Of a stretch of 64,000 bases of DNA, positions 1 through 64,000 are shown piece by piece. The position numbers were made by a program, and so were the translations under genes. Location of the stretch: assembly GCA_947625765.1 (NCBI GenBank), contig CANQPP010000001.1, forward strand, positions 7,763 through 71,762. The letters are read 5' to 3'. The stretch comes from an uncultured Clostridia bacterium (GTDB lineage Bacteria > Bacillota > Clostridia > Christensenellales > UBA1750). Each line of letters begins with the position of its first letter. Within the stretch, counting starts at the first letter, position 1. The notes below the pieces were generated by a model. That model ran no database searches, had not been told where the DNA came from, and saw nothing but the letters and a program-made list of their open reading frames with translations.

Positions 1-16
1 AGCTGAAATCGGACAC
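1..16 (-). CDS. 5' end (5 codons) of a leftward gene that leaves the window; product unknown
   Basis: Minus-strand GTG at 16..14 (GTG TCC GAT TTC AGC) lies 4 nt after an AGGGGAGGGG Shine-Dalgarno (complement of 21-30). A minus-strand TATAAT sits at 57..52. Too short to identify. Confidence 0.25.
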
Positions 17-73
17 GTTGCCCCTCCCCTTTCTTTTTTGCGATATAACTTATTATAGCACAGCCGCCGCGCT

Positions 74-101
74 TTGTCAATTTAAAATGCTCATTTATGA
101 T
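74..101 (+). promoter_or_regulatory. putative sigma-70-type promoter of the XRE regulator gene
   Basis: TTGTCA (74-79), 16-nt spacer, TATGAT (96-101), in an AT-rich divergent spacer ~55 nt upstream of the ATG at 158. Confidence 0.3.
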
Positions 102-157
102 AATTCTCTGTCGAAACGTGCAATCTATAATTGACAAAAAGGAAAGGGAGAGATGGG

Positions 158-457
158 ATGATTATCAGAGCCGACGTTCGGATCCGGCAGCTGCGGGAAA
201 TGCGCGGCATCACGCAGACGGAGCTGGCGCACGTCATGTCCGTCACCCGTTCCAGCGTGAACGCCTGGGAAATGGGCATCTCCCTGCCCACCGCGGCCAA
301 GCTGGTGGAGCTGAGCGAATACTTCCGCGTCTCCACGGATTACATCCTTGGCCTGGACGGCGGCGAAACGATCCGGCTGGACGGCCTCTCTCCCGAACAA
401 AAGGAGCTTATTTTCGCCCTGCTTTCCTACTTTCACAAGGAAGAGGAAGGCCAATAG
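158..457 (+). CDS. XRE-family helix-turn-helix transcriptional regulator
   Basis: ORF track 131..457. I start it at the in-frame ATG 158, which has a GGGAG SD 7 nt upstream. IRQLREMRGITQTELAHVMSVTRSSVNAWEMG is a canonical Cro/C1-type HTH. Confidence 0.8.
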   Translation: MIIRADVRIRQLREMRGITQTELAHVMSVTRSSVNAWEMGISLPTAAKLVELSEYFRVSTDYILGLDGGETIRLDGLSPEQKELIFALLSYFHKEEEGQ

Positions 458-478
458 TTCCCCTTATAAATACCAAGA

Positions 479-514
479 CCGGCGCGCCATTTTGCGGCGC
501 TCCGGCCTTTTTTG
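479..514 (+). terminator. rho-independent terminator after the XRE gene
   Basis: CCGGCGCGCC-loop-GGCGCTCCGG stem (479-505) followed by CCTTTTTTG. Confidence 0.55.
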
Positions 515-540
515 TATGCCTTAGAAGGCGTTCCTTTGCC

Positions 541-1461
541 TTAGATCAGCGCCCGGGCGTAGCCCTCCGCGTCGAAGGGCTGCAGGTCGTCCAGCTGCTC
601 GCCCACGCCCACGAAGTACACGGGCAGGCCCAGCTCCTCGCGCACGCTGACCACCACGCCGCCCTTGGCGGTGCCGTCCAGCTTGGTGAGTATGAGGCCG
701 TCCACGTCGGTGGTCTCCTTGAACACGCGGGCCTGCGCCATGCCGTTCTGGCCGGTGGTGCCGTCCAGCACCAGGAGCGTGTACAGCGTGAAGTCGCCCT
801 TTTCCCGCTCGATGACGCGGCGTATCTTCTTCAGCTCCTCCATGAGCCTGCCCTTGTTGTGCAGCCTCCCGGCGGTATCCACCAGCACCAGGTCCATGCG
901 GCGGGCGCGGGCGGCGCTCATGGCGTCGAACACCACGGCCGCCGGGTCGGAACCCTCCTGGTGGGCCACGATGGGCACGCCCGCCCGCTCCGCCCAGACG
1001 GTGAGCTGCTCGGCCGCCGCCGCGCGGAAGGTGTCCCCCGCGGCCAGCAAGACGCGCTTGCCCTCGGCCTTGTACATGCAGGCCAGCTTGCCGATCTGCG
1101 TGGTCTTGCCCACGCCGTTGACGCCCACCACCAGCACCACCGCCGGGCACTTGGGTTGGAAGGGCTCGCTCTTGAGCCGCTCGGCCAGCAGCTCGCGCAG
1201 CAGCTCCTTCACCTGGGCGGGGTCCGCCACGCGCTGTTTCTCGATCCTCTCCTTCAGCTCCGCGATCAGGGACGCGGTGGTCTTGACGCCTATGTCCGCG
1301 CCCAGCAGCACCGCCTCCAGGTCGTCGTAGAACTCCTCGTCCAGCTCCTTATAGTAGCCGGTCAGCTGGTCGATGGCGCGGGTCAGGGATTCGCGCGTCT
1401 TCTGCATCCCCCGGCGCAGCCTGGCAAACAATCCGGCCTTGCGTTCCTTTTCCTCGCTCAC
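541..1461 (-). CDS. ftsY: signal recognition particle receptor FtsY
   Basis: 306 aa. SRP-GTPase motifs are present: GVNGVGKTT (P-loop), DTAGR, TKLDGTAKGG. GTG start overlaps the smc stop (GTGA). Conserved smc-ftsY synteny. Confidence 0.95.
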   Translation of the reverse strand: MSEEKERKAGLFARLRRGMQKTRESLTRAIDQLTGYYKELDEEFYDDLEAVLLGADIGVKTTASLIAELKERIEKQRVADPAQVKELLRELLAERLKSEPFQPKCPAVVLVVGVNGVGKTTQIGKLACMYKAEGKRVLLAAGDTFRAAAAEQLTVWAERAGVPIVAHQEGSDPAAVVFDAMSAARARRMDLVLVDTAGRLHNKGRLMEELKKIRRVIEREKGDFTLYTLLVLDGTTGQNGMAQARVFKETTDVDGLILTKLDGTAKGGVVVSVREELGLPVYFVGVGEQLDDLQPFDAEGYARALI

Positions 1462-4400
1462 GGCGATACCTCCTCCCTTTCGGCCTCAGCGGCCACGTCC
1501 TCCAGGCGCACGCTCACCATGCGGGAGACGCCCCTCTCCTCCATGGCCACGCCGTACAGGCTGTCGCAGCGCTCCATGGTGCCCTTGCGGTGGGTGATGA
1601 CGATGAACTGCGTGTTTTGAGAATAGTTGCGCAGATACTCCGCGAAGCCGTCCACGTTGTTCTCATCCAGCGCAGCCTCGATCTCGTCCAATATGCAGAA
1701 GGGCGAGGGCCGGATGGCCAGCATGGAGAAAAGCAGCGCGATGGCGGTCAGCGCCCGCTCCCCGCCGGAGAGCAGGGACAGCAGCTGCAGCTTCTTTCCC
1801 GGCGGCTGGGCCACGATGTCGATGCCGCAGTTGAGGCAGTCCGCCTCGTCCTGGAGCTTCAGCATCGCCGTGCCGCCGCCGAACAGCTGGGCGAAGATGC
1901 CGCTGAAGTGCTGGTCGATCTGCCGGAAGCGCTCGCGGAACAGCGTCTCCATCTCGCGCGTTAAGTCCCGGACGATGGTCTCCAAGTCCCGCCGCGCCTT
2001 GAGCAGGTCCTCCTTCTGGCCTGAAAGCGCATCGAAGCGCTCCTTCGTCTCCTCGTATTCCTGTATGGCGGCCAGGTTCACGGTGCCAAGGGCGCGCACC
2101 TGGCTGCGGATCTCCTCCACGCGGGCGGCGGCGGACTTTTCGTCGAAGTCCTCCTGCCACAGCTCCTTCGCGCTGCCGTAGGTCAGCTCGTGCCGCTCCC
2201 ACAGGCGGTCGGCCAGCTGCCGCTTTTCGTCCCGGGCGCGATTCAAACGCGTTTCCAGCGAGCGGCTCAAGTCCCTCTGCTTTTCCAGCTCGCCGGACAG
2301 CTCCTCGATCCTCTGCGTCAGGGCGCGCAGCTCTGCCTGGGCGCGGGCGCGCTCGTTGGTCACGCGCGTGAGCTCCCGATCCTTCTCCTGCAGCAGCCCC
2401 TCCGCCTCCCCTTGGTCGGCGCGGTTCTGCTCTAGGGCCCTTTCGTCCTCTGCGCGTCGCGCTTCCAGCGCCTGCCGGGCGCGGGCGCGCACCTCGGCGG
2501 AGCGGCGGATCTGCTCCTCGTCGCCCTCCAGCCGCTCGGCCTCCCGGCGCAGGGCCTCCAGACGGGCCTTGGTCTCGGCGTGGGCCGCGCTCTGCCCGGC
2601 CAGCGCCTGCCGCACCGCCTCCAGCGCCTCGCGGCCCTCCCGCAGCCTCTCGTTGAGCGCGGCGATGTCCGCCTGCGTGGTGGTGGAGGCCTGCTCCGCC
2701 TCCCCGGTCTGCTCGCGCAGCTGGCGGAACTCCTCGTCGATGTTCTTTAAGCTGTCGTCCAGCCGCTCCTTTTCCCCTTCCAGGGAATACACGGCCTCCT
2801 GGGCGGCGGCGCGGGCGTCCTTTGCGGCGGCCAGGCGCGTCTGGACGCGCAGCATCTCCATCTCCTGCTCCCGCAGCCTGCCCGCGATCTCCTCCTGTGC
2901 GGCGCGGTCCGCCTCGCTCTCCCGGCGCAGGCGCTCAAGCTCCTCTTGGCTCTGCCGCAGCCGCTCCTCGAGCCTCGCCACGGCCTGCCTGTGCTCCTGG
3001 ATCTCCCTCTCGCGGGACAAAAGGGACGTGGTCCTCGCCTGCTGGCTGCCGCCGGTCATGGAGCCGCCGGAGTGCATCACGTCGCCCTCCAGCGTCACCA
3101 GGCGGAAGGCGTGGTTGCCCCGCCGCATGATGGCGATGCCGCTGTCCAGATCTTCCGCCAGCACCGTCCTGCCCAGCAGGTTCTCGAACACCCCGCGGAA
3201 CTCCTCGGGGAACTGCACCAGCTCGCTGGCCACGCCCAGACAGCCGGGCATGGACAGCACCTCCCGCTCGCGGGGATTCAGCGTCCGGCCGCGGACGGCG
3301 CTCACCGGCAGGAACGTGGCCCTGCCCAGATGCTCGCGGCGCAGCGTCTCGATCATGCGCTTGGCGTCCTCTTCCCGGCGGCAGACGATGTTCTGCATGG
3401 CGGGGCCCAGCGCCATCTCCACGGCCCTTTCCAGTTCCTTTGGCACGGTCAGGAGGGACGCGGCTACCCCGCAGAGCCCCTCGTCCCCGGCGAAGCGGCG
3501 CAGCAGCTCCCGCACGCTGTTCTGGTAGCCGTCGTAGTCCCGGCGCATCTGCTCGAGCATCTTGAGCCGCGAGGACGCCTCGCGCAGCGCCCCGGCGATC
3601 CTCTGCCCGCCGGCGCTCTCCCGCTCCATCCGCGCCGCCGCCTGCGCGGCGCTCTCCGCCGCGCGCTGGCTCTCCTGTTTTAAGGCCGCCTGCGCGCGCT
3701 GCACGGCCGCGCGGGCGTTTTCCGCTTCCTTCAGGTCGTTCTCGGCGTTTATAACACCCTCGCGCGTCTTTTCCAGCGTCTCGTTGAGCTTCTGCCCCTG
3801 CGCCTGCAGGGATTCGCGGGTGGCGGTCAAGCGGGCGGAGACGGCCTTTACGTCCGTCAGGCGGTTGAAGGAGGCGATCATCTCGCCCTTGGCTTCCTCC
3901 GCGCGCGTTTCCATCGCCCGCACGTCCTCCTCGCGGGCGCGGGCCTCCGCCTCCGTTTGCGCCATGCGGGCCTGCAGCTCGTCCAGCTCCCTCTGGCGGC
4001 TTTCCATGTCCCGCCGCTTTTCGGCCTGCTGGGCGCTGAGGCCGCCCTTTTGCGTGCGGGCGCTCTCTTCCTCGGCGCTTAGGCGTTCCAGCTCCGTCCC
4101 GGCCGAGCCGATCCTCTGGGACAGCAGCTCCCCCTCGCCGCGCAGCATCTCGCTCCGGCGGGTGAGCTCCACCAGCTCCTGGTTGAGAGAGGACAGCGCG
4201 CCGTCCAGCTCCGCGGCCCGGCTCTCGGCCCCGGCGCTTTTTTCCTGCGTGCTTGTTCTTTGCGCCTGCAGCTCCTCCAAGGCGGCCGCGCAGTCCGCGC
4301 TCTGGCCGTCCAGCTTCTCTATGTTCCTGTCCAGCGCGTCGCTCCTGCGCACGAAGGCGTTGGCCTCCAGCACGCGGGTCTCTGCCATCAGGCGGGTATA

Positions 4401-5042
4401 GAGCCGCGCGGCGCGGGACTGCTCCTCCAGCGCGGGCAGCTTCTGGCCCACCTCCTGCAGGATGTCCTCCACCCGCCCCAGGTTCTGGTCGGTGTTCTCC
4501 ATGCGGCGCTCGGCTTCCTGGCGGCGGGCCTTGAACTTGGTGATGCCCGCGGCCTCCTCGAACACGTTGCGCCTGTCCTCGCTGCGCACCGAGAGGATCT
4601 CGTCGATGCGCCCCTGCCCCACGATGGAGTAGCCCTCCCGGCCGATGCCGGTATCGCGGAACAGGTCCACGATGTCCTTTAAGCGGCAGGCGGACTTGTT
4701 GAGCAGGTACTCGCTGTCCCCGCTGCGGTAGACGCGACGGGTCACCTGCACCTCGGCAAAGTCGATGGGCAGCGCGCCGTCCTCGTTGTCGAACACCAGC
4801 GTGACCTCGCAGAAGTTGAGCGCCTTGCGGGCCTGTGTGCCGCCGAAGATCACGTCCTCCATGCGCGCGCCGCGCAGGGACTTGGCGCTCTGCTCGCCCA
4901 ACACCCAGCGCACGGCGTCCGCGATGTTGCTCTTGCCGCTGCCGTTTGGGCCCACCACGCCCGTGATCCCCTCGCCGAACTCCATCCTCGTCCGTTCCGC
5001 GAAGGACTTAAAGCCATAGATCTCAAGCCTTTTCAGTCGCAA
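1458..5042 (-). CDS. smc: chromosome partition protein SMC
   Basis: 1194 aa. N-terminal Walker A (GPNGSGKSN), long coiled coils, a hinge, and C-terminal LSGGE signature plus Walker B (FCILDEIEAALD). TTG start at 5042 with AGAGGA SD 9 nt upstream. Confidence 0.95.
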   Translation of the reverse strand: MRLKRLEIYGFKSFAERTRMEFGEGITGVVGPNGSGKSNIADAVRWVLGEQSAKSLRGARMEDVIFGGTQARKALNFCEVTLVFDNEDGALPIDFAEVQVTRRVYRSGDSEYLLNKSACRLKDIVDLFRDTGIGREGYSIVGQGRIDEILSVRSEDRRNVFEEAAGITKFKARRQEAERRMENTDQNLGRVEDILQEVGQKLPALEEQSRAARLYTRLMAETRVLEANAFVRRSDALDRNIEKLDGQSADCAAALEELQAQRTSTQEKSAGAESRAAELDGALSSLNQELVELTRRSEMLRGEGELLSQRIGSAGTELERLSAEEESARTQKGGLSAQQAEKRRDMESRQRELDELQARMAQTEAEARAREEDVRAMETRAEEAKGEMIASFNRLTDVKAVSARLTATRESLQAQGQKLNETLEKTREGVINAENDLKEAENARAAVQRAQAALKQESQRAAESAAQAAARMERESAGGQRIAGALREASSRLKMLEQMRRDYDGYQNSVRELLRRFAGDEGLCGVAASLLTVPKELERAVEMALGPAMQNIVCRREEDAKRMIETLRREHLGRATFLPVSAVRGRTLNPREREVLSMPGCLGVASELVQFPEEFRGVFENLLGRTVLAEDLDSGIAIMRRGNHAFRLVTLEGDVMHSGGSMTGGSQQARTTSLLSREREIQEHRQAVARLEERLRQSQEELERLRRESEADRAAQEEIAGRLREQEMEMLRVQTRLAAAKDARAAAQEAVYSLEGEKERLDDSLKNIDEEFRQLREQTGEAEQASTTTQADIAALNERLREGREALEAVRQALAGQSAAHAETKARLEALRREAERLEGDEEQIRRSAEVRARARQALEARRAEDERALEQNRADQGEAEGLLQEKDRELTRVTNERARAQAELRALTQRIEELSGELEKQRDLSRSLETRLNRARDEKRQLADRLWERHELTYGSAKELWQEDFDEKSAAARVEEIRSQVRALGTVNLAAIQEYEETKERFDALSGQKEDLLKARRDLETIVRDLTREMETLFRERFRQIDQHFSGIFAQLFGGGTAMLKLQDEADCLNCGIDIVAQPPGKKLQLLSLLSGGERALTAIALLFSMLAIRPSPFCILDEIEAALDENNVDGFAEYLRNYSQNTQFIVITHRKGTMERCDSLYGVAMEERGVSRMVSVRLEDVAAEAEREEVSP

Positions 5043-5098
5043 ATCCGTCTATCCTCTGCATAAAAGTGTATTTTGGAAGGCCGTTTCACCCGACGCCT

Positions 5099-5269
5099 TC
5101 AGCCCTCTTTGGCCATCTTCTCTAAAGCGGCCCTGGCGGCCTCGCGCTGGGCGTCCTTCTTGCTCTCGCCGCTGCCCTGCCCTGCGGGCGTGTCGCCCAG
5201 CATGGCCTCGCAGCTGAACACAGGCCTGTGGCCGTCTATCCTCTGCTTAAAGTATATTTTGGAAAACAT
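5099..5269 (-). pseudogene. duplicated rnc 3' fragment (copy nearest smc) retaining an intact 56-codon ORF
   Basis: ATG at 5269..5267 in the spacer. It reads MFSKIYFKQRIDGHRPVFSCEAMLGDTPAGQGSGESKKDAQREAARAALEKMAKEG*. Last ~40 aa match the rnc C-terminus. No convincing SD; expression unknown. Confidence 0.5.
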
Positions 5270-5284
5270 CTCGGCCCGACGCTT

Positions 5285-5455
5285 TCAGCCCTCTTTGGCC
5301 ATCTTTTCTAAAGCGGCCCTGGCGGCCTCGCGCTGGGCGTCCTTCTTGCTCTCGCCGCTGCCCCGCCCCGCGGGCGTGAAGCCCAGCATGGCCTCGCAGC
5401 TGAACACAGGCCTGTGGCCGTCTATCCTCTGCTCAAAGTGTATTTGGGAAGGCAT
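5285..5455 (-). pseudogene. duplicated rnc 3' fragment (middle copy) retaining an intact 56-codon ORF
   Basis: ATG at 5455..5453, 16 nt after the true rnc stop. It reads MPSQIHFEQRIDGHRPVFSCEAMLGFTPAGRGSGESKKDAQREAARAALEKMAKEG*. Same architecture as 5099-5269. Confidence 0.5.
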
Positions 5456-5470
5456 CTCAGCCCGACGCCT

Positions 5471-6124
5471 TCAGCCCTCTTTGGCCATCTGCTCCAGGGC
5501 GGCCCTGGCGGCCTCGCGCTGGGCGTCCTTCTTGCTCTCGCCGCTGCCCTGTCCCGCGGGCGTGTCGCCCAGCATGGCCTCGTAGGTGAACACGGGCCTG
5601 TGTGGCGGCCCTTCCTGCCCCACCAGCCGGTAGGTGGGCGTTATGCCCATCTCCTTCTGGGTCCTCTCCTGCAGCTCGGACTTGTAGTCCCGGGCCTTCG
5701 GCGGCGCGGGCAGGTTGAGTATGTGCCCGTCGGCCACCTGGAAAGCGGCGTCCAGCCCGCCGTCCAGGTACACGGCGCCCAGGACCGCCTCCACCGCGTC
5801 GGCCAGTATGGAGGGTTTCTCCCTGCCGCCGCTGGCGATCTCCCCGGGCCCTAGGCGCAACAGCCTTCCCAGGCCCCAGTTCACGGCCACGCGGTACAGG
5901 GCGCTCTCCTGCACCAGCGATGCGCGCAGGCGGCTCAAACTCCCCTCGTGCATCTCCCGGTGGCTCTCGTACAGCCTGTGGCTCGAGCAGAGCTGCAAGA
6001 CCGCGTCGCCTAAAAACTCCAGGCGCTGGTTGTTCTCCTGCGCTGCGGAGGGGTGCGTGAGCGCCAGCTCCAGCAGCTTTTCGTCCCGAAAGCGGTAGCC
6101 GATCGTCTCCATCAGCGATTGCAT
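5471..6124 (-). CDS. rnc: ribonuclease III
   Basis: 217 aa. RNase III signature ERLEFLGDAVL is present, followed by a C-terminal dsRBD (...YEAMLGDTPAGQGSGESKKDAQREAARAALEQM). Synteny acpP-rnc-smc. Confidence 0.95.
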   Translation of the reverse strand: MQSLMETIGYRFRDEKLLELALTHPSAAQENNQRLEFLGDAVLQLCSSHRLYESHREMHEGSLSRLRASLVQESALYRVAVNWGLGRLLRLGPGEIASGGREKPSILADAVEAVLGAVYLDGGLDAAFQVADGHILNLPAPPKARDYKSELQERTQKEMGITPTYRLVGQEGPPHRPVFTYEAMLGDTPAGQGSGESKKDAQREAARAALEQMAKEG

Positions 6125-6178
6125 GCCCTGCGCCCTGCCTTCCTTGTTCTGCCAAACCGTTTCCCCATACAGCGCAAG

Positions 6179-6216
6179 GCCGCAAGGGGCGTTCTGCCCC
6201 CTGCGGCGCGTTTTTT
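6179..6216 (+). other. GC-rich stem-loop plus T6 in the acpP-rnc spacer (terminator-like only on the plus strand)
   Basis: GCCGCAAGGGGC (6179-6190) pairs with GCCCCCTGCGGC (6196-6207), one mismatch and a 5-nt loop, then GCGTTTTTT (6208-6216). On the coding (minus) strand no U-run follows the hairpin. Confidence 0.45.
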
Positions 6217-6235
6217 GCCGGATGGGCGGTCTTGC

Positions 6236-6463
6236 TTACTTCTCCTGCTTCTCGACGAACTCCACGATGTCGCGGACGGACTGCATCTTCATGAGCTCCT
6301 CGTCGGGCACCTCGATGCTGTACTCCTGCTCCAGCTCCATCACCAGGGCCACGATGTCCAGGGAGTCGGCCTTCAGGTCGTTGATGAGGTGGCTGTCCAT
6401 GGTGATCTTTTCCTTGTCGATGCCCAGCTGCTCGGCGATGATCGCCTGCACACGTTCAAACAT
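6236..6463 (-). CDS. acpP: acyl carrier protein
   Basis: Only the last 75 aa of ORF 6236..7222 are real: [48 protein letters not shown]... with the DSLD phosphopantetheine-attachment motif. ATG at 6463. Confidence 0.95.
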
Positions 6464-6519
6464 GGTTTTTTTGTTCCCTCCTTGATAAGTTAAAAGGTAT
6501 AAATGAAGTCTTATATCTC

Positions 6520-7542
6520 TCAGGCGTTCCCGGGGGCCTGTTCGACGCTCCCCAGGGCGCGCTTGATGCTGTCCACAAGGCCGGAATCCACGCAGGAGGC
6601 GGCCTGCAGGATGGCCCGGGCGAAGGCGTGCGCCGTGGAGGAACCGTGGGCCTTGATCATCACGCCGTCCACGCCCAGGAGCACGGCCCCGCCGTATTCC
6701 TGATAGTCCAGCTTGTGCTTGAGCTGGCGCAGCCTGGGCTTGAGCACCGCGGCGGCCAGCTTCGAGGGCAGATCCGCGGTCATGGCGCTCTTGAGCTGGG
6801 TAAAGATGAAGCCGATGGCGCCCTCCGTGGCCTTGAGCAGCACGTTGCCCGCAAAGCCGTCGGTCACGACCACCTGCACGTCGCCCGTGAGCGCGTCGCG
6901 GCCCTCGATGTTGCCGAAGAAGGAGATGCCCTCCTGCTCCTTGATGAGCGCATAGGCCTCCTTGCTCAGCTCGTTGCCCTTCTCGTCCTCCGCGCCCACA
7001 TTCAAAAGCCCCACCTTGGGCTCCGTCTGTCCTAAGACGCCGCGCATGTAGGCGGTGCCCATCAGGGCGAACTGGCGCAGGTATTCGGGCTTGCAGTCCA
7101 TGTTGGCGCCGCTGTCCAGCAGCAGGCAGGGCGTGCCCTTCATCGTGGGCAGGGTCGGCGCCAGGGCCGGCCTGTCGATGCCGCGGATGCGGCCCACCTT
7201 GAAGATGCCGCCGGCCAGCCACGCGCCGGTGGAGCCGGCGGAAACGGCGGCCTCGGCCTCGCCGTGCTTTAGGCGCATCATCGCCACCACCATGGAGGAG
7301 TCCAGCTTGCGCCGGACCGCCATCGCGGGGCTGTCGTGGTTGGTGATCTCGCCGGGAGCCTCCACGATCTCCAAGCGGCTCTTGTCGTATTCCTTGCCCT
7401 CCAGCAGCTTTTCGAGCCTTTCCGTCGGCCCGCAGAGCTGGATCGCCAGGTCTTCCCTTTCGCCCAGGGCCTCCAAGCAGCCCTCCACGATCGCGGCGGG
7501 CGCGTTGTCGCCGCCCAGAGCGTCCACGGCTATTTTGCGCAT
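6520..7542 (-). CDS. plsX: phosphate acyltransferase PlsX
   Basis: Start moved to [15 protein letters not shown] (ATG 7542, GGGGG SD). Typical PlsX N-terminus and length (340 aa). Synteny with acpP. Confidence 0.95.
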
Positions 7543-7616
7543 CGAATCAAAGCCCCCTGTCCGCCTGCCGTCCCACGTCCTGTCTAAAGCGCGGGGCCGT
7601 ATTTTTTCACGCATCT

Positions 7617-7645
7617 ATATTAGCAAAAACAAGCTGTTCTGGCAA
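7617..7645 (-). promoter_or_regulatory. putative promoter of the plsX-acpP-rnc-smc-ftsY operon
   Basis: Minus strand: TTGCCA (7645..7640), 17-nt spacer, TAATAT (7622..7617), ~75 nt upstream of the plsX ATG. Confidence 0.45.
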
Positions 7646-7682
7646 GTGTTTGCCCGCAAAACTTCGGGGTGCTTTCCCGCCC

Positions 7683-8969
7683 TTATTTCACGGGAAGATC
7701 AAAGTCCTCCTCGATCTTCTTCACCTGCTCGTCGTTGATCTGCACGGCCCTGCCCACGGCGGCGCAGTCCAGGAGCGAGCGGGCGCTGAACTCGGCCACC
7801 TCCATGCGGTCGAAGGCGTTGAAGGCGCTCGTGCCCATGGTGCATACGCAGTCGTTCTCGATGAGGGCCACGGGCGTCACCAGGCTGAGCAGGGCGGCAG
7901 TGCCCTCCGGGTCCCTGCGCAGGCTGCCGTAGGGCAGGCGGCGGGGGAAGCGCAGCATGATGTAGCTCTCCGGGATGGTGCGCGCGTCGAAGGCGGCGTC
8001 GGAGACGGCGTAGGCCATGACCGACGAGGGCCGCGAAAGGAACAGCGCGTTCGCCTGCGGATTGCGCTCATACAGCGCCTGGTGGAAGCGCAGGTGCGTG
8101 TCGGGCGTCTTGCCCCGCTCGCACTTGCCGCCGCGGACGAGCACCAGATCCTCGGGCTGTATCTCCGCCCGGTCCATGCCGTAGGGCGTGATGAGGAAGC
8201 TCTCCTCGTCCACCCGCGCGGAGAACTCGCCAAAGTGCGCGCTGACGAGCTTCTGGCCGTATGCCCGGCGGAGCAGCTCACAGATCTCCCGGCGCAGGGC
8301 CCGCTCCTTGACGCCCATGGGCGCGGTGTGCAGGGGCAGGACCTCCGGCGCGGGCAGTGCCTTGCCCTCGCTCTCGGGCAGCGTGCGCAGAGACCCTAAG
8401 CGCAGGGCGCCCGCCTGTGTGCGGGCCAGGAACTCCATCGCCTCGAAGGTGGTGAAAGCCTGCGTCATGTCCTTCTTGCCGATCACCAGCCCGTGGTTCT
8501 CCATGAGGATGGTGTCAAAGCCCTTCGCAAATTCCGCGGCGATGTTCTCTCCCAGCTTCTTGGAGCCCGGCACCTCGTAGGCCGCCACGGAAACACCGCC
8601 GCACAGCGCCTCCATGCCGGGCAGCAGGCGTAGCTCCGGCGATACGCGCGCCAGGGAAAAGCCCACCAAGGCGGGCGGATGGGCGTGCAGTATGGCCCCG
8701 ATGTCCGGCCGGATGCGGTAGATGTGGCTGTGGAAGGGCAGCTCCACGGAGGGCTTGTGCGGCCCCTCGATGGTCCCGTCGGGGTGCACGCAGCAGATGT
8801 CGCCGCGGGTGAGCCCGCCCTTGTCGATGCTGGTGGGCGTGATCCAGATATTGCCCTCCTGATCCCGGATGGAGAGGTTGCCGCCGGAAACGGTGGTCAT
8901 GCCGCCGTAATACACGCGGTTCATCATGGCGACGAGCTGGTCCGCCGGGTGCATGGTCGCAAAGCGCAT
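7683..8969 (-). CDS. class II aldolase/adducin-family protein with two tandem aldolase-like domains
   Basis: 428 aa. The N-terminal half has GGNLSIRD...ITPTSIDKGGL...HSHIYRIRPDIGAILHAHPP, typical of fuculose/ribulose-phosphate aldolase-like folds. A second related half follows. AAGGAGG SD. Confidence 0.75.
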   Translation of the reverse strand: MRFATMHPADQLVAMMNRVYYGGMTTVSGGNLSIRDQEGNIWITPTSIDKGGLTRGDICCVHPDGTIEGPHKPSVELPFHSHIYRIRPDIGAILHAHPPALVGFSLARVSPELRLLPGMEALCGGVSVAAYEVPGSKKLGENIAAEFAKGFDTILMENHGLVIGKKDMTQAFTTFEAMEFLARTQAGALRLGSLRTLPESEGKALPAPEVLPLHTAPMGVKERALRREICELLRRAYGQKLVSAHFGEFSARVDEESFLITPYGMDRAEIQPEDLVLVRGGKCERGKTPDTHLRFHQALYERNPQANALFLSRPSSVMAYAVSDAAFDARTIPESYIMLRFPRRLPYGSLRRDPEGTAALLSLVTPVALIENDCVCTMGTSAFNAFDRMEVAEFSARSLLDCAAVGRAVQINDEQVKKIEEDFDLPVK

Positions 8970-8996
8970 GTGTCTTTTGCCTCCTTAATGAATGCC

Positions 8997-9040
8997 GGAA
9001 AAATGGACGCGGGCGCCCGAACGGATGAGGGAGCGCCCGC
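8997..9040 (-). terminator. rho-independent terminator after prs
   Basis: GCGGGCGC (9009-9016) pairs with GCGCCCGC (9033-9040). On the minus strand the hairpin is followed by GTCCATTTTTCC. Confidence 0.6.
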
Positions 9041-9057
9041 AAAATAAGTTTGGAGTT

Positions 9058-10248
9058 TTATTGCGCCGCCTGGTTGGCCCTGTGCCTGGCCAGCAGCTTC
9101 TGGATCCTCTGCAGGGGGTTGAGCAGGGGCGAGATGGAGCGGTCGTGGTTGAGCGTGGCCACGATCAGGGCGATGTACTTGCTCATGTCCACCTCGATGA
9201 ACCAGGGCTCGGCCTTGAGCTCGGGGCGCAGGTAGTTGAGGTTGGTGGCCAGAACGTAGTCGAACAGGCCGTCCTCGTGGGCCTTGCGGAACACCTCCAC
9301 GCCGTTGGTGAACAGGGCGAAGGTGGTGGCCATGAAGATGCGGCCGCACTTGCGGCGCTTGAGCTCCCGGGCGACCTCCAGCATGGAGTCGCCGGTGGCC
9401 AAAATGTCGTCGGCGATGAGCACGTCCTTGCCTTCCACGGACTCGCCCATGTATTCGTGGGCCACGATGGGGTTGCGGCCGTTGACAACGACGGTGTAGT
9501 CGCGCCTCTTATAGAACATGCCCATGTTCAGGCCCAGGACCGTGGCGTAATAGATGTTGCGGTTGGCGGCGCCCTCGTCGGGGCTTATGCACATCATGTG
9601 CTTGGGGTCGATCTGCAGGTCCGGCAGCCTGCGCAGCAGCGCCTTGAGCATCTGATAGTAGGGCTGCACGTTCTCGAAGCTGGCGTTGGGGATGGCGTTC
9701 TGCACGCGGGGGTCGTGGGCGTCGAAGGTGATGATGTTGGCGACGCCCATGCTCTCCAGCTCCTGCAGCATCATGGCGCAGTCCAGGGACTCGCGGGTGC
9801 TGCGGCGGTGCTGGCGGCCCTCATACAGGTAGGGCAGGATGACGTTGAGCCTCTTGGCCTTGTTGCCGGTGGCGGCGATGATGCGCTTTAGGTCCTGGTA
9901 GTAGTCGTCCGGGGACATGGGAACGTCCATGCCGTACATCTTGTAGGTCTTGGAATAGTTGGTCACGTCGCAGAGCACGTACAGATCGTAGCCGCGCACG
10001 GACTCGCGGATCACGCCCTTGCCCTCGCCGGAGCTGAACCTGGGGCAATCCACGTTGAGCAGGAAGCTGTTGCGCTCGTAGCCCGGGTAGGTCAGGAGCA
10101 CCTGGTCGGCGTTTTCCGGCTCGTACTCCCAGCGGACCAGATAATCGTTCACCTTGTTGCCCAGCGTTTCGCAGCCGTCCATGGCCACCAGGCCCAAGGG
10201 TCCCATGGGCCTTGGCTCGTGAAGCTCGGCCATCAGTCCTTGTTGCAT
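9058..10248 (-). CDS. prs: ribose-phosphate pyrophosphokinase (long form)
   Basis: 396 aa. PRPP-synthetase features: ...ITFDAHDPRVQN..., the PRPP-binding loop VLIADDILATGDSM, and the N-terminal ...RESVRGYDLYVLCDV. Confidence 0.85.
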   Translation of the reverse strand: MQQGLMAELHEPRPMGPLGLVAMDGCETLGNKVNDYLVRWEYEPENADQVLLTYPGYERNSFLLNVDCPRFSSGEGKGVIRESVRGYDLYVLCDVTNYSKTYKMYGMDVPMSPDDYYQDLKRIIAATGNKAKRLNVILPYLYEGRQHRRSTRESLDCAMMLQELESMGVANIITFDAHDPRVQNAIPNASFENVQPYYQMLKALLRRLPDLQIDPKHMMCISPDEGAANRNIYYATVLGLNMGMFYKRRDYTVVVNGRNPIVAHEYMGESVEGKDVLIADDILATGDSMLEVARELKRRKCGRIFMATTFALFTNGVEVFRKAHEDGLFDYVLATNLNYLRPELKAEPWFIEVDMSKYIALIVATLNHDRSISPLLNPLQRIQKLLARHRANQAAQ

Positions 10249-10337
10249 GTCCTTTCACCCTCCATGGTTTCTTCCCTCTGTCGTCCCCGCCCGTTCGGGA
10301 ACGCCTTTTCGCCATTAGTATACCATAAAGTTCCGCG

Positions 10338-10373
10338 AATGCACGAAACTTGGCGGCCGTTCGTGCATTTTTT
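10338..10373 (+). other. 10-bp perfect inverted repeat plus T-run in the prs/lhr divergent spacer
   Basis: AATGCACGAA (10338-10347) and TTCGTGCATT (10360-10369) are separated by 12 nt and followed by TTTT. No plus-strand gene lies upstream of it. Confidence 0.4.
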
Positions 10374-10427
10374 ACAATTGGCCCCTCCACAGCCTGTCTT
10401 TGGGAGCGCTTCTATTTCCTTCCTCGG

Positions 10428-10457
10428 TTGACAGGCGGCCGCCCGCAAGGGTACAAT
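10428..10457 (+). promoter_or_regulatory. putative promoter of lhr
   Basis: TTGACA (10428-10433), 18-nt spacer, TACAAT (10452-10457), 70 nt upstream of the ATG at 10527. Confidence 0.45.
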
Positions 10458-10526
10458 CAGGGCGTGACCTTATATCTCTCAACAGCTGCCGCCTCCTCAC
10501 TTCGCGGCGGAAAGGAGCGCCCCCAT

Positions 10527-13500
10527 ATGCCCGATGCCCTTGAGTATCTTCACCCGGATACCGCAAGCTGGTTCCGCGCGGCGCTGGGCGAGCCCACGCC
10601 CGTGCAGGCGGAGTGCTGGCCGCTCATCCGCGAAGGCAGACATACGCTGCTCAGCGCGCCCACGGGCTCGGGCAAGACGCTGGCCGCCTTCCTGGTCTTT
10701 ATCGACCAGATGAAGGAGCAGGCCCGCCGGGGCGAGCTCAAGGACGAGCTGCAGCTGATCTACATCTCCCCCTTGAAGGCGCTGGCCGGGGACATCCGCG
10801 AGAACCTGCGCCGCCCTCTGGACGGCATCGGCGGGCCGGAGATCCGCGTTTTCGTGCGCACGGGCGACACGCCCCCGGCCGAGCGGCAGCGGATGCTCCG
10901 CCGCCCGCCGCACATACTGATCACCACGCCGGAGTCGCTGTTCCTGCTGCTAAGCTCCAGGGGCGGGCGGCGCGTCCTGAGCACCGCGCGGGCCGTGATC
11001 GTGGACGAGCTGCACGCGCTGCTCAACACCAAGCGCGGCGCGCATCTGTTCTTGTCCCTCTCGCGTTTGGATGCCCTCTGCGGCCGCAGGCTGCAAAGGG
11101 TAGGGCTTTCGGCCACGGTCAAGCCGCTGGAGCTGGCCGCCCGCGCGCTGGCCTGGCCGGATGCGGCTGCCATCGTCGCCCCGCCGAAGAGCAAGCGCGC
11201 CTCCATGTCGGTCGTCTGCCCGGTGGAAGACCTGCGCGTGCTGCCGGGAAAGAGCGTCTGGCCGGAGATCGCCGCGCAGGTGGTCAGGCACTGCGAGCGC
11301 TGCCGCACGGTGCTGGTCTTTCTGGAAGGCCGCGCCCAGTCGGAGAAGCTGGCCGGGGAGATCAACCGCCTGGCCGGGGAGGGCTTCGCCCGCACCCACC
11401 ACGCCTGCGTCTCCAGAGAGCAGCGGCAGGAGGCCGAGCAGCAGCTGCGGGAAGGGAAGCTGCGGGTGCTGTGCGCCACCTCCTCCATGGAGCTGGGCAT
11501 CGACGTGGGGCAGGTCGACCTGGTGTGCCAGGTGGGCTGCCCTTCCAGCGTCTCCGGCGCGCTGCAGCGCCTGGGCCGCGCGGGACATGCGCCGGATCGG
11601 GAGAGCGTGATGTTCGTCTACCCCAAGACCGCCGCGGACGCGCTGTTCAGCGGCCTGACCGCGTCGCTTGCGATGGAAGGGGCCATCGAGGAGAGCCGCC
11701 CGCCGATGCTCTGCCTGGACGTGCTGGCCCAGCAGCTCTGCTCCATGGCCGTGGACGCCGCCTGGAGCGAGGAGGAAGCACTCGCGGTCGTCAAAAACGC
11801 CTACAACTTCAAGGATGTGACCTTGGAGCAGCTCCGCGCAGTCCTTCGGATGCTGGCCGGGGACTTCGAGCACGAGCGGGACAAGCCCGTCCGGCCGCGC
11901 CTGGACTACGACCGCGTGCACGGCCGCTTTTCAGGCGATACCTACACCCGCCTGCTGGCCGTCTCCGCGGGCGGCACGATCCCGGACAGGGGCTGGTACG
12001 CGGTGACGCTGCCCGACGGCACCCGTCTGGGCGAGCTGGACGAGGAGTTCGTGTTCGAGGCCCGTCTGGGCGACCGCTTCCTGCTGGGCGCCTTCGCCTG
12101 GCGGCTCAAGGAGGTGCTGCACGACCGGGTGATCGTGGAGCCCTGCTCCACCCAGGGCGCGCAGATCCCCTTTTGGCGGGGCGACGACCGGGGCCGCAGC
12201 TTCGGCACGGCCCTGCGCTTTGGGCAGATGCTGCGCTCCCTGCAGGACGAAAAGGACCTGGACAAAGGCCTGCAGGCCTTTCGGATGGACGAGAATGCCG
12301 CCCGCAACGCCGCCCGCGTGCTGCGCAGGCAAAAAGAGCTGTGCGGCTGCTTGCCGGACGATCGGACCATCGTGGTGGAGCACTTCTCCGACGAGGCGGG
12401 CGAGCACCAGCTGATGGTGCACTCCCTGTTCGGCGCGAGGGTGAACCGCTGCCTGGAGATGCTGCTGCGCCGCAAGGCCGAGCAGCTGACCGGGCTCGAA
12501 GTTCGTGCCTACGCAGAGGACGAGGGCGTGCTGCTCATGGCCCTTGGCGAAAAGGACCTGCCAAGCGGCCTGCTTTCCCAGCTGGACGTGGAGAGCGCAC
12601 CTGCCATCGTCCGCGCCCTTTTGCCGGAAACGCCGCTTTTCTCCATGTGCTTCCGCTACGCGGCGGCCCGCGCGTTGCTCTTCGGCGCGCGCTCGAGCGG
12701 GCGGCAGCCCCTCTGGGTGCAGAGGCTGCGCGGGGCGGACCTGCTCTCCATGGCGGCCCGGGAGCCGGAGCACCCCCTCATGCAGGAAGCCCTGCGCGAA
12801 TGCCTGCAGGATCAGCTGGACTTATCCGGGCTGGACGCGGTGCTGCGGGGACTGCGGGACGGCTCCATCCGCGTGGCGGAAATGCGCCTTGACGCGCCCT
12901 CGCCCCTGTCCCTGCCCCTGCGCCGCCAGGCCGAGGCGGAGCTCATGTACGAGTACGCCCCCACGCCCAAGGCCGCCCGCAGGGCCGTGGAGCAGGCGCT
13001 CTCCGCCGTGGAGGGGCTGCGGCCGGAGGGGGAAACGCTGTCCGCGCCGGAGCGCCGCGCGCCGGAAACGCCGGAGCGGCTGCACGCCCTGCTCATGACC
13101 GAGGGCGACCTGCTCTCCGAGGAGATCGACGCGCCTATCTCCTTCCTTACCTCCCTTGCGGAGATGGGCCGCGCGGCCTACGTGGAGCCGGGCCTGTGGG
13201 TCGCCGCGGAGGAAAAGCCCCTCTACGAGCGCGCCTTTTTGGAGGACGACCGGGAGGCGCTCACCCGCATCCTGCGGCGCTGCCTGCGCTTCCGCGGCGG
13301 GCAGGACGCCGCCTCCCTCTCCTCCCGCTACTTCCTGCCCGAGGAAACCGCCGCCGAGCTGCTGAAAGGCCTTGCCGCCGCGGGCGATGCGGTCGAGCTG
13401 GACGGCGTTTACCACCACAAGGACCTCTACGCCCTGGCCCAGCGCCGCACGCTCTCCCTGCGCAGGCAGGCCGTGCGCACCCGGCCCGGCGCCGCTTACT

Positions 13501-14615
13501 GCGCATATCTTACCTCCCGCATCCGCACCGCCGGCTCCCCCGCGTCCCAGCTGCGGGAAGCGCTGTCCCGCCTGCAGGGGCTGGCCCTGCCCCCGCGGCT
13601 GTGGGAGAGCGTGGTGCTGCCCGCCCGCTGCCGGGGGTACCGGCCCGCCTTGCTGGACGCCCTGCTGGCCTCCGGCGAATTCTTCTGGGCGCTGGAGCCG
13701 GGAGAGAAGCCCCTTCTGGCCTTCTGGCCCGCCGAGCGACTGGACGATGCCGCCGCCCCGTCCGAGGAGGGCCTGACCGGGGACGAGCTGGCCCTGTTCC
13801 GCCTGCTCCGCCGCCGGGGCGCCAGCTTCGCCTCCGCCCTGTCCCAGGCCGTGGAAGGGCGCTCGCCCCTGAACGCCCTGCTGGCGCTCACGGAGCGGGG
13901 CCTCGTGCGCGCGGACAGCTTCGCCCCGGTGCGCCGCATCCTGCAGGCGCAGGAGGAAACGCGCCTGCCCGCCAAGCGCCGCGCCCGCGCCCGGGCCGAG
14001 ACGCTCACCGCGGGCCGCTGGGAGCTGGCCTGGGGCGTTGAGCCCCTCTCGCTGGAAGAAGCCCTTTTGGAGCGCCTGCATCGCTACGGCATCCTGTGCC
14101 GGGAGACCGCCGCGCCGCTTCCCTGGGGCGAGGCGCTGGAGATGCTGCGCGCCTGGGAGTTCACGGGCCGGGTGCGGCGGGGCTATTTCGTCCGGGGGCT
14201 GTCCGGCGCGCAGTTCGTGCTGAGCGAGGACTTAGGTACGCTGACCGCCTATCTGGAAGCGCCCTCGCCGGACGCCCTCTGGCTGAACGCCGCCGACCCC
14301 TTCCAGGCCTGGGGCCGCTTCCTGCCCCACGAGGCGGGCCGCTCCTTCCTGCTGGTGCCGGGCTCCGCGGTCTGCTTAATTGAAGGCCGCGCCGCCGCCG
14401 TGCTGGAGCGGCAGGGCGAGCGGCTGCGCTTATTGGAGCCGGAGAAGGCCGAGGCCGCCCTTTCGTCCCTGACGGATGCCTTCCGCGCGGGGACGCTGTT
14501 CCCGGAGCTGGACTTCCTGCGCTGCCGCCAGGTCGAGGGCGCGGACGAGGACGCCCTGCGCCGGGCGGGCTTCCGCCGCGAGGCGCTGGACTTTATTCTC
14601 TGGAAGGAAGGCTGA
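10527..14615 (+). CDS. lhr: Lhr-family ATP-dependent DEAD/DEAH-box helicase
   Basis: ORF 10350..14615 trimmed to ATG 10527 (AAAGGAG SD). Motifs: WFRAALGEPTPVQAECWP, APTGSGKTLAAF (motif I), VIVDELH (motif II), SSMELGIDVG, LQRLGRAGH. The long C-terminal extension is typical of Lhr (1362 aa). Confidence 0.9.
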   Translation: MPDALEYLHPDTASWFRAALGEPTPVQAECWPLIREGRHTLLSAPTGSGKTLAAFLVFIDQMKEQARRGELKDELQLIYISPLKALAGDIRENLRRPLDGIGGPEIRVFVRTGDTPPAERQRMLRRPPHILITTPESLFLLLSSRGGRRVLSTARAVIVDELHALLNTKRGAHLFLSLSRLDALCGRRLQRVGLSATVKPLELAARALAWPDAAAIVAPPKSKRASMSVVCPVEDLRVLPGKSVWPEIAAQVVRHCERCRTVLVFLEGRAQSEKLAGEINRLAGEGFARTHHACVSREQRQEAEQQLREGKLRVLCATSSMELGIDVGQVDLVCQVGCPSSVSGALQRLGRAGHAPDRESVMFVYPKTAADALFSGLTASLAMEGAIEESRPPMLCLDVLAQQLCSMAVDAAWSEEEALAVVKNAYNFKDVTLEQLRAVLRMLAGDFEHERDKPVRPRLDYDRVHGRFSGDTYTRLLAVSAGGTIPDRGWYAVTLPDGTRLGELDEEFVFEARLGDRFLLGAFAWRLKEVLHDRVIVEPCSTQGAQIPFWRGDDRGRSFGTALRFGQMLRSLQDEKDLDKGLQAFRMDENAARNAARVLRRQKELCGCLPDDRTIVVEHFSDEAGEHQLMVHSLFGARVNRCLEMLLRRKAEQLTGLEVRAYAEDEGVLLMALGEKDLPSGLLSQLDVESAPAIVRALLPETPLFSMCFRYAAARALLFGARSSGRQPLWVQRLRGADLLSMAAREPEHPLMQEALRECLQDQLDLSGLDAVLRGLRDGSIRVAEMRLDAPSPLSLPLRRQAEAELMYEYAPTPKAARRAVEQALSAVEGLRPEGETLSAPERRAPETPERLHALLMTEGDLLSEEIDAPISFLTSLAEMGRAAYVEPGLWVAAEEKPLYERAFLEDDREALTRILRRCLRFRGGQDAASLSSRYFLPEETAAELLKGLAAAGDAVELDGVYHHKDLYALAQRRTLSLRRQAVRTRPGAAYCAYLTSRIRTAGSPASQLREALSRLQGLALPPRLWESVVLPARCRGYRPALLDALLASGEFFWALEPGEKPLLAFWPAERLDDAAAPSEEGLTGDELALFRLLRRRGASFASALSQAVEGRSPLNALLALTERGLVRADSFAPVRRILQAQEETRLPAKRRARARAETLTAGRWELAWGVEPLSLEEALLERLHRYGILCRETAAPLPWGEALEMLRAWEFTGRVRRGYFVRGLSGAQFVLSEDLGTLTAYLEAPSPDALWLNAADPFQAWGRFLPHEAGRSFLLVPGSAVCLIEGRAAAVLERQGERLRLLEPEKAEAALSSLTDAFRAGTLFPELDFLRCRQVEGADEDALRRAGFRREALDFILWKEG

Positions 14616-14646
14616 AACAGGCCAAAAAAACGGGAGGTGTTTTTAG

Positions 14647-15120
14647 ATGCCCGGCTACATCATGGGCCTGCGCGAGCTGGTGGGCCACAGGCTGCTTTTG
14701 CAGGTAGGCGCGAGCATGATCGTGGAGGATACACAGGGCCGCATCCTTCTGCAAAAGAGAAAAGACAACGGCTGCTGGGCCTACGCGGGCGGCTCCGTGG
14801 AGCCCGACGAGGACGTGGAAGAAGCCGCCCGCCGGGAACTGTTCGAGGAGACCGGCCTGGTCGCGGGCAAGGCATCCCTGTTCGGCATCTTCTCGGGGAA
14901 GGAGCTGCACTACACCTACCCCAACGGAGACGAGGTGTCGAACATCGACATCGTCTACCTCTGCCGGGATTTTTCCGGCGAGCTTACCTGCCAGCCGGAC
15001 GAAGTGCTGGAGCTGCGCTTCTTTGCCGCAGGCGAGCTGCCGTCCCCCCTCTCCCCGCCGATCCGCCGGGTCGTGCTCAAGTGGGCCGCCGACAAGCGGG
15101 CCGCATCGCACAAAGAATGA
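14647..15120 (+). CDS. NUDIX hydrolase
   Basis: 157 aa. Nudix box GGSVEPDEDVEEAARRELFEETGL (GX5EX7REUXEEXGU). GGGAGG SD. Confidence 0.85.
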   Translation: MPGYIMGLRELVGHRLLLQVGASMIVEDTQGRILLQKRKDNGCWAYAGGSVEPDEDVEEAARRELFEETGLVAGKASLFGIFSGKELHYTYPNGDEVSNIDIVYLCRDFSGELTCQPDEVLELRFFAAGELPSPLSPPIRRVVLKWAADKRAASHKE

Positions 15121-15133
15121 TTCCCACGCAAAA

Positions 15134-15166
15134 GACGGCAGGCAAATCCGCCCGCCGTCTTTTTTG
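15134..15166. terminator. bidirectional rho-independent terminator between convergent genes
   Basis: GACGGCAGGC pairs with GCCCGCCGTC (one mismatch, 6-nt loop), flanked by AAAA on the left and TTTTTTG on the right. Confidence 0.7.
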
Positions 15167-15193
15167 TTTGTGGAATAGGAGGACCTTCGCCCC

Positions 15194-15571
15194 TCACTGA
15201 ATGGGCCTGCCGATCCCCATTTCCTGCCGCCACTTCGGAGGCGGGCCGTCGTCGGCCCAGTATTCGTCTAAGGCGGCGATCTTCTCCCCTTCCATGCGCA
15301 TAAAGGAGACCACGTGGAACGACGCGCTGCAGTCCTTGGGGAACACCCGCACGACCGCGACGATGACCTCCCCGGCCTTTTCCACGCGCTTGATCTCGCC
15401 GTCCCATTCGCCGGGATAGGCGCAGTTGGCCCGGATGAACTCCTCCGCGGTGAAGCGCTCATTGGTACAGTGCCAGTTCACGAACGCGTCCTCCCAGAAA
15501 AAGCGTCGGATGCCCTCCGCGTCCTGCTTAAGGACCGCCTTCCAAAATTCCTCGATCATTGTATTCTTCAT
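15194..15571 (-). CDS. NTF2/SnoaL-like fold protein (function unknown)
   Basis: Start set to MKNTMIEEFW (ATG 15571, AGGAGG SD). The small alpha+beta cone-like sequence (...FFWEDAFVNWHCTNERFTAEEFIRAN...) resembles the SnoaL/DUF4440 family; assignment from memory only. Confidence 0.5.
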   Translation of the reverse strand: MKNTMIEEFWKAVLKQDAEGIRRFFWEDAFVNWHCTNERFTAEEFIRANCAYPGEWDGEIKRVEKAGEVIVAVVRVFPKDCSASFHVVSFMRMEGEKIAALDEYWADDGPPPKWRQEMGIGRPIQ

Positions 15572-15596
15572 GGTGTCCTCCTGGATCACGTCCGCG

Positions 15597-16022
15597 CTAT
15601 GCGTCCTTTATCCACACGCTGAAAGCCTCGCCCCACGGCCGGAAGACCCCTTCCACGAAGGCGGCGTCCTCCTCTCGTGACAGCTCCATATACAGCTCCG
15701 TCCCGTAATGCTGCGCGGAAAATAAGGCCCTTTCGTTCCGCACGTTGATCGTGAAGTATCTCGTCATCGCGTGGCAGCCGCTGCGCTCTGCGGGTTCTTC
15801 CCCCATCAGTTCCCGCAGGAACGCGCCCGTCGCTTCTCCCCGGACGGAGACCTCCTTTTTCTCCGCAGCGGGCTTTCCATATTTGGAGGCCGCCTTCACC
15901 GCCTCCATCTCCTCCTTCCAGCAGCGGATCTCCAGCTCGTCCCCTTCCCGGAGAAAATGCCGCAGAAGCGCCTTCCACCATTCATCCGGCACCGTATCGT
16001 CCACCATCTGCACCGCGATCAT
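15597..16022 (-). CDS. hypothetical protein
   Basis: Only the C-terminal 141 aa of ORF 15597..16382 look coding (MIAVQMVDDTVPDEWWKALLRHFLREGDELEIRCW...). The upstream part is Arg/Pro-rich shadow sequence overlapping the next gene. A GTG two codons upstream is an alternative start. Confidence 0.45.
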   Translation of the reverse strand: MIAVQMVDDTVPDEWWKALLRHFLREGDELEIRCWKEEMEAVKAASKYGKPAAEKKEVSVRGEATGAFLRELMGEEPAERSGCHAMTRYFTINVRNERALFSAQHYGTELYMELSREEDAAFVEGVFRPWGEAFSVWIKDA

Positions 16023-16050
16023 CTTCACTTTTGATGCCCCCTTGTTTGGC

Positions 16051-16839
16051 CTATTTCTTCCTGCAAACATACAGCAGGTGGCTGGCGCTTCCCAGCAGCT
16101 CCCTTTTTTCGCAGAAGGCCAGGTGCCAGCGGGCGAAGGCGGGGAAGTCCGCCTCCGGGATGGAAAAGTCCGGCCGCCTCTCCAGCGCCTCCAGCGGGCC
16201 GTCCGCGCTCGCCGTGGTAAGGTGCTTGACCGGCCTGCCTTGAAACAGCCCCTCGAACTCGCCCACGTCATAGCCGGTAAAGAGCTGCTCCTTGAAGTGA
16301 CGGACTTTATATTCGTCCGTGAAGTTCTCCTCCTGCCCCGCCGCCCAGTTGCCGTACAGATAGTTGGCGTACATGATGGCATAGACGGACAGGAACGCGA
16401 AGAAGAGCGTCCCGCCGGGCCGGGTGACGCGGATCGCCTCGTCGATGGCGCGCTCCACCTCCGCCCGTTCGTACAGGTGGTACATGGGCCCTAGGCTGAG
16501 CGTCACATCGAAGCCCCCGGACGCAAAGCGGCCAAGCTCCGTCGCGTCCCCGGAAAATGCCTTGAGGTTCTTGAGATCCCGGCCGTTCTCCCGCAGGACT
16601 TGCAGATTCGTTTCCGTCAGCTCCACCGCCGTTACGTCCATCCCCTCCTTTGCCAGGGCGATGGAATAGCGGCCCGTCCCCGCGCCGATCTCCAGCACCC
16701 TCGCGCCCGGGGAAGCGTACCTGTGGATGAGCGCCATGGTCGTTAAATATTCCAGCTGGCCGTGGCGCGAAAAACGCAGGCGCCTGTCCTCATCGATCTG
16801 GCCGTAAAAGCCGCGCACGATCTCCTCTCTGGTCGCCAT
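16051..16839 (-). CDS. class I SAM-dependent methyltransferase
   Basis: Start at MATREEIV (ATG 16839, GGGGGGAAAGAG SD). SAM-binding motif I is VLEIGAGTGRYSIALA, followed by post-I DVTAVELT. Confidence 0.85.
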   Translation of the reverse strand: MATREEIVRGFYGQIDEDRRLRFSRHGQLEYLTTMALIHRYASPGARVLEIGAGTGRYSIALAKEGMDVTAVELTETNLQVLRENGRDLKNLKAFSGDATELGRFASGGFDVTLSLGPMYHLYERAEVERAIDEAIRVTRPGGTLFFAFLSVYAIMYANYLYGNWAAGQEENFTDEYKVRHFKEQLFTGYDVGEFEGLFQGRPVKHLTTASADGPLEALERRPDFSIPEADFPAFARWHLAFCEKRELLGSASHLLYVCRKK

Positions 16840-16919
16840 CTCTTTCCCCCCCAATTATAGTAAAAGCGCGCAGAGGGCCTTTTCCCCCTGCGTGCTTCTT
16901 TGTCGAATGATCTACAATT

Positions 16920-17285
16920 TTACGCCCGGCACAGGCAGAACGGGTGCCCGGCGGGGTCCAGCAGGGTGATGAAGTCCTCGCCGCCGAACTGCGCCTTCGC
17001 CTTGACCGCGCCCAGGCGCTCGGCCTTTAGCACCATCGCGGGCAGGTCGTCCACCTGGAAGTCGAAGTGCATCTGCTTCTGCTGCTTTCCTTCCTCCTCC
17101 GGCCAGACGGGGCGGACGTAATCCGGCTCCTCGATAAAGAGGAACACTACGCCCGTGGAGCTCCTGACCGCGGGCCTGCCGAACAGCTCGCAGCTCTCCC
17201 AGCCCAGCAGCTCGCCGTAGAAGGCCTGTAGGCCCTTCTCGTCGTCGCAGTCCACCATCACGTTGCCCAAAACGACTTGACGCAT
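16920..17285 (-). CDS. VOC (glyoxalase/bleomycin-resistance) family protein
   Basis: The last 121 aa of ORF 16920..17543 are real (MRQVVLGNVMVDCDDEKGLQAFYGELLGWE...HFDFQVDDL...). ATG 17285 with CAGGAGGA SD. The longer ORF overlaps the epimerase gene. Confidence 0.7.
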   Translation of the reverse strand: MRQVVLGNVMVDCDDEKGLQAFYGELLGWESCELFGRPAVRSSTGVVFLFIEEPDYVRPVWPEEEGKQQKQMHFDFQVDDLPAMVLKAERLGAVKAKAQFGGEDFITLLDPAGHPFCLCRA

Positions 17286-17317
17286 CCTTTTATCCTCCTG
17301 TCTATTGGTAATCTCTC

Positions 17318-18412
17318 TTAAATCTCGTAGGGCGTTAAGCCCTCGATGCCGTCGATGCCGAGGCCCGGCTTGTCGGGCAGCGTGATCACGGGCCCGTCGA
17401 AGGCCGCGCCGCCCAGCACGGGGTCCTCGCGGCAGAGGGCGGGGCCGTCCAGGTCGATGCGGGTGATGACGCCCTTGGCCATGGCCACGTGGGCGGCGGC
17501 GGTCACGGCCACGTTGGCCTCCAGCATGCAGCCCATCATGCACTCGGCGCGGTAGCTCTCCGCGATGGCGCAGACGCGCAGCGCGCCGGAGATGCCGCCC
17601 GTCTTCATCAGCTTGATGTTGACCATGTCCGCAGCGCGGCCGGCCAGTATGCGGGCCGCGTCCGCGTCGGAAAAGACGCTCTCGTCCGCCAAAACGGGCA
17701 CGTTCACGCTCTCGGTCACCCGGCGCAGGCCGTCCACGTCGGCGGCCTTGACGGGCTGCTCCACCAGCTCCAGCTCCAGTCCTTCCTGCTCCATGCGGCG
17801 CAGGATGCGCACGGCCTCGCGGGGCGTCCAGCCCTGGTTGGCGTCGGCGCGCAGGAGCATGCCCGGCGGGCAGGCGGCGCGGACGGCCTTCAAGCGGTCG
17901 ATGTCCCGGGAGGGGTCGCTGCCGAGCTTGACCTTCAGCACCTTAAAGCCCCGCCGCGCGGCCTCGGCGGCGTCGGCGGCCATCTTTTCCGGGCTGTCCA
18001 CGGAGATGGTCAGGTCCGTTTCCAGCCGCTCCTTCGCCCCGCCCAGCAGCTTGTAGAGCGGCGCGCCTAAAGCCTTGCCGTAGAGGTCGTACAGCGCCAT
18101 TTCCACCGCCGCCTTGGGCGAGGAATTGTGCACCATGCTCCCCTGCACCAGGGCGCAGTTGTTCTCTATATCTAGCACATCCCGGCCGATCAGCTTAGGC
18201 GCGATGAAGCCCCGCACGGCTCCCGCGATGGACGGCAGCGTGTCGCCGGTGATCACGGCCGTGGGCGGCGCCTCGCCGTAGCCCACCGCGCCCTCGTCGG
18301 TCAAAAGCTCCACCACCACGTCCTCGATGGCCTCCACGGTGCGCAGCGCGGTCTTGAAGGGCGTGATGAGCGGCGCGCGCAGCAGGTAGGTCTGGACCCC
18401 GACGATCTTCAC
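17318..18412 (-). CDS. dipeptide epimerase (L-Ala-D/L-Glu epimerase-like), enolase superfamily
   Basis: 364 aa. MR/MLE-family layout with catalytic/metal residues in KVKLG, RADANQGW, LVEQP, LADES and NIKLMKTGG contexts. Confidence 0.85.
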   Translation of the reverse strand: MKIVGVQTYLLRAPLITPFKTALRTVEAIEDVVVELLTDEGAVGYGEAPPTAVITGDTLPSIAGAVRGFIAPKLIGRDVLDIENNCALVQGSMVHNSSPKAAVEMALYDLYGKALGAPLYKLLGGAKERLETDLTISVDSPEKMAADAAEAARRGFKVLKVKLGSDPSRDIDRLKAVRAACPPGMLLRADANQGWTPREAVRILRRMEQEGLELELVEQPVKAADVDGLRRVTESVNVPVLADESVFSDADAARILAGRAADMVNIKLMKTGGISGALRVCAIAESYRAECMMGCMLEANVAVTAAAHVAMAKGVITRIDLDGPALCREDPVLGGAAFDGPVITLPDKPGLGIDGIEGLTPYEI

Positions 18413-18572
18413 GGTAAATCAGCTCCCCTTTCTTGCAGGCCTGTCGCCATGCAACACATCATACTCCCTTTGCTTCAAAAACGCAAGGGCGCGGCCCTTC
18501 TGCGGAGAAAAGGCACTCCCTGCTTTTCCAGGCGCTTTCTTTTTTTATCAAAAAGCGACCGACGGTCTGTTT

Positions 18573-19160
18573 TTATCTGAACAGCGCCGCGCAGCCGAAG
18601 GCGCCTTCCCTGTCGCGCACGGTCAGGTCCACGCGCCGCCAGTCCCCGGCCCTGCCCGGCACGGAGACCTGGATGAGGTAGGCGGTCAAAAAGCCCGCCC
18701 CGCCCGCGTACTCCCGCACGCGGTCGCAGACATAAACGCGGCTCCTCTGCCCGTCCACCTCGACCTCGATGTTTTCTTCTTTGAGCTCCGGCGCGATGTC
18801 GCCCTCTCCAGCCTGGAACCTGCACAGGCTCATCGGCCGGAAATAGACCAAAAGCGCGTTTGCGGCCCCCTTCACGGTGAAGGCGTGCAGGCCGTACACC
18901 TCCAGCGCGTCGATGCGGACGCGCAGCGCTTCCCCGTCCCGCACGGGGACGTTCTGCGCCCAATATTCGAGGTACTTCTCCCCATAGTCCCGCACGGCGG
19001 TGAGGAAGGGATACCTTCCCTCCGGCGCTTCGAGGGCAAAGCCGCCGTCCGCCCCGCTGACGGCGCTGTACACCGTCTGAAAACGCTCGTCCTTAAGCTC
19101 CACGGTAACGCCTTTAAGCGGGCCTTCCCTGCCCGCCGCCGTGCCCCGAAGGATCGCCAT
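18573..19160 (-). CDS. hypothetical protein, N-terminus resembles a carboxypeptidase-regulatory-like beta-sandwich
   Basis: Start at MAILRGTAAGREGPLKGVTVELKDERFQTVYSAVSGADGGFALE (ATG 19160, GGGAGGGAAAGAG SD). No catalytic motif recognised. Confidence 0.45.
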   Translation of the reverse strand: MAILRGTAAGREGPLKGVTVELKDERFQTVYSAVSGADGGFALEAPEGRYPFLTAVRDYGEKYLEYWAQNVPVRDGEALRVRIDALEVYGLHAFTVKGAANALLVYFRPMSLCRFQAGEGDIAPELKEENIEVEVDGQRSRVYVCDRVREYAGGAGFLTAYLIQVSVPGRAGDWRRVDLTVRDREGAFGCAALFR

Positions 19161-19200
19161 GGTCTCTTTCCCTCCCTTTAGCGTATCTGCCAAAACGCCG

Positions 19201-19247
19201 CCTTCCGGCTTTGGCCCCGGAAGGCGGCGTTTCTTTGCCGTTCAAGC
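19201..19247. terminator. bidirectional rho-independent terminator after the GH31 gene
   Basis: A 13-bp perfect stem, CGCCGCCTTCCGG (19206-19218) with CCGGAAGGCGGCG (19227-19239), flanked by AAAA and TTTCTTTG. Confidence 0.7.
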
Positions 19248-19255
19248 CTTGCTGT

Positions 19256-21514
19256 TTACAGCTCGATCTTCGTTTCCCCGGCGGGCAGCTCGACCTTGGC
19301 CTCTACGGCCTCGCCAACGTGCACCACCAGCGTGCAGGGCAGGTCGGCGCGGGCGGTCAGCGTGCCGCCGCAGCGGGAGACCTCCACCTTCATCGCGGGG
19401 CTGCCGTCCTTGTTAGGCACGGTGCAGGCCGCGCTGGCATTGTCCGCAGGCTGGTAGAGGTGCACCTCCAGACCCTTCGTGTAGTCGTAGTTGGGCCTGT
19501 TCTGCTCGGTGCCCATGGGAAGCAGCGTATTCTCACGCACGAACAGGGGCAGGGACAGGTAGTCGTAATGCTCCCTGTGCCAGCCGCCCTCACGCACCTC
19601 GCCGCTGAGCAGGTGGGTCCACTTGCCCTCGGGCAGGTAGTATTCGCCAATGGAGTCCTCGTTGAAGATGGGGGCCACCAGCAGCTTTTCGCCCAGCATG
19701 TACTGCTTGTCCAGCGGCAGGCAGTTGTTGTCGCCGGGGAAGGCCAGGAACATGGGCCGCATCACGGGCGCGCCGGTGAAGTGCGCCTCGGCGGCCGCGC
19801 CGTACAGGTAGGGCATCAGGCGGCATTTTAAGCGCACGAAGGCGCGCACCACGTCGCAACTCTCCTCGCCGAAGTACCAGGGCACGCGGTAGCTCTTGGA
19901 GCCGTGCAATCTGGAATGGGTGGAGAGCAGGCCGAACTGGGCCCAGCGCTTGTAGATGTCCGGCGGCGCGGTCTGCTCGAAGCCCGCCATGTCGTGGCTC
20001 CAGAAGGCGAAGCCGCTGGCCGCCAGGGACAGGCCGCCGCGCAGCGTTTCGGCCATGGAGTCGTAGTTGCCGGAGCAGTCGCCGCCCCAGTGCACGGGGA
20101 AGCGCTGGCCGCCGGCGGTGGCGGAGCGGGCGAACACGCAGGCCTCGTTCTCGCCCTTGACCTCCTTCAAAAGGTCGAACACGCACTGGTTGTAGAGGCT
20201 GGTGTAGTAGTTGTGCATCGCCACGGGGTCGGCGTCGTTAAAGTAGCGCACGTTCGTGGGGATCCTCTCGCCGAAGTCGGTCTTGAAGTAGTCGACGCCC
20301 ATGTCGAGCAGCGCCTTGAGCTTGCCGCGGAACCATTCGCACGCGCCGGGGTTGGTGAAGTCCACCAGGCCCATCCCGGCCTGCCAGCGGTCCCACTGGA
20401 ACACGGAGCCGTCGGGCTTCTTGAGCAGGTAGCCCTTCTGCTTGCCCTCCAGGAACATCGGGGACTTCTGGGAAACATAGGGGTTGATCCAGACGCAGAT
20501 CTTCAGCCCGCGCGCCTTGTAGCGGGCCAGCATGCCCTTGGGGTCGGGGAAGATGCGGCTGTCCCAGGTGAAATCGCACAGGTGGAACTCCCGCAGCCAG
20601 AAGCAGTCGAAGTGGAACACGTGCAGGGGGATGTCCCGCTGCGCCATGCCGTCGATGAAGCTCATCACCGTCTTTTCGTCGTAATCGGTGGTGAAGGAGG
20701 TGGAAAGCCACAAGCCGAAGCTCTCCTCGGGCGGCAGGGCGGGCAGGCCGGTCAGGGCCACGTAGCGCTTGAGCGCGTCCATGGGCTCCGGGCCCGCGAA
20801 CACGTAGTAGCCCAGCCTCTCCCCTTCCAGGCCGAAGGAGACGCGGCTCACCTTCTCGGAGCAGATCTCATAGAACACCTTCTCCGGGGTGTCGCAGAAC
20901 ACGCCGTAGCCGCGGCTGGAAAGGTAGAAGGGGATGTTCTTGTAGGCGATCTCGGAGGCGGTGCCGCCGTCCTCGTTCCACATGTCCACACTCTGGCCGT
21001 TCTTGACGAAGGGCGTGAAGCGCTCGCCCAGGCCGTAGATGTTCTCCCCCACGGAGCACTTGAGCTGCTCCACCAGGAAGTTGCGCCCGTCCCTGTGCTG
21101 CATGTAGGCAAGGTTGCGGAAGGAGCTCTCGGTCAGGAGCCTGCCGTCTTGATAGAAGGCCAGGCCGTAGGGCTTGCGGGTGACCACGGCCTTCAAGGGG
21201 CCGGAAACGTACTCGATCTTCTCCTCGCCGATGGTGAGCTTTGTCTCCGTCTCCTCCTTGTAGATGTCGAAGGCGGGGATGTTGTCCAGGCCGCCCATGA
21301 AGTGGTAGACGTTCACGCGGATGACGCCCGAGCGGGGCGAGGTCAGCTCCACGGTCAGCAGGCCGCAGTCGATAGTGGAGCCGCGGCCCTCCTGCTCGCG
21401 GAAGGGGCAGAAGATGCGCACGCCGTTCTCGAAAGGCTCCGCCTCGTAGGCGCACATGGGGTAATTGGGCTTGTATTCCGGCTTGATGAGCCAATATCCG
21501 TCGGTAAACTTCAT
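19256..21514 (-). CDS. yicI: GH31 alpha-xylosidase (YicI-like)
   Basis: 752 aa, near-colinear with my recollection of E. coli YicI: MKFTDGYWLIKP..., YGLGERFT, HVFHFDCFWL, KICVWINPY, catalytic-region GVDYFKTDFGERIP, WGGDC, HSRLHGS. Confidence 0.9.
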   Translation of the reverse strand: MKFTDGYWLIKPEYKPNYPMCAYEAEPFENGVRIFCPFREQEGRGSTIDCGLLTVELTSPRSGVIRVNVYHFMGGLDNIPAFDIYKEETETKLTIGEEKIEYVSGPLKAVVTRKPYGLAFYQDGRLLTESSFRNLAYMQHRDGRNFLVEQLKCSVGENIYGLGERFTPFVKNGQSVDMWNEDGGTASEIAYKNIPFYLSSRGYGVFCDTPEKVFYEICSEKVSRVSFGLEGERLGYYVFAGPEPMDALKRYVALTGLPALPPEESFGLWLSTSFTTDYDEKTVMSFIDGMAQRDIPLHVFHFDCFWLREFHLCDFTWDSRIFPDPKGMLARYKARGLKICVWINPYVSQKSPMFLEGKQKGYLLKKPDGSVFQWDRWQAGMGLVDFTNPGACEWFRGKLKALLDMGVDYFKTDFGERIPTNVRYFNDADPVAMHNYYTSLYNQCVFDLLKEVKGENEACVFARSATAGGQRFPVHWGGDCSGNYDSMAETLRGGLSLAASGFAFWSHDMAGFEQTAPPDIYKRWAQFGLLSTHSRLHGSKSYRVPWYFGEESCDVVRAFVRLKCRLMPYLYGAAAEAHFTGAPVMRPMFLAFPGDNNCLPLDKQYMLGEKLLVAPIFNEDSIGEYYLPEGKWTHLLSGEVREGGWHREHYDYLSLPLFVRENTLLPMGTEQNRPNYDYTKGLEVHLYQPADNASAACTVPNKDGSPAMKVEVSRCGGTLTARADLPCTLVVHVGEAVEAKVELPAGETKIEL

Positions 21515-21581
21515 ATTCGCCCGATGATCTCCTTTCTGTTCAATGTCTTTTTCAATGTGTCTTTATCGACCAAAAGGCCTT

Positions 21582-23591
21582 TCAGCGCAGTTTGAGCACT
21601 TTAGAGCCGTGCCCGGGCAGCTCCACGCACTCCAGCTTTTCGCCGGTGAGCGCATCCTGCCCCGAGATCTCGACCTTGCAGCCCTCGGCCGCGAAGTTCA
21701 GCAGGAAGGCGTACATCTCCTTCTCGTCCCCGCGCAGGGCGATGGAGCAGCCGTAGGGCAGCTCGTGTTTTTCAAGGCCCGTTTCGTCCGCCAGGTCCGT
21801 GTAGAAGGCGCGCATGAAGCTGTCCTCCAGCCGCCCGGCCACGAAGTAGGCGCGCCCCTTGCCAAGCTCGTTTACGGTCAGGGCGGGGTTGCCCGCGTAG
21901 AACTCCCTGCGGTACTCCGCCAGGGAGCGCGCGCCCTGCAGGTGCAGCTGCTCGGCGTAGTCGAACAGCCTGTACCTCTGGCCGTGGTAGAGGATCTCGT
22001 TGCTCTCCCCTGGCAGCAGCACGTCGATCTCCTCGCACCAGATGCCCAGCGTCTCCTTGAGCGGGCCGGGGAAGCCGCCTAAATAGCACAGGTCGTTCTC
22101 GTCCACGTAGCCGCTGCCGAAGGTGCTCACCAGCGTGCCGCCCTTCTCCACGAAGGCGCGCACGCGCTCGCCCAGGCCGCTGCGCACCATGTAGAGCATA
22201 GGCGCGACCAGCAGGTCGTACTTGGAGAGGTCGCTGTCCTCATTCACCACGTCCACCTGGATGCCCAGGCTCCACAGGGCGCGGTAGTGGTCCATCACGG
22301 TGTCGAAATACTTCTTGTCGCGGTTGTTGAGCCCCTGGGCGTCGTTCAGGGCCCAGGCGTTTTCCCAGTCGTAGAGTATGGCGGCGCGGGCGGGGGTGTC
22401 CTGGCCCACAACGCCGTCAAGCTTGGAGAGGATCCGGCCGACCTCGGCGATCTCGCCGTTCACTCGGGTGTGCTCGTGGCCCACGTGGTCCACCACCGCG
22501 CCGTGCAGCTTCTCCGAGCTGCCGCGGGACTTGCGGAACTGGAAGTATTGCACGCTGTCCGCGCCGTGGCCCACGGCCTGCAGGGACTGCAGGATGTGCA
22601 CGCCGGGCCTGTGCAGCCGGGCGTAGGGCCGCCAGTTGGTGGCGGAGGGGCAGGACTCCATGAGGAAGAAGGGCCTGCCCTTCACCCCGCGCATGAGGTC
22701 ATGCCGGAAGGCGATCTCCGCGGCCAGGGGCACGTCGTCCTCGGTGCGGCCCGTCCACTGGGGATAGTTGTCCCAGGAGGCAAAGTCCAGCTCCTTGGCC
22801 AGGCGGAAGTAGTCGATGCCGGGATAGGTGCCCATGAGGTTGGTGGTGCAGGGCACGTTCGGGGTGATGGCCTTTAACGGCTCGGTCTCCACGCGGTAGA
22901 AGTCGATGAACTGGTCGGTGGTGAAGCGCTTCCAGTCCAGCTTCTGGGCGTGCACGGAGGTCTCTCCTATGGACGAGGGGGCCTCGATCTGGGACCAGTC
23001 GGTATAGGTGTGGGACCAGAAGGCCGTCCACCAGGCGTGGTTGAGGGCGTCGAGGGTCTTGTATTTGTTCTTGAGCCAGGCCCGAAACTTCTCCTGGCAG
23101 GCGGGGCAGAAGCACTCGCCGCCGTACTCGTTGGAGATGTGCCAGGCGCCCAGGGCGGGATGATCTTTGTATCTTTCCGCAAGCTGCGTATTGATTTTTT
23201 GCACCATCTCGCGGTACACTGGAGAGGTGAGGCAGTGGTTGTGCCGTCCGCCGTGCAGGTTGCGCCTGCCGTCGTCCCGCACGCGCAGCACCTCCGGGTA
23301 CTTTTGGCTCAGCCACGCGGGCCTGGCGCCGGAGGGCGTGGCCAAAACGGCCTTCATGCCCTGGGCGGCCATCATGTCCATGATGGTGTCCAGCCAGCCG
23401 AACTCGAACTTCCCCTCCTCGGGCTCCAGCGCGGCCCAGGAAAAGATGCCCACGGACAGGCTGTTGATGCCCATCGCCTTGGCGATGCGCATGTCCTCTT
23501 TCCAGATATTCAGGTCCATCCACTGGTCCGGGTTGTAGTCCCCGCCGTGCACCATGTGGGCAAAGCCGGGAATGACGGGCGAAAAGCGCAT
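21582..23591 (-). CDS. GH42 beta-galactosidase
   Basis: Trimmed to MRFSPVIPGFAHMVHGGDYNPDQW (ATG 23591, GGGGAGGAA SD). GH42 hallmarks: GINSLSVGIFSWAALEPEEGKF, WHISNEYGGECFC, and the Cys cluster CFCPACQ. Confidence 0.9.
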   Translation of the reverse strand: MRFSPVIPGFAHMVHGGDYNPDQWMDLNIWKEDMRIAKAMGINSLSVGIFSWAALEPEEGKFEFGWLDTIMDMMAAQGMKAVLATPSGARPAWLSQKYPEVLRVRDDGRRNLHGGRHNHCLTSPVYREMVQKINTQLAERYKDHPALGAWHISNEYGGECFCPACQEKFRAWLKNKYKTLDALNHAWWTAFWSHTYTDWSQIEAPSSIGETSVHAQKLDWKRFTTDQFIDFYRVETEPLKAITPNVPCTTNLMGTYPGIDYFRLAKELDFASWDNYPQWTGRTEDDVPLAAEIAFRHDLMRGVKGRPFFLMESCPSATNWRPYARLHRPGVHILQSLQAVGHGADSVQYFQFRKSRGSSEKLHGAVVDHVGHEHTRVNGEIAEVGRILSKLDGVVGQDTPARAAILYDWENAWALNDAQGLNNRDKKYFDTVMDHYRALWSLGIQVDVVNEDSDLSKYDLLVAPMLYMVRSGLGERVRAFVEKGGTLVSTFGSGYVDENDLCYLGGFPGPLKETLGIWCEEIDVLLPGESNEILYHGQRYRLFDYAEQLHLQGARSLAEYRREFYAGNPALTVNELGKGRAYFVAGRLEDSFMRAFYTDLADETGLEKHELPYGCSIALRGDEKEMYAFLLNFAAEGCKVEISGQDALTGEKLECVELPGHGSKVLKLR

Positions 23592-23758
23592 ATCGAACTT
23601 CCTCCCCTTTTTATGCTTTTTGCAGGTCCTTTGTCGTTCTTCGCGGCCGGCGTCCGCCTGCCGGGCCGCGCTTCCTGACCATATATTAACACACATGTAC
23701 GCCTGCTTCAAGCGGCCCCCGCTTGAAAAAGGCCTAAAGAAAAAAGGAGCTGATCTTC

Positions 23759-24250
23759 ATGGACTTTAAGGCCATCGACGCGATGCTGGACTATTTCAAG
23801 GACGAGGGCTACATCTCCCACGCCCTGCGCGTGTGGGGCTACGCCACGGGCATCGGCGCGGGCGAGGGATTGACCGGCCGCGATTTCGACATACTGCAGA
23901 CCGCCGCCGTGTTCCACGACGTGGGCATCCCCGAGGGCATGCGCCTGGAGGGGAGCGGCGCGGGCCCCATCCAAGAGCGCCTGGGCGCGCCCATCGCCAT
24001 GCGCCTGAGCCGCCCCTTCCTGCCCGACGAGGAGGCCGTGCAGACGGTGGGGATGCTGGTGGGCCACCACCATTCCTTCACCTACGACGGCGGGCCGCTG
24101 CTGCAGATGCTCTTTGAGGCCGACTGGCTGGTGAACCTTTCCGGCGAGGACATGACGACGGAAAAGCGCCGCCGCGTGTACGACCTGTACTTTAAGACCA
24201 AAACGGGCCGCAGCTACTTTGCCTGCGTGTACCCGGACGCCCTGCGATGA
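23759..24250 (+). CDS. HD-domain phosphohydrolase
   Basis: 163 aa with H...HD signature (SHALRVWGY...AAVFHDVG...HHH). AAAGGAG SD. Confidence 0.7.
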   Translation: MDFKAIDAMLDYFKDEGYISHALRVWGYATGIGAGEGLTGRDFDILQTAAVFHDVGIPEGMRLEGSGAGPIQERLGAPIAMRLSRPFLPDEEAVQTVGMLVGHHHSFTYDGGPLLQMLFEADWLVNLSGEDMTTEKRRRVYDLYFKTKTGRSYFACVYPDALR

Positions 24251-25140
24251 GCGGGATGGAAGAGAAGCGGCCCGTCCTGTACGTGGCCGCCACGCCCATC
24301 GGCAACCTGTCCGAGGCCTCGGACAGGCTGAAGGCCGTGCTGGCGGAGGCGGACACCGTGCTCTGCGAGGACACGCGCGTCACCCACAAGCTCTTTTCCG
24401 CCTTCGGCATCCCGGTGAAAAGGCTCATCTCCTGCCACCAGTACAACGAGCGGAAGAAGGCCGCCGCCCTCATGGACCGTCTGGCGGAGGAACGGGGCGT
24501 TTACTGCCTGGTCACGGACGCGGGCACGCCCTGCATCTCCGACCCCGGCTTCGCGGTGGTGCGCGCCGCCTGGGAGCGGGGCGTCACCGTCCAGCCCGTC
24601 GCGGGCCCCTGCGCGGCGGCGGCGGCCCTGTCCGTCAGCGGCTTCGAGCTGCCGGGCTACGCCTTCTTCGGCTTCCTGCCCCGGGAGAACAAGCCCCGCG
24701 CCGAGGCCCTGCGCCGCGTGCGGCTCTGCTCCCTGCCCGCAGCGGTGCTGTACGAGAGCCCCTTCCGGGTGAAGGAGCTGCTGCGCGAGCTGGACGAGGC
24801 CCTGCCCGGCGTGTTCGTGAGCCTCAGCTGCGACCTCACCAAGCTGTTCGAGCGCACGCTGCGCGGCACCCCGCAGGAGCTGCTGGCCGCGCTGGAAAGC
24901 CTCCCCAACGCCGAAAAGGGCGAATACGTGCTTGTGCTGGATTTGAGCGCCGTCCCGCCGCCGCCCGCGCCTCATAAGCCCTCTGCCCGGGCGATGCTGC
25001 TGGACATGGTGCTGGACGGCGTTCCCCTGCGCGAGGCCGTGCAGCGCCTGTCCGGCATGGAAGGCTACACCCGCAACGAGGCCTACAAGGCGTCGCTGGA
25101 AGTCGCGCCTCTGATAGAAGAAGCCGAGGACGACGAGTGA
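24247..25140 (+). CDS. rsmI: 16S rRNA (cytidine1402-2'-O)-methyltransferase RsmI
   Basis: 297 aa. LYVAATPIGNLSEASDRLKAVLAEADTVLCEDTR...TDAGTPCISDPG is the tetrapyrrole-methylase-fold RsmI signature. Confidence 0.9.
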   Translation: MSGMEEKRPVLYVAATPIGNLSEASDRLKAVLAEADTVLCEDTRVTHKLFSAFGIPVKRLISCHQYNERKKAAALMDRLAEERGVYCLVTDAGTPCISDPGFAVVRAAWERGVTVQPVAGPCAAAAALSVSGFELPGYAFFGFLPRENKPRAEALRRVRLCSLPAAVLYESPFRVKELLRELDEALPGVFVSLSCDLTKLFERTLRGTPQELLAALESLPNAEKGEYVLVLDLSAVPPPPAPHKPSARAMLLDMVLDGVPLREAVQRLSGMEGYTRNEAYKASLEVAPLIEEAEDDE

Positions 25141-25278
25141 GCCGACGCCTTCCCTTCTTGCTCTTGCCCGTTCAAGCGCTTTTAGCCGCCGTTTTGACCC
25201 CATCTATGACAGTTGCTTCTCCGACGGAGCGGACCCGCTTTCCTGCCCAGAGCTCCGGCGGGCTTTTGCGGAGGAACT

Positions 25279-25704
25279 ATGGAAAGAATCTTTAGAATAT
25301 GTTTGCCGTTGCTCCTTCTGCCCATATTTTTAGTCTCGCTCGCTGCCTGTGACAACGCAGAAAGCGATGCGGATATATTTGAGGAGATCCGGACCGCTCC
25401 TGTCGTTAAGCTGGAGAGCGCGCAAGATACGGATAACGGACCGATCTTCTGTGACAATGCGGGCACAACAGCTTCCCTTGCAGACATGGCACTTCAGCCG
25501 TCTGACGAAGAATTTGATGGAGAATGGCTGTATCGCTTCACTTATGACCCCGCGGAAAAGGTACCGAATGGGCATGAGATCGTCGTTGCTTTGGGAGAAG
25601 CTAGGATGGAAATCGACGGCGTTACATACGTTGCCGGGGAGGGCGTCGACTTCTCCAGTATCTTGGAGTGGGCGGAGGGAGCCTATAATTACTATTCAAA
25701 GTAG
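25279..25704 (+). CDS. putative lipoprotein, function unknown
   Basis: Start at MERIFRICLPLLLLPIFLVSLAAC (ATG 25279, GAGGA SD). It has a signal peptide plus an L-A-A-C lipobox. Noticeably lower G+C than its neighbours. Confidence 0.6.
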   Translation: MERIFRICLPLLLLPIFLVSLAACDNAESDADIFEEIRTAPVVKLESAQDTDNGPIFCDNAGTTASLADMALQPSDEEFDGEWLYRFTYDPAEKVPNGHEIVVALGEARMEIDGVTYVAGEGVDFSSILEWAEGAYNYYSK

Positions 25705-25727
25705 GATATATGAAAAATTTTGTATTT

Positions 25728-25764
25728 CGGCGGCTTTGAGAGATCAGGCCGCCGTTTCCTTTTG
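25728..25764 (+). terminator. rho-independent terminator after the lipoprotein gene
   Basis: CGGCGGC (25728-25734) pairs with GCCGCCG (25748-25754), followed by TTTCCTTTTG. Confidence 0.65.
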
Positions 25765-25907
25765 TCCCCCAACATCCGCGAATGGCTTTTTTGGCACGGA
25801 CAGGCGGCGCAGCATGACGTACACATAGATAGCCCCGTCCTTTATGTGTTTGCTTTTTTGCCATTCTTCGTTAAAGAAATAACTATTCATTTACAAAGGG
25901 TCATTTA

Positions 25908-25936
25908 TTGTTTTTTGCCGCGCGTTGCAGTAGAAT
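25908..25936 (+). promoter_or_regulatory. putative promoter of the rnf operon
   Basis: TTGTTT (25908-25913), 17-nt spacer, TAGAAT (25931-25936), ~100 nt upstream of rnfC in an AT-rich spacer. Confidence 0.35.
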
Positions 25937-26037
25937 ATATATGTTTGTATGCCGTCCGCGCTTTGGCCCGCTGAAGGCCCGTTCCGCGGCGGCAGGTTCC
26001 CTTATTCCATTCTTCATATCAGTTGGGAGGCCGTGCC

Positions 26038-27363
26038 ATGCCACAGCTCAGTTTCCGCGGCGGCATCCATCCGCTCCATAAGACCCACCACGGCAAGGGG
26101 CTCACCAACAAGCTCCCCATCCGTGACGCCGCTCCTCCCCGCCAGGTGACGATCCCCATGTCCCAGCACATCGGCGCGCCCTGCGCGCCCTGCGTGCAGG
26201 TGGGCGACCACGTCTACTTGGGCCAAAAGATCGGCGAGGTGCGCGGCTTCGTCTCCGCGCCCATCCACTCCTCCGTCTCCGGCACGGTGTTGTCCGTCGG
26301 GCCGCACCTGGTGGCCGGCGGCGCGACGCCCGTGTGCGTGACCATCGAGAACGACATGCAGGATACCTGGGACCCCGCCATCCAGCCCGCCGACCCGGAT
26401 ACCTTAGACAGGGACGCCCTCGTCAAAAGGGTGCTGGAAGGCGGCATCGTGGGCATGGGCGGCGCGACGTTCCCCGCCCACGTGAAGCTCTCGCCCCCGA
26501 AGGACAAGACCATCGACTTCCTTCTGCTCAACGGTGCGGAGTGCGAGCCCTATTTGAGCGCCGACCACCGCCTGATGGTGGAAAACGCCCCCGAAATTTT
26601 GAAAGGCGTCGCCATCCTGCAGAAGATCCTGAACGCCTCCCAATGCGTGATCGGCGTTGAGTCCAACAAGCCGGACGCCTTCGACATCCTCACAAAGGCC
26701 GCTGAGGGTACGAACGTCCAGGTGCGCATGATGGCCGTCAAGTACCCGCAGGGGTCCGAAAAGCAGCTCATCCAGGCGCTCACCGGCCGGCAGGTGCCCT
26801 CGGGCAAGCTGCCCATGGACGCCGGCTGCGTGGTGGTGAACGTCTCCTCCGCCTTCGCCGTGTACGAGGCGGTGTGCCTGGGCCGTCCGCTCGTCTCCCG
26901 CGTTGTGTCCGTCACCGGCGAGGGCGTCAACTCCCCCGCCAACCTGCGCGTGCGCTTGGGGGACAGCGTCTCCTCCCTGCTGGCCCAGTGCGGCGGCCTG
27001 ACAGACGGCGTGGAGCGCCTGGTCAGCGGCGGCCCCATGATGGGCGTGGCCCTCATGACCGACGACGTGCCCGTGACCAAGGGCATGTCCGGCGTGCTGG
27101 CCCTGCAGACCAAACAGCTGGGCGACCGCACCCAGACCGCCTGCATCCGCTGCGGCCGCTGCCTGCGCGGCTGCCCCATCCACCTGCTCCCCTTCGAGCT
27201 GTGCAACGACGTGGAGGCGGGCGACTGGGAGCGGGCCGAGCACCACGGGGCGCTGGACTGCATCGAGTGCGGCTCCTGCACCTACGTCTGCCCGGCCAAG
27301 CGCGAGATCACGTCCTCCATTCGCATCGCCAAGCGCCAAATTCTGGCTTCCCGCAAAAAATAG
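26038..27363 (+). CDS. rnfC: Rnf electron-transport complex subunit C
   Basis: Start MPQLSFRGGIHP (GGGAGG SD). Features: GMGGATFPAHVK nucleotide-binding region and two 4Fe-4S motifs, CIRCGRCLRGCP and CIECGSCTYVCP. Confidence 0.93.
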   Translation: MPQLSFRGGIHPLHKTHHGKGLTNKLPIRDAAPPRQVTIPMSQHIGAPCAPCVQVGDHVYLGQKIGEVRGFVSAPIHSSVSGTVLSVGPHLVAGGATPVCVTIENDMQDTWDPAIQPADPDTLDRDALVKRVLEGGIVGMGGATFPAHVKLSPPKDKTIDFLLLNGAECEPYLSADHRLMVENAPEILKGVAILQKILNASQCVIGVESNKPDAFDILTKAAEGTNVQVRMMAVKYPQGSEKQLIQALTGRQVPSGKLPMDAGCVVVNVSSAFAVYEAVCLGRPLVSRVVSVTGEGVNSPANLRVRLGDSVSSLLAQCGGLTDGVERLVSGGPMMGVALMTDDVPVTKGMSGVLALQTKQLGDRTQTACIRCGRCLRGCPIHLLPFELCNDVEAGDWERAEHHGALDCIECGSCTYVCPAKREITSSIRIAKRQILASRKK

Positions 27364-27405
27364 TCCGCTCCCGCACTGATCTTGGAAGGGGGAAAGTACA
27401 GCCTT

Positions 27406-28332
27406 ATGTCTAACTTCACCGTATCGCTCTCGCCCCACGTGCGGGACGAGGATTCCACCCGCCGCATCATGCTGCGCGTCTGCCTGGCCCTGGCGCCCGC
27501 CGCCGTTTTCGGCGTGGTCGTCTTCGGCTGGCGGGCCCTGCTGGTGCTGGCGCTCTCCGTCGCCGCCGCCGTCTGCACAGAGTGGCTGACGCAGAAATGC
27601 CTAAAGCGGCCCGTCACCATATCGGACTGCTCCGCTTTGGTCACCGGCCTGCTGCTGGGTCTGACGCTGCCGCCCCACGCGCCCTGGTACGTGCCCGTGT
27701 GCGGCTCCGTGTTCGCCATCCTCATCGCCAAGCAGGTCTTCGGCGGCCTGGGCGGCAACTTCGTCAACCCCGCCTTGGCCGGGCGCGCCTTCCTGCTGGC
27801 CTGCTGGCCCGTGCAGATGACCTCCTGGCCCGCGCCCGCCTTCGTGGACGCTATCTCCTCGGCCACGCCCCTGGCCGATCCCGCCTTCGCGGGAAGTACA
27901 AACGCTCTCTTAAACGCCGTGCTGGGCCTTATTCCCGGCACCATCGGCGAGACCTGCAAGATCGCGCTGCTGCTGGGCGGGGCGTACCTGCTCCTCCGCA
28001 GGGTGATCGACTGGCGCATCCCCGTGGCCTACTTGGGCTCGCTGCTTCTGCTCAGCTACGCCTTCGGCGGGGACGGTCTGCTGGCCGTCTGCACCGGCGG
28101 CGTGATCCTGGGCGCTTTCTTCATGGCCACGGATTACGTGACCTCCCCCGTGACCCCCTACGGCAAGCTGCTCTACGGCCTCGGCTGCGGCCTGATCACG
28201 TTCGCCATCCGCCGCTGGGGCGCGTATCCCGAGGGCGTGACCTACGCCATCCTGCTGATGAACGTGGCCTCGCCTCTGATCGACAGGGCCTGCAGGCCCC
28301 ACAAGTACGGGGAGGTGAAGGAGCATGCGTGA
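27406..28332 (+). CDS. rnfD: Rnf complex subunit D
   Basis: Start MSNFTVSLSPHVRD. Polytopic membrane protein with the RnfD/NqrB motif DAISSATPL (FMN attachment region). Confidence 0.92.
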   Translation: MSNFTVSLSPHVRDEDSTRRIMLRVCLALAPAAVFGVVVFGWRALLVLALSVAAAVCTEWLTQKCLKRPVTISDCSALVTGLLLGLTLPPHAPWYVPVCGSVFAILIAKQVFGGLGGNFVNPALAGRAFLLACWPVQMTSWPAPAFVDAISSATPLADPAFAGSTNALLNAVLGLIPGTIGETCKIALLLGGAYLLLRRVIDWRIPVAYLGSLLLLSYAFGGDGLLAVCTGGVILGAFFMATDYVTSPVTPYGKLLYGLGCGLITFAIRRWGAYPEGVTYAILLMNVASPLIDRACRPHKYGEVKEHA

Positions 28333-28867
28333 CATCTTGGGCGTCGTGTGGCGCCTGGTCGTGCTGATGGTGGCCGCGGGCCTGTGCTTAGGGCTCACCA
28401 ACGCCGTGACCGTGGACCGCATCGCCGTGCAGGAGGAGCAGACGGCCCAGGCCCTGCGCCAGGCCGTGCTCCCCGGAGCGGACGGCTTTGAGGCGATGAA
28501 CATCTCCGAAGGCGGCGTGAAGGAAGTGTACCTGGCCAGCGCCGCGTCTCAGCCCTGCGGCTACGTCTTTGAGATGCTCTCCAGCGGCTTCGGCGGGGAA
28601 ATTTCCCTGACCGTGGGCGTGCAGGACGGCGCGGTCACGGGCGTGCGCATCGCCTCCCACTCGGAGACGCCGGGCCTTGGCGCCAACGCGGACTCGGACA
28701 GCTTCCTTGGCCAATTCGCCGGCAAGAGCGGCGAGATCGCCGTCATCAAGAACGCGGAGCCTGCCGAGGATGAGATACTGGCCGTGACCGCCGCCACGAT
28801 CACCTCGCGCGCGGTCACCTCCGCCGTCAACGAGGCCCTGGCCTACTACCGGGCCAACCTGGCCTGA
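28325..28867 (+). CDS. rnfG: Rnf complex subunit G
   Basis: 180 aa. N-terminal TM helix and FMN-binding motif SHSETPGLG. Overlaps the rnfD stop. Confidence 0.92.
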   Translation: MRDILGVVWRLVVLMVAAGLCLGLTNAVTVDRIAVQEEQTAQALRQAVLPGADGFEAMNISEGGVKEVYLASAASQPCGYVFEMLSSGFGGEISLTVGVQDGAVTGVRIASHSETPGLGANADSDSFLGQFAGKSGEIAVIKNAEPAEDEILAVTAATITSRAVTSAVNEALAYYRANLA

Positions 28868-28890
28868 CGGCCGGAAAGGAAGGGAACAAG

Positions 28891-29508
28891 ATGGAAAAGT
28901 ACAAAAAGGTGCTGCTCAACGGCATCATCAACGAAAACCCGACCTTCCGGCTGGTGCTGGGCATGTGCCCCACGCTGGCCGTGACCACGGCCGCGGTGAA
29001 CGGCCTGGGCATGGGCCTTGCGACCACCTTCGTGCTCATCTGCTCGAACCTGGTCATCTCCCTCATCCGCTCCTTCGTGCCGGATAAGGTGCGCATCCCG
29101 GCCTACATCGTGGTCATCGCCACCTTCGTGACCATGGTGGACCTGTTTTTGAAGGCGTTCCTGCCTTCCCTGTCCGCCTCCCTGGGCCTGTTCATCCCCC
29201 TCATCGTGGTCAACTGCATCATCTTCGCCCGGGCGGAATCCTTCGCCAGCAAGAACCCGCCGCTGCTATCCATGATGGACGGGCTGGGCATGGGCCTGGG
29301 CTTTACCATCGCGCTGACCATACTCTCCTCCGTGCGCGAGCTGCTGGGCTCGGGCACCTGGTTCGGGCTGAACGTGCTGGGGGCCAACTACCCCAAGGCG
29401 CTCATGTTCGTGCTGGCCCCCGGCGGCTTCATCACTTTGGGTCTGGTGCTGGCCACCGTCAACAAGCTGTTAGGTCTTTGGGAAAAGAAGAAGAAGGAGG
29501 CGGCCTAA
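28891..29508 (+). CDS. rnfE: Rnf complex subunit E
   Basis: 205 aa hydrophobic RnfE/NqrD family (NPTFRLVLGMCPTLAVT..., LGLFIPLIVVNCII). Confidence 0.92.
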   Translation: MEKYKKVLLNGIINENPTFRLVLGMCPTLAVTTAAVNGLGMGLATTFVLICSNLVISLIRSFVPDKVRIPAYIVVIATFVTMVDLFLKAFLPSLSASLGLFIPLIVVNCIIFARAESFASKNPPLLSMMDGLGMGLGFTIALTILSSVRELLGSGTWFGLNVLGANYPKALMFVLAPGGFITLGLVLATVNKLLGLWEKKKKEAA

Positions 29509-29511
29509 ACC

Positions 29512-30090
29512 ATGGGAGACAATCTGTTTTTGATCCTCTTGGGTTCCATCCTGGTCAACAACTTCGTGATGAGCCGCTTCCTGGGCATCTGCCCCTTCCT
29601 GGGCGTCTCCAAGAAGGTGACCACGGCGGTGGGCATGGGCATGGCCGTGACCTTCGTCATGGGCGTGGCCTCCCTGGTGACCTACTTTATCCAGGTATAC
29701 ATACTGGACACCTTGGGCCTTCAGTACCTGCAGACCATCGCCTTCATACTGGTCATCGCGGTCCTTGTGCAGCTGGTGGAAATGGTCATAAAGCGCGTTT
29801 CCCCCTCGCTGTATAAGGCTTTGGGCGTGTACCTGCCCCTCATCACCACCAACTGCGCGGTGCTGGGCGTCACGATCCTCAACATCACCGAGAAGTACAG
29901 CCTGCTGGGCTCCGTGGTCAACGGCGTGGGCTCGGCGCTGGGCTTCACCCTTGCCATCGTGCTGTTCGCGGGCGTGCGCGAGAGGCTGGAGAACTCCTCC
30001 ATCCCCAAGGCCTTCCAGGGCTTCCCGTCCACGCTGATCGCGGCGGGCTTGATGTCCATGGCCTTCCTGGGCTTCCAGGGCCTGATCTGA
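29512..30090 (+). CDS. rnfA: Rnf complex subunit A
   Basis: 192 aa hydrophobic RnfA/NqrE family (NNFVMSRFLGICPFLGVS..., LGVYLPLITTNCAVLG). Confidence 0.92.
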   Translation: MGDNLFLILLGSILVNNFVMSRFLGICPFLGVSKKVTTAVGMGMAVTFVMGVASLVTYFIQVYILDTLGLQYLQTIAFILVIAVLVQLVEMVIKRVSPSLYKALGVYLPLITTNCAVLGVTILNITEKYSLLGSVVNGVGSALGFTLAIVLFAGVRERLENSSIPKAFQGFPSTLIAAGLMSMAFLGFQGLI

Positions 30091-30109
30091 CAAGGAGGAT
30101 ACGAGGTAA

Positions 30110-31090
30110 ATGCTGCTACAAATACTGATCCCCACACTGCTTTTGGGCGGCATGGGCGCGCTGTTCGCCGCGGGCCTGGCCTACGCCGGCAAGAAGCTGG
30201 CGGTGCCCCAGGACGAGCGCATCGACCAGGTGCGCGCCTGCCTGCCGGGCGCGGGCTGCGGCGCCTGCGGCTACACCGGCTGCGACAGCTACGCCGCCGC
30301 CGTGGTGCAGGAGGGCGCGGCCACGAACCTCTGCCCCGTGGGCGGGGCAGCCGCCGCGCAGCAGATCGCCAAGATCATGGGCGCGGACGCCTCCGAGGCC
30401 CCCGTGCGCATGGTGGCCACGGTGCTCTGCCGGGGCGACAACGACATGTGCCACAGCCGCTTTGAGTACAAGGGCCTGCAGGAATGCCGCGCGGCCTTCC
30501 TGGCCTCCGGCGGGGCGAAGGCCTGCAAATACTCCTGCCTGGGCCTGGGCTCCTGCGAAAAGGTGTGCGCCTTCGGGGCCATCCACGTGGAGAACGGCCT
30601 GGTGCACATCGACCCGGACAAGTGCACCGGCTGCAAGCGCTGCATCTCCGTCTGCCCCAAGAACGTGATCCGCTTGGAGCCCGCCGACCTGCGCTCCGTG
30701 CTGCGCTGCCGCGCCCTGGAGAAGGGCCGCGCCGTGCGCGACGTCTGCACCGCCGGGTGCATCGCCTGCGGCAAGTGCGAAAGGAGCTGCAAATTCGGCG
30801 CCATCACGCTGCAGGACAACCTGCCCGTTGTGGACATGGAGAAGTGCGTGGGCTGCATGGAGTGCGTGCGCGTCTGCCCCACCGGCGCGATGGACGGCGA
30901 TTTGAGCAAGCGCAAGAAGGCCCATGTGGACGCCGAGAAGTGCGTGGGCTGCACCATCTGCGCCAAGCAGTGCCGCTTTGACGCCATCCACGGCGCGCTG
31001 AAGGAGAAGCACTCCGTCGACCAGGAGCTCTGCACCGGCTGCGGGCTCTGCGCCGCCAAGTGCCCCAAGAAGGCCATCACGCTGGAGTGA
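30110..31090 (+). CDS. rnfB: Rnf complex subunit B with extra ferredoxin domains
   Basis: 326 aa. N-terminal TM helix, a CGACGYTGC cluster, then several CxxCxxCxxxCP 4Fe-4S motifs (CTGCKRCISVCP, CIACGKCERSC, CVGCMECVRVCP, CVGCTICAKQC, CTGCGLCAAKCP). Confidence 0.92.
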   Translation: MLLQILIPTLLLGGMGALFAAGLAYAGKKLAVPQDERIDQVRACLPGAGCGACGYTGCDSYAAAVVQEGAATNLCPVGGAAAAQQIAKIMGADASEAPVRMVATVLCRGDNDMCHSRFEYKGLQECRAAFLASGGAKACKYSCLGLGSCEKVCAFGAIHVENGLVHIDPDKCTGCKRCISVCPKNVIRLEPADLRSVLRCRALEKGRAVRDVCTAGCIACGKCERSCKFGAITLQDNLPVVDMEKCVGCMECVRVCPTGAMDGDLSKRKKAHVDAEKCVGCTICAKQCRFDAIHGALKEKHSVDQELCTGCGLCAAKCPKKAITLE

Positions 31091-31114
31091 TCCTCCGCAT
31101 CCAACGAACCCGCC

Positions 31115-31153
31115 GAAGCCCCCGGCCAGCAAACGCCGAGGGCTTCTTCTTTT
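31115..31153 (+). terminator. probable terminator of the rnf operon
   Basis: GAAGCCC (31115-31121) pairs with GGGCTTC (31140-31146), an 18-nt loop, followed by TTCTTTT. Confidence 0.5.
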
Positions 31154-31154
31154 C

Positions 31155-31720
31155 CCCAAAAGCGCCTTCTTTTGGGCAATTCAAGCACACCGGAACCACC
31201 CAAAGCCCCGGCTTCCCTTTCCTTTCAAAGAAAAAACCCGGCCTTATACGGGAAAAGCGCCTCCCGCCTTCCATAGAAGAAAACCACCCGGCAGCGCTCT
31301 CTTCGTGAAAAGAACCACCTTTCCCGCTTTTCTTTTCAAAAAAAGGCCCTGACTTCATAAAAAACGACCCAGCCCTTATAGGAAAACCGTCTCCGCCTTC
31401 ATAAGAAAAAGTGGTGCGCCTTTATTAAAAGCCGCCCGGCGGCGCTCTCTTCGTGAAAAGAACCCCTTTCCCGCCTTTCTTTTCAAAAAAAGGCCCTGTC
31501 TTCATAAAAAACGACCCCGCCTTCACGGAAAAGCGCCCCTGCCTTCATCAGAAAACCGTCTCCACCTTCATCAAAAAAGCCACTCGCCTTCATCAAAAAG
31601 CCGCCCGGCGGCACTTTTTTCGTGAAACGAGCCGTCTTTCCATGACTTTCTATTGAAAAAAGCTCCTACTTTCAAAAAACGGCCCATCTCCGCAGAAAAA
31701 CCGCCTCCCTTCCGCGCACG
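31155..31720. repeat. non-coding array of degenerate 21-23 bp A-tract units nested in ~147-170 bp higher-order repeats
   Basis: The CTTCA(T/C) core sits at 31353, 31375 (CTTAT variant), 31397 and 31420 (CTTTAT). It recurs at 31500, 31521, 31543, 31566 and 31588, with spacings of 21-23 bp. The longer block CCCGGCRGC...TTCGTGAAA begins at 31287, 31435 and 31605. A ~50-nt near-identical segment (TTTCCCGC..TTTCAAAAAAAGGCCCTGNCTTCATAAAAAACGACCC) occurs at ~31320 and ~31467. Confidence 0.85.
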
Positions 31721-31721
31721 C

Positions 31722-31761
31722 AAAAGGAGCCGGGACGGCTGCGCGCCGCTCCGGCTCCTTT
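31722..31761. terminator. bidirectional terminator after proS
   Basis: GGAGCCGG (31726-31733) pairs with CCGGCTCC (31751-31758), flanked by AAAA (31722-31725) and TTT. On the minus strand the hairpin is followed by TTTT. Confidence 0.6.
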
Positions 31762-31787
31762 GTGGGTCTATATGGGAAGTTCGCTCC

Positions 31788-33533
31788 TTACAGGCGGCAG
31801 TCCAGCTTGGCCAGCTCGTCGCGGACCAGCTTCTCCACGAAGTCCGCGACCTCAGCCACGGCGGGCTTTTCCTGCAGGCTCTTGTCGCGCAGGGAGACCT
31901 CCAGCGCGCCGTTCTTCAGGGCGCGGGGGCTGACCACCACGCGCACGGGCACGCCCAGCAGGTCCGCGTCGGAGAACATGACGCCGGCGCTCACGGCGCG
32001 GTCGTCCAGGATCACCTCGATGCCGCGGCCTTCCAGCTCCTCGTAGAGGGCCTTGGCCGCCTGCGCCACCTCGGTCTGGTCGGCGCGCAGCACACAGATG
32101 TGCACCTGCCAGGGCGCGATGGAGATGGGCCAGATGGGGCCGTAGTCGTCGCGGCTGACCTCGCACACGGAGGCGGCCAGGCGGCCCAGCCCGATGCCGT
32201 AGCAGCCCATGATGGGCGTCTGCAGGCTGCCGTCCTGGGCCAGGTAGCGCATGTTCATGGGCTTTGTGTACTTATCGCCCAGCTGGAAGATGTTGCCCAC
32301 CTCGATGCCGCGCTTTAGGTCCAGGCTGTGCCTGCCGCACTCGGGGCAGACGCCGCCCTGCTTGGCCTTGGCAACGTCAACATAGCTGACCTCGCCCACG
32401 TCGCGCCGGATGTTGAACCCGGTGTAGTGGTAGTCCTTCTCGTTGGCGCCGGTGGTCAGGCACTCGATGCCCTGCAGGGAGCTGTCGAACACCACGGTCA
32501 CGTTCTGTGGCAGGCCCATGGGGCCGCAGAAGCCCAGCACCAGGGGCGCGTTCTCCTCGTCGTACACGGCGGGGTGCACCTCGCACCCCAGGTGGTTGCG
32601 CAGCTTGGTCTCGTTGACGTCCAGATCGCCGCGCACGAAGGCCACCACGGGGGTATCGTCCGCGTTGCGCTGGTACATGACGGCCTTGCAGGTCTGCTCG
32701 GGCGTAATGTGCAGGAGCGCACACAGCTCCTCGATGGTCTTGGTGCCCGGCGTGTGCACCTTCTGCAGGGGCTGCTCTTCGCCCGGCTCGTTCTGCGTCA
32801 CGCTGGGCGCGGCCTCCATGTTGGCGCGGTAGCCGCACTCGGGGCACAGGACGATGGTGTCCTCGCCCACGTCGGTCAGCAGCATGTATTCGTGGGAGAC
32901 CTTGCCGCCCATCATGCCCGAATCCGACGCTACGGCCACCACCTGCGGGATGCCCACGCGGGCGAAGATGCGGTTGTAGGCCTCATAGCAGCGGGCGTAA
33001 TAGGCCTCCAGATCCTCCTGGGAGGTGTGGAAGGAGTAGCCGTCCTTCATGGTGAACTCGCGCACGCGGATCAGGCCGCCGCGGGTGCGGGGCTCGTCGC
33101 GGAATTTGGTCTGGATCTGGTAGATCATGAAGGGGAACTGGGTATAGGAGTCGACCACGTCCCGCGCCAGGTGCACGGCGGCCTCCTCGTGGGTCATGCC
33201 CAGCACCATATCGCTGCCGCTGCGGTCCTTAAAGCGCAGCATCTCGCTGCCGATGGACTCATAGCGGCCGGACTCGCGCCACAGGCTGGCCGGCATCGCC
33301 ACGGGGAAGAGCACCTCCTGGCCGCCGATCCTGTCCATCTCCTCGCGCACGATGTTCTCGATCTTGCGGATCACGCGCTTTCCGGGTGTCAGCAGCGTGT
33401 AGATGCCGTTGCCCACGGCCTTGATGTAGCCGCCGCGGATCATCAGCGCCTGGCTCTGGATCTGGCAGTCGGCGGGCGTTTCCTTAAAGCGCCTGGAGAC
33501 CAGTTCGGAAAGATACATCGGGTTCTGACACAT
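31788..33533 (-). CDS. proS: proline--tRNA ligase (bacterial type, with INS editing domain)
   Basis: 581 aa. Class II aaRS motifs are present (FRDEPRTRGGLIRVREFTMKD, GCYGIGLGR) with an insertion domain between motifs 2 and 3. Start is ambiguous between ATG 33533 and ATG 33518 (MYLSEL...); neither has a good SD. Confidence 0.92.
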   Translation of the reverse strand: MCQNPMYLSELVSRRFKETPADCQIQSQALMIRGGYIKAVGNGIYTLLTPGKRVIRKIENIVREEMDRIGGQEVLFPVAMPASLWRESGRYESIGSEMLRFKDRSGSDMVLGMTHEEAAVHLARDVVDSYTQFPFMIYQIQTKFRDEPRTRGGLIRVREFTMKDGYSFHTSQEDLEAYYARCYEAYNRIFARVGIPQVVAVASDSGMMGGKVSHEYMLLTDVGEDTIVLCPECGYRANMEAAPSVTQNEPGEEQPLQKVHTPGTKTIEELCALLHITPEQTCKAVMYQRNADDTPVVAFVRGDLDVNETKLRNHLGCEVHPAVYDEENAPLVLGFCGPMGLPQNVTVVFDSSLQGIECLTTGANEKDYHYTGFNIRRDVGEVSYVDVAKAKQGGVCPECGRHSLDLKRGIEVGNIFQLGDKYTKPMNMRYLAQDGSLQTPIMGCYGIGLGRLAASVCEVSRDDYGPIWPISIAPWQVHICVLRADQTEVAQAAKALYEELEGRGIEVILDDRAVSAGVMFSDADLLGVPVRVVVSPRALKNGALEVSLRDKSLQEKPAVAEVADFVEKLVRDELAKLDCRL

Positions 33534-33587
33534 CCTCTCTTCTGGAAGCGGCCCTTTCTCTTCTGGGGCCTTTCATCGCTTATTTTA

Positions 33588-33624
33588 AACATAAGAAGCG
33601 CGGCGCACGAAGGAACGCCGCGCC
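33588..33624 (-). terminator. terminator after the metallophosphoesterase gene
   Basis: GCGCGGCG (33598-33605) pairs with CGCCGCGC (33616-33623). On the minus strand it is followed by TTCTTATGTTT. Confidence 0.5.
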
Positions 33625-33649
33625 TGATCTTTATACTGGTTTGGGGCTT

Positions 33650-34384
33650 TCACGCCTCCGCGCCCGCTTCGGGCAGCGCAAGCAGCGTGCTCAAGTCAGC
33701 CTCATACAGCTTGAAGCCCAGCCCGTCGCTGGAGACGTTCCTGTACAGGACGCCGCCCATTTCCCCGTTGAAGGCCTCCTTCAGGGACGCGCCGTGCAGG
33801 TGGCCGTAGAAGCAGGCGCGGGCGCCGTAGGCCTCCAAAAGCTCGGTGAAGCCGCTTTCCCGCCCCTCCTCCTGCGTGGGGGGATAGTGGAGCATGGCAA
33901 GCAGCGGCTTGTCCGGCGCGACGGCCCTGGCGTGCTTAAGGGACAGCTCCAGCCGCACCAACTCCCGCTTGTAGAGCTTCTCGTCCTGGCCGCCCTTGCT
34001 GCCCGGCCGCGGGATCACCCAGCCTCTGGAGCCGGCCACGACGAAGTCCGGGAAGTCCAGCGCGTCGTTTTGCAAGACGAACACGTTCTCCGGCACGGCG
34101 GCGCGCAGGCGGCTCACGGAGGGCCACCAGTAGTCGTGGTTGCCGCGCAGCAGCGCCTTCTTCCCCGGCAGGGCGAACACGGCGCTCAAGTCCGGCAAAG
34201 CGTCCTCGAAGCTCAGGGCCCAGGACAGGTCGCCGGGCAGCAGCACCAGATCCTCCTCGCTCACGCGCTCCCGCCAGTCGGCGGCGATCTTCTCGAAGTG
34301 GCCGTCCCACTGGCTGCCGAACACGTCCATGGGCTTATCCTGGCCGCCGGGCAGGTGCAGATCGGCGATGGCGAACAGCCGCAT
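33650..34384 (-). CDS. metallophosphoesterase (calcineurin-like)
   Basis: 244 aa. Motifs DLH (AIADLHL), GDLS, GNHDYWW and GHLH, in the order typical of the family. Confidence 0.85.
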   Translation of the reverse strand: MRLFAIADLHLPGGQDKPMDVFGSQWDGHFEKIAADWRERVSEEDLVLLPGDLSWALSFEDALPDLSAVFALPGKKALLRGNHDYWWPSVSRLRAAVPENVFVLQNDALDFPDFVVAGSRGWVIPRPGSKGGQDEKLYKRELVRLELSLKHARAVAPDKPLLAMLHYPPTQEEGRESGFTELLEAYGARACFYGHLHGASLKEAFNGEMGGVLYRNVSSDGLGFKLYEADLSTLLALPEAGAEA

Positions 34385-34388
34385 GGGC

Positions 34389-34805
34389 TTAAACGTCCTC
34401 TTCGTCCTCCTCGTCTTCGCCGTCCTCTTCCTCCAGCTCGTCCTCTTCCTCGTCCTCGTCGTCCATGCTCAGCTCCCGGTCGATCTCCTTGAACTCGGCG
34501 CTGGGGATGTCCTGGTCGATGGAGATGGCGATCTCGTTCATGCCGCTGGCCATGTCCAGGCCGGCCACGTCCTCGGCGGCTAGGGCCTCATCGTCGGACT
34601 CGGCGCGCTCCTGGCGGTGGATCTCCTTCAAGCAGAAGGCGCACAGCTCCTCGCCGGGCACCACGGGATGCTCGCCGCACTCGGAGCAGAGTTCGATGTC
34701 CTCCCTCTCCTCCTCGCCGCGCATCTCGCGCTTGCAGACGGTGCAGTATTTTTCCGTATCGGGCATGTAATTCAGTTCGCAGCGAGGGCATTTGATCAAG
34801 GCCAT
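34389..34805 (-). CDS. zinc-ribbon protein with strongly acidic C-terminal tail
   Basis: Trimmed to MALIKCPRCELNYMPDTEKYCTVCKRE...CSECGEHPVVPGEELCAFC (ATG 34805, GGAGGA SD). Two CxxC pairs occur twice. The last ~35 residues are almost all D/E (DDEDEEEDELEEEDGEDEEDEEDV). Confidence 0.6.
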   Translation of the reverse strand: MALIKCPRCELNYMPDTEKYCTVCKREMRGEEEREDIELCSECGEHPVVPGEELCAFCLKEIHRQERAESDDEALAAEDVAGLDMASGMNEIAISIDQDIPSAEFKEIDRELSMDDEDEEEDELEEEDGEDEEDEEDV

Positions 34806-35107
34806 GGATGCAGGTCCTCCCGTCGTTTTTCCGCCAAAACGGTTTGCTGAAAGCGGGCCCGGCTTCCGCCGCGGGCGTTTTTCCCCGCATTTAGACACGC
34901 GGAAAAGCAAGACCCCTTTTCTCGTGCAATAGTATATACCCTATGCCCCTGCCGCGCAAGGGTCGAATTTGTAAGTTTTAGGGGAAAATGCGGCCCGCGC
35001 CCGCTTTTTTCCGAAGCGGCCATAAAGAGCCCGGCGAAAGACGCGGCGCGGGGCTTGAAAAATGCCCTGCGCCGCTTGAAGTCAAAGGGAGATCGCCCGC
35101 GCTTTTT

Positions 35108-35626
35108 TTAGGAGCGCACGGGGTCGTACTGCACGCCGAAGGTCTCCACGCTCACCTTTTTCATGCGGGGCAGCACGCGGGGACGGTTCATGAAGCGGTC
35201 GATCACGGGGGTGTTGACGATGGCGTCCACCGCGTCCATGCCCTCGGTCACCTTGCCGAAGGCGGCGTAACCGCCGTCCAGGTGGGGCGCGTCGTCGGTC
35301 ATGATGAAGAACTGGGAACCGGCGGAGTCGGGCCGCTGGCTGCGCGCCATGGAAAGCACGCCGCGGGTGTGGCGCAGGTCGTTCTTCACGCCGTTCATGG
35401 CGAACTCGCCGCGGATGGTGAAGCCGGGGCCGCCCATGCCGTTGCCCAGCGGGTCGCCGCCCTGGATCATGAAGCCGGGGATCACCCGGTGGAAGCCCAG
35501 GCCGTCGTAGAAGCCGTCCTGCACAAGGCGCACGAAGTTGGCCACGGTGTTGGGGGCGATGTCGGGGTACAGCTCCGCCTTGATGACGTCGCCGTTCTCC
35601 ATTTCAATGGTCACGATGGGGTTCAT
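35108..35626 (-). CDS. ppiB: peptidylprolyl isomerase, cyclophilin type
   Basis: 172 aa. ...FHRVIPGFMIQGGDP.GNGMGGPG...SMARS..PDSAGSQFFI is the cyclophilin signature. Confidence 0.9.
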   Translation of the reverse strand: MNPIVTIEMENGDVIKAELYPDIAPNTVANFVRLVQDGFYDGLGFHRVIPGFMIQGGDPLGNGMGGPGFTIRGEFAMNGVKNDLRHTRGVLSMARSQRPDSAGSQFFIMTDDAPHLDGGYAAFGKVTEGMDAVDAIVNTPVIDRFMNRPRVLPRMKKVSVETFGVQYDPVRS

Positions 35627-35674
35627 GGGTCTTTTTTTCCTCCTTGGGCGTGTCTTTTCCGGCTTATCTCCGGC

Positions 35675-36982
35675 TTAGTGGTAGGCGGGCAGCCAGCTGC
35701 CGTGGGCCTCGATCAGGTCGTCGCACAGGGAGACGATGTCGTCGATGGAAAGCTCCGAGGCGGTGTGGGGGTCCATCATGGCCGCCTGGTAGATGTAGTC
35801 CTTGCGCCCGGTGAGCGCGGCCTCGATGGTCAGCTGCTGGACGTTGATGTTGGTGCGGTTCATGGCCGCGCACTGCAGGGGCAGCTCGCCCACATAGGTG
35901 GGGGTCACGCCGGACTTATCCGCGATGCAGGGCACCTCCACGCAGCAGCCCTCCGGCAGGTTGGTGATCAGGCCCGTGTTGAGCACGTTGCCGCCGAACT
36001 TGAAGGGCTGGTTGATCTCCATGGCCTCCATGATGCGGGAGGCGTACTCGTGGGTGCGCTCGTGGGTCACGTCGTGGCGCAGCAGCACCTCGTCGCGCAT
36101 CTTGGCCCAGGCCGCGATCTGGTTGACGCAGCGGCGGGGATACTCGTCCAGCGGGATGTTGAAGCGCTCGATGAGCTCCGGGTACTTGCTCTTGATGAAG
36201 TAGGGCATGTACTCCGCGTTGTGCTCGGAGGACTCGGTGACGTAGTAGCCGAAGCGCTTCATGATCTCGTAGCGCACCATGTCGCCGTGCTTCTCGGTGC
36301 GCTTTTCCGCCCTCTCCTTGATCTCGGGATAGAGGTCCTTGCCGTCACGGCTGATCTCCAGCAGCCAGGCCTGGTGGTTGATGCCCGCGATCTTCCACTG
36401 CACCTGCTCGTCGTACTCCATCCCCAGGCCTTCCATCAGCCTCTGGGCGCAGACCTGCACGCTGTGGCACAGGCCCACGGTCTTGATCTTGGTGGCCTTG
36501 AGCATGGCGCCGGTGAGCATCGCCATGGGGTTGGTGTAGTTGAGGAACCAGGCGTCGGGGCAGACCTCCTCCATGTCGCGGGCGAAGTCCAGCATCACGG
36601 GGATGGTGCGCAGGGCGCGGAAGATGCCGCCGATGCCCAGCGTGTCGGCGATGGTCTGGCGCAGGCCGTACTTCTTGGGCACCTCGAAGTCGGTCACGGT
36701 GCAGGGCTCGTACAGCCCCACCTGGATGGCGTTGACCACGTAGGACGCGCCGCGCAGGGCGTCCTTGCGGTTTTCCACGCCCAGATAGGCCTCGATGGTG
36801 GCCTTGCCGCCTATGTTCTGGTTGAGGTTCTCCAGCATGCGGCGGGACTCCTCCAGCCGCTGGCCGTCGATGTCATACAGGGCGATGACGGAATCCTCCA
36901 GCGCGGGGGTCAGCATGGAATCCCCCAGCACGTTCTTGGCGAACACGGTGCTGCCCGCCCCCATGAATGTGATCTTGGGCAT
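35675..36982 (-). CDS. melA: GH4 alpha-galactosidase (MelA-like, NAD/Mn-dependent)
   Basis: 435 aa, closely colinear with E. coli MelA as I recall it: PKITFMGAGSTVFAKNVLGD, YEPCTVTDFEVPKKYGLRQTIADTLGIGGIFRALRTIP, NYTNPMAM, VGLCHSVQ. Confidence 0.9.
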   Translation of the reverse strand: MPKITFMGAGSTVFAKNVLGDSMLTPALEDSVIALYDIDGQRLEESRRMLENLNQNIGGKATIEAYLGVENRKDALRGASYVVNAIQVGLYEPCTVTDFEVPKKYGLRQTIADTLGIGGIFRALRTIPVMLDFARDMEEVCPDAWFLNYTNPMAMLTGAMLKATKIKTVGLCHSVQVCAQRLMEGLGMEYDEQVQWKIAGINHQAWLLEISRDGKDLYPEIKERAEKRTEKHGDMVRYEIMKRFGYYVTESSEHNAEYMPYFIKSKYPELIERFNIPLDEYPRRCVNQIAAWAKMRDEVLLRHDVTHERTHEYASRIMEAMEINQPFKFGGNVLNTGLITNLPEGCCVEVPCIADKSGVTPTYVGELPLQCAAMNRTNINVQQLTIEAALTGRKDYIYQAAMMDPHTASELSIDDIVSLCDDLIEAHGSWLPAYH

Positions 36983-37004
36983 TGTTTCTTTTTCCTCCTT
37001 CTTT

Positions 37005-37730
37005 TTATGAAAGCTCGGGATATGCCGCGGCGAAGCTCTCCGCGATGCCCTCGCGCACCAGCATGGACGCGAGCCCGTCCGCAGTTGTGGCGCTCTTGTT
37101 CATCACGATGAGCGTATCGCCGTGAAAGTCGTGGATGAGGCCCGCCGCCGGCCAGACGGCCAGGGACGTGCCGCCGATGATGAGCGTGTCCGCTTTGCGG
37201 ATGGCCGCGCGGGCCTTCTGCATCACCCGCTCGTCCAGCATCTCGCCGTAGAGCGTCACGTCCGGCCGGATCATGCCGCCGCAGGTACAGCGGGGCACGC
37301 CCTGGCTGATCTTGGGCATTTCCTCCAGCGTGTAGCGCCTGCCGCAGGCAACGCAGTGGTTGCGGTGGACGCTGCCGTGCAGCTCGTACACCTCGCGGCT
37401 GCCGGCCATCTGGTGCAGGCCGTCGATGTTCTGGGTGGCAAGGCCGGTGAGCCTGCCCGCCTGTTCCAGATACGCCAGCGCCCTGTGGGCCGCGTTGGGT
37501 CGGGCGTTTGGATAGAGCAGGAACTTGCGGTAGTAGTCGAAGAACAGCGCCGGGTCCTCCTCCAGGCAGTCGATGCTCAAAAGATACTCCGGGCTGTGGC
37601 CGTAGGCCTGCATGGCACGGAACACGCCGTCCCCGGAGCGGAAGTCCGGGATGCCGCTCTCCGTGGAGACGCCCGCGCCGCCGAAGAAGGCGATGCGGGA
37701 GGAGCGATCCAGCGTTTCGCGCAGCGTCAT
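37005..37730 (-). CDS. cobB: NAD-dependent protein deacylase (Sir2/CobB family)
   Basis: 241 aa. GAGVSTESGIPDFRS, QNIDGLH, the zinc ribbon CVACG...CTCGG, and IIGGTSLAVWPAA. Confidence 0.9.
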   Translation of the reverse strand: MTLRETLDRSSRIAFFGGAGVSTESGIPDFRSGDGVFRAMQAYGHSPEYLLSIDCLEEDPALFFDYYRKFLLYPNARPNAAHRALAYLEQAGRLTGLATQNIDGLHQMAGSREVYELHGSVHRNHCVACGRRYTLEEMPKISQGVPRCTCGGMIRPDVTLYGEMLDERVMQKARAAIRKADTLIIGGTSLAVWPAAGLIHDFHGDTLIVMNKSATTADGLASMLVREGIAESFAAAYPELS

Positions 37731-38602
37731 GGCGTTTCCTCCTTCTTAAAGCGCGCCGTCTTTTCCCGCAGGCGGCGGATGGCCCAGTCCGCGTGCTCCT
37801 TTACGACCGGGTCCGTGCTGTGCAGGTAGGGCTCAATCAGGGGGATGAGGCCGGGGTCGCTCCTGTCCGCGGCGACCAGCAGCGCCTGGGCCAGCAGGCG
37901 CGTCTTGCGGGCGGTGTTGGGGCCGATGTCGTCCTTCAGCCGCTGGAAGGCGGCCTTGTCGCCCGAGAGCAGCTGGTAGAGCGAGGGCTCCGCCTCGCCG
38001 CCGGGCTTCGTGCCGCCCTCGTTGTGCGGGCAGCAGAGCTGGCAGCTGTCGCAGCCCACCAGGCGCTTGCCCAAAAGGGGCCGAAGCTCCAAGGGATAGG
38101 GCTTGCCGGAGAGCATGTGCATCCGCAGGCAGCGGTCCAGATCCACCTGGGCGAAGGACTCCAGCGCCCCCGCGGGGCAGGCCGCCCGGCAGCGGCCGCA
38201 GTCCTCGCATGTTTTTGTTTCCTGCGGCTCCGGCACCTCGAGCTCCGTCTGGAATTTTAAGCACCCCAGCACCATGCGGGAGCCGAATACGGGGTGGAGC
38301 ACCAAAGAGTTGCGCCCCTGCACGCCCAGGCCGTAGCGCAGGGCCAGGGGCTTTAGGGCCACGTGGTCGTCCCGCACGCAGGGCAGGCCCGCCGCCGTAA
38401 GCGTCTCCGCCAGGGAGCGCAGCAGCAGATAGGACCGCTGGGAAGCGAAATAGTAGGAGGAAATGCGCGCGTCGCCGTGCTGTTCGGCGAAGCGGTAGGG
38501 ATAGGCCGTCAGCAGGCGGGGGCTTCCTTCCTCGTCCCGGCAGAGGCGCGCGTCCCCGAAGCCGGCCCGCAGCGCGGCCTGTACGGCCTCCTGACCCGTC
38601 AT
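37727..38602 (-). CDS. QueG-like 4Fe-4S protein with C-terminal HEAT-like repeat (epoxyqueuosine-reductase family, short form)
   Basis: Start MTGQEAV (ATG 38602, AAGGAGG SD). Two ferredoxin motifs, CEDCGRCRAACP and CDSCQLCCP. C-terminal ...HSTDPVVKEHADWAIRRL resembles QueG tails. It is shorter than canonical QueG, so function is uncertain. The stop overlaps the cobB start (ATGA). Confidence 0.5.
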   Translation of the reverse strand: MTGQEAVQAALRAGFGDARLCRDEEGSPRLLTAYPYRFAEQHGDARISSYYFASQRSYLLLRSLAETLTAAGLPCVRDDHVALKPLALRYGLGVQGRNSLVLHPVFGSRMVLGCLKFQTELEVPEPQETKTCEDCGRCRAACPAGALESFAQVDLDRCLRMHMLSGKPYPLELRPLLGKRLVGCDSCQLCCPHNEGGTKPGGEAEPSLYQLLSGDKAAFQRLKDDIGPNTARKTRLLAQALLVAADRSDPGLIPLIEPYLHSTDPVVKEHADWAIRRLREKTARFKKEETP

Positions 38603-38688
38603 CCCTCTCCCTCCTTTACACATGGGAAACAAACAAGGACGAAGGGGCGCTTTATGCGGCGCGTCCCCCCGCCCTTTCCATATCGCCT

Positions 38689-39318
<630 letters not shown>

Positions 39319-39517
39319 GGGGTTTCTCCTCCTTCGTGGTCCGTCTTTTTATCTAAGGGAAAGGGGCTCGTCCGTAAAAATGGGCCTTCGTCCCTTTCGC
39401 GTCCTTTCCGTTTCCGCGGCCCGTCCCGCGTCGACAAGCGTCTGCCGCTTTTCGCGTTTCCCGAAAAACGCCGCGCTGCCGCGTCTCTGCCCCGCGTCCG
39501 TTAAGCCGAAGGGGCTT

Positions 39518-39970
39518 TTACTCCTCGCCCCGCTCGCGCCTCTCGATGTCCGCGATCTGCTCAACGCGCCTTAAATGCCTGCCGCCCTCGAACTCGGCGG
39601 AAAGGAAGCTGTCCACGATGTCGCAGGCCAGGCAGGGCCCGATCACGCGGCCGCCCATGGCCAGCATGTTGGCGTCGTTGTGGGCGCGGGTCATGCGGGC
39701 GGAATAGGTGTCCGAGCAGAGGGCGCAGCGGATGCCGCGCACCTTGTTGGCCGCCAGGGAAATGCCGATGCCCGTGCCGCAGATGACGATGCCGAAGCGG
39801 GCGCGTCCCTCGGCCACCTCGCGGGCCACCTTCTCGCCGTAGAGCGGATAGTCCACCCGCTCCCCCTCGAAGCTGCCAAAGTCTGTGAACTCGATGTTCT
39901 TCTCCTTTAGGTGTTCCATCACGGCCTGCTTGAGCTCGTAGCCCGCCTGGTCGCAGCCGATCGCGATCAT
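39518..39970 (-). CDS. rpiB: ribose-5-phosphate isomerase B
   Basis: The last 150 aa of ORF 39518..40213: MIAIGCDQAGYELK...GIVICGTGIGISLAANKVRGIRCALC... (ATG 39970, GGGGAGGAA SD). Confidence 0.9.
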   Translation of the reverse strand: MIAIGCDQAGYELKQAVMEHLKEKNIEFTDFGSFEGERVDYPLYGEKVAREVAEGRARFGIVICGTGIGISLAANKVRGIRCALCSDTYSARMTRAHNDANMLAMGGRVIGPCLACDIVDSFLSAEFEGGRHLRRVEQIADIERRERGEE

Positions 39971-40025
39971 GTCCGTTTCCTCCCCGTTTTTTGTCGTTTG
40001 TATTTCCCGCCGTTCCCGGCGTCGT

Positions 40026-40544
40026 TCACTGATTCTCCCGGCCTTCGGCGCCGTCCTCCGGCTGCACGCAGGCGCGTATGGCCTCGGCCCTGTCGGGACG
40101 CAGCCGCGCCAGCACCGCCGCCACCGCCAGGCAGAGCCTGTCCGCGCAGGCGGCGTAGACCTCCTCGTCCCCGCCGAAGGGGTCCGGGATGTCCTCCTTC
40201 GCGCCGCAGGCAAAGTCCATCAGCAGGAAGGCCTTTTTGGCCGCCTCCGGACAGAGGGACGTCACCGCCCGCAGGTGGGAAGCACCCATGCACAGGATGA
40301 GGTCCGCGCTCTCGATCTGGCCGCGGGTGAGCTGCGTGGCCCTGTGGCCGCTCAGGTCCGCGCCGATCCTGTCCATCGCCTGCAGGGCGCCGTAGGACGC
40401 GGGCTCTCCCTCGGCGGCATACACGCCCGCGGAGGACGCCGTCACGTCCTCGATGCCCGCCTCCTGCACGATCTCCCGCAGGACGGCCTCCGCCATGGCG
40501 GAGCGGCAGGTGTTGCCGGTGCAAACGAACAGGATCTCGACCAT
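40026..40544 (-). CDS. low-molecular-weight protein phosphatase (YwlE-like arginine/tyrosine phosphatase)
   Basis: Start MVEILFVCTGNTCRSAMAEAV (CX5R(S/T) P-loop) and DPFG near the C-terminal third. The position directly upstream of rpiB mirrors the Bacillus ywlE-ywlF arrangement. Confidence 0.8.
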   Translation of the reverse strand: MVEILFVCTGNTCRSAMAEAVLREIVQEAGIEDVTASSAGVYAAEGEPASYGALQAMDRIGADLSGHRATQLTRGQIESADLILCMGASHLRAVTSLCPEAAKKAFLLMDFACGAKEDIPDPFGGDEEVYAACADRLCLAVAAVLARLRPDRAEAIRACVQPEDGAEGRENQ

Positions 40545-40691
40545 GTGCGCATCCTCTCCGGGGCGTTGGTAAGCCCCTTCTGCCTTTCTGTTTCCAGTAT
40601 AACACATCCCGCCGCCCCTTTCCATCGAAAAAAGGGGCCTTTGGCAAATTTCAAGGGGCGCGGAGCTTCCCCGCGTCCCCTGACGATCTGT

Positions 40692-41150
40692 TTAATCTTT
40701 GCGTCCGCTGCTGCCGAAGCCGCCCGCGCGGCCTGCCAGCTCGCCCTCGTCCCCCACGCTCTGGTACTTGACGAACACGCCCTGGGCGAAGCGCTCGCCC
40801 CGCTCGACCTTGACTTCTTTTTCGCCGTAGTTGTACAGGCACACGCCGATGTTGCCGTCGTTTTCCGGGTTGCCGTAATAGGAGGCGTCGATGATGCCGA
40901 TGGTGTTGGCCATCATCAGCTGCCGCTTGACGCCCACGCTGCTGCGCACGGCCAAGAGCAGGAACTCGTCCGGCTCCATGAAGGCCTTGACGTCCGTCCA
41001 GATCATGCGCGCCTCCCTGGGCGGTATGACCGTATCGGCCGGGCAGACCAGGTCGTAGCCCGCGCTGCGCTCGCTGGAGCGCCGGGGCAGGGGGACCGCC
41101 TCCCCTTCGTTGCGGAGGCAGTTATCCTTCACCCTTTCAAAACCGCGCAT
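40692..41150 (-). CDS. dut: dUTP diphosphatase (host copy)
   Basis: Motifs SAGYDL, RSS(V/I)G, IGIIDASYYG and GGFGSSG. I prefer the ATG at 41150 (MRGFERV...), which lies downstream of an AAGGAGG inside the annotated 41171 start. Confidence 0.8.
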   Translation of the reverse strand: MRGFERVKDNCLRNEGEAVPLPRRSSERSAGYDLVCPADTVIPPREARMIWTDVKAFMEPDEFLLLAVRSSVGVKRQLMMANTIGIIDASYYGNPENDGNIGVCLYNYGEKEVKVERGERFAQGVFVKYQSVGDEGELAGRAGGFGSSGRKD

Positions 41151-41178
41151 GGGGTCTTTTCCCTCCTTCATGGGGCCG

Positions 41179-42621
41179 TCAGAACCTGCGCCAGGTCTGC
41201 TTGCTGAACAAAAGCATCATGGGGAACAGCTCCAGCCTTCCGGCCAGCATGTCGAAGATCAGGACCAGTTTGGCCCCGGAGGAATACAGGGCGAAGTTCT
41301 GCGTGGGGCCCACGAGGTTCAGGCCCGGGCCGATGTTGTTGAGCGTGGCCGCCACGGCGGTGAAGTTGGTGGTAAAGTCGAACTCGTTCAGGGAGATGAG
41401 CAAAATGGACACGATAAAGACGAGTATGTAGGTGACCATGAACACGTTCATGGAGCGCAGCGTCTCGTGGGCGACGGGCTTTCCGTCCAGGGAGATCTTC
41501 TCCACGCTCTGGGGGTGCAGCAGGCGCTTGAGCTCCTTGCGCATGGTGCGCATCAGGATCAGGCAGCGGGACACCTTGATGCCGCCGCCCGTGCTGCCCG
41601 CGCAGGCGCCCACGAACATGAGCAGCACCAGGACCCCCTTGGAGAACTCCGGCCAGAGGTCGAAGTCCGCGGTGGTGTAGCCGGTGGTGGTGATGATGGA
41701 GCTGACCTGGAAGAAGGCGCGCTGCAGCGCCAGCCAGCCGTTCTGGTAGATGGGCACGATGTTGAGCGCGATGGCCAGCACCGCGACGCCCACGATCCAC
41801 AGGTACATGCGCACCTCCTCCATGTCGAAGGCGCGCTGCACCTTGCGCAGCAGCAGGTAGAAGTAGAAGTTGAAGTTGATGCCGAACAGGATCATGAACA
41901 CGCCGATCACGTTCTGGCAGTAGGTGGAGTAGCTGGCGATGCTGTCGTTGCGGATGCCGAAGCCGCCGGTGCCCGCCGTGCCGAAGGACAGCGTGACCGA
42001 GTCGAACAGGGACATGCCGCCAAGGAGCAGCATCACGATCTCAAGCAGCGTTAAGGCGATGTAGATGCTGTACAGTATCTTGGCGGTGGACTGGACCGTG
42101 GGGGCCAGCTTTTCCACCTGCGGGCCGGGGCTTTCGGCCTTCATGAGGTTCACGTGCGTGCCGCCGGTCAGGGGCAGCAGGGACAGCAGGAACACCAGCA
42201 CGCCCATGCCGCCGATCCAGTGGGTGAAGGAGCGCCAGAAGAGCAGGCAGCGGGGCATGCTCTCCACGTCGGAGAGTATGCTGGCGCCGGTGGTGGTGAA
42301 GCCTGACACCGTCTCGAACAGCGCGTCCACCAGGTGCGGGATGGCGCCGGAGAACACGAAGGGCAGGGACCCGATGAAGCTGATCACGATCCAGGTGACG
42401 GCCGTGATGAAGAAGCCGTCGCGCAGGTACAGCGTGCGGTCCTTGGGCCGGCGGCCCACGGTCATGAGCAGGCCCAGGGCCAGGCTTATCAGCATCGTCA
42501 CGGCGATGGAGATGCCCGCGCTCTCCCGGTAGATAAGGGCCACGGCCAGCGGCAGCGTCATGAGCGCGCCCAGGCACAGGAGGATCCACCCCAAAATAAA
42601 GCTGATCATCGCTCTGTTCAT
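41179..42621 (-). CDS. trkH: Trk/Ktr-type potassium uptake membrane subunit
   Basis: 480 aa polytopic protein with repeated pore-loop-like segments (TTTGAS, GTAGTGG, TTTGYTT, STGGGIK) characteristic of TrkH/KtrB. Confidence 0.9.
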
Positions 42622-42634
42622 GGTGTTTCCCCCG

Positions 42635-43993
42635 TCAGTCGGCCAGGATGTCCAGTATGTCGTGCATGCCGCGCTCCAGCGTCACCACGATCACGGTGTC
42701 GCCCACGTGGATGCGGTCGTAGCCGCGGGGGATGATGATCTGGTCGCCGCGGATGATGCAGCAGATGAGCAGATTTGGCTTGGTGTTGAGCTCCAAGAGG
42801 GACACGCCTGTCAGCTCCGAGGCCTCGTCCACGGTGAACTCCAGCGCCTCCACGCGGTTGTCCAAAATGCGGTAGAGCGTCTTTACGTTGTTGCCCGCCT
42901 GGTTCTGCAGGGCGCGGATGTACTGCACGATGTAGTCGCAGATGAGGTATTTGGGGTAGACCACGCTGTCCACGTCCATGCCTTCCAGCAGGTCGTCGAA
43001 CTCCAAGCGGTTGATCTTGGAGACGATCTTGGGCACGCCCTGGCGCTTGGCGTACAGGGCGAGCAGTATGTTCTCCTCGTCGATGTTGGTAAGAGACACG
43101 AAGGATTCCGCCAGCGGCAGGCCCGCCTCCATGAGGAAGCGGCGGTCCGTGCCGTCGCCGTGCAGGATCGTGGCCTCGGGCAGCAGGACGGAGAGCTGCT
43201 CGCAGCGCCTGTAATCGCTGTCCACGATGCGCACACGGATCTTGTTCTCCACAAGTTCGCGGGTCAGGTAATAGCCGATGGTGCCGCCGCCCACGACCAG
43301 GGCGCTGCGCACCGAGTGGTTGGGCATGTGCAGCTTGCCGAAGAGCGCGCCCGCCCGGCCGCTAGGGACCAGGATGGTCAAAAGGTCGCCGTTCTGCACC
43401 TGGAACTCGCCCGAGGGGATGGAAACGTCCCCGTCGCGCTCCACGGCGCAGACCAGCACGTCGTGGCCGAGCTTGCTGCCCAAGTCGCGCAGCTTAAAGC
43501 CCACCAGGCCCTGCGTCTCGGTGACCGGGAACTTGATCAGGCGCACGCGGTCGTCCGCGAAGCTGTCGATCTTGCTGGCCGCCGGGAAGCGCAAAAGGCG
43601 CGAGATCTCCTTGGCCGCCATGAGCTCGGGATTGATGATGACGGAAATGCCCAGCTGCTGCTTCATGAAGTCCACTTCGCGGCTGTACATGGGGTTGCGC
43701 ACCCGGGCGATGGTGCAGCAGCGGCCCGTCCTCTTGGCGAACATGCAGCAGAGCAGGTTCAGCTCGTCCGACCCCGTCACCGCGATGAACACCTCCGCCC
43801 GCTCCACGCCGGCCTCCACCAGCGTGGTCGCGGAGCAGCCGTTGCCGGCCATGCCCATCACGTCAAATTCTTCCTTGATGCGTTCCACCTTGTCGGCGTT
43901 GCTGTCGATCACGGTGATGCTGTGCCCTTCCTGGCTCAGTTGGGCCACCAGCGCCGTGCCCACCTTACCGCAGCCTACCAATAGGATCTCCAT
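42635..43993 (-). CDS. trkA: Trk system NAD-binding subunit TrkA (two RCK modules)
   Basis: Trimmed to MEILLVGCGKVGTALV (ATG 43993). A second Rossmann motif, LVVGGGTIGYYL, lies mid-protein. The 90 codons upstream in the ORF track are basic, low-complexity leader sequence. Confidence 0.9.
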   Translation of the reverse strand: MEILLVGCGKVGTALVAQLSQEGHSITVIDSNADKVERIKEEFDVMGMAGNGCSATTLVEAGVERAEVFIAVTGSDELNLLCCMFAKRTGRCCTIARVRNPMYSREVDFMKQQLGISVIINPELMAAKEISRLLRFPAASKIDSFADDRVRLIKFPVTETQGLVGFKLRDLGSKLGHDVLVCAVERDGDVSIPSGEFQVQNGDLLTILVPSGRAGALFGKLHMPNHSVRSALVVGGGTIGYYLTRELVENKIRVRIVDSDYRRCEQLSVLLPEATILHGDGTDRRFLMEAGLPLAESFVSLTNIDEENILLALYAKRQGVPKIVSKINRLEFDDLLEGMDVDSVVYPKYLICDYIVQYIRALQNQAGNNVKTLYRILDNRVEALEFTVDEASELTGVSLLELNTKPNLLICCIIRGDQIIIPRGYDRIHVGDTVIVVTLERGMHDILDILAD

Positions 43994-44280
43994 ATACCTT
44001 GCTTCCCCACCGTTTCGCGCGTCTCTATGTGTCTTTCGCGCTTTTTTCCTTTTAAGTTCTTTGTCGGTCCTTTGCCGGTCCTTTGCCGCAAAAAGAAGCG
44101 GCCCTACACGTTCAAGACCCGTTCCGGCTTGCTTCTCTCGCGCGGCCTTCGCCGCTATTGTACCACGAGCAAAAATGCTTGCTCGCAAGGGCATTTTTGC
44201 GAGGCCGTCAATGTCGAGCCTGTGGCGAAAGCCGCAGCAAAAGCGCAGCTTTTGGGCTTGCAAAGCAAGCCTGCGAGGAC
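43994..44280 (-). other. long (~280 nt) structured 5' leader of trkA-trkH; candidate cis-regulatory RNA of unknown class
   Basis: Hairpins CTCGCAA/TTGCGAG (44182-44203) and CGAGCAA/TTGCTCG (44166-44185) compete with a 10-bp alternative, GCAAAAATGC/GCATTTTTGC (44169-44200). Also present: hairpin GGCTTGC/GCAAGCC (44255-44271) and two perfect 11-nt tandem copies at 44065-44086. Confidence 0.4.
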
Positions 44281-44308
44281 ATTATATCATATCAAATTGA
44301 AATGTCCA
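44281..44308 (-). promoter_or_regulatory. putative promoter of the trkA-trkH leader
   Basis: Minus strand: TGGACA (44308..44303), 16-nt spacer, extended -10 TGATATAAT (44289..44281). Confidence 0.45.
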
Positions 44309-44354
44309 TAGCGTATTATTACTTTTTCATCAGGCGCTTATTTCACTTTATTGT

Positions 44355-44389
44355 GAGGAAAACGGCGCGTCCTGCAAGCAGGGCGCGCC
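44355..44389 (-). terminator. rho-independent terminator of the ABC-transporter operon
   Basis: GGCGCG(T)CCTGC pairs with GCAGG(G)CGCGCC (44364-44389). On the minus strand it is followed by GTTTTCC. Confidence 0.65.
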
Positions 44390-44427
44390 GCAAAAACGAA
44401 GCGATGTTTGCCTGTGCCGAACGGGGC

Positions 44428-45264
44428 TCAGCCCTTCACGCCGCCGGCCATGATGCCGTCCACGATGTAGCGCTGGCCGAACAGGTACGCGATGATCAGG
44501 GGCGCGGCCACGATGAACAGCGCCGCCGCCATCAGCGTCCAGTCGTTCTGGTACTGGCCCGTGAACACGAACAGGCCGCGGGTGATGGTGTAGTTGCTCT
44601 CCGAGGTCAGGTAAATGGTGGAGGACACGATGTCGTTCCAGATGCCGATCATGGTGAGCAGGCCCATGGACACCACGGCGGGCTTGGCCAGCGGCATCAC
44701 GCAGGTGAACATGTAGCGCATGTAGCCGCAGCCGTCGATGGAGGCCGCCTCGTCCAGGTCGCGGGGCAGGGAACGCAGATAGCCCGTGAAGAAGAACACG
44801 GATGTGGCGTTGACGCCCGTCATGATGAGCATATAGCCTATCTTCGTGTTGTACAGGCCGATGTTCAGTATGATCTGGAACAGAGGGATCGCGCCGGAGG
44901 GCAGGAACAGCCCGCAGAGGAACAGGTAATACCAGAAGTTGGAGAAGGGCACGTACTTCCTGGCGATGGGGAAGGCGATGAACATCGAGAGCACCAGCGA
45001 GGCCACGGTGCAGACCACCGTGTACAAAACGGAGTTCAGGATGTACTTATCGAAGCTGGCCCGCTGCCAGGCGACGATGTAGTTGCTGAACGCCCAGCTC
45101 CTGGTCAGGCCCGCCGGGTTGGTCACGTAGTCCTGGGCGGTCTTGATCGAGGTGTTGAACGAGAAGAACAGCGGGAACAGGTAGATCAGCAGGAAGATGA
45201 GCACCAGGATGTAGCTGAACACCTGGAAGGGGATGTTGGTCAGGCTGCCTTTCTTTTTCATCAC
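44428..45264 (-). CDS. carbohydrate ABC transporter permease (MalG-like)
   Basis: 278 aa, 6 predicted TM segments, EAA loop LDEAASIDGCGYMRYMFTCVMPLAKP. Confidence 0.88.
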   Translation of the reverse strand: MMKKKGSLTNIPFQVFSYILVLIFLLIYLFPLFFSFNTSIKTAQDYVTNPAGLTRSWAFSNYIVAWQRASFDKYILNSVLYTVVCTVASLVLSMFIAFPIARKYVPFSNFWYYLFLCGLFLPSGAIPLFQIILNIGLYNTKIGYMLIMTGVNATSVFFFTGYLRSLPRDLDEAASIDGCGYMRYMFTCVMPLAKPAVVSMGLLTMIGIWNDIVSSTIYLTSESNYTITRGLFVFTGQYQNDWTLMAAALFIVAAPLIIAYLFGQRYIVDGIMAGGVKG

Positions 45265-46241
45265 TGCTCACTCTCCAATCTGGCCATGAGGACCTGGGAG
45301 ATGACCGTCACGATGAACACGGCGACGAACAGCACCATGGACTGCGCGGCCGCGTAACCCTGGCGCAGGCCGGACACCGAGCCGCCGCTGGCGGTGGCGC
45401 CGCGTCCGCCGAAGGCCGTGGCGAAGACCATCATGCCCAGGGTGGAGGTGTTGAACTGGCCGCCGGTGATGGTCATGATCAGCTCGAAGGACTGCAGGGA
45501 GCCGATGATGGCGAGCAGCGTGTTCACGGTCGCGGTAGACCAGATCATGGGCAGCGTGATGCGCCAGAACACCTGCCACTCCCCGGCGCCGTCGATGTAG
45601 GCGGCCTCGTAGATGTCATTGGAGATGTTCTGCAGGCCGGCCAGGAAGATGACCAGCGAGTAGCCCATGTGCATCCAGATCTGCGAGGCGATGACCGCCG
45701 GGAAGGCGTAGTCAAAGCTGGACAGGACGGCGGGCGGGTTCTCGATGCCCATCACGTCCTTCATCAGCAGGAAGACGGGGCCGGTGGGGGTGGAGAACAT
45801 CAGCTTCCACACCGTGGCCACGACCGTGACGCCCAGGATCTCGGGCATGAAGTACACGGCCCTGTACAGGTTCCTGCCGCGCAGGAACTTGCGGTTCAGG
45901 ATCACGGCCATCAGCAGGGCGATGCCGTTCTGGATGAGCGTGACGGTGACGGCGTAGATCGCGGTGCGGCCCAGCACGTTCTTCAGGTCGCGCACGTTTT
46001 GCAGAACGAAAAATTCCTTATAGTTGGCCCAGCCGATCCATTTCCAGGACGTGCCGGGGATGCCGGAGATGTCCGTGAACGACAGGACGGCGTTGGTGAT
46101 GGACGGCACCAGGCGGAAGATCAGATAGTGCAGGATGCCCGGCAGCATGCACAACACCACCGCCCACAGGGAAAAGGTGCGTATCCTTGCGCGGGAGCGG
46201 AACATTTTTCCGCCCTTGGCGCCGGCGGAACCGGCTTGCAT
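45261..46241 (-). CDS. carbohydrate ABC transporter permease (MalF-like)
   Basis: 326 aa, EAA loop YEAAYIDGAGEWQVFWRITLPM. The start may be ATG 46241 (GAGGGGGAA SD) or ATG 46205. Confidence 0.85.
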   Translation of the reverse strand: MQAGSAGAKGGKMFRSRARIRTFSLWAVVLCMLPGILHYLIFRLVPSITNAVLSFTDISGIPGTSWKWIGWANYKEFFVLQNVRDLKNVLGRTAIYAVTVTLIQNGIALLMAVILNRKFLRGRNLYRAVYFMPEILGVTVVATVWKLMFSTPTGPVFLLMKDVMGIENPPAVLSSFDYAFPAVIASQIWMHMGYSLVIFLAGLQNISNDIYEAAYIDGAGEWQVFWRITLPMIWSTATVNTLLAIIGSLQSFELIMTITGGQFNTSTLGMMVFATAFGGRGATASGGSVSGLRQGYAAAQSMVLFVAVFIVTVISQVLMARLESEQ

Positions 46242-46397
46242 GGAGATTCCCCCTCTCTCATAAGGCTTTTTTGGGTCGCTTAGGGTTCAGGCTTTTGCTC
46301 GCCTGCGGATAAAACCCTCCCTCCGCCTATAAAGGGCGGAGGGAAAGCACATCTGTTTACCCTTTTTCAAAGGGGCTTTTATTTGGTTTTGTTCGTC

Positions 46398-47768
46398 TTA
46401 GCCGTTGTTCAGGGAAGCGTTGGCCTCTCTGGCGGTCTCAAAGTCCTGCTGCACGGCCTCGGCCAGCTCTTCGGGGGTGAAGGGCCCGCCCAGGGTCTTC
46501 AGGTAGAAGAAGCCGTAGGCGCTGCCGCCGTACTCGCCGGTGCCCTTGGGGGTGTAGACCTTATGCTCGGCATGCACCAGGGGCTGGATGAGGTTGTCGC
46601 TCAGGCTGTTGAGGAACTCGTTGTCCAGGGTGATGCCCTCCTGGGTGGGGGTGAAGCCGCCGACCGCGTTCAGGAAAGCGGTGTAGACTTCCTTGCCGGA
46701 GAAGAAGTCGAGGAAGGCCAGAGCGCCGTCATGGTCGGGGGCGTTGCTGGGAACGCCGAAGGCCAGGTCGTACTTGATGCCGAACTGGGGAGCCAGTCCG
46801 TCGGTACGGGCGGTCTTGCCGGGGATGGGGAAGTAGCCGTACTCGAAGTCGGGCTCGGCCAGGTCGATGGTGGGCGCCTGCCAGGAACCGTCGGCCAGCA
46901 TGGCGATGCCGCCAGCGGCGAAGCGGCCGGGAACGTCGGAGTAGGTGACGCCGGTGACGCCGGGCTCCATGTAGGAGGCGAACTGATCCATCATCGTATA
47001 CAGCTCGATGATCTTAGGATCGGTGAAGGACATATCGCCCGTGAACAGGTCGCGGCCGATCTGGGTGCATTCCTCGCCGAACTGGGCGGTCATGATGCCG
47101 GTGGCGAACATGTTGAGGGGCCACTGATCGGCGGCGCCGCAGGTGATGACGGAGTAGCGGCCGTCGTTCTTGATGGTCTCGCAAACGTTGATGAACTCAT
47201 CCCAGGTGGTGGGGACGGACAGGTTCAGCTCTTCAAAGATGGTCTTGTTGTAGAACAGGCCGTTGTAGGCCACGGTGCTTGTGGGCATCGAGTAGTTCCT
47301 GCCTTTGTAGGCATTGTCGGCCTTGGCGCTTTCCACAAAGCGGTCCATGAAGGGTTCGTCCGTCAGGTCGGTCAGCTGACCGGCGTCGATGAACTGCTGC
47401 CACAGGGGCTTATCCATGGAACCGGCGTTCCAATCTTCCTGGGGCTTGGAGAACTGCTGGAAGGACACGACGTCGATGTTGCCGGCGGAGATACGGGTCT
47501 GCATGACCTGATCGTGCTCGGACTGGGGAACGTCGGTCACCTCAAGGGTGTAGTCGGGATACGCCTCGTGGAAATCATCGGCGATGGACTTTAAGAACTC
47601 CACGGTGGGGCCGTTGGCCCAGGTCAGGACCTGCACAACGCCGTCGGCGACCTCGCCGGAGCCGGACGCTGCACCGCTGCCGGCGGTCTCGCCGCCGCTG
47701 CAGCCGGCCAGGGCCAGCACCAGCAGCAACGCCAACAGCATGCTCAGGGCTTTTTTCGCGTTTCGCAT
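46398..47768 (-). CDS. ABC transporter extracellular sugar-binding lipoprotein
   Basis: 456 aa. Signal peptide plus lipobox LALAGCSGG. Family-1 solute-binding composition. AAGGAGGGAG SD. Confidence 0.88.
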   Translation of the reverse strand: MRNAKKALSMLLALLLVLALAGCSGGETAGSGAASGSGEVADGVVQVLTWANGPTVEFLKSIADDFHEAYPDYTLEVTDVPQSEHDQVMQTRISAGNIDVVSFQQFSKPQEDWNAGSMDKPLWQQFIDAGQLTDLTDEPFMDRFVESAKADNAYKGRNYSMPTSTVAYNGLFYNKTIFEELNLSVPTTWDEFINVCETIKNDGRYSVITCGAADQWPLNMFATGIMTAQFGEECTQIGRDLFTGDMSFTDPKIIELYTMMDQFASYMEPGVTGVTYSDVPGRFAAGGIAMLADGSWQAPTIDLAEPDFEYGYFPIPGKTARTDGLAPQFGIKYDLAFGVPSNAPDHDGALAFLDFFSGKEVYTAFLNAVGGFTPTQEGITLDNEFLNSLSDNLIQPLVHAEHKVYTPKGTGEYGGSAYGFFYLKTLGGPFTPEELAEAVQQDFETAREANASLNNG

Positions 47769-47862
47769 AAGTCTTTACTCCCTCCTTGATTTTTTGCCCG
47801 GGCGCCCCGCTTTCCTGGCGGTCCGCGGGACCTCGAGGCGCGGCAAGCGCGCGCCTTCCGCT

Positions 47863-47884
47863 TTGTAAAAGTATACTTTTACAA
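47863..47884. promoter_or_regulatory. 22-bp perfect palindrome (operator-like, or 5'-UTR hairpin) downstream of the transporter promoter
   Basis: TTGTAAAAGTA|TACTTTTACAA, with no mismatch, ~20-40 nt downstream of the predicted start site. Confidence 0.6.
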
Positions 47885-47911
47885 ACATGGAATTCGCCCG
47901 TTCGCAACATT

Positions 47912-47940
47912 ATTTTATGGCAAAAAAAGGCCTCTGTCAA
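47912..47940 (-). promoter_or_regulatory. putative promoter of the sugar ABC-transporter operon
   Basis: Minus strand: TTGACA (47940..47935), 17-nt spacer, TAAAAT (47917..47912). Confidence 0.5.
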
Positions 47941-47980
47941 TACCAAAATACGACTTGTGTGTTAATTCACCAGTTCTTTT

Positions 47981-47996
47981 TTAAAGTATACCTTAA
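47981..47996. promoter_or_regulatory. second, imperfect palindrome sharing the AAGTATAC core
   Basis: TTAAAGTATACCTTAA (14/16 symmetric). Its centre is 115 bp from the centre of the 47863-47884 palindrome, upstream of the -35. Confidence 0.4.
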
Positions 47997-48010
47997 CAAA
48001 AAATGCACAA

Positions 48011-48056
48011 ATGCCGCGCCTCCTTTTTTGTGTCTCAAAAAAAGAAGGCGCGGCAT
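48011..48056. terminator. bidirectional terminator after the CotF-like gene pair
   Basis: ATGCCGCGCCT (48011-48021) pairs with AGGCGCGGCAT (48046-48056). The T6/A7 inner extension can also pair. T-runs lie on both sides. Confidence 0.6.
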
Positions 48057-48120
48057 CTTTTTTACCCGTTTGGACTGTCCCCCGGGCCAAAATGTGCTAT
48101 ACTAAGGGGAGAGGAGCCCG

Positions 48121-48402
48121 TTACAGCTCCGTCTTGATCTGGGCCATGGTCTGGCGGGCCTGGTTGATCTTGCCCTTTTCCGCCTGTTCCACCTGGTACC
48201 AGCCCTTCTGCTGCATCAGGCGAAACGTCTGGAACTGGTCCTGGGCGGTCTGCTCGAGGTTGCCCGCGAACAGCTGGCGGCCGTCCTGGGAAGCGCATTC
48301 GCAGAGGAAGCTCGCGTACACGCCCACCAGCTGCTTTTCGGTGTTGAGCATGTCGTTGAGCATGTTCTTATCGTCCATCTGGGCCTGCGGATCGTATTGC
48401 AT
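48121..48402 (-). CDS. spore coat protein F-like (CotF family)
   Basis: The last 93 aa of ORF 48121..48675: MQYDPQAQMDDKNMLNDMLNTEKQLVGVYASFLCECASQDGRQLF... (ATG 48402, GGAGG SD). The pattern matches CotF-type four-helix proteins as I recall them. Confidence 0.65.
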   Translation of the reverse strand: MQYDPQAQMDDKNMLNDMLNTEKQLVGVYASFLCECASQDGRQLFAGNLEQTAQDQFQTFRLMQQKGWYQVEQAEKGKINQARQTMAQIKTEL

Positions 48403-48440
48403 GTCTGCCTCCGTTTCCGGGCGCTTTAAGTCTCGCCCCG

Positions 48441-48653
48441 TCAGTTGTGGCTGTTCAGGTACTGGAACAGGCTGTCGAAGTGCTGCTTGTGGTGGTTGGC
48501 CAGGTTGCTGGCGTGCTGGGAGAGCGCCTGGTCGCCGAACTGGGCGGCGTAGGCCTCGTACTTCTTGCAGGCCACGGCCTCGTGTTCCATCTGGTCCTGC
48601 AGGATGGTGAGCGTCTTTGCGTCCATGCAGCAGCCGTTCTGTGCGTTCTGCAT
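48441..48653 (-). CDS. small helical protein co-transcribed with the CotF-like gene
   Basis: 70 aa, GGAGGG SD, with a similar D.K.L..L...E helical composition. No specific family recognised. Confidence 0.5.
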   Translation of the reverse strand: MQNAQNGCCMDAKTLTILQDQMEHEAVACKKYEAYAAQFGDQALSQHASNLANHHKQHFDSLFQYLNSHN

Positions 48654-48762
48654 CCTTGTGTTTCCCTCCGTTCATCCCGATTCGAGTTGTCCGCAGGCGC
48701 TTGCGGTCTTGCTCCGCGAGCAGCTGCGTATCTATCCTGCCTGAAAAGGGGCATGCTTATAC

Positions 48763-49248
48763 ATGAGCCAAAAAACGCGGCCGAGCGCGCTGGACGCGGC
48801 GCTCAAATATTTAGAGACGCGCGACCGCTCCCTGTCCGAGGTGCATGCGCATCTGGAAAAGCGGGAGTACGCGCCGGAGGAGATCCGCGCAGCTATCGAC
48901 AAGCTGCTGGGATACGGTTTCGTCAACGACCTCGCCTTCGCCCGGCGCTTCATCGCCGCCCACCCGAGCAACGGTCGGCTGCTGCTGCGGCAGAAGCTGC
49001 GCCAGCGGGGCGTGGATGCCCAGGCGGCCGAGCAGGCCCTGAGCGAGCTGGACGAGGCGGCGCAGGCCGGGCAGGCGCTGGACTTCCTCGCCCGGCGGCT
49101 GCGCGGCTCCACGGACAGGGACGAGGTCCGCAGGGCCATGCAGGCCGCCCTGCGCCGGGGCTTTCCCTACGGCGTGGTGCGGCTGGCCGTCTCCCGCTAC
49201 AACGAGCAGGCCGCGGAGGAGCTGTGCGATGACGACGACGCCTTTTGA
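48763..49248 (+). CDS. recX: recombination regulator RecX
   Basis: 161 aa. ALDAALKYLETRDRSLSEVHAHLEKREYAPEEIRAAIDKLLGYGFVNDLAFARRF is the repeated three-helix RecX pattern. Confidence 0.8.
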   Translation: MSQKTRPSALDAALKYLETRDRSLSEVHAHLEKREYAPEEIRAAIDKLLGYGFVNDLAFARRFIAAHPSNGRLLLRQKLRQRGVDAQAAEQALSELDEAAQAGQALDFLARRLRGSTDRDEVRRAMQAALRRGFPYGVVRLAVSRYNEQAAEELCDDDDAF

Positions 49249-50014
49249 CGAAACACGCTTTCTCTCCCTTCTGCCGGGGCGGGCCTTCCGCCTTATGGAG
49301 GAGACGGATTCCACATTCCGCGCCATGCGCCTCTGGGCGCGGGAGGGCGCGCCGGACGGGGCCGCGCTGCTGGCCGAAAAGCAGACCGCAGGCCGGGGAC
49401 GGCTGGGCCGGGACTGGGCCTCGCCCAGGTACGCCGGGCTGACGTTCTCCTACCTCATGCGCCCCCGCCTGCCCGCGAGCCTCTGCGCGCGCTTGACCCC
49501 CGCCGTGGCGGTGGGCGTCTGCCGGGCCCTGCGGGAGGCGGGCCTGCGGGAGGCCGGGATCAAGTGGCCCAACGACATCGTGGCAGAGGGCCGCAAGCTC
49601 TGCGGCATACTCTGCGAGATGGAGCTGGCCCCGGACGGGAAACTCGCCTTCGTGCAGGCGGGCATCGGGCTGAACGTGCACCCCTCTCCCCTGCCGGAGG
49701 AACTGCGGCAAAAGGCGGGCTTCGTGGGGGACTATCTTTCCACCACACGGGAGGAGCTGCTCGCCCGCATCCTGCCCGCGCTGGACGTTTCGGCAAGAGA
49801 GGCGCAGCGGGACTTCCCCGCGCTGCTGCAGGCGTACCGCTCCCTTTGCGTCACCCTGGGCAAACAGGTGCACGCGAGCGGCGGGCAGGAGGCCGAGGGA
49901 CTGGCCTTTGACATCAACGAGGAATGCGAACTGCTGGTGCGCGGTGCGGACGGCCAAACGACGGCCCTTCGCACGGCGGACGTTTCGATAAGGGGGAAAA
50001 CGGGCTATGTATAA
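49229..50014 (+). CDS. birA: biotin--[acetyl-CoA-carboxylase] ligase (no N-terminal HTH)
   Basis: 261 aa. QTAGRGRLGRDW (GRGRxGR motif) and IKWPNDI. Confidence 0.85.
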   Translation: MTTTPFDETRFLSLLPGRAFRLMEETDSTFRAMRLWAREGAPDGAALLAEKQTAGRGRLGRDWASPRYAGLTFSYLMRPRLPASLCARLTPAVAVGVCRALREAGLREAGIKWPNDIVAEGRKLCGILCEMELAPDGKLAFVQAGIGLNVHPSPLPEELRQKAGFVGDYLSTTREELLARILPALDVSAREAQRDFPALLQAYRSLCVTLGKQVHASGGQEAEGLAFDINEECELLVRGADGQTTALRTADVSIRGKTGYV

Positions 50015-50936
50015 GGGAAGCATCTGCGACGTGGGCGGCCTGACCGTGGGCCACGCCCAGGACGAGAAGGGCATGACGGGCGTGACGGCCATCCTGCTGG
50101 GCGACGGGGCCGTCGCGGGCGTGGACGTGCGCGGCGCCGCGCCGGGCACCCGCGAGACAGACCTTTTGCGCAGCGAGAACATGATCGAGAAGATCCACGC
50201 GGTGGTGCTCACCGGCGGCAGCGCCTTCGGGCTGGACGCGGCGGGCGGCGTGATGAAGGCGCTGGAGGAAAAGGGCGTGGGCTTCGACGCGGGAGCCTTC
50301 AAGGTGCCCATCGTCTGCGCCGCCGTGCTGTTCGACCTGGAGATCGGCGAGCCCGGCATCCGCCCCACCGCCCGCATGGGCTACGAGGCGGCACTGCGCG
50401 CGGACACCAACCCCGCCCAGGGGGCCGTGGGCGCGGGCAAGGGCGCGACCGTGGGCAAGCTGGTGCCCGGCTCCGTCCCCGCCAAGGGCGGCATCGGCAT
50501 GGCGTCCATGCAGCTGCCCGGCGGCGGCTGCGTGGCGGCGATGGTGGCGGTCAACGCCGCCGGGGACGTGGTGGACCCCGCCACGGGCATCACCGTGGCC
50601 TGCGGCAGCCTGGCTGGCAGGCCCGTGCACGCCGCCGAGGCCCTGCTGGAAGGGGCGCAGGCGGAGGGCTTCGCCGGGCGCAACACCACCATCGGCCTGG
50701 TGGCCACGGACGTGCGGCTCACCAAAGCCCAGGCCAACCGGCTGGCCCAGGTCGCCCACGACGGGCTGGCCCGCGCCATCCGGCCGGTGCACACCGTGGC
50801 CGACGGCGATACGCTCTTCGCCGTCTCCACCGGGCAGAAGAGCTGCAACCCGGTCGTTTTGCAGACCTGCGCCGTGGAGGTGGTCTCCCGGGCCATCGTC
50901 AACGCGGTGCACCCGGACGTTCTGGAGGGCGCATGA
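50007..50936 (+). CDS. P1/DmpA-family aminopeptidase (peptidase S58)
   Basis: 309 aa. GLTVGHAQDEKGMTGVTAIL, GTRETDLL, VLTGGSAFGLDAA and NTTIGLVATD (self-processing GS/T family layout). Confidence 0.8.
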   Translation: MYKGSICDVGGLTVGHAQDEKGMTGVTAILLGDGAVAGVDVRGAAPGTRETDLLRSENMIEKIHAVVLTGGSAFGLDAAGGVMKALEEKGVGFDAGAFKVPIVCAAVLFDLEIGEPGIRPTARMGYEAALRADTNPAQGAVGAGKGATVGKLVPGSVPAKGGIGMASMQLPGGGCVAAMVAVNAAGDVVDPATGITVACGSLAGRPVHAAEALLEGAQAEGFAGRNTTIGLVATDVRLTKAQANRLAQVAHDGLARAIRPVHTVADGDTLFAVSTGQKSCNPVVLQTCAVEVVSRAIVNAVHPDVLEGA

Positions 50937-51289
50937 AGGGCGTAGGCTGCGATCTGTGTTTTATCCCGCGGATGGAAAAGTCTCTGCAGAACCCCCGCTT
51001 CTTGGAGCGCGTCTTTAGTTTCGGGGAGCGGGAGCGCATCGAAAGGGGCGGGCCCGCCTCGGCGGCCGGCATCTGGGCCGCGAAGGAGGCCTGCGCCAAG
51101 GCGCTGGGCACGGGCTTTCGGGAATTTACGCTCCTCGACATCGAGGTCGGCTGGGACGATTTAGGCGCGCCGCACTTGACCCTGCGCAGCGGCGCTGCGG
51201 AGAGGCTCCGCGCTTTGGGAGCCGCGCGGGCGCTCGTCTCGATCAGCCACGACGGCGAGCTGGCGCTGGCCTTCTGCGTGATAGAATAA
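50933..51289 (+). CDS. acpS: holo-[acyl-carrier-protein] synthase
   Basis: 118 aa. GCDLCFIPRMEK..., FSFGERE, WAAKEACAKALGTG and ISHDGELALAF. Confidence 0.85.
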   Translation: MKGVGCDLCFIPRMEKSLQNPRFLERVFSFGERERIERGGPASAAGIWAAKEACAKALGTGFREFTLLDIEVGWDDLGAPHLTLRSGAAERLRALGAARALVSISHDGELALAFCVIE

Positions 51290-51330
51290 CAGAAAAAGAC
51301 CCGCATAAGAGGAAAAGGAGTCAAACGGAT

Positions 51331-52806
51331 ATGAAAACGGTGCTGACCCCCGGCGAAATGCGCGCGATCGAAGGGGACGCCATGCGCGCCTATTCCATCG
51401 ACGGGCTGCTGCTCATGGAGCGGGCGGCCCTGGAGATGCTGCGCCTGGCCCTCTCCCTGCACCCGAAGAACGCCTTCCTCGTCTGCGGGCCGGGCAACAA
51501 CGGCGGCGACGGCCTGGCGCTGGCGCGGCTGCTGCACTTAGAGGGCGTGCCCGTGCGCGTGCGCCTGCTGGCGGAGCCGGACGCCTTACAGGGCGAGGCG
51601 CGGAAGAACATGGAGACCCTGCGCGCCCTGGGGATCGGCCTGCGGCAGCCCTGGCCGGAGGAAGCGCCGGACCTTATCGTCGACGCCGTCTTCGGCACGG
51701 GCCTCTCCCGCCCGCCGGAGGGCGAATACCTGGACGCGATCCGCCGCATGAACGCCTTGCGCGCCGCGGGCAGCCAGGTGCTGGCCGTGGACATCCCCTC
51801 CGGCGTGGACGGGGCCACCGGGAAGCTGCCGGGCGGGGAGGCCGTGCAGGCGGACCACTGCGCCACCTTCCAGTGGATGAAGCGCGGCCAGCTGCTCTAC
51901 CCCGGCCGGGGGAAGTGCGGACAGCTGCACCTCTTTCCCATCGGCATCCCCAAGCCCGCAGAACTGCCTCCCCTGCGGACCTTGGACGAGGACGACGTGC
52001 GCGCGCTCATCCCTGTCCGCGCCGCCGACGCCCACAAGAACAGCTTCGGTCACGGCCTGCTCATCGCCGGTAGCCGCGGCATGGCGGGCGCGGCGCTGCT
52101 GGCCGCCCGCGCGGCGCTCTCCGGCGGCATCGGCCTGCTCAGCTGCGCCTGCCCCCGGCAGTCCGTGGCCCCGCACCTGCAGTCCCAGGTGCCCTCGGCG
52201 ATGGCGCTACCCTTGCCCTCCGGCGTGGAGGCGGGGGATCTGGTCCTGTCCGCACTGGAAGGAAAGACCGCCGCGGCGGTGGGGCCGGGCCTTGGCAGGA
52301 GCGAGACGGCGCTCTCGCTGCTCTGCGCGGCCTGGGCCTCTCCCCTGCCGCTGATCGTGGACGCGGACGGGCTCAACCTGCTGGCCGAGAACCAGGCGGA
52401 CTTTCCCCTGCGCTCCCATCCGCTGCTGCTGACCCCGCACCCGGGCGAGGCCGCCCGCCTCCTGGGCCGCCCGGTGGACGACCCCATCGAGGACGCCCGC
52501 GCGCTGGCCGCCCGCTGGAGGGCCGTGTGCCTGCTCAAGGGCGCCACCACCGTGATCGCCGCGCCGAACGGAGACACGCTGCTCAACTTGAGCGGCTGCA
52601 GCGGCCTGGCCAAGGGCGGCAGCGGCGACGTGCTGACCGGCCTGCTGCTGGCCCTGCTCTGCCAGGGAGCGCGGCCTTTCGCCGCCGCGGCCCTGGGCGC
52701 GTACCTGCACGGCCGCGCCGGGGAGCGCCTGAGCCGGGAGAGGGGCGAGCGCTCCTTCACCACCTGGGACCTGGCGCAGGCGAACTTCTTCGACCTGACG
52801 GCCTGA
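51331..52806 (+). CDS. nnr: bifunctional NAD(P)H-hydrate repair enzyme (epimerase + ADP-dependent dehydratase)
   Basis: 491 aa. N-terminal YjeF_N (GPGNNGGDGLALARLL, DAVFGTGL) and C-terminal carbohydrate-kinase domain (HKNSFGHGLLIAGSRGMAGAA, GGSGDVLTG). Confidence 0.9.
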   Translation: MKTVLTPGEMRAIEGDAMRAYSIDGLLLMERAALEMLRLALSLHPKNAFLVCGPGNNGGDGLALARLLHLEGVPVRVRLLAEPDALQGEARKNMETLRALGIGLRQPWPEEAPDLIVDAVFGTGLSRPPEGEYLDAIRRMNALRAAGSQVLAVDIPSGVDGATGKLPGGEAVQADHCATFQWMKRGQLLYPGRGKCGQLHLFPIGIPKPAELPPLRTLDEDDVRALIPVRAADAHKNSFGHGLLIAGSRGMAGAALLAARAALSGGIGLLSCACPRQSVAPHLQSQVPSAMALPLPSGVEAGDLVLSALEGKTAAAVGPGLGRSETALSLLCAAWASPLPLIVDADGLNLLAENQADFPLRSHPLLLTPHPGEAARLLGRPVDDPIEDARALAARWRAVCLLKGATTVIAAPNGDTLLNLSGCSGLAKGGSGDVLTGLLLALLCQGARPFAAAALGAYLHGRAGERLSRERGERSFTTWDLAQANFFDLTA

Positions 52807-52933
52807 CCGCGACGCCTTCCCCTAAACGAACGGCACCCGCTGGAACCTCCTTCCAACGGATGCCTTCTTTCTTCCCGCTGATTCATTTAATGAAGAAAGC
52901 CCCTCGCCACTCAACCCCCTTCTATATAGAAAG

Positions 52934-52973
52934 AAAGCCCCCGCGCCACGCAGGGGCTTTCCTCGTTTTTTTT
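52934..52973 (+). terminator. rho-independent terminator after nnr
   Basis: AAAGCCCC (52934-52941) pairs with GGGGCTTT (52953-52960), followed by CCTCGTTTTTTTT. Confidence 0.65.
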
Positions 52974-52999
52974 CCGGCGGCCTTCTTTATAGCCGGGAT

Positions 53000-53401
53000 T
53001 CAGTTGAACTTCATGCTGTCCAGTTCGCTGTTAAACTCCTTGGTGACCTCCAGGATCGTCTTGTCCCCTTCGGCGTAGATCCTGTGTTCCTTCAGCAGGG
53101 GGAACTTCTCGCCCTTGAACTTCAGCACCATTTCCTCGGCCTCCTGCCGGGAGTTCAGCTCGAATGTCTCCGTGGTCTTGATGAGTTTTGCCATGGTCTC
53201 GCTCCTTTCCAAGCCCAGAAGATGGTCCGTGGTCACGCCGAAATAGACGGCCAGCTGGGGCAGCATGGACAGGTCCGGGGCGTTGACCCCGTTCTCCCAG
53301 CGGGAGACAGTCTGCACGGACACGCGCAGCGCAGCCGACAGCTCCTCCTGGGTGACCCCCCGTCTCTGCCTTAACTCCTTGATGGTCCTTCCGATCTCCA
53401 T
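53000..53401 (-). CDS. XRE-family HTH regulator with small C-terminal domain
   Basis: Trimmed to MEIGRTIKELRQRRGVTQEELSAALRVSVQTVSRWENG (ATG 53401, GGGAGG SD). Confidence 0.8.
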   Translation of the reverse strand: MEIGRTIKELRQRRGVTQEELSAALRVSVQTVSRWENGVNAPDLSMLPQLAVYFGVTTDHLLGLERSETMAKLIKTTETFELNSRQEAEEMVLKFKGEKFPLLKEHRIYAEGDKTILEVTKEFNSELDSMKFN

Positions 53402-53513
53402 GTGCGACCTCCCGGGCTTTGTATCCATAGCATAGCAAATGAACGCGCCACAGAACAGCGCGCGGAACGAGAGGCGGCTCAACATTGTTGTTAAGCCGCT
53501 TTTGGTCAAACCT

Positions 53514-54476
53514 CTATCGGCCGCCGCTCCCCTTGAGGCAAAATTCGAGAAACTCCCGCACCGCGCTGGCGTAGCGGCCCTCGTCCGCGATGAAGCTGAG
53601 GCCGTGGCCCGCGCCGGGGAAGGTCTCCAGGCGGCAGTACCCGCCGCAGGCCTGCGCGAGGCGGCGGCTCATCTCACAGGGCACCAGCCTATCGTCCTCC
53701 CCGTGGATGAGCAGCACGGGCAGCCTGGTGTTTTTGACCGCCTCCACGGCCGAGGCGGCGCGCAGGTCGAAGCCTCCATAAATCCGCGCGGCCAGCCGCA
53801 GGAGCCAGACCGTCGGCTTTACGGGCAGCTTCCACTGGCGGCAGGTCTCCCTCAGGATGTCCTCCGGCGCGCTGTACGGGCAGTCCGCGACCACGCCCGC
53901 GACCGTCTCCGGCAGGGGCAGCTCGGAGGCCATCAGCACGGTCGCCGCGCCCATGGAGACGCCGCACAGCACGATGGGCGTCCCCCTGCCGAAGCGCTCG
54001 AACGCATAGTCCGCCCAGGCCTTGCAGTCGAAACGCTCGCGGATGCCGAAGCTGATCGTCCGCCCGCCGCTGTGGCCGTGGGCGCGCTGGTCCACCACCA
54101 AGGTGTTGAAGCCGCCCTCCCGCGCCAGCTTGTTGCCGCCGCAGAAGTCGCGCACGGCGGTGCCCCGGTATCCGTGGATCTGGATCTGCAAAGGCGCGCC
54201 GTCCCTTACATGGTAGTAGCGGCCGCACAGCTCAACGCCGTCGAAGGCGCGGATGCGCACCTGCTCAAAGGGCAGCGCCGCCATCTCACGGATGAGCGCA
54301 CGCATTTTCTCGCCGTCCGCCTCGTACTGCTCTCCCTGGGGCAGGGCGAAGTCGTCGCCCACGTGGTCCTTGGGCGAGTAAAACGCGATCCTGTACGCAT
54401 AAAAGGCGGCCAGCGCCAGCACCGCAAGGAGCGCCAATAGCACGCCCACCGCCACCGCAAGGACCATCTTCTTCAA
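53514..54476 (-). CDS. membrane-anchored alpha/beta hydrolase
   Basis: 320 aa. N-terminal TM helix, nucleophile elbow GVSMGA, HGEDD, and a C-terminal GAGHG region. Confidence 0.85.
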   Translation of the reverse strand: MKKMVLAVAVGVLLALLAVLALAAFYAYRIAFYSPKDHVGDDFALPQGEQYEADGEKMRALIREMAALPFEQVRIRAFDGVELCGRYYHVRDGAPLQIQIHGYRGTAVRDFCGGNKLAREGGFNTLVVDQRAHGHSGGRTISFGIRERFDCKAWADYAFERFGRGTPIVLCGVSMGAATVLMASELPLPETVAGVVADCPYSAPEDILRETCRQWKLPVKPTVWLLRLAARIYGGFDLRAASAVEAVKNTRLPVLLIHGEDDRLVPCEMSRRLAQACGGYCRLETFPGAGHGLSFIADEGRYASAVREFLEFCLKGSGGR

Positions 54477-54509
54477 CCCCTTCCAAAGGCAAAACGCTTT
54501 TTTCTCCGT

Positions 54510-55001
54510 TTATTCTTCCCCGCGCACGAGTTCTATGGCCTGCTTGCCGCTCAAATGCTCGACAAAAAGCGCAAAGGCGCACAGGGCCGCCTTCCCGCGC
54601 TCGATCTCGCTGACGCGCTCTTCCTCGTGCCCCGGGCGGTACTTTTCCGCCAGCAGCGCCGCCGCCCGCAGCGCTTCCCCGCCCTCCAGCAGGCGAACCT
54701 TCCCAAAGGCGATGGCGCTGCGAAAGTAGGTGGTGTATTTTTCCGGCACCACCCTGTCCTCGTCCACCACGCAGAAGGAGGCCTTGTCGCAAAAACGCAT
54801 CGCGTCGATCTTGTGCCCCTCTCTCGCGCCGTGGAACAGGATGCGGCCGCCTGAATACACGTAGCTCAGCGGCACCGCGTAGGGGTAGCCGTCATCGCCC
54901 AGCAAGGCCAAAACGCCGTGGCTGCCCCGCTCGAGTATGTCCTCGGCCTGGGCCCTCGTTAGCGCCTGCCGAAAGCGCCGCATTTCCCGAAACACGCTCA
55001 T
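54510..55001 (-). CDS. pyridoxamine 5'-phosphate oxidase-family flavoprotein
   Basis: 163 aa. MREMRRFRQALTRAQAEDILERGSHGVLALLGDDGYPYAVPLSYVY is a typical split-barrel FMN-binding N-terminus. Confidence 0.7.
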   Translation of the reverse strand: MSVFREMRRFRQALTRAQAEDILERGSHGVLALLGDDGYPYAVPLSYVYSGGRILFHGAREGHKIDAMRFCDKASFCVVDEDRVVPEKYTTYFRSAIAFGKVRLLEGGEALRAAALLAEKYRPGHEEERVSEIERGKAALCAFALFVEHLSGKQAIELVRGEE

Positions 55002-55690
55002 TCTGCCTTCTCCCCGCTATCAAAGCGCAGGCCGGCCACCGCGTCCACCGGCAGGGAGAACACCAGCGAGTTCGCCTCGCTGGCCGGGCCCGCTTCCCGA
55101 AGGATGGCCTGCATGATCGCCCTGCGGTCCTCGCGCTTGGCCACGATCAATACCATTTCCTTCTCCGCCGCGATGGATACGCCGAAAAACCTGCGCGCCT
55201 GCTCCATGCCCGTGCCCTTGGCGTGCAGCACCGTGCCGCCCGTGGCCCCGGCCTGCCGGGCGGCGTCCATCACCTGCTCGTTGCAGCCTGTGTTGGCGAT
55301 CGTGACGATCAGCTCAAAGGGCGTTTCCTTCATTTCCGATCCCTCTTTGTTCTCCGTTTCGGTTTCTTCCCCGTCCAGCATGGAGCGCGCGCCCGCGCCG
55401 CCGATGCTCAAGATCGGGATGGCCCAGGCGATGCCCCTGCCCTCCGGCCCGGCGCTCAAGCGCAGCGCGAAGCGGCCCATCAGCCGCCGGGCCTTGCCGC
55501 CGCCCACCGCGGTCAGGACCAGCGCCTGCTCGGTGTTCTCCAGGCCCAGATAGCTGCGCATGGACGCCGTGGCCGTGCCCTGGCAGGGCAGGGAGAGCGT
55601 GACGCCCGCCTCCTGCTCCCGCAGGAAGCCGAGGAAGTCCTCGCAGCGGTCCCGGCTCGTGACGGCGGCCACCAGATGTGTGCCTTGCAT
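54998..55690 (-). CDS. protein with two tandem P-II-like domains
   Basis: 230 aa. Both halves (~1-100 and ~125-225) resemble the small P-II-like proteins that I recall accompanying DUF1538 genes (FELIVTIANTGCNEQVMDAARQAGATGGTVLHAKG...). They are joined by an acidic linker. Confidence 0.55.
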   Translation of the reverse strand: MQGTHLVAAVTSRDRCEDFLGFLREQEAGVTLSLPCQGTATASMRSYLGLENTEQALVLTAVGGGKARRLMGRFALRLSAGPEGRGIAWAIPILSIGGAGARSMLDGEETETENKEGSEMKETPFELIVTIANTGCNEQVMDAARQAGATGGTVLHAKGTGMEQARRFFGVSIAAEKEMVLIVAKREDRRAIMQAILREAGPASEANSLVFSLPVDAVAGLRFDSGEKAE

Positions 55691-55724
55691 GTGGCTTTCC
55701 TTCCTTCTGCCAAAAAAGCGTTTC

Positions 55725-56696
55725 CTAAAGCTCGATGATCTCCGTTTCCTCCGCCGGTTTGGGCGTCTGCTTGGCGGCGGGCTTCTGCTTCTTCAGCCTG
55801 TGCTGGTAGACCAGGCCCGTCAGCTGCACGGCGATGAGGGGCGTCATGGCCACCATCGCCACCACGCCGAAGGCGTCCGCGACGATGTTGCCGCCCACCG
55901 CCTCGCAGGCGCCCATGGCGAAGGGCAGCAGGAACGTGGCCGTCATGGTGCCGGAGGCCACGCCGCCGGAGTCGAAGGCGATGGAGGTGAAGATGGGCGG
56001 CACGAAGAAGCTCAAGGCAAGGGCGGCCGCGTAGCCCGGCACCAGGAACCACAGGGCGGAGATACCCGTGAGCACCCGCAGCATCGCCAGGCCTATGGAG
56101 ACGGCCACGCCGCAGGAGAGGCTGCGCTTCATGGCCCGCTGGGGGATGGCCCCGGAGCTGATCTCCTCCACCTGCCGGTTGAGCACGTGCACCGCGGGCT
56201 CGGCGGAGACGATGAAGTAGCCGATGGCCATGCCGACGGGGATGAGGAGCCAGCGGAAGGGCCGGCTGCCGATCTCCAGCCCCAGCCGGGTGCCCGCGGG
56301 CATAAAGCCCATGTTGGCCCCGGTCAGGAACAGGACCAGGCCCAGATAGGTATACAGAACGCCCACCAAAATGCGGATGAGCGGAGCGCGCTTTAGGCGC
56401 AGGGACGCGCATTGAAAGACCAGGAAGAAGGCCAGGATCGGCAGGACCGCCAGGGCCATCTCGCCCAAATACTTGGGCAGGCCGAACAGGAACAGGCGGG
56501 CCAGCGCCACGGTATCCCGCACCTCGGGCAGCTCCACGGGCAGGTACGCGCCCGCCGTGGAGGGGAAGATGAGTCCTAAGATCAGCACCGCCAGAACGGG
56601 CCCCACGGAGCAGAGCGCGATGAGGCCGAAGCTGTCCTGGGCGGCGTTCTTATCGCTGCGGATGGAGGAGATGCCAAGTCCCAAGGCCATGATAAA
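55725..56696 (-). pseudogene. 3' portion of a two-repeat DUF1538 membrane-protein gene, truncated by the mobile-element insertion
   Basis: The frame reads ...FIMALGLGISSIRSDKNAAQDSFGLIALCSVGPVLAVLILG (end of a first DUF1538 repeat), then a full second repeat (FDSGGVASGTMTATFLLPFAMG). Host-like sequence stops at ~56696. ~200 N-terminal codons are missing. Confidence 0.6.
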
Positions 56697-56708
56697 CCTA
56701 ATGTCAAG

Positions 56709-58313
56709 TCACAGGGCCAAAGTCTGACTTCCAATATTGCCTACGAACCTGTAGAAGATTTCTATCTCCTGCGTTTTGCCCCCGTTCGGGTTAGCGACCT
56801 TCTCATGTACGACAATCTTTTGGATAAGAGCCGTGAGCATCTCACGGGTGAGTTCTGTGGGGCGAGTATACTTCTTGAGCAACTTGATCCACTCTTCGGC
56901 GTTCTCAGTCTCATCCGTGGTTTTATAAAGCTGTTCTTTGAGTTTAGACACTTTCTCAGTGAGCGATGCTTGTTCCCCCTGGTATTTCCCCGTCAGTGTC
57001 TCAAATACACGTCCAGGGATTTTCCCGAACGATCTATCCTCATACACTTTGACGAACAAATCATCCAACTCGTCCAGCCTCTTTTCTGCCCGGCGCAGTT
57101 CTTCCTCTATCCTCCTTCGCTCAGACCTCTCGTTTCTCCTGTTGCTTCGTAGGATCATTTCTAGCATCTCATCCTCATCTTTTTGAACGATGGATGTGTA
57201 ATACTGCAAGCGCTTCAACACCAAGTCATAGATGGTATCATAAAGGATATAATGGGAAGGACATGGTTTGGTAATCTTGTTGGATTCACACATAAACCGC
57301 TTGCGGCCATTATTGGGCTTGTAGTGTAGATGATTACCACAGGTTGAACACACTAACATGCGAGAAAAAAGGTTTGGTTCGCCGCTCTTTAATTGCCGAT
57401 GTCGTCCTTCTATCAACTCTTGTACCAGATAAAATTCTTCTCTGGAAACAAGAGGTTCATGGGTATTCTCGACCGTCTGCCATTCAGATTTCGGCGCGCT
57501 TATGACCATAGGGGATTTGAAGGATGGCTTCTTGTACTTCCCATATACAGTATCGCCCATATATACGGGATTTCGGAGAATCCTCAAGACGGTTGACATA
57601 TCCCATTCAAACTTTTTTTCTTCGGAGATTCTAATTGTCCCCATTGGATAGAACCATCTAGGTATTGGAATCTGATTCTCCGCAAGAGTTCTAGCAATCG
57701 TCTTGCATCCATGGCCTTGCACTGCCAAACGAAACATTTTCTCTACGATCCAACTGTGTTCAGTGTCTACTAGAAGATGTCCTTTCTGCTCCGGGTCACG
57801 TTTGTAGCCAAGTGGCGGTGTCGTACAATAATATGCTCCTTTTCCCTTCCTTGTGGCGAGAGCGGACTTTACCTTCTTGCTCGTCTGCCGGGCTTGCATC
57901 TCGTTTAGGATATTCAAGAAAGGAGCGAGTTCATTATCCCCGGCCATTGTGTCCACGTTATCATTCACCGCGATGTAACGGACATTCTTGCTGGGAAAAT
58001 AAATCTCAGTGTACTGGCCTGTCATGATATAGTTTCGACCGAGGCGGGATAAGTCTTTCGTAATAACGCAATTGATCTTTCCTTCCTCGATATCCTCTAT
58101 CATCCTTTTGAAACCAGGACGGTTGAAATTAGTGCCAGACCAGCCATCATCTATATACTCATCGACTATGTTCATTCTATGCTCTTGGGCATACTCATTA
58201 AGTAACATCCGCTGAGTTTGGATACTAGCGCTATCCCCTTTTAGTTCGTCGTCTTTGCTTAGTCTCATATAAAGCGCCGTGTTGTAAACCTTTGCGATAG
58301 TGGGCTGTTTCAA
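56709..58313 (-). CDS. large serine recombinase (phage integrase type)
   Basis: N-terminal resolvase domain (ALYMRLSKDD...SIQTQR..., catalytic Ser context) followed by VITKDLSRLGRN, then recombinase and zinc-ribbon/coiled-coil domains (CSTCGNHL...C). I place the start at TTG 58313, 7 nt after AAAGGAGG. The ORF-track ATG at 58337 contains that SD. Confidence 0.9.
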   Translation of the reverse strand: MKQPTIAKVYNTALYMRLSKDDELKGDSASIQTQRMLLNEYAQEHRMNIVDEYIDDGWSGTNFNRPGFKRMIEDIEEGKINCVITKDLSRLGRNYIMTGQYTEIYFPSKNVRYIAVNDNVDTMAGDNELAPFLNILNEMQARQTSKKVKSALATRKGKGAYYCTTPPLGYKRDPEQKGHLLVDTEHSWIVEKMFRLAVQGHGCKTIARTLAENQIPIPRWFYPMGTIRISEEKKFEWDMSTVLRILRNPVYMGDTVYGKYKKPSFKSPMVISAPKSEWQTVENTHEPLVSREEFYLVQELIEGRHRQLKSGEPNLFSRMLVCSTCGNHLHYKPNNGRKRFMCESNKITKPCPSHYILYDTIYDLVLKRLQYYTSIVQKDEDEMLEMILRSNRRNERSERRRIEEELRRAEKRLDELDDLFVKVYEDRSFGKIPGRVFETLTGKYQGEQASLTEKVSKLKEQLYKTTDETENAEEWIKLLKKYTRPTELTREMLTALIQKIVVHEKVANPNGGKTQEIEIFYRFVGNIGSQTLAL

Positions 58314-58335
58314 GATGTGCCTCCTTTCATATAAC

Positions 58336-58396
58336 AACCCACGCTTACAGTGCTTTTGCTACGGGCAATTATACCATAAGCGTGGTTTCATCTCAA
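58336..58396 (-). promoter_or_regulatory. integrase promoter embedded in a 12-bp inverted repeat
   Basis: Minus strand: TTGAGA (58396..58391), 17-nt spacer, extended -10 TGGTATAAT (58376..58368). IR arms AACCCACGCTTA (58336-58347) and TAAGCGTGGTTT (58377-58388), one mismatch, bracket the -10. Confidence 0.5.
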
Positions 58397-58405
58397 GTAT
58401 TATTC

Positions 58406-58546
58406 TTAATTTAAATCAGCGCTCTCACTAATGATGCTCTGGACAATCAATTCACCAAGAGTGGTCTTTTCATCTTCAAGGAAATGCTCTACTAGCTTGA
58501 TCTCAACGTCCCCGCGCCGCTTATTCTTGTGACCGCCATTATTCAT
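58406..58546 (-). CDS. possible 46-aa ORF overlapping the phage dut stop
   Basis: Not in the ORF track (too short). ATG 58546..58544 overlaps the dut stop (ATGAATAA). It reads MNNGGHKNKRRGDVEIKLVEHFLEDEKTTLGELIVQSIISESADLN*. No homology recognised. Confidence 0.3.
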   Translation of the reverse strand: MNNGGHKNKRRGDVEIKLVEHFLEDEKTTLGELIVQSIISESADLN

Positions 58547-59009
58547 TCGTGCTGCCAAAACCACCCGTTCTATTAGCGTTAATTGTGTCAGTAGAATCGC
58601 CGTCTAAGTACGAGACGAATATCCCTTGGGCGACCCTTTCTCCGGCCTTAATATCAACAGGATTCTTACCGTAATTATGTAAGCAAATGCCAATATTTCC
58701 GCCGTTATCTTCGTTCATGAAGTAGTCCTTGTCAATCACTCCAACGGTGTTGGCAAGCATCAGATTACGCCTAATACCGATACTGCTGCGCACGAAGATG
58801 AGAAGCACATCATGTTCGCCGTTCATGTAGGATGCAACGTCAGTCCAGATGAGATGGCTCTTGCCGGGTTCAATCGTGACATCGATCGGGCAGAAGAAGT
58901 CATACCCCGCGCTATACTTACTGCCTTTCACAGGGAGCTTGATTTCAGCCCCCTTATTTTTTACGAACTTCTCAGGAACCTTCACGAACCCTCTTTGAGA
59001 TGTTGCCAA
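58539..59009 (-). CDS. dut: dUTP diphosphatase (element-encoded copy)
   Basis: Motifs SAGYDF, RSSIG, VGVIDKDYF...NGGNIG and GGFGSTN. I place the start at TTG 59009, 7 nt after GGAGGAG, giving M-ATSQRGFVKV, parallel to host MRGFERV. Confidence 0.8.
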   Translation of the reverse strand: MATSQRGFVKVPEKFVKNKGAEIKLPVKGSKYSAGYDFFCPIDVTIEPGKSHLIWTDVASYMNGEHDVLLIFVRSSIGIRRNLMLANTVGVIDKDYFMNEDNGGNIGICLHNYGKNPVDIKAGERVAQGIFVSYLDGDSTDTINANRTGGFGSTNE

Positions 59010-59013
59010 TCTA

Positions 59014-59205
59014 TCACTCCTCCACATTCTTGTAGTACAGGCCACAATGACACCAGCCGCTCTTGTTCATCATTAAGAACTCGTCGCACACGCACTTGTT
59101 CTCTGGCAGATGTTCCACCTTGCACGGGCAGTACCCGTCGTTCTCCTTAATGGCCTTTCTAATCTCTGCCGCCTTTTCCACGTCCTCGTTCACCTTAAAC
59201 CGCAT
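59014..59205 (-). CDS. ferredoxin-thioredoxin-reductase catalytic-subunit-like small Cys-rich protein
   Basis: 63 aa. ...ENDGYCPCKVEHLPENKCVCDEFLMMNKSGWCHCGLYY carries a CPC...CxC...CHC arrangement, like the FTR catalytic chain / short bacterial FTR-like proteins as I remember them. Confidence 0.55.
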   Translation of the reverse strand: MRFKVNEDVEKAAEIRKAIKENDGYCPCKVEHLPENKCVCDEFLMMNKSGWCHCGLYYKNVEE

Positions 59206-59675
59206 TAGAGAACCTCCTTGATTGTGCCGGGGCGATAGCCATCAATAGCTCTCTGAACCAAGTATTCGTTCATTGCAATCTTTAGCCTGTAGTAGGCAAT
59301 TCTCTCGCCTGTATATAAATTGAACTCATCCTCGGGACTACACTTTGCGATACCAACCCAATCATCTAATACTGCCTTCACAATGTGCCCGTCAGTGTAG
59401 ATGGAGGCAATCAACGGATCACTATCCATCCTAACCTTGTGGACAAAGTGCATAGGCTCCTCCCGCTGGAGAATGACGCAGTTCTTCATGAAGAAGTCGA
59501 GGTCGAAGATACCAGTTCCGATGTCAGGCTTCGCATTCAACTTGCTCGGAACAGTGAACAAGATGAATCCATCTCTAGTTACTTCCTTGACGATGCCTGC
59601 TCTCCCCTTGAGTTTCTCAACGGGAGCATTCTTAATCTCGAATTGGACACCGGGGACAATCAAATCTGGACGCAT
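59205..59675 (-). CDS. hypothetical phage protein
   Basis: 156 aa, coding-like composition, in operon context. No family recognised (C-terminal ...GIAKCSPEDEFNLYTGERIAYYRLKIAM). Confidence 0.5.
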   Translation of the reverse strand: MRPDLIVPGVQFEIKNAPVEKLKGRAGIVKEVTRDGFILFTVPSKLNAKPDIGTGIFDLDFFMKNCVILQREEPMHFVHKVRMDSDPLIASIYTDGHIVKAVLDDWVGIAKCSPEDEFNLYTGERIAYYRLKIAMNEYLVQRAIDGYRPGTIKEVL

Positions 59676-59684
59676 AGTTCCTCC

Positions 59685-60806
59685 TTACGCCGCTACGGGC
59701 AAAGTCTTTAAGTAGTTCTCGTACCCTGCCAATGATCTTCTATCCATAAAATCTAAGTCTTGATTAAAAGCTCTCTTGGCCTGTACAACTTTGTTGTTTC
59801 TGATTTCTAGCGTAATATAACTCTTGTCAGGCGATGCCTTGTCACGCATGAATACGATGTGGCACTTGCCTTCGAGAACGAGGTTGATGTAGCTGGCAAC
59901 GCAGTTGTTCTGCTGCACGGCCTCGTCCTTAATATCCTGCGTAGAACGCGGATACCGCCAAACAAACCTGCCGTCGCTCCATTCATAGGCCGGGTTCACT
60001 TTAGACGCAAACTCTCTTTCATCGAACTCCTTCATCAATCTCTCGTAGCTCCTAACCATGATGCGCTCGGTAGTAAGCAAGTTTCTCGGATACTTATCGT
60101 ACTTCTCGCTGATTTTAGAGGCCATTCTTAGATAGTCTTTCCAACAATCAAGAAGTCCGTTTATTGCCAACGCTTCATATGTCATGATTTTATCGACGTA
60201 GGTGAACAGAGCTGAGTTAGAGATGTGGTAGGCATTTTTTATTACTAAAAATAAGTTGCCGTACCGATGTCCATCATGAATATCCCAATAGACCGCATGG
60301 CGAAACACGCCCAATAAATCTTTTGGGGTTAGGCTTTGCCATTCATGGTAGAAAGCGTACTGCATCATGTCGGGGTCTTTCATGTATTCGTCGTATAGGT
60401 TCTGATCCAGCTTAATATCAAAGTCCCGGCAGATTTTTAGAAGCCCTTTTGGAACATCAGACGATGGGAGGCGAAACTTGAGTGATACGTTTACACCCAT
60501 GGCGAAGAATTGCTCGGCGTAAGGATACCACTTGGCTCTATCTAGTAACGATCCGAAGTTTATCAGGGAAAATGACTGTTCGTCATAAACAGCGGTAAGA
60601 AACACTCTATACCTTGGCTCTTGTATCTTCTCCAAAAGGCTAGGAATGCTTTCTCCATGGAGTTGCGCACGCAAATCCTTGACAGGTTTTCCGCGCTTGC
60701 CTATTGTTTCTCTCGTCGAGAGATTGTACTTGACCGTGCTACCATCTTCCAAGTAAAAGGTAAACAGCGGGCCATCCTTCACTATTTTCTCTACCGTGGG
60801 GTTCAC
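59685..60806 (-). CDS. PcfJ-like domain protein
   Basis: 373 aa, GTG start. C-terminal ...YPRNLLTTERIMVRSYERL...DEAVQQNNCVASYINLVLEGKCHIVFMRDKASPDKSYITLEIRNNKVVQAKRAFNQD matches my recollection of the PcfJ-like domain. Confidence 0.55.
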   Translation of the reverse strand: MNPTVEKIVKDGPLFTFYLEDGSTVKYNLSTRETIGKRGKPVKDLRAQLHGESIPSLLEKIQEPRYRVFLTAVYDEQSFSLINFGSLLDRAKWYPYAEQFFAMGVNVSLKFRLPSSDVPKGLLKICRDFDIKLDQNLYDEYMKDPDMMQYAFYHEWQSLTPKDLLGVFRHAVYWDIHDGHRYGNLFLVIKNAYHISNSALFTYVDKIMTYEALAINGLLDCWKDYLRMASKISEKYDKYPRNLLTTERIMVRSYERLMKEFDEREFASKVNPAYEWSDGRFVWRYPRSTQDIKDEAVQQNNCVASYINLVLEGKCHIVFMRDKASPDKSYITLEIRNNKVVQAKRAFNQDLDFMDRRSLAGYENYLKTLPVAA

Positions 60807-60829
60807 CGCCTTTGTTTCTTGATGCTAAC

Positions 60830-60856
60830 ACTATACCATCTCAAACCTAGTTGCAA
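60830..60856 (-). promoter_or_regulatory. possible internal promoter upstream of the PcfJ-like gene
   Basis: Minus strand: TTGCAA (60856..60851), 15-nt spacer, extended -10 TGGTATAGT (60838..60830). Confidence 0.35.
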
Positions 60857-60864
60857 CAATAGTT

Positions 60865-60908
60865 TTTGAAAAAAATATATAATTAAGGAGGGGCTAATGC
60901 CCCTCCTT
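60865..60908 (-). terminator. rho-independent terminator after nrdG
   Basis: Perfect 10-bp stem, AAGGAGGGGC (60885-60894) with GCCCCTCCTT (60899-60908), TAAT loop. On the minus strand it is followed by AATTATATATTTTTTT. Confidence 0.65.
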
Positions 60909-60909
60909 T

Positions 60910-61557
60910 TTATTCCTCTTCAATCTCGTCTTTCGAGACGAAAGGATGAACTTCATAGGGCGTTGACTTCTTGTAAATGCGGCGCAGATACCGTATGTAT
61001 GATTCGCACACCTCGAAGGCAGACTCTGGTAAGAGTGGGTACTTTACTGAACGAATCTGGTTGAACCCTTTGTCGTATGAGACCGCGTAGTGGATGGCGT
61101 TCAGCATATCCGTTATCATTTCCGGGCTGTACTTCACGCCCAGAACTTCTTTAACCAGTTCCCCATCCTCTTTATCCGGCAAGAGCAAGTGGTACGGCAG
61201 CTTCATATCGACGTGGAAACCATCTACTAGCCCCATATCCATGAGCCACACCATCTCGTTTGGATGCGTACCATTGGTATAAATGATGATGATACCGCCG
61301 GGCGGGAGGTGACTACGGATTTCCCGTAGATCACTCTCCACATCCCTTATATCTCCTTGCAGATACTCGTCCCCGGAGAGGACTACGCAATCTACAAGGT
61401 CTTTATTCAACTCAATGTACTTCGTCACATCGTCTATGCTGTATGAGACAATGCCCGGCTCATGCAACATATCCCGATTGAGACATTGGTAGCAGTTGAG
61501 GTTGCATCCAGTGAGCGCATGTACTATAAGTGCCCTACGTCCGGCTATTTCCGACAT
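60910..61557 (-). CDS. nrdG: anaerobic ribonucleotide reductase activating enzyme (radical SAM)
   Basis: 215 aa. CNLNCYQC (CxxxCxxC) is near the N-terminus. The gene lies immediately downstream of nrdD. Confidence 0.8.
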   Translation of the reverse strand: MSEIAGRRALIVHALTGCNLNCYQCLNRDMLHEPGIVSYSIDDVTKYIELNKDLVDCVVLSGDEYLQGDIRDVESDLREIRSHLPPGGIIIIYTNGTHPNEMVWLMDMGLVDGFHVDMKLPYHLLLPDKEDGELVKEVLGVKYSPEMITDMLNAIHYAVSYDKGFNQIRSVKYPLLPESAFEVCESYIRYLRRIYKKSTPYEVHPFVSKDEIEEE

Positions 61558-61583
61558 GGATATAGATAGCCGTGGGTAGTATC

Positions 61584-63416
61584 TTATAATTCTGTGTCCG
61601 CCTCCTTCATCTTCCTGCGGGATGCCCAGTCGATGCGCCGTGCTGCCGCCCAGAAGTTGTGCTCTCCCGCGTACTTGCCTTCCTTCTCATGGATGCGCTT
61701 GCGGGCAATCATCCTTACGTAGCCGATAACGCGGGAGAACGTAGCGAGATCATCACTTCCGCAGTACGGGCACTTGTCGAGATTCTTTGCATCCGTAGCG
61801 ACAATCTTCTCGCCGCAGGTCATGCAAGAGGTCAATGTAGGAGTAATGGTGATGTAGTTGATGGGCTTCTCAAACAGCTTATCAATGTACTTCGCCAACA
61901 CTTCGGGTTCAAGCACCTCTTCGAGGAAGTGGTGCAGAATAGAGCCAGACGTAGCATAGCCCTGGAACTCTGCCGCGTTCTCGATCTGCTGTAAGAAATC
62001 AGCCTCGCTGAACGGAACCATGCACCCAGATGTCAGGAACACATCGTCGCCCTTGCCCTGCACAAAGATTTCGCGGCCATGCTCCTTCGCCCACTTCACA
62101 TCGCTGCGGGCCAGCTTGATACCAGCGTTCTCGGCGGGCGCATACTCGATGCCGCAGGCTACCTTGTCCTTCTCGATAATCTCATCGACCACGCTGGACA
62201 TATATTGCATGAGATCGTGGGCTACCATCTTGCCTTCCGGGTCGATCATGCCCTTCTTATAGCCAGCGTTGATAAGCCCTTCGTGCATGCCCGTTACGGC
62301 AAACACGTTGAAGTAGTTCCTTAAGTCGGAGTTATAGGAGAAGAACGTGGGGTAAAGCTCCTTGTGCGCTTCGATCCAGCGGCGCTTCGCCATGTGCCCC
62401 TTCTCCATGATCCAGAAGATTTCATGAATCCTCTTCTTCATGGCCTCGTAGTCTCGCCCGTACTCCAGGAACATCCTATCCATGTTGAGGTTCAGCACCT
62501 GTACCGCGCCAGTATTGCCGACGGAAGAGCCGAAAATACCGCTGCCAACCTTCTGGAGCAGGTCAAGGGGAATCTGCAAGCGGCAGCATAGAGATCGAGA
62601 CACAGCGGGGTCTTTCGCTTTGATTTTTGGATTCAGGGCGCGATAATACTCGTTATCGAATGCCTTCGTCTTGAAGTTCTCAAAGTAGCAGCCGCCGAAG
62701 TAGTAAATCTTCTCCAGCAGGTACAGGAACAGCTTGTTGTGGTAATTGAAATCATCGTCGATCTGGACAGTGATGAGCGGGAACGTGAACGGGATGCCCG
62801 TGCTGCTCCCCTCTGCCATTACGTCGATGATGGCCTTGTTGATGCGGTCGAAGTATTCGCCGGGAATATCCTTATAGGTGTAGTCCAGCACCTCGCCGCC
62901 GACGACCACAAGCTCGTCCTTGATTTCCTCGGAGGGCTTACCGAACTCAAGTGTGACGTTAGAGAAAGCACTTTCAGAGCCAGACCGCAGGGGGAGATTC
63001 AGCTCATAGATGAAGGACTTGAACATCTTCTTGAGTTCGTGTTCGGAGTAGTCCACGCCGTGAGTATTCTCATAGTACAGGTATGATGCCGCGATGGTAG
63101 TCATTTGAGACAACATAACAGCGCCGGAGACCTGTTGAGACATGAGCGTCACGATATTGGAGAAATGGCGGAGCAGGATGCGCAATGACGCGGCGGGTTC
63201 AGAAGCAATCATGTTCTGAGCCAAGGTGGGGATGCCGATGGTAGCAACGTCCTTGCAGGACACGGACTGGCAGTAGGAAGAAAGCTGTTTGTCATGGATG
63301 TAGACAACGCCCTGCTCGTAAAGATCGACTAACTCTTTGGGAAACACATGCGTCATAAGGTATTCTTCTTCCGCCTTATTGCACAGGTTCTTGCGCATAA
63401 GGGAGAGAGAATACAC
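61584..63416 (-). CDS. nrdD: anaerobic (class III) ribonucleoside-triphosphate reductase
   Basis: C-terminal zinc ribbon CMTCGEKI...CPYCGS followed by the glycyl-radical motif SRVIGYVR. The N-terminal ...VVYIHD... region resembles NrdD. The ORF-track start is a GTG, and coding-like sequence continues in frame up to 63518 with no start codon (see findings). Confidence 0.9.
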   Translation of the reverse strand: MYSLSLMRKNLCNKAEEEYLMTHVFPKELVDLYEQGVVYIHDKQLSSYCQSVSCKDVATIGIPTLAQNMIASEPAASLRILLRHFSNIVTLMSQQVSGAVMLSQMTTIAASYLYYENTHGVDYSEHELKKMFKSFIYELNLPLRSGSESAFSNVTLEFGKPSEEIKDELVVVGGEVLDYTYKDIPGEYFDRINKAIIDVMAEGSSTGIPFTFPLITVQIDDDFNYHNKLFLYLLEKIYYFGGCYFENFKTKAFDNEYYRALNPKIKAKDPAVSRSLCCRLQIPLDLLQKVGSGIFGSSVGNTGAVQVLNLNMDRMFLEYGRDYEAMKKRIHEIFWIMEKGHMAKRRWIEAHKELYPTFFSYNSDLRNYFNVFAVTGMHEGLINAGYKKGMIDPEGKMVAHDLMQYMSSVVDEIIEKDKVACGIEYAPAENAGIKLARSDVKWAKEHGREIFVQGKGDDVFLTSGCMVPFSEADFLQQIENAAEFQGYATSGSILHHFLEEVLEPEVLAKYIDKLFEKPINYITITPTLTSCMTCGEKIVATDAKNLDKCPYCGSDDLATFSRVIGYVRMIARKRIHEKEGKYAGEHNFWAAARRIDWASRRKMKEADTEL

Positions 63417-63530
63417 AAAGTTACTGTTCTCCCGCTTTAGGTAGTCAGACTTCCAGTCCTGTTCGTTGCCTACGAATTTGTCAATTAGTGAGTTTGTGTC
63501 ATGAAATACTGCGATAGGTCAACACTTCCT

Positions 63531-63728
63531 TCAATAGTTTTCACGGAGATACTTGATAGCCTGCTCGAAGCTAAAGAACTTCTCTCCGTCTCTTAGTACA
63601 GGCACGGTACTGATGCCCATAGCTTTCAACGCTTCAATGTCGCTTTCCACCTGGAACGAGATGTTGTGCTTCTGTAGCTCCTTTTCAAGGAGTTTGCACT
63701 TTGGGCAACCCGTGCTATAGATCGTCAT
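63531..63728 (-). CDS. NrdH/glutaredoxin-like redoxin
   Basis: 65 aa. MTIYSTGCPKCKLLEKEL... carries a CPxC active site plus TVPVL (cis-Pro loop). AGGAGGTG SD. Confidence 0.75.
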   Translation of the reverse strand: MTIYSTGCPKCKLLEKELQKHNISFQVESDIEALKAMGISTVPVLRDGEKFFSFEQAIKYLRENY

Positions 63729-63744
63729 ATAGCATCACCTCCTT

Positions 63745-64000
63745 TCAGTCCGCCTTGGTGCGCGGACTACCGCAACTCATTGGCCCCTCCGGGCACGGCC
63801 CAGCCACGCACGGCGCGCCTGCATTAGCGAACAGACGGGGAGCTACCTGCTTGCACTGTTTAAGCATCTCGTCGGCAACAGCGCGAATCTCCCATTGTGC
63901 CCGGTTACAGCACCGCAGACGGAAGAAATTATGCAGGGAGCGCACATTCATCGTGACGATGAGCTGTGTAGAGCAGGCGTTAGGAAGAACATACCTGGAA
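63745..64000 (-). CDS. thyX: flavin-dependent thymidylate synthase ThyX, C-terminal part (5' end outside window)
   Basis: The frame stays open to the window edge: ...[48 protein letters not shown]... The window begins at the S-x-R-Y end of the ThyX signature. The N.R.L.HF..LR....AQ.EIR segment is typical of ThyX. Confidence 0.7.

Follow-up and report, generated by a model that had tools for sequence, protein, structure and literature searches.

A diverged tandem triplication of the rnc 3′ end and the rnc–smc spacer in an uncultured Clostridia bacterium

The rnc–smc junction and its repeat array

In the window (by which we mean the whole 64-kb stretch of DNA that was analyzed), plsX, acpP, rnc, smc, and ftsY follow one another in this order on the minus strand, and a tandem array lies between rnc and smc. 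The features on which the analysis bears are the following, the coordinates of plsX, ftsY, rnc, smc, the two mini-ORFs, and the antisense frame being those of the open reading frame (ORF) list:

6520-7614, minus strand: plsX
5471..6124, minus strand: rnc (RNase III, 217 aa), with a 3′ end (5471-5602; 43 codons and the stop) that serves as the coding portion of repeat unit C
5418..5604, minus strand: repeat unit C, made of the rnc tail (5471-5602) and a spacer (5418-5470) with an in-frame ATG at 5453-5455
5285..5455, minus strand: mini-ORF 1, 56 aa, MPSQIHFEQRIDGHRPVFSCEAMLGFTPAGRGSGESKKDAQREAARAALEKMAKEG, starting in the spacer of unit C and ending at the stop of unit B
5232..5417, minus strand: repeat unit B, 186 nt, made of an rnc pseudo-tail (5285-5416, with D->F and Q->R) and a spacer (5232-5284) with an ATG at 5267-5269
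5099..5269, minus strand: mini-ORF 2, 56 aa, MFSKIYFKQRIDG..., starting in the spacer of unit B and ending at the stop of unit A
5045..5231, minus strand: repeat unit A, 187 nt, made of an rnc pseudo-tail (5099-5230) and a spacer (5045-5098) that has no ATG and carries the smc Shine-Dalgarno
5052..5057, minus strand: the smc Shine-Dalgarno AGAGGA (sequence GCAGAGGATAGACGGATTTGCGACTG), 9 nt upstream of the TTG start
1458..5042, minus strand: smc (1,194 aa, TTG start at 5040-5042), downstream of the array
541-1461, minus strand: ftsY
5073..5585, plus strand: an antisense ORF of 170 aa that spans all three units

Positions 5045-5604 are made of three head-to-tail units of 186-187 nt each that are ~90% alike. 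On the 64-kb window, TRF reported 5045-5602 as an array with a period of 186, 3.0 copies, 90% matches, 0% indels, and a score of 912, by far the strongest of the window; a separate repeat search returned three copies at a 186-nt spacing, and a MAFFT alignment of the three units gave a mean column identity of 95%. The three tandem copies that the earlier note had placed by the starts of a 15-20 nt anchor (CCGTCTATCCTCTGC, at 5045, 5232, and 5418) are thus confirmed by the three methods, and a BLAST search of the unit against the window returned these local copies and no other site. The same note had described the unit as ~130 nt of rnc followed by a ~55-nt spacer, an outline that holds and that can be refined to 132 nt of rnc (TGA preceded by 43 codons that begin with His-Arg-Pro) and 53-54 nt of spacer, the 3′ end of the latter being GCAGAGGATAGACGG. 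The copies differ from one another by 9-11%, with private variants on either side of each unit-to-unit junction (GGATAGACGG/CCACAGGCC, the slash marking the joint), and the longest runs that are identical between units measure just 51-57 nt, so that the units remain distinguishable; the copy differences that had been quoted from the translations (GDTPAGQ/GFTPAGR and ALEKM/ALEQM) are correct. A derivation of the spacer from the 5′ end of smc was set aside, since by eye the two share just a short GGCT(T)GAGAT resemblance.

Since 186 nt correspond to 62 codons, the whole array stays in the reading frame of rnc, and this frame is broken by TGA only, at 5471-5473, 5285-5287, and 5099-5101. Both internal spacers (those of units C and B) contain an in-frame ATG with 15 nt between stop and ATG, when in the final spacer (that of unit A, before smc) the ATG is replaced by ACG and 1 nt is inserted. 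The two minus-strand mini-ORFs are therefore as had been claimed, both with ATG starts and 56 aa long. The antisense ORF of 170 aa was rejected as a gene: it is a GC-rich shadow ORF, interrupted by stops in two related strains (L007 and L010, described below).

Neither of the flanking genes is damaged by the array. In the product of rnc, Pfam recognizes Ribonucleas_3_3, Ribonuclease_3, and a full dsrm domain (residues 147-213, profile positions 1-66 of 66). On the smc side, the end of the unit A spacer is followed by ATTTG..., which places AGAGGA 9 nt before the TTG; AGAGGA is also found in units B and C, where no start codon lies at a suitable distance. The leftmost copy had been credited with supplying both the ribosome-binding site and the TTG of smc, of which the former stands and the latter does not, the TTG lying just outside the repeat; a homologous smc start (MRLKKLEIYGFKSF) is present in relatives. 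The gap between rnc and smc amounts to 428 nt, the extra units account for 372 nt, and 56 nt part the last TGA from the TTG of smc. Overall, the earlier description, in which the rnc 3′ end and the rnc–smc spacer are present in three diverged copies, with intact flanking genes and within a plsX-acpP-rnc-smc-ftsY operon, is supported.

The array in related strains and its absence from more distant relatives

The organism is rare: an RNase III protein 100% identical to that of the window (P0001) is known from one NCBI contig only, which is 155 kb long. The mini-ORF proteins further led to four short ENA metagenome contigs (L007-L010), which come from four independent assemblies. Exact-protein look-ups returned no match for rnc (window and P0001) or for mini-ORF 1, and matched mini-ORF 2 and its cluster mates.

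These contigs bear directly on whether the repeat could be an assembly artefact, that is, a single rnc tail that was stuttered, or strain variants that were concatenated, by the assembler. Such a reading may draw on the fact that there is only one long assembly of the organism (P0001) and on the absence of the source genome from the GTDB representatives and the JGI metagenomes that were scanned. However, the junction described above, which is impossible without a real duplication, is found in all four ENA assemblies, and the units, 9-11% apart, carry private variants that flank each junction. Moreover, L008 (590 bp) is 100% identical to window positions 5361-4772 and L009 (537 bp) to positions 5361-4825, so that two different assemblies run from the end of unit B across its spacer and the B→A junction, then through unit A into the beginning of smc, and reproduce the private variants of both units around that junction. 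Both contigs start exactly at the beginning of the 51-57 nt over which all units are identical, as expected of a repeat-induced contig break. With the related arrays of L007 and L010 added to this, the earlier claim against an assembly stutter holds: from these sequences, we regard the repeat as real and an artefact as very unlikely.

The other two contigs inform on variation among strains. L007, with 3 differences from the window over 203 nt of unique rnc sequence (98.5% identical), is laid out as rnc, a spacer with an ATG, one extra unit, a spacer, and the smc start, and hence has two units; L010 comes from a more distant strain (86-92% identical) and has at least three. Copy number among related strains is thus 3 in the window, 2 in L007, and at least 3 in L010, with the reservation that L007 and L010 have a coverage of 1.7-2x, at which two apparent units may result from a collapse, and indels of a single base from read errors. 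In L010, the middle unit is shortened by 14 nt at the junction and by another 24 nt within the RNA-binding helix (QREAARAA is missing from KKDA[QREAARAA]LEKM), two deletions which cannot be read errors; in addition, L010 carries an insertion of 1 nt in the spacer before the middle unit and another one just after the junction in the third unit. As a result of these indels, neither of the original spacer-ATG frames of L010 reads the dsRBD tail, and the frame continuity of the array is lost in this strain. An ORF encoding the dsRBD tail is nevertheless kept in every extra copy seen, be it in L007 (P0123) or in the degraded unit 2 of L010 (P0125, 40 aa).

The middle units of the window and of L010 have TTC (Phe) and CGG (Arg) in common, which makes the two units orthologous and places the three-unit state before the split between the two strains. 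Strains that are ~10% different in the array region both have three units or more, and the array has hence persisted for some time, which, like the ORF retained in every extra copy, speaks against a near-neutral repeat. Window and L007 are separated by 11 differences over 185 nt of the orthologous repeat unit, when the unique sequence next to it has 3 over 203 nt. The GCTTTAGAGAAG version is found in the rnc tails of L007 and L010, and within the window only in the extra copies, when the rnc tail of the window has a private variant cluster (GCCCTGGAGCAG); as for GAT versus GAC, the difference is strain-specific across all copies. The copies evolve in concert, and their variants form a mosaic within and between strains, as unequal crossing-over and gene conversion would produce in a minisatellite.

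Beyond these close strains, the next nearest rnc genes (57-67% amino acid identity) belong to metagenome-assembled genomes labelled Christensenellaceae or Christensenellales and lie in the same plsX-acpP-rnc-smc context. No tandem repeat was found at the rnc–smc junction of the nearest rnc relatives (P0002, P0003, and P0005): the gap between the two genes is 1 nt in P0002 (L001-L006) and P0003 (L011) and 12 nt in P0005 (L013), and in the three cases the smc Shine-Dalgarno lies inside the end of rnc. On this basis, the ancestral state was a different one, and both the 53-nt spacer and the array are specific to the lineage of the window. Searches of larger collections returned no further member of this lineage: the rnc protein found no relative among GTDB genomes (species representatives), an invariant 29-mer found nothing close in JGI metagenomes, and a degenerate GESKKDAQREAA pattern had 0 matches in JGI metagenomes and 0 in GTDB genomes.

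Mini-ORFs, ribosome traffic, and RNA-level readings

The earlier note had offered three options for the array, namely, a neutral minisatellite, a spacer affecting rnc–smc coupling or mRNA processing, or a source of small dsRBD-derived peptides, and had held that relatives with a variable copy number and frame-disrupted mini-ORFs would speak for a neutral repeat. Such relatives are what L007 (two units) and L010 (at least three units, with deletions and frameshifts) turned out to be, and the neutral minisatellite is favored on these grounds.

Of the functional readings, the one that fares best concerns ribosomes rather than peptides. Short ORFs that serve just to deliver ribosomes have been described, and the insertion of a mycobacterial interspersed repetitive unit (MIRU) couples the MIRU ORF to the neighboring gene, whose start it overlaps with a -4 spacing; in this way, MIRUs are believed to lie between coupled genes without doing harm (PMC12548453). 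By analogy, ribosomes terminating at each TGA could reinitiate at the in-frame ATG 16 nt downstream and keep the extra 372 nt translated, which would guard against Rho-dependent polarity or decay and preserve smc-ftsY expression; selection would then keep open frames and not peptides. Consistent with this, the units share one frame, both internal spacers have an ATG soon after the stop when the pre-smc spacer has none, the tail ORF persists in L007 and in the degraded unit of L010, and the 1-12 nt gap of the nearest relatives fits an ancestral coupling of rnc and smc. The array also resembles a MIRU in that it sits between two co-oriented operon genes and holds short ORFs that run in the direction of the flanking genes (minus strand), an orientation in which translation of the downstream gene need not suffer. 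It differs from a MIRU, however, in having no overlapping stop and start, with 15 nt from stop to start and the last stop 56 nt from smc, and in its unit of 186 nt, a local derivative of rnc that is confined, within the 64-kb window, to the rnc–smc junction. The array was on these grounds rejected as a MIRU proper, being of the wrong size, not dispersed in the window, and devoid of the overlapping stop and start.

Several observations further weigh against a relay of ribosomes. The last stop lies much farther from the smc TTG than the 1-12 nt seen in relatives, and smc has an AGAGGA of its own; no good Shine-Dalgarno precedes the spacer ATGs; and the original ATG frames are shifted in L010. 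Open frames are, besides, expected by chance at the observed divergence and GC content. Indeed, in a simulation with 10 random substitutions, a mini-ORF kept its start and open frame in ~65% of cases (P ~0.65 for each), and when the spacer was shuffled, 18% of trials produced an ATG in frame and followed by an open frame, a proportion that rose to 42% for any start codon. If the mini-ORFs are translated, their sole plausible benefit would be that the 428 nt from rnc to smc stay occupied by ribosomes; translation by reinitiation is possible, and nothing here requires it. We therefore hold it rather improbable, at about one chance in ten, that the mini-ORFs form a termination-reinitiation relay sustaining the expression of smc and ftsY, both essential, across an insert that broke the ancestral gap of 1-12 nt, as a locally generated, MIRU-like solution of a Clostridia lineage to which partial-dsRBD peptides interacting with RNase III might possibly be added.

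That the mini-ORFs would encode functional small peptides derived from the dsRBD, such as peptides that modulate RNase III or the binding of dsRNA, is considerably less probable still. Both products are annotated as proteins in NCBI and ENA assemblies (the protein of mini-ORF 2 being also called on L008 and L009), and their Pfam dsrm scores of 36-40 bits exceed the cut-off of 23. Yet the match covers only positions 19-66 of 66 in mini-ORF 1 and 27-66 of 66 in mini-ORF 2, which leaves strands 2-3 and helix 2 but neither helix 1 nor strand 1, and AlphaFold2 modeled mini-ORF 1 with a mean pLDDT of 66 and a pTM of 0.27, as a C-terminal helix only and no sheet; with Pfam and AlphaFold2, a complete alpha1-beta1-beta2-beta3-alpha2 dsRBD (PF00035) was not found in the mini-ORF products. 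The part of the N-terminus that derives from the spacer varies freely (MFSKIYFKQ, MPSQIHFEQ, MPSKIHFEQ), no homologue of the mini-ORF proteins was found outside the lineage among 5.8 billion protein clusters, and in L010 the RNA-binding helix of unit 2 is eight residues short and unit 3 is frameshifted relative to its own ATG. Hence, the partial domain, the poor structural model, and the chance-level intactness of the frames all disfavor the peptide option, and the mini-ORFs are most likely by-products of an in-frame duplication.

Substitution counts are the other point to which the peptide reading can appeal. Among A-type extra copies compared between strains, the Nei-Gojobori method, applied in the rnc frame, gave synonymous versus non-synonymous differences (Sd/Nd) of 4/1 and 5/1 and a pN/pS of 0.05-0.07, from small counts that are confounded by gene conversion; for unit B versus unit A in the window it gave 2 synonymous versus 3 non-synonymous differences, again small counts, and across all extra copies we counted by eye ~7 synonymous changes, ~7 non-synonymous changes, and several indels. 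The synonymous excess in A-type copies could mean purifying selection on the peptide, and it is the one observation that keeps a functional reading alive. Since variants move between the rnc tail, which is under selection, and the extra copies, the excess does not demonstrate selection on the mini-ORFs, and we tentatively attribute it to gene conversion from the rnc tail.

About as improbable as the peptides is a role of the array at the RNA level, either as a cis-acting element (an RNase III substrate, an attenuator, or a processing site that tunes rnc or smc expression) or through TGA read-through that would add partial dsRBDs to RNase III. The location of the array in the RNase III operon would suit the former and the frame of the units the latter, with each read-through adding a module of 62 residues. 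However, direct repeats make no dsRNA, no inverted repeats were found inside the array, and RNA fold z-scores against shuffles are ordinary (-1.65 for the array and -0.61 for a single unit). At the gathering threshold, Rfam returned no match, the only hit being a chance-level one (E = 0.23) outside the repeat and on the other strand, and a structured cis-regulatory RNA or RNase III substrate was accordingly rejected. We likewise found no promoter or terminator pattern on the coding (minus) strand of the array; three weak terminator-like matches, one per copy, lie on the antisense strand. As for read-through, TGA is an ordinary stop in the window, where it ends 19 of the 40 long ORFs, including smc and plsX, and a recoding of TGA in the array was rejected for this reason; the loss of frame continuity in L010 speaks against it as well. 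Finally, template and variable repeats of a diversity-generating retroelement (DGR) were dismissed, since differences fall at adenine in just 3 of 9 cases (unit A vs unit C) and 3 of 12 cases (unit B vs unit C); T>C, G>A, and G>C changes between copies are equally common. The immediate neighbors of the array are plsX, acpP, smc, and ftsY.

Proposed origin of the array and what it means

Taken together, we consider it likely, with a probability of roughly 0.75, that the array is a lineage-specific, near-neutral minisatellite (VNTR) that is tolerated and bears no sign of function. Its history may be reconstructed as follows. In an ancestor of this Christensenellales-like lineage, a spacer of ~53 nt would already have parted rnc and smc, giving smc its own Shine-Dalgarno. 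Illegitimate recombination or slippage would then have joined the end of this spacer (...GGATAGACGG) to the His codon that lies 43 codons before the rnc stop (CCACAGGCC...), and thereby duplicated a block of 186 nt. This first junction probably involved little or no microhomology between the spacer end and the site ...CCGCC/CCACAGG in rnc, the L007 and L010 versions of which make the duplication boundary clean. Later, homologous unequal crossing-over and gene conversion would have made copy number vary (2, 3, or at least 3) and redistributed the variants, a step that the comparison of strains supports.

That such an array can be tolerated at this junction would follow from its make-up: the first unit completes a normal RNase III, every unit has its own TGA, and the last unit carries the ribosome-binding site of smc. 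The length of the block being a multiple of three, each extra unit automatically holds an open frame, from which the 56-codon mini-ORFs arise.

In bacterial VNTRs or minisatellites, a unit of tens to hundreds of bp is repeated in tandem, and the number of copies differs among strains. The array is a further example of this class, with head-to-tail units of 186 nt, copy numbers of 2, 3, and at least 3 among close strains (at a coverage of 1.7-2x for L007 and L010), units that are homogenized and shuffled by unequal crossing-over and gene conversion, and no function detected. What sets it apart within that class is that it is built from a recognizable gene 3′ end and an intercistronic spacer and not from anonymous intergenic DNA, that it sits between two essential genes that are normally tightly coupled, and that its units are already ~10% diverged. 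It may equally be compared with a partial tandem gene duplication that leaves 3′-end pseudogene fragments, in that the last 43 codons of rnc are duplicated beside an undamaged parent; it departs from this model in that the block includes the ribosome-binding region of the downstream gene, was amplified again, and is polymorphic among strains.

Beyond its own lineage, the array matters little. For the organism from which it comes, it could serve as a strain-typing marker, and if the mini-ORFs did relay ribosomes toward smc, they would constitute an independent parallel to the MIRU arrangement. From the standpoint of annotation, the case illustrates that gene fragments duplicated in frame yield small ORFs that gene callers annotate and Pfam matches, both mini-ORFs being present in public protein collections with a dsrm match. 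From the standpoint of genome evolution, it shows that a tandem duplication can be absorbed within a highly conserved and normally tight operon junction, when the duplicated block brings along its own stop codon and the ribosome-binding site of the downstream gene.

Divergence of the array and of the rnc tail

When the window is set against L007, a short metagenome contig of another strain whose assembly shows two units, the unique part of rnc (window 5603-5805, L007 1-203) differs at 3 of 203 nucleotides, as against 11 of 185 in the orthologous repeat unit beside it. On this pairwise count, the repeat is evolving several times faster than its flank. The rnc tails themselves were compared across the window (5471-5602), L007 (204-335) and L010 (34-165), the latter from a further strain with at least three units. 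Four changes within eight bases are private to the window's own tail, which reads GCCCTGGAGCAG and encodes ALEQM; those of L007 and L010 read GCTTTAGAGAAG or ACTTTAGAGAAG (ALEKM or TLEKM) and resemble the extra copies. This pattern points to conversion or recombination over a short tract of the functional gene.

An antisense frame and assembly ends at the same locus

An open reading frame also runs antisense to the array:

5073-5585, plus strand, 170-aa antisense ORF spanning all three units

On paper, it would be a repeat protein of three times 62 aa. Since stops break it in both L007 and L010, we rejected it as a gene and regard it as a GC-rich shadow ORF. In the nearest relative, two assemblies, L004 (NCBI GCA_050309765.1) and L005, end 117-121 nt past the rnc stop, within the smc start. 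L001, from the same relative, continues uninterrupted past the rnc stop into smc, without the repeat. The breaks are probably a coincidence.

Other features of the window

Three further genes or frames were recorded:

131-457, plus strand, small XRE-type HTH_3 protein of 108 aa (Pfam E = 1.5e-15), adjoining the ftsY 3' end on the opposite strand
30116-31159, 347-aa ORF without a Pfam match, adjoining the stretch described below
31788-33533, minus strand, proS

The ~630-nt intergenic stretch 3' of proS (31160-31760) is packed with repeats: about a dozen AAAAACGACCCCGCCTTCATCAG-like repeats of ~22-23 nt each and, additionally, a 147-nt period in 1.9 copies (Tandem Repeats Finder), with no match in Rfam. 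Between acpP and rnc lies a perfect 12-bp GC-rich hairpin (6179-6207, minus strand; GCCGCAGGGGGC-AGAAC-GCCCCUUGCGGC) without a U tail, in a 116-nt region whose fold z is -2.0. This hairpin could be a candidate attenuator or a candidate autoregulatory target of RNase III.

Follow-up and report, generated by a model that had tools for sequence, protein, structure and literature searches.

The 697-bp gap that separates the convergent genes rnfB and proS is occupied, between the terminator hairpins of the two genes, by repeated sequence throughout and by nothing else, and on balance we take this array to be a lineage-specific tandem repeat of hierarchical, intergenic type, in other words a minisatellite of bacterial kind in which a higher-order unit is superimposed, situated at a rearrangement junction. 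Within the window (the whole 64,000-nucleotide stretch of DNA analysed, which comes from an uncultured Clostridia bacterium), rnfB lies at 30110-31090 on the plus strand (Pfam FeS and Fer4) and proS at 31788-33533 on the minus strand (Pfam tRNA-synt_2b, tRNA_edit and HGTP_anticodon). The source belongs to an uncultured Clostridia lineage; among named relatives, its ProS points to Candidatus Ventricola and its RnfB to a Christensenellaceae metagenome-assembled genome. An initial reading of the DNA, made from the sequence alone, had given each flanking gene its own terminator hairpin, and both hairpins proved to be real and strong. The arms of the rnfB terminator are 12 nt long and 92% complementary, and its predicted folding energy of -21.2 kcal/mol (z -3.8) was equalled by none of 200 shuffled sequences; the proS terminator, read on the minus strand, gave -32.7 kcal/mol (z -4.8). 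These two elements delimit the array:

31115-31157, plus strand: intrinsic terminator of rnfB and left boundary of the array; hairpin at 31115-31146 followed by the T-rich tail TTCTTCTTTTCC.
31723-31761, minus strand: intrinsic terminator of proS and right boundary of the array; 17-nt arms and the minus-strand tail UUUUGCG.

When cut at each A-run of at least 4, the array (31149-31721) resolves into about 24 short units of 18-30 nt that share one consensus, in which an A-run of 4-7 nt is followed by a G/C-rich block and then by CTTCAT or a variant of it. The short units are themselves grouped into a higher-order unit of 147-169 bp that occurs four times; the central copies, H1 and H2, share 84-87% identity, and each outer copy (H0 and H3) is 74-77% identical to H1/H2. 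The features of the array, from left to right, are as follows:

31155-31176, plus strand: weak second hairpin, CCCAAAAG-N6-CTTTTGGG (-9.3 kcal/mol, z -2.1); the match to the higher-order profile (31149-31278) starts about here.
31178-31279, plus strand: H0, a degenerate outer higher-order copy, with a profile match from about 31149; 74-75% identity to H1/H2, z 7-8; nhmmer E 0.002.
31231 and 31253, plus strand: b-like and d-like short units inside H0.
31280-31426, plus strand: H1, a 147-bp higher-order copy with units of 28, 30, 21, 24, 23 and 21 nt; 84% identity to H2, z 45; nhmmer E 1.5e-44.
31287-31310, plus strand: first copy of the long segment, CCCGGCAGCGCTCTCTTCGTGAAA; the palindrome is degenerate here.
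31338-31426, plus strand: first block of phased short units, with spacings of 21, 24, 23 and 21.
31427-31594, plus strand: H2, a 168-bp higher-order copy with one short unit (31529-31551) more than H1; nhmmer E 4e-42.
31435-31458, plus strand: second copy of the long segment, with the palindrome GCCGCCCGGCGGC just before it at 31431-31443; hairpin -11.3 kcal/mol, z -1.7.
31485-31594, plus strand: second block of phased short units, with spacings of 21, 23, 23, 21 and 22; a 22-nt period repeated 5.2 times.
31595-31721, plus strand: H3, a decayed outer higher-order copy abutting the proS terminator; 74-77% identity to H1/H2, z 20-22; nhmmer E 9e-34.
31604-31627, plus strand: third copy of the long segment, with the palindrome GCCGCCCGGCGGC just before it at 31600-31612; -8.6 and -9.9 kcal/mol, z -0.8 and -1.2.

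Both levels of the repeat were recovered in repeat searches. Tandem Repeats Finder reported a 147-nt period present 1.9 times at 87% identity (31280-31555), together with periods of 22-23 nt, and a repeat search returned 10 copies of a 24-mer spaced 21-23 apart as well as the long segment three times, at distances of 148 and 169. With up to 2 mismatches allowed, the core CGCCTTCATNAAAA was found 12 times in the window (1.13 expected; none of 100 shuffles reached 12), and 8 of these matches lie in the array; all three occurrences of the 24-mer CCCGGCRGCRCTYTYTTCGTGAAA in the window fell in the array, the expected number being 0. The non-coding array of phased A-tract units with a higher-order period that had been described from the sequence is therefore real and lies beyond shuffle expectation, with several corrections of detail. 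Seven of the nine CTTCA cores first listed are as described, but those at 31375 and 31420 are the variants CTTAT and CTTTA; the positions given for the long segments were correct to within one base, the third copy starting at 31604 and not at 31605. The extent originally proposed holds as far as it goes, but the array reaches further left to take in the fourth, degenerate copy (31149-31279; nhmmer E 0.002). The phasing of the A-tracts holds only inside the two blocks, where spacings are 21-24, and is interrupted by longer units of 27-30 bp.

The distribution of A-tracts gives the array the property that stands out most clearly. The interval from the rnfB stop codon to proS (31091-31790) contains 21 A-runs of at least 4, one of which lies in an arm of the proS terminator. 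The periodicity of AA dinucleotides in the array showed peaks at 21.1, 24.7 and 10.6 bp, with a power of 3.4-4.2 compared to a maximum of 1.12 in 300 shuffles; it was the strongest A-tract periodicity in the 64-kb window, and the value of 4.2 exceeded that of all 6767 windows taken from 723 kb of related genomes (maximum 3.16). Two windows of high periodicity in those relatives (L048 and L049) were ordinary low-G+C coding sequence. Curvature was computed with a dinucleotide wedge model, using parameters after Bolshoy et al. (1991), and controls behaved as expected. Under this model the ratio of end-to-end distance to contour length was 0.37 for the array and 0.18 for the 566 bp starting at 31301, against a mean of 0.876 (SD 0.09) for the 64 kb and a mean of 0.84 (minimum 0.47) for shuffled versions of the array; the lowest predicted ratio of all positions in the window fell in the array, so that the model makes it the most curved stretch of the 64 kb. 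The periodicities of 21.1 and 10.6 bp agree with the helical repeat that the model assumes, 10.54 bp. Thus, A-tracts recur at two helical turns and strong curvature is predicted, which bears out the earlier suggestion of intrinsically curved DNA and makes predicted curvature the one robust property of the array. Phasing alone is no proof of selection, however, since a unit of 21-23 bp would lie near a helical multiple by chance about 1 time in 3.

The array is untranslated and contains no recognisable RNA gene. Four open reading frames that can be called in it have GC3 values of 0.47-0.59, as opposed to 0.77-0.96 for the real genes, and none of the four has a Pfam match, so the initial judgement that they are not credible is upheld. 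Across the window, Rfam returned nothing at the gathering threshold; a relaxed search of the array region, with E values up to 10, gave only chance-level matches to eukaryotic miRNA and lncRNA families.

The distribution of the array was assessed in related genomes, comprising five lineages on the rnfB side and two on the proS side, with one genome in both sets. Another record of the same species (L001) carries proS and 318 nt of the array in identical form and then ends inside the repeat. The other relatives had ProS identities of 79% (L082) and 77% (L085) and RnfB identities of 86% (L189, L190), 85% (L192, L193), 73% (L196) and 70% (L194, L195), the closest relative compared to the source being at 86% RnfB identity. 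The array was absent from every related lineage recovered (RnfB 70-86%, ProS 77-79%); in these genomes the gap after rnfB or proS is 62-240 nt long and contains one ordinary terminator. Absence from close relatives had been named beforehand as a sign of neutral expansion, and among the lineages recovered this is what was found; it favours neutral expansion, and points to a process that is neutral or at most architectural. Wider searches revealed no further copy. In the GTDB representative genomes, where the best ProS identity was 65%, the motif was present in none of 80 loci; the long-segment pattern had 0 matches in 241 million metagenome records and 0 in viral contigs; and BLAST against plasmid and phage collections gave no match to the array.

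The same relatives also lack the gene arrangement in which the array is found. Local synteny is conserved on each flank separately (Metallophos-proS for proS, HD-TP_methylase-rnfCDGEAB for the rnf operon), and adjacency of rnfB and proS was found in none of the related lineages recovered. As each flank keeps its own synteny and the two are adjacent only here, the array sits exactly on the junction of a lineage-specific rearrangement. The gene that follows rnfB varies across the relatives (L189-L196, L082 and L085), being a 126-aa open reading frame, a DUF362 gene, an MFS transporter or a gene for a Tricorn-like protein; because it differs in each of the related lineages compared, the 3' end of the rnf operon would be a recurrent breakpoint of synteny in the clade. 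Position relative to the replication terminus had been listed for checking; a location at either terminus or origin was not supported, as cumulative GC skew has no turning point at the array.

These observations lead us to regard the array as probably a by-product of duplication. A founder unit of about 22 bp, made up of an A-run, a G/C-rich block and CTTCAT, may have been multiplied by slipped-strand mispairing, after which a block of six or seven units (147-169 bp) would have been multiplied about four times by unequal recombination. This expansion would have taken place at the 3'-3' junction of the rnf operon and proS, which was created by rearrangement in this lineage only. Slippage followed by unequal recombination would give a homogenised centre, as in the 84-87% identity of H1 and H2, and decayed edges, as in the 74-77% identity of the outer copies. 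A second and unrelated tandem multiplication in the window (186 bp, three times, at 5045-5602) indicates that duplication at such a scale recurs in this genome. Local alignments of the founder unit with the tail of the rnfB terminator gave z 2.0-2.8, which is suggestive and not significant.

Two kinds of repetitive DNA provide the closest comparisons for such a history. Bacterial intergenic minisatellites or VNTRs, such as the mycobacterial MIRU-VNTR, are lineage-specific; slippage and unequal recombination are the proposed means of their growth, and no function is required of them. The array likewise consists of head-to-tail repeats of tens of bp in a non-coding gap between genes, and so falls within the usual definition of a minisatellite as head-to-tail repeats of 10-200 bp in non-coding DNA. 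Unlike MIRU-VNTR, which are dispersed over many loci, it has two nested levels (22 bp in 147-169 bp), divergent units and a single known locus. In eukaryotic satellite DNA, monomers are arranged in higher-order units, and a homogenised centre with decayed edges is the signature of unequal crossing-over; the array has the same nested monomers, homogenised centre and decayed edges, but at 0.57 kb as opposed to hundreds of kb or Mb, and in a bacterium, with no centromere role implied.

If the array has any role, it would most likely be an architectural one, as a bent spacer of lower G+C content that lies between two strong terminators and parts convergent transcription units, and such a spacer could attract nucleoid proteins that prefer bent DNA. 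According to PMC4761138 (citing Tolstorukov et al., 2005) and PMC3940949 (Tong and Mrazek), A-tract clusters phased with the helical repeat are predicted to be curved and are proposed to aid folding of the nucleoid together with architectural proteins, and the clusters so described are about 100 bp long, statistical and scattered. The array resembles them in having A-runs of at least 4 that are phased with the helical repeat, and in its predicted curvature; it differs in owing its phasing to a 570-bp tandem repeat, situated at a convergent gene junction, in which an A-tract returns at every second turn and always on the same strand. In keeping with these proposals on A-tract clusters and nucleoid proteins, the role of architectural spacer would be the most defensible. 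Among bacterial intergenic tandem repeats and A-tract clusters, the array is unusual for its nested organisation and the extreme bend predicted for it. Of the interpretations first offered for this DNA, curved DNA alone is supported, as a prediction of the wedge model.

We considered whether the repeats might instead be some 15-20 sites, all of one polarity, for a DNA-binding protein with sequence specificity and a gene at another locus, which would contact the core GCCTTCAT and the A-tract on one face every two turns, and assemble a wrapped or filamentous complex, like that of iterons or centromeres, or a topological barrier at the convergent junction. The repeats are direct and all in the same orientation, spaced 21-23 bp within blocks, and the predicted curvature would suit wrapping. 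Moreover, per-column conservation across the units was 0.8-1.0 for the CTTC core and the A-run compared to 0.3-0.7 for the G/C block, a difference that could point to a binding site under selection as opposed to neutral decay. The 22-bp spacing is typical of plasmid iterons (PMC3387028), and the array resembles the 22-bp direct repeats of theta plasmids (PMC3387028, PMC4980987) in period, single orientation and conserved core. However, the short units are only about 62-75% alike (the 24-mers match their reference copy at 67-75%, and one paralogous pair reaches 96%), and no gene for Rep, Par or another DNA-binding protein adjoins the array, which is chromosomal and lies between housekeeping genes. 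Its absence from all relatives recovered also argues against such sites, and we regard this explanation as improbable, though of the alternatives it fares best.

The narrower idea of an iteron-type replication origin, put forward in the sequence-only reading, is not supported. Near-identical repeats of 17-22 bp would be required, and these units diverge much more (per-column conservation 0.3-0.9); the genes on either side are rnfB and proS, and a Pfam scan of 19 further proteins, a part of those encoded in the window, showed no Rep domain. An AT-rich unwinding element and DnaA boxes beside the repeats are features of iteron origins (PMC4980987, PMC3387028), whereas here an AT-rich block is lacking, G+C nowhere in the gap falling below 0.46, and DnaA boxes are absent both from the array and from about 11 kb around it. 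A looser pattern of phased cores did retrieve 103 metagenome loci, all of them perfect tandem repeats and including iteron-like arrays with a similar spacing, but the search pattern itself imposes their likeness to the array, and the nearly perfect units of the iteron-like arrays contrast with the divergent ones seen here. Loci in this set with periods of 21 or 24 bp, a multiple of three, are probably coding repeats. Others are perfect 22-bp direct repeats of the form CCTTCAT-GGAAAAG-N8 in 3 to 11 copies (L102, L116, L130/L142, L159, L135, L180, L115 and L126), which adjoin the start of a gene in L115, L126 and L180 and are followed by AATCAAG repeats in L102, L159, L135 and L180. These perfect arrays, all on gut contigs of low G+C content, have the look of one family of replication origins from plasmids or phages.

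A role at the level of RNA appears slightly less probable still. Read-through from rnfB would give a 550-nt transcript, C-rich, G-poor and weakly folded, that might load Rho and so stop antisense transcription into proS; alternatively, a proS 3'-UTR or stand-alone RNA with (A/G)UGAAGG or CCUUCAU motifs might titrate an RNA-binding protein or small RNA. The composition of the array is compatible with the first form of this idea: the plus strand is 34% C and 16% G, with a GC skew of -0.25 to -0.40 throughout and an accompanying excess of A over T, and it has the sequence character of a rut region (at least 80 nt that are C-rich, G-poor and poorly structured). From this strand asymmetry a plus-strand transcript would be expected to fold poorly and a minus-strand transcript well, and the computed energies were -153.5 and -242.7 kcal/mol, respectively, the latter with z -3.8 from 20 shuffles only. 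The C-over-G and A-over-T asymmetry could thus reflect a function in RNA. The C/G ratio over 100 nt, however, reaches 2.8 in the array, which is high yet not unique within the window, and with both flanking terminators strong little read-through is to be expected. No match to a sigma-70-like promoter was found in the array and, as noted above, no Rfam family; the core motif was no more unpaired than background on either strand (0.48 compared to 0.49 on the plus strand, 0.30 compared to 0.32 on the minus strand); and nothing of the array is conserved in the relatives. Internal terminators were sought in the GCCGCCCGGCGGC hairpins and in one other hairpin, but at -8.6 to -11.3 kcal/mol (z -0.04 to -1.7) these were no better than shuffled sequences. 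A sponge RNA of the CsrB/RsmZ type was rejected in the same way, as it would lack a promoter match, a GGA-loop pattern, an Rfam match and any preference of the motif for unpaired positions. The proposal of a structured or terminator-rich RNA consequently found no support.

The array might also be one locus of a dispersed intergenic family, similar to REP/BIME or MIRU, or what is left of a decayed mobile element responsible for the rearrangement. The REP/BIME elements of enterobacteria are extragenic G+C-rich palindromes, often found at the 3' ends of convergent genes, for which an interaction with gyrase and DNA-bending proteins has been proposed. The array shares with them an extragenic position at convergent 3' ends and the possession of short G+C-rich palindromes, one of which, GCCGCCCGGCGGC, is perfect and present in two copies; it lies exactly at a break in synteny, and the window represents only 64 kb of the genome. 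Against this, BIMEs exist as hundreds of dispersed copies with inverted palindromic units, while the array is a single locus of direct repeats in which palindromes are minor. Neither pattern searches nor nhmmer profiles revealed a second copy in the window, and none was present in 723 kb of relatives; the profiles matched the array alone, apart from a marginal hit (L036, E 0.0036) to a terminator hairpin of ordinary type. Together with the absence of copies from the metagenome, viral, plasmid and phage sets searched, this gives no support, within the sequence covered, to the genome-wide repeat family suggested at the outset. No transposase or integrase gene adjoins the array, and we consider a dispersed family or remnant unlikely.

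A similarly doubtful proposal would make the array a dedicated architectural element, in which about 20 weakly specific sites of one polarity (GCCTTCAT and an A-tract every two turns) on curved DNA wrap or nucleate a nucleoid protein or gyrase where the positive supercoils of the converging operons meet. It would then be a single-locus, direct-repeat analogue of the gyrase-binding BIMEs in a Clostridia lineage that is without them.

The least probable explanation is an artefact of assembly, either a chimeric join or a wrong copy number, such as short reads can produce when a metagenome-assembled genome is put together across repeats: the contig analysed is of metagenomic origin, L001 stops at a repeated segment within the array, and 147-bp units of 87% identity are hard to assemble, but L001 matches proS and 318 nt of the array with zero differences, the copies differ by 13-26% and so are not collapsed duplicates, G+C content and GC3 are alike on both flanks, and the closest genome relative of both flanks is the same assembly (GCA_050309765.1), which argues against a chimeric contig.

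If the array is the neutral expansion of a minisatellite, as we favour, it would provide a clean bacterial case of satellite-like evolution of higher-order repeats at a rearrangement junction. It would then be a likely locus for strain typing as a VNTR, and a caution both to annotators, because of the spurious open reading frames within it, and to assemblers, because contigs are prone to break here. Should the curvature or the conserved core prove functional, the array would represent a rare purpose-built spacer of bent DNA between convergent operons in one lineage of uncultured gut Clostridia.

Several other features of the window were recorded in the course of the analysis. The tandem repeat at 5045-5602 has a period of 186 nt present 3.0 times at 90% identity, and extends over the gap that separates smc (1458-5042, minus strand) from rnc (RNase III; 5471-6124, minus strand) and over the 3' end of rnc; its two extra copies look like a duplication of the C-terminal part of rnc and the sequence downstream. 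From 56700 to 64000 there is an island of low G+C content (0.41-0.54, compared to 0.63 for the window), which begins with a large serine recombinase (56709-58337), followed by a dUTPase, a PcfJ-like protein, a radical-SAM activase and the anaerobic ribonucleotide reductase NrdD, and which is probably an integrated phage or mobile element. The 882-bp gap upstream of rnfC (25140-26023) has a G+C content of 0.49-0.58 and may contain a small low-G+C open reading frame starting near 25280. Finally, an in-frame tandem repeat of 6/9/18 nt (TCCTCCTCGTCCTCTTCC) at 34394-34464 lies inside a 173-aa open reading frame (34389-34910, minus strand), whose protein has no Pfam match; read on the coding strand, the repeat would give an acidic stretch rich in Glu and Asp.

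Follow-up and report, generated by a model that had tools for sequence, protein, structure and literature searches.

Large serine recombinase (LSR) prophages lying within protein-coding genes are exemplified by SPbeta in spsM of Bacillus subtilis, with its SprA/SprB pair (PMC4191935, PMC5499854). Intervening elements have likewise been described in sporulation genes, namely skin in sigK, both in B. subtilis (SpoIVCA) and as the C. difficile skin element (PMC5025042), gin in gerE (PMC5595907) and yin in yabG (PMC10747680). Regarding the gene family concerned here, DUF1538, the sole characterised system is UmpAB from Halomonas zhaodongensis, a two-component Na+(Li+,K+)/H+ antiporter whose full activity requires both halves (PMC5484666).

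The window, that is, the whole 64,000-nt stretch of DNA analysed, holds one of two hybrid att sites. A temperate phage or phage-like element of G+C ~0.45-0.50, in a host of ~0.66, is likely to have been integrated here by its own LSR into the gene of a fused two-repeat DUF1538 transporter, and as prophage integrations go, the insertion is of an ordinary kind. On the minus strand, the LSR stop codon TGA (56711-56709) precedes the in-frame codons L-D-I-R-F-I-M-A-L-G, with DUF1538 homology beginning in frame at F-I-M-A-L-G (56696), 12 nt past that stop. The twelve element-derived bases in between, CTTGACATTAGG (56708-56697, minus strand, read directly), encode L-D-I-R in place of the M-T-V-P found in all homologues, and are the inner end of the element-side att arm. 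G+C drops at the junction from ~0.66 to ~0.45, values for 300-nt windows being 0.64-0.71 over 55850-56599, 0.62 at 56450-56749, 0.53 at 56600-56899 and 0.43-0.48 from 56750 to 58549, while GC3 falls from 0.91 in the host part to 0.60 in the element.

Considering that this change in composition is abrupt and that the source is probably a metagenome-derived contig, phage and host contigs might be envisaged as having been wrongly joined in a metagenome-assembled genome. Nonetheless, the identical junction is present in a separately assembled ENA metagenome contig (L031, sample ERZ27249483) over 1749 identical nt, including 25 nt of the host arm, and the break in the coding sequence falls exactly at a codon boundary adjoining the 3' end of the integrase gene, the att location of this LSR family. 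Such an assembly chimera is thereby made highly improbable. Further pieces of the element are present in ERZ27249483 and ERZ27249481, the LSR and two phage ORFs having been found only on ENA contigs of 1.4-2.5 kb.

The LSR gene (56709..58313, minus strand; Pfam, PHROG and PDB matches) starts with a TTG at 58313, with AGGAGG upstream, and encodes 534 aa, a form that is found exactly in the database (P0241, 534 aa). Pfam domains over 56709-58337 are Resolvase (PF00239, E=3.3e-24), Recombinase (PF07508, E=1.5e-23), Zn_ribbon_recom (PF13408, E=5.3e-08) and DUF4368 (PF14287, E=7e-21). The catalytic domain carries the Y-M-R-L-S motif, Ser19 being the candidate catalytic serine, and the recombinase domain and zinc ribbon together form the large C-terminal DNA-binding region of an LSR. 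Among PHROGs the protein matches phrog_95, integrase (E=1.6e-99), and in the PDB it matches the catalytic domain of TnpX best (2mhc, E=3e-35). The ORF is intact and full length relative to its relatives, the closest of which is 53% identical, with nothing known above that value; comparison of the C-termini reveals six additional codons (SQTLAL). A sigma-70-like promoter match, found by consensus (TTGAGA / 17 nt / TG / TATAAT, 11/12; 58368..58396, minus strand), lies 55 nt 5' of the LSR start. Since no convincing terminator was found between this promoter-like site (58396-58368) and the DUF1538 remnant, read-through from the element is possible.

The sequence following the junction (55725..56696, minus strand) is the 3' remnant of a membrane-protein gene of the UmpAB type, in which two DUF1538 repeats are fused (Pfam DUF1538, E=1.9e-84), and contains the last ~45 residues of repeat 1, a linker and the whole of repeat 2. 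A complete Pfam DUF1538 copy covers remnant residues 91-300 (profile 1-211), in addition to a second, partial stretch; the two complete halves of an intact transporter do not occur in the window, where the gene is a fragment and its coding sequence is interrupted by the element. Homologues of the remnant are 62-72% identical and 485-546 aa long (all 119 others among the matches listed), and homology to the full-length DUF1538 proteins (~520 aa) starts exactly at F202 (P0003 numbering); thus, ~201 5' codons are missing. The break lies within the invariant motif GPMTVP|FIMALG, the most conserved of the family, inside repeat 1 and not at the natural two-subunit boundary.

A 321-aa ORF (55725-56690, minus strand) starts at an internal Met (56690), its ATG having AGG 6 nt upstream, and two-gene DUF1538 systems do exist, as seen for UmpA/UmpB (PMC5484666) and for L039 and L050. 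This ORF could then be read as a genuine single-subunit, UmpB-like gene, with the element merely upstream of it. On the contrary, repeat-1 homology extends 45 residues upstream of repeat 2 and ends abruptly in the middle of the motif, none of the 119 listed homologues starts there, and the first subunit of the natural two-gene forms ends ~57 residues past the break. Judged on sequence, a natural short gene is effectively refuted, and practically no weight is given to it.

Co-oriented host genes follow 3' of the remnant (53000..55690, minus strand; ORFs, Pfam and NCBIfam), encoding a P-II-like protein of 230 aa (54998-55690), a Nim/PNPOx-like protein (54510-55001), an alpha/beta hydrolase (53514-54476) and an HTH protein (53000-53509). 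In the uninterrupted relative L119, the order is TetR, DUF1538 (530 aa) followed by P-II (230 aa), and further on YjeF, ACPS and S58. Homologues of P-II, YjeF, ACPS and S58 are carried in the window in L119 order, together with none of the genes upstream in L119; DUF1538 is thus accompanied by a 230-aa P-II gene in L119 as well, a conserved pairing. Comparison with the uninterrupted locus of a relative had been proposed in an earlier note on this DNA, and the host flank indeed agrees in gene order. The same note had described the recombinase as ending 12 nt from host sequence, a G+C drop near 56697, an ORF (55725-56690) that is not a gene start, a repeat-1 tail followed by a complete second DUF1538 repeat, roughly 200 absent N-terminal codons, and downstream tandem P-II-like, PNPOx-like and hydrolase genes, and all these descriptions hold. 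Its view that the insertion cuts these downstream genes off from their native promoter is plausible.

The crossover had, on the other hand, been placed by the earlier note at 56697-56711 or inside the LSR 3' end, which turns out to be the wrong side of the boundary. Because the host side must be host DNA, and those bases lack the M-T-V-P codons, the sequence indicates that the crossover must lie at or below ~56698, and neither at 56699-56711 nor within the LSR. Codon usage permits positions down to 56676. In LSRs, short att sites recombine at a 2-bp core and the target is not duplicated. The interval containing the crossover dinucleotide (56676..56698, minus strand) has as its upper bound the start of host homology in the alignment, and as its lower, soft bound the cumulative minimum of a host-vs-phage codon-usage log-likelihood ratio, reached after the CTT at 56678-56676.

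Across the junction, a 19-nt direct repeat was detected by repeat comparison and shuffles. Its element-side copy, TGGCCCTGTGACTTGACAT (56701..56719, minus strand), overlaps the last three LSR codons and the stop, and its host-side copy, TGGCCTTGGGACTTGGCAT (56671..56689, minus strand), corresponds to the codons M-A-L-G-L-G-I. Both copies match at 16/19 bases, a value reached in 0/3000 shuffles, and are 30 nt apart, hence in frame. This repeat is outside the prediction of a simple integration model, and counts against it. When the element and host arms were compared by eye for dyad symmetry, the best inverted 19-mer matched at 12/19, versus 16/19 for the direct one, so that a half-site model is unsupported. 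Phage-like codons, TTG-GGA-CTT, also appear just within the DUF1538 remnant. Two short metagenome contigs from other hosts display a break at most 3 nt from the one here; the element side of L032 has no match in IMG/VR or among GenBank phages. With both this repeat and these codons in mind, it might be conceived that the att arm carries a short in-frame mimic of the host codons, that the LSR would in that case target the near-invariant GPMTVPFIMALG-coding stretch as a landing site in distant Bacillota, and that the insertion could work as a reversible on/off switch of a DUF1538/P-II ion-transport operon, a proposal that is very improbable.

The visible part of the element (58406..64000; Pfam, PHROGs and composition) has all its genes on the minus strand and a G+C of 0.41-0.57. 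In order of rising coordinates, it comprises a 52-aa ORF (58406-58564) with no family match in PHROGs, a dUTPase (58539-59045), small ORFs (59014-59205 and 59205-59675), a PcfJ-like protein (59685-60806), an NrdG-like radical-SAM protein (60910-61557), NrdD (61584-63416), a thioredoxin-domain protein (63531-63728) and the 3' part of ThyX (63745 to beyond 64000). PHROG matches in the element are to integrase, dUTPase, NrdD, the thioredoxin-domain family, ThyX and phrog_9653. As in an integrated prophage, the region is a block of atypical composition (G+C 0.43-0.57 vs ~0.66) bounded by an integrase and containing phage genes. Virion structural, packaging and lysis genes are absent from the visible 7.3 kb of the element, so that its designation as a phage, as opposed to some other integrative element, stays putative; no close relative was found in IMG/VR or among GenBank phages.

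The missing 5' half was looked for in several ways. No DUF1538 5' fragment was detected by tblastn elsewhere in the 64,000-nt window. As a protein (query, residues 1-201 of the closest relative), it is absent from the 120 best matches, all those listed in this N-terminal-half search being of at most 352 aa and none being from the source contig, and a true match could rank just below them. Among 185,579 species genomes no N-terminal fragment broken after GPMTV was found with a DNA pattern for GGVTTGPMTV followed by non-G at the Gly207 position, which is blind to an element arm with G there and to genomes outside the collection. The 17 matches of this pattern were all natural variants of unbroken genes, in which Gly207 is replaced by Cys, Ser or Tyr, and the 63 matches of the mirror pattern for C-terminal fragments in metagenome contigs were all the GPVTVP natural variant or frameshifts. 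Neither the N- and C-terminal patterns nor the DUF1538 profile gave any match in IMG/VR. Of the short N-terminal fragments considered, P0223 is a plain frameshift and several others are sequencing-adapter read-throughs.

These negative results in the window, the protein search and the species-genome scan are what would be expected if the insertion had decayed or been rearranged, its 5' half or far att site having since been lost and a fixed pseudogene remaining, with no restoration, beside a stranded element. In the same direction, both the LSR and the DUF1538 remnant are singletons among 5.8 billion clustered proteins, which provides no population evidence of mobility. Nonetheless, considering that (i) the LSR ORF is intact and of full length, (ii) the remnant has neither frameshift nor stop and keeps the residues invariant across aligned homologues, which argues for a recent event, and (iii) the 5'-fragment searches are weak as negatives, the source genome itself lying outside them, this decayed state is considered unlikely.

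Integration by the LSR into a fused two-repeat DUF1538 gene stays the preferred reading. It would have occurred either between the Pro201 and Phe202 codons of GPMTVP|FIMALG or as much as ~20 nt downstream, giving a hybrid att site in the order LSR 3' end, ~33 nt of element arm (including the six-codon LSR extension and the stop), crossover and host right arm. The ~201 5' codons and the native promoter would have become separated from the remainder of the DUF1538 gene as well as from the P-II-like gene, and an intact DUF1538 5' half, expected at the far end of the element, would read ...FDSGGVTTGPMTVP on the minus strand. The LSR, together with a directionality factor, would be able to excise the element precisely and so restore the gene; none of the genes in the visible element is recognisable as such a factor. 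Most likely, we infer, the transporter is inactivated in the lysogen, which is probably without this function.

Excision might also be conditional, a controlled directionality factor rebuilding the DUF1538 gene and the P-II operon in a regulated switch (active lysogeny), as happens to spsM with SPbeta and to sigK with skin. By analogy, the architecture, with an LSR element inside an ORF and an intact recombinase, is that of the known cases, for which there are published precedents (PMC4191935, PMC5499854, PMC5025042, PMC5595907). On the contrary, besides the directionality factor not being identifiable, DUF1538 is not known as a sporulation gene, the 20-point difference in G+C points to an element that arrived recently and not to a co-evolved partner, and searches of the 185,579 species genomes, of IMG/VR and of the metagenome contigs found no junction of this kind, whereas lineage conservation is usual for domesticated switches. 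A regulated switch is accordingly rated very unlikely.

In general, the locus represents one further case of a serine-integrase prophage inside a conserved gene, and its target, a DUF1538 transporter with a P-II-like partner, is unreported as an integration site in the literature searched. A singleton LSR with one att half defined to ~20 nt could, in addition, interest those who catalogue serine integrases and their sites. Among clostridial LSRs, TnpX (Tn4451) and TndX (Tn5397) are of relevance, TnpX being the best solved-structure match of the LSR here, over its catalytic domain, and the C-terminal DUF4368 domain being common to the TnpX/TndX group and this LSR. Target sites of TnpX and TndX resemble the element joint. 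These enzymes move (conjugative) transposons, whereas phage-type nucleotide-metabolism cargo is found here and no transfer genes are visible. A 540-aa DUF4368 LSR family from gut Bacillota elements (P0242-P0360; IMG/VR L001-L016) shares the domain order of the LSR here at 51-53% identity. In these relatives, a conserved tail of 44-45 nt follows the stop and then the flanks diverge, indicating that the integrase gene of this family lies directly at the end of the element, which is also the case here. On the contrary, the end sequence of the relatives, ...CTTTAACTAAGGGAAACGGG, differs from the one here, the LSR here has its six-codon C-terminal extension, and DUF1538 is next to none of the 30 IMG/VR relatives.

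As for the target, the interrupted gene shares its Pfam family with UmpAB and likewise has two homologous halves, but these are fused here in one ~520-aa gene followed by a P-II-like gene. The NCBIfam UmpA and UmpB scores of the remnant (89 and 80 bits) are far under the equivalog cutoffs (490 and 500), and the substrate of the interrupted transporter is thus not assignable from UmpAB. Regarding skin, gin and yin, an LSR-bearing element also splits a gene; those elements are, however, domesticated, conserved in their lineages and tied to mother-cell development, while the one here is a singleton, its cargo is ordinary for a phage and its G+C departs widely from that of the host. With respect to SPbeta, SprA (YokA, PDB 9dxh) matches this LSR weakly (E=2.5e-13), the target is a membrane transporter and not a sporulation or envelope gene, and no SprB-like directionality factor was identified. 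Nonetheless, as with SPbeta in spsM, an LSR prophage sits inside a coding gene, with its integrase gene beside one att site, and one would expect the ORF to be whole again after excision.

The DUF1538 gene fragment on the minus strand (55725..56696; a 321-aa ORF from an internal Met) is truncated rather than naturally short. Its best 120 database matches comprise the ORF itself and 119 proteins of 485-546 aa, and homology begins at residue 202 of P0003 (530 aa), the full-length relative closest to it. In Pfam, a DUF1538 domain complete over profile positions 1-211 occupies residues 91-300, with a partial one ahead. The break falls inside the motif FDSGGVTTGPMTVP/FIMALG (slash, break), invariant in 14 of 14 aligned full-length proteins, and in loci where the two halves of this membrane-transporter family are separate genes (L039, L050) the first gene stops ~57 residues further on, past the last helix of repeat 1. 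Since the homologues are full length, the break is mid-motif and the two-gene forms break elsewhere, no listed relative naturally starts at this residue, which bears out the view of the earlier note that the gene start is not natural.

Directly ahead of this remnant, the earlier note had described a recombinase ORF ending 12 nt from it, an observation that sequence, Pfam and homologues all confirm. The ORF runs from 58337 to 56709 on the minus strand and ends in a TGA at 56711-56709; its database form (P0241, 534 aa) starts at a TTG at 58313 with AGGAGG upstream. Pfam assigns it Resolvase, Recombinase, Zn_ribbon_recom and DUF4368, the four domains of a large serine recombinase. Its match to phrog_95, an integrase family in PHROG, has E=1.6e-99, and its nearest solved structure is the TnpX catalytic domain (E=3e-35). 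In a set of 5.8 billion protein clusters it forms a singleton. The 12 bases after its stop are CTTGACATTAGG (56708-56697), and the same frame continues as TTT ATC ATG GCC TTG GGA... (F-I-M-A-L-G), the translation from that Phe on aligning full length with DUF1538 proteins at 62-72% identity. The junction between element and DUF1538 gene is genuine: an ENA metagenome contig of 1749 nt from sample ERZ27249483 (L031), which spans the entire recombinase gene, the 12 nt after it and 25 nt of the host arm, agrees with the window at every base. Short contigs in ERZ27249483 and ERZ27249481 carry further pieces of the element.

The four codons ahead of the Phe encode L-D-I-R, versus M-T-V-P at the same positions in every homologue. 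Because all bases on the host side of the crossover have to come from the host and 56699-56708 does not encode T-V-P, the crossover cannot fall there or in the recombinase, where the earlier note had set it (about 56697-56711 or the recombinase 3' end); it lies instead at or below ~56698. Just inside the remnant, at 56676-56686, stand the consecutive codons TTG, GGA and CTT, rare in host genes (conditional frequencies 0.09, 0.06 and 0.04) and ordinary in element genes (0.20, 0.19 and 0.17), and the cumulative log-likelihood ratio of host versus element codon usage reaches its minimum after 56676. Element-derived sequence may thus reach ~20 nt beyond the apparent boundary, on modest evidence, roughly 30-fold from three codons. 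A 19-nt direct repeat also straddles the junction, with one copy (TGGCCCTGTGACTTGACAT, 56719-56701) overlapping the recombinase stop and the other (TGGCCTTGGGACTTGGCAT, 56689-56671) within the host remnant; the copies share 16 of 19 bases, lie 30 nt apart and are in frame (LAL*LDI versus MALGLGI). None of 3000 shuffles reached 16/19, and the best inverted match across the junction was only 12/19. This repeat differs from the dyad expected of serine-integrase half-sites; the element arm may mimic part of the target.

Relatives of the recombinase (51-53% identity) end in ...RFIGKID-stop, followed by a conserved tail of 44-45 nt (e.g., ...ATATCTTTAACTAAGGGAAACGGG), past which loci of the same recombinase subtype diverge completely (L001, L007 and L014; L002, L003 and L005), so that the family sets its gene at the element end. 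The tails and flanks of the IMG/VR loci L001-L016 look like a readable att junction set for 540-aa DUF4368 recombinases; ~45 nt past the recombinase stop, an inverted motif resembling …TTTCCCGG stands in several of these flanks. The window recombinase bears a six-codon C-terminal extension (SQTLAL), and 33 nt separate its last family-conserved codon from the junction. Given these features and the family's gene position, the architecture fits an att arm directly 3' of the integrase gene.

Measured in 300-nt windows, G+C is 0.64-0.71 in the remnant and drops to 0.43-0.48 no more than 150 nt past the junction; from there to the window end it is 0.41-0.57, versus ~0.6-0.75 over the opposite 56 kb. 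At third codon positions it is 0.91 for host genes and 0.60 for those of the element. Overall the element (56700-64000, 0.45-0.50) lies ~20 points below the host (1-56700, ~0.66), a difference that is large for a resident prophage and suggests recent arrival from a lower-G+C host. Every gene visible in the element points the same way as the recombinase: dUTPase, two small ORFs, a PcfJ-like protein (phrog_9653), a radical-SAM NrdG-like protein, NrdD, a thioredoxin-domain protein and the 3' part of ThyX, which together make up a typical phage nucleotide-metabolism module. The element is likely a prophage, though not proven to be one, as its visible 7.3 kb holds no structural genes.

In the closest uninterrupted locus (L119), a divergent TetR gene is followed by DUF1538 (530 aa); a P-II-like gene of 230 aa comes 22 nt later, and beyond it are more genes and a YjeF-ACPS-S58 block in convergent orientation. 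The window keeps this downstream order (P-II gene, 57% identity; YjeF, 71%; ACPS; S58) and holds none of the genes upstream of DUF1538, the pattern that would be expected with the upstream flank beyond the element. Within the downstream run, the PNPOx-like gene (54510-55001, minus) scores 181 bits to NCBIfam NimIJ and 164 to NimABCDEF (5-nitroimidazole reductase/resistance families), below both equivalog cutoffs (270 and 260). At the end of the co-oriented run, G+C dips to 0.53-0.61 (52850-53600) around an RstR/Xre-type HTH gene (53000-53509, 169 aa, TTG start), which may be another small foreign insert; the 1-kb windows 25001-26000, 31001-32000 and 44001-45000 (0.53-0.58) are also lower in G+C than surrounding host DNA.

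Since UmpAB, the only characterised system of the family, reaches full antiporter activity only with both halves, single subunits giving partial tolerance (PMC5484666), the lysogen most likely lacks this transporter. The proposed loss of the native promoter by downstream genes is plausible: remnant and downstream genes are cut off from it, but transcription might read through from the element, because the recombinase has a strong promoter-like site ahead of it (58396-58368) and the stretch from that site to the remnant shows no convincing terminator.

The missing 5' half was sought by tblastn with three full-length relatives over the whole 64 kb, which gave no fragment, and by searching proteins with P0003's N-terminal half as query, which listed none from the source contig. 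Among 185,579 species-representative genomes, a collection that may not include the source genome, N-terminal fragments broken after GPMTV were intact natural variants only, and neither junction type was found in IMG/VR. These negatives are therefore weak. In the metagenome contig collection, the mirror scan yielded 63 junction-pattern hits, all of them frameshifts or a GPVTVP variant from a common gut organism. That variant (Val for the otherwise invariant Met198) is common in metagenome contigs L054-L116, many labelled human gut, and explains nearly all 63. In two short ENA contigs from other hosts, the DUF1538 N-terminal part breaks at the same place and unrelated DNA follows. L032 (870-957; GPMTVP/SACQ..., host G+C 42%) has an opposite-strand ORF whose TGA lies exactly at the break, with TTGACA 5-6 nt away (4-5 nt from the junction in the window); L036 (1850-1931; GPMTV/AMLMQ...) breaks 3 nt earlier. 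Neither could be extended or matched elsewhere; both are leads only, and may represent either further insertions at this site or assembly chimeras.

Insertion of the element in a DUF1538 gene is well supported by one junction, and its action as an excision switch of that gene is unsupported. Serine-integrase prophages and prophage-like elements are well known within genes, namely SPbeta in spsM, skin in sigK, gin in gerE and yin in yabG; the window element represents the same kind of event, with a new target gene and a singleton recombinase.
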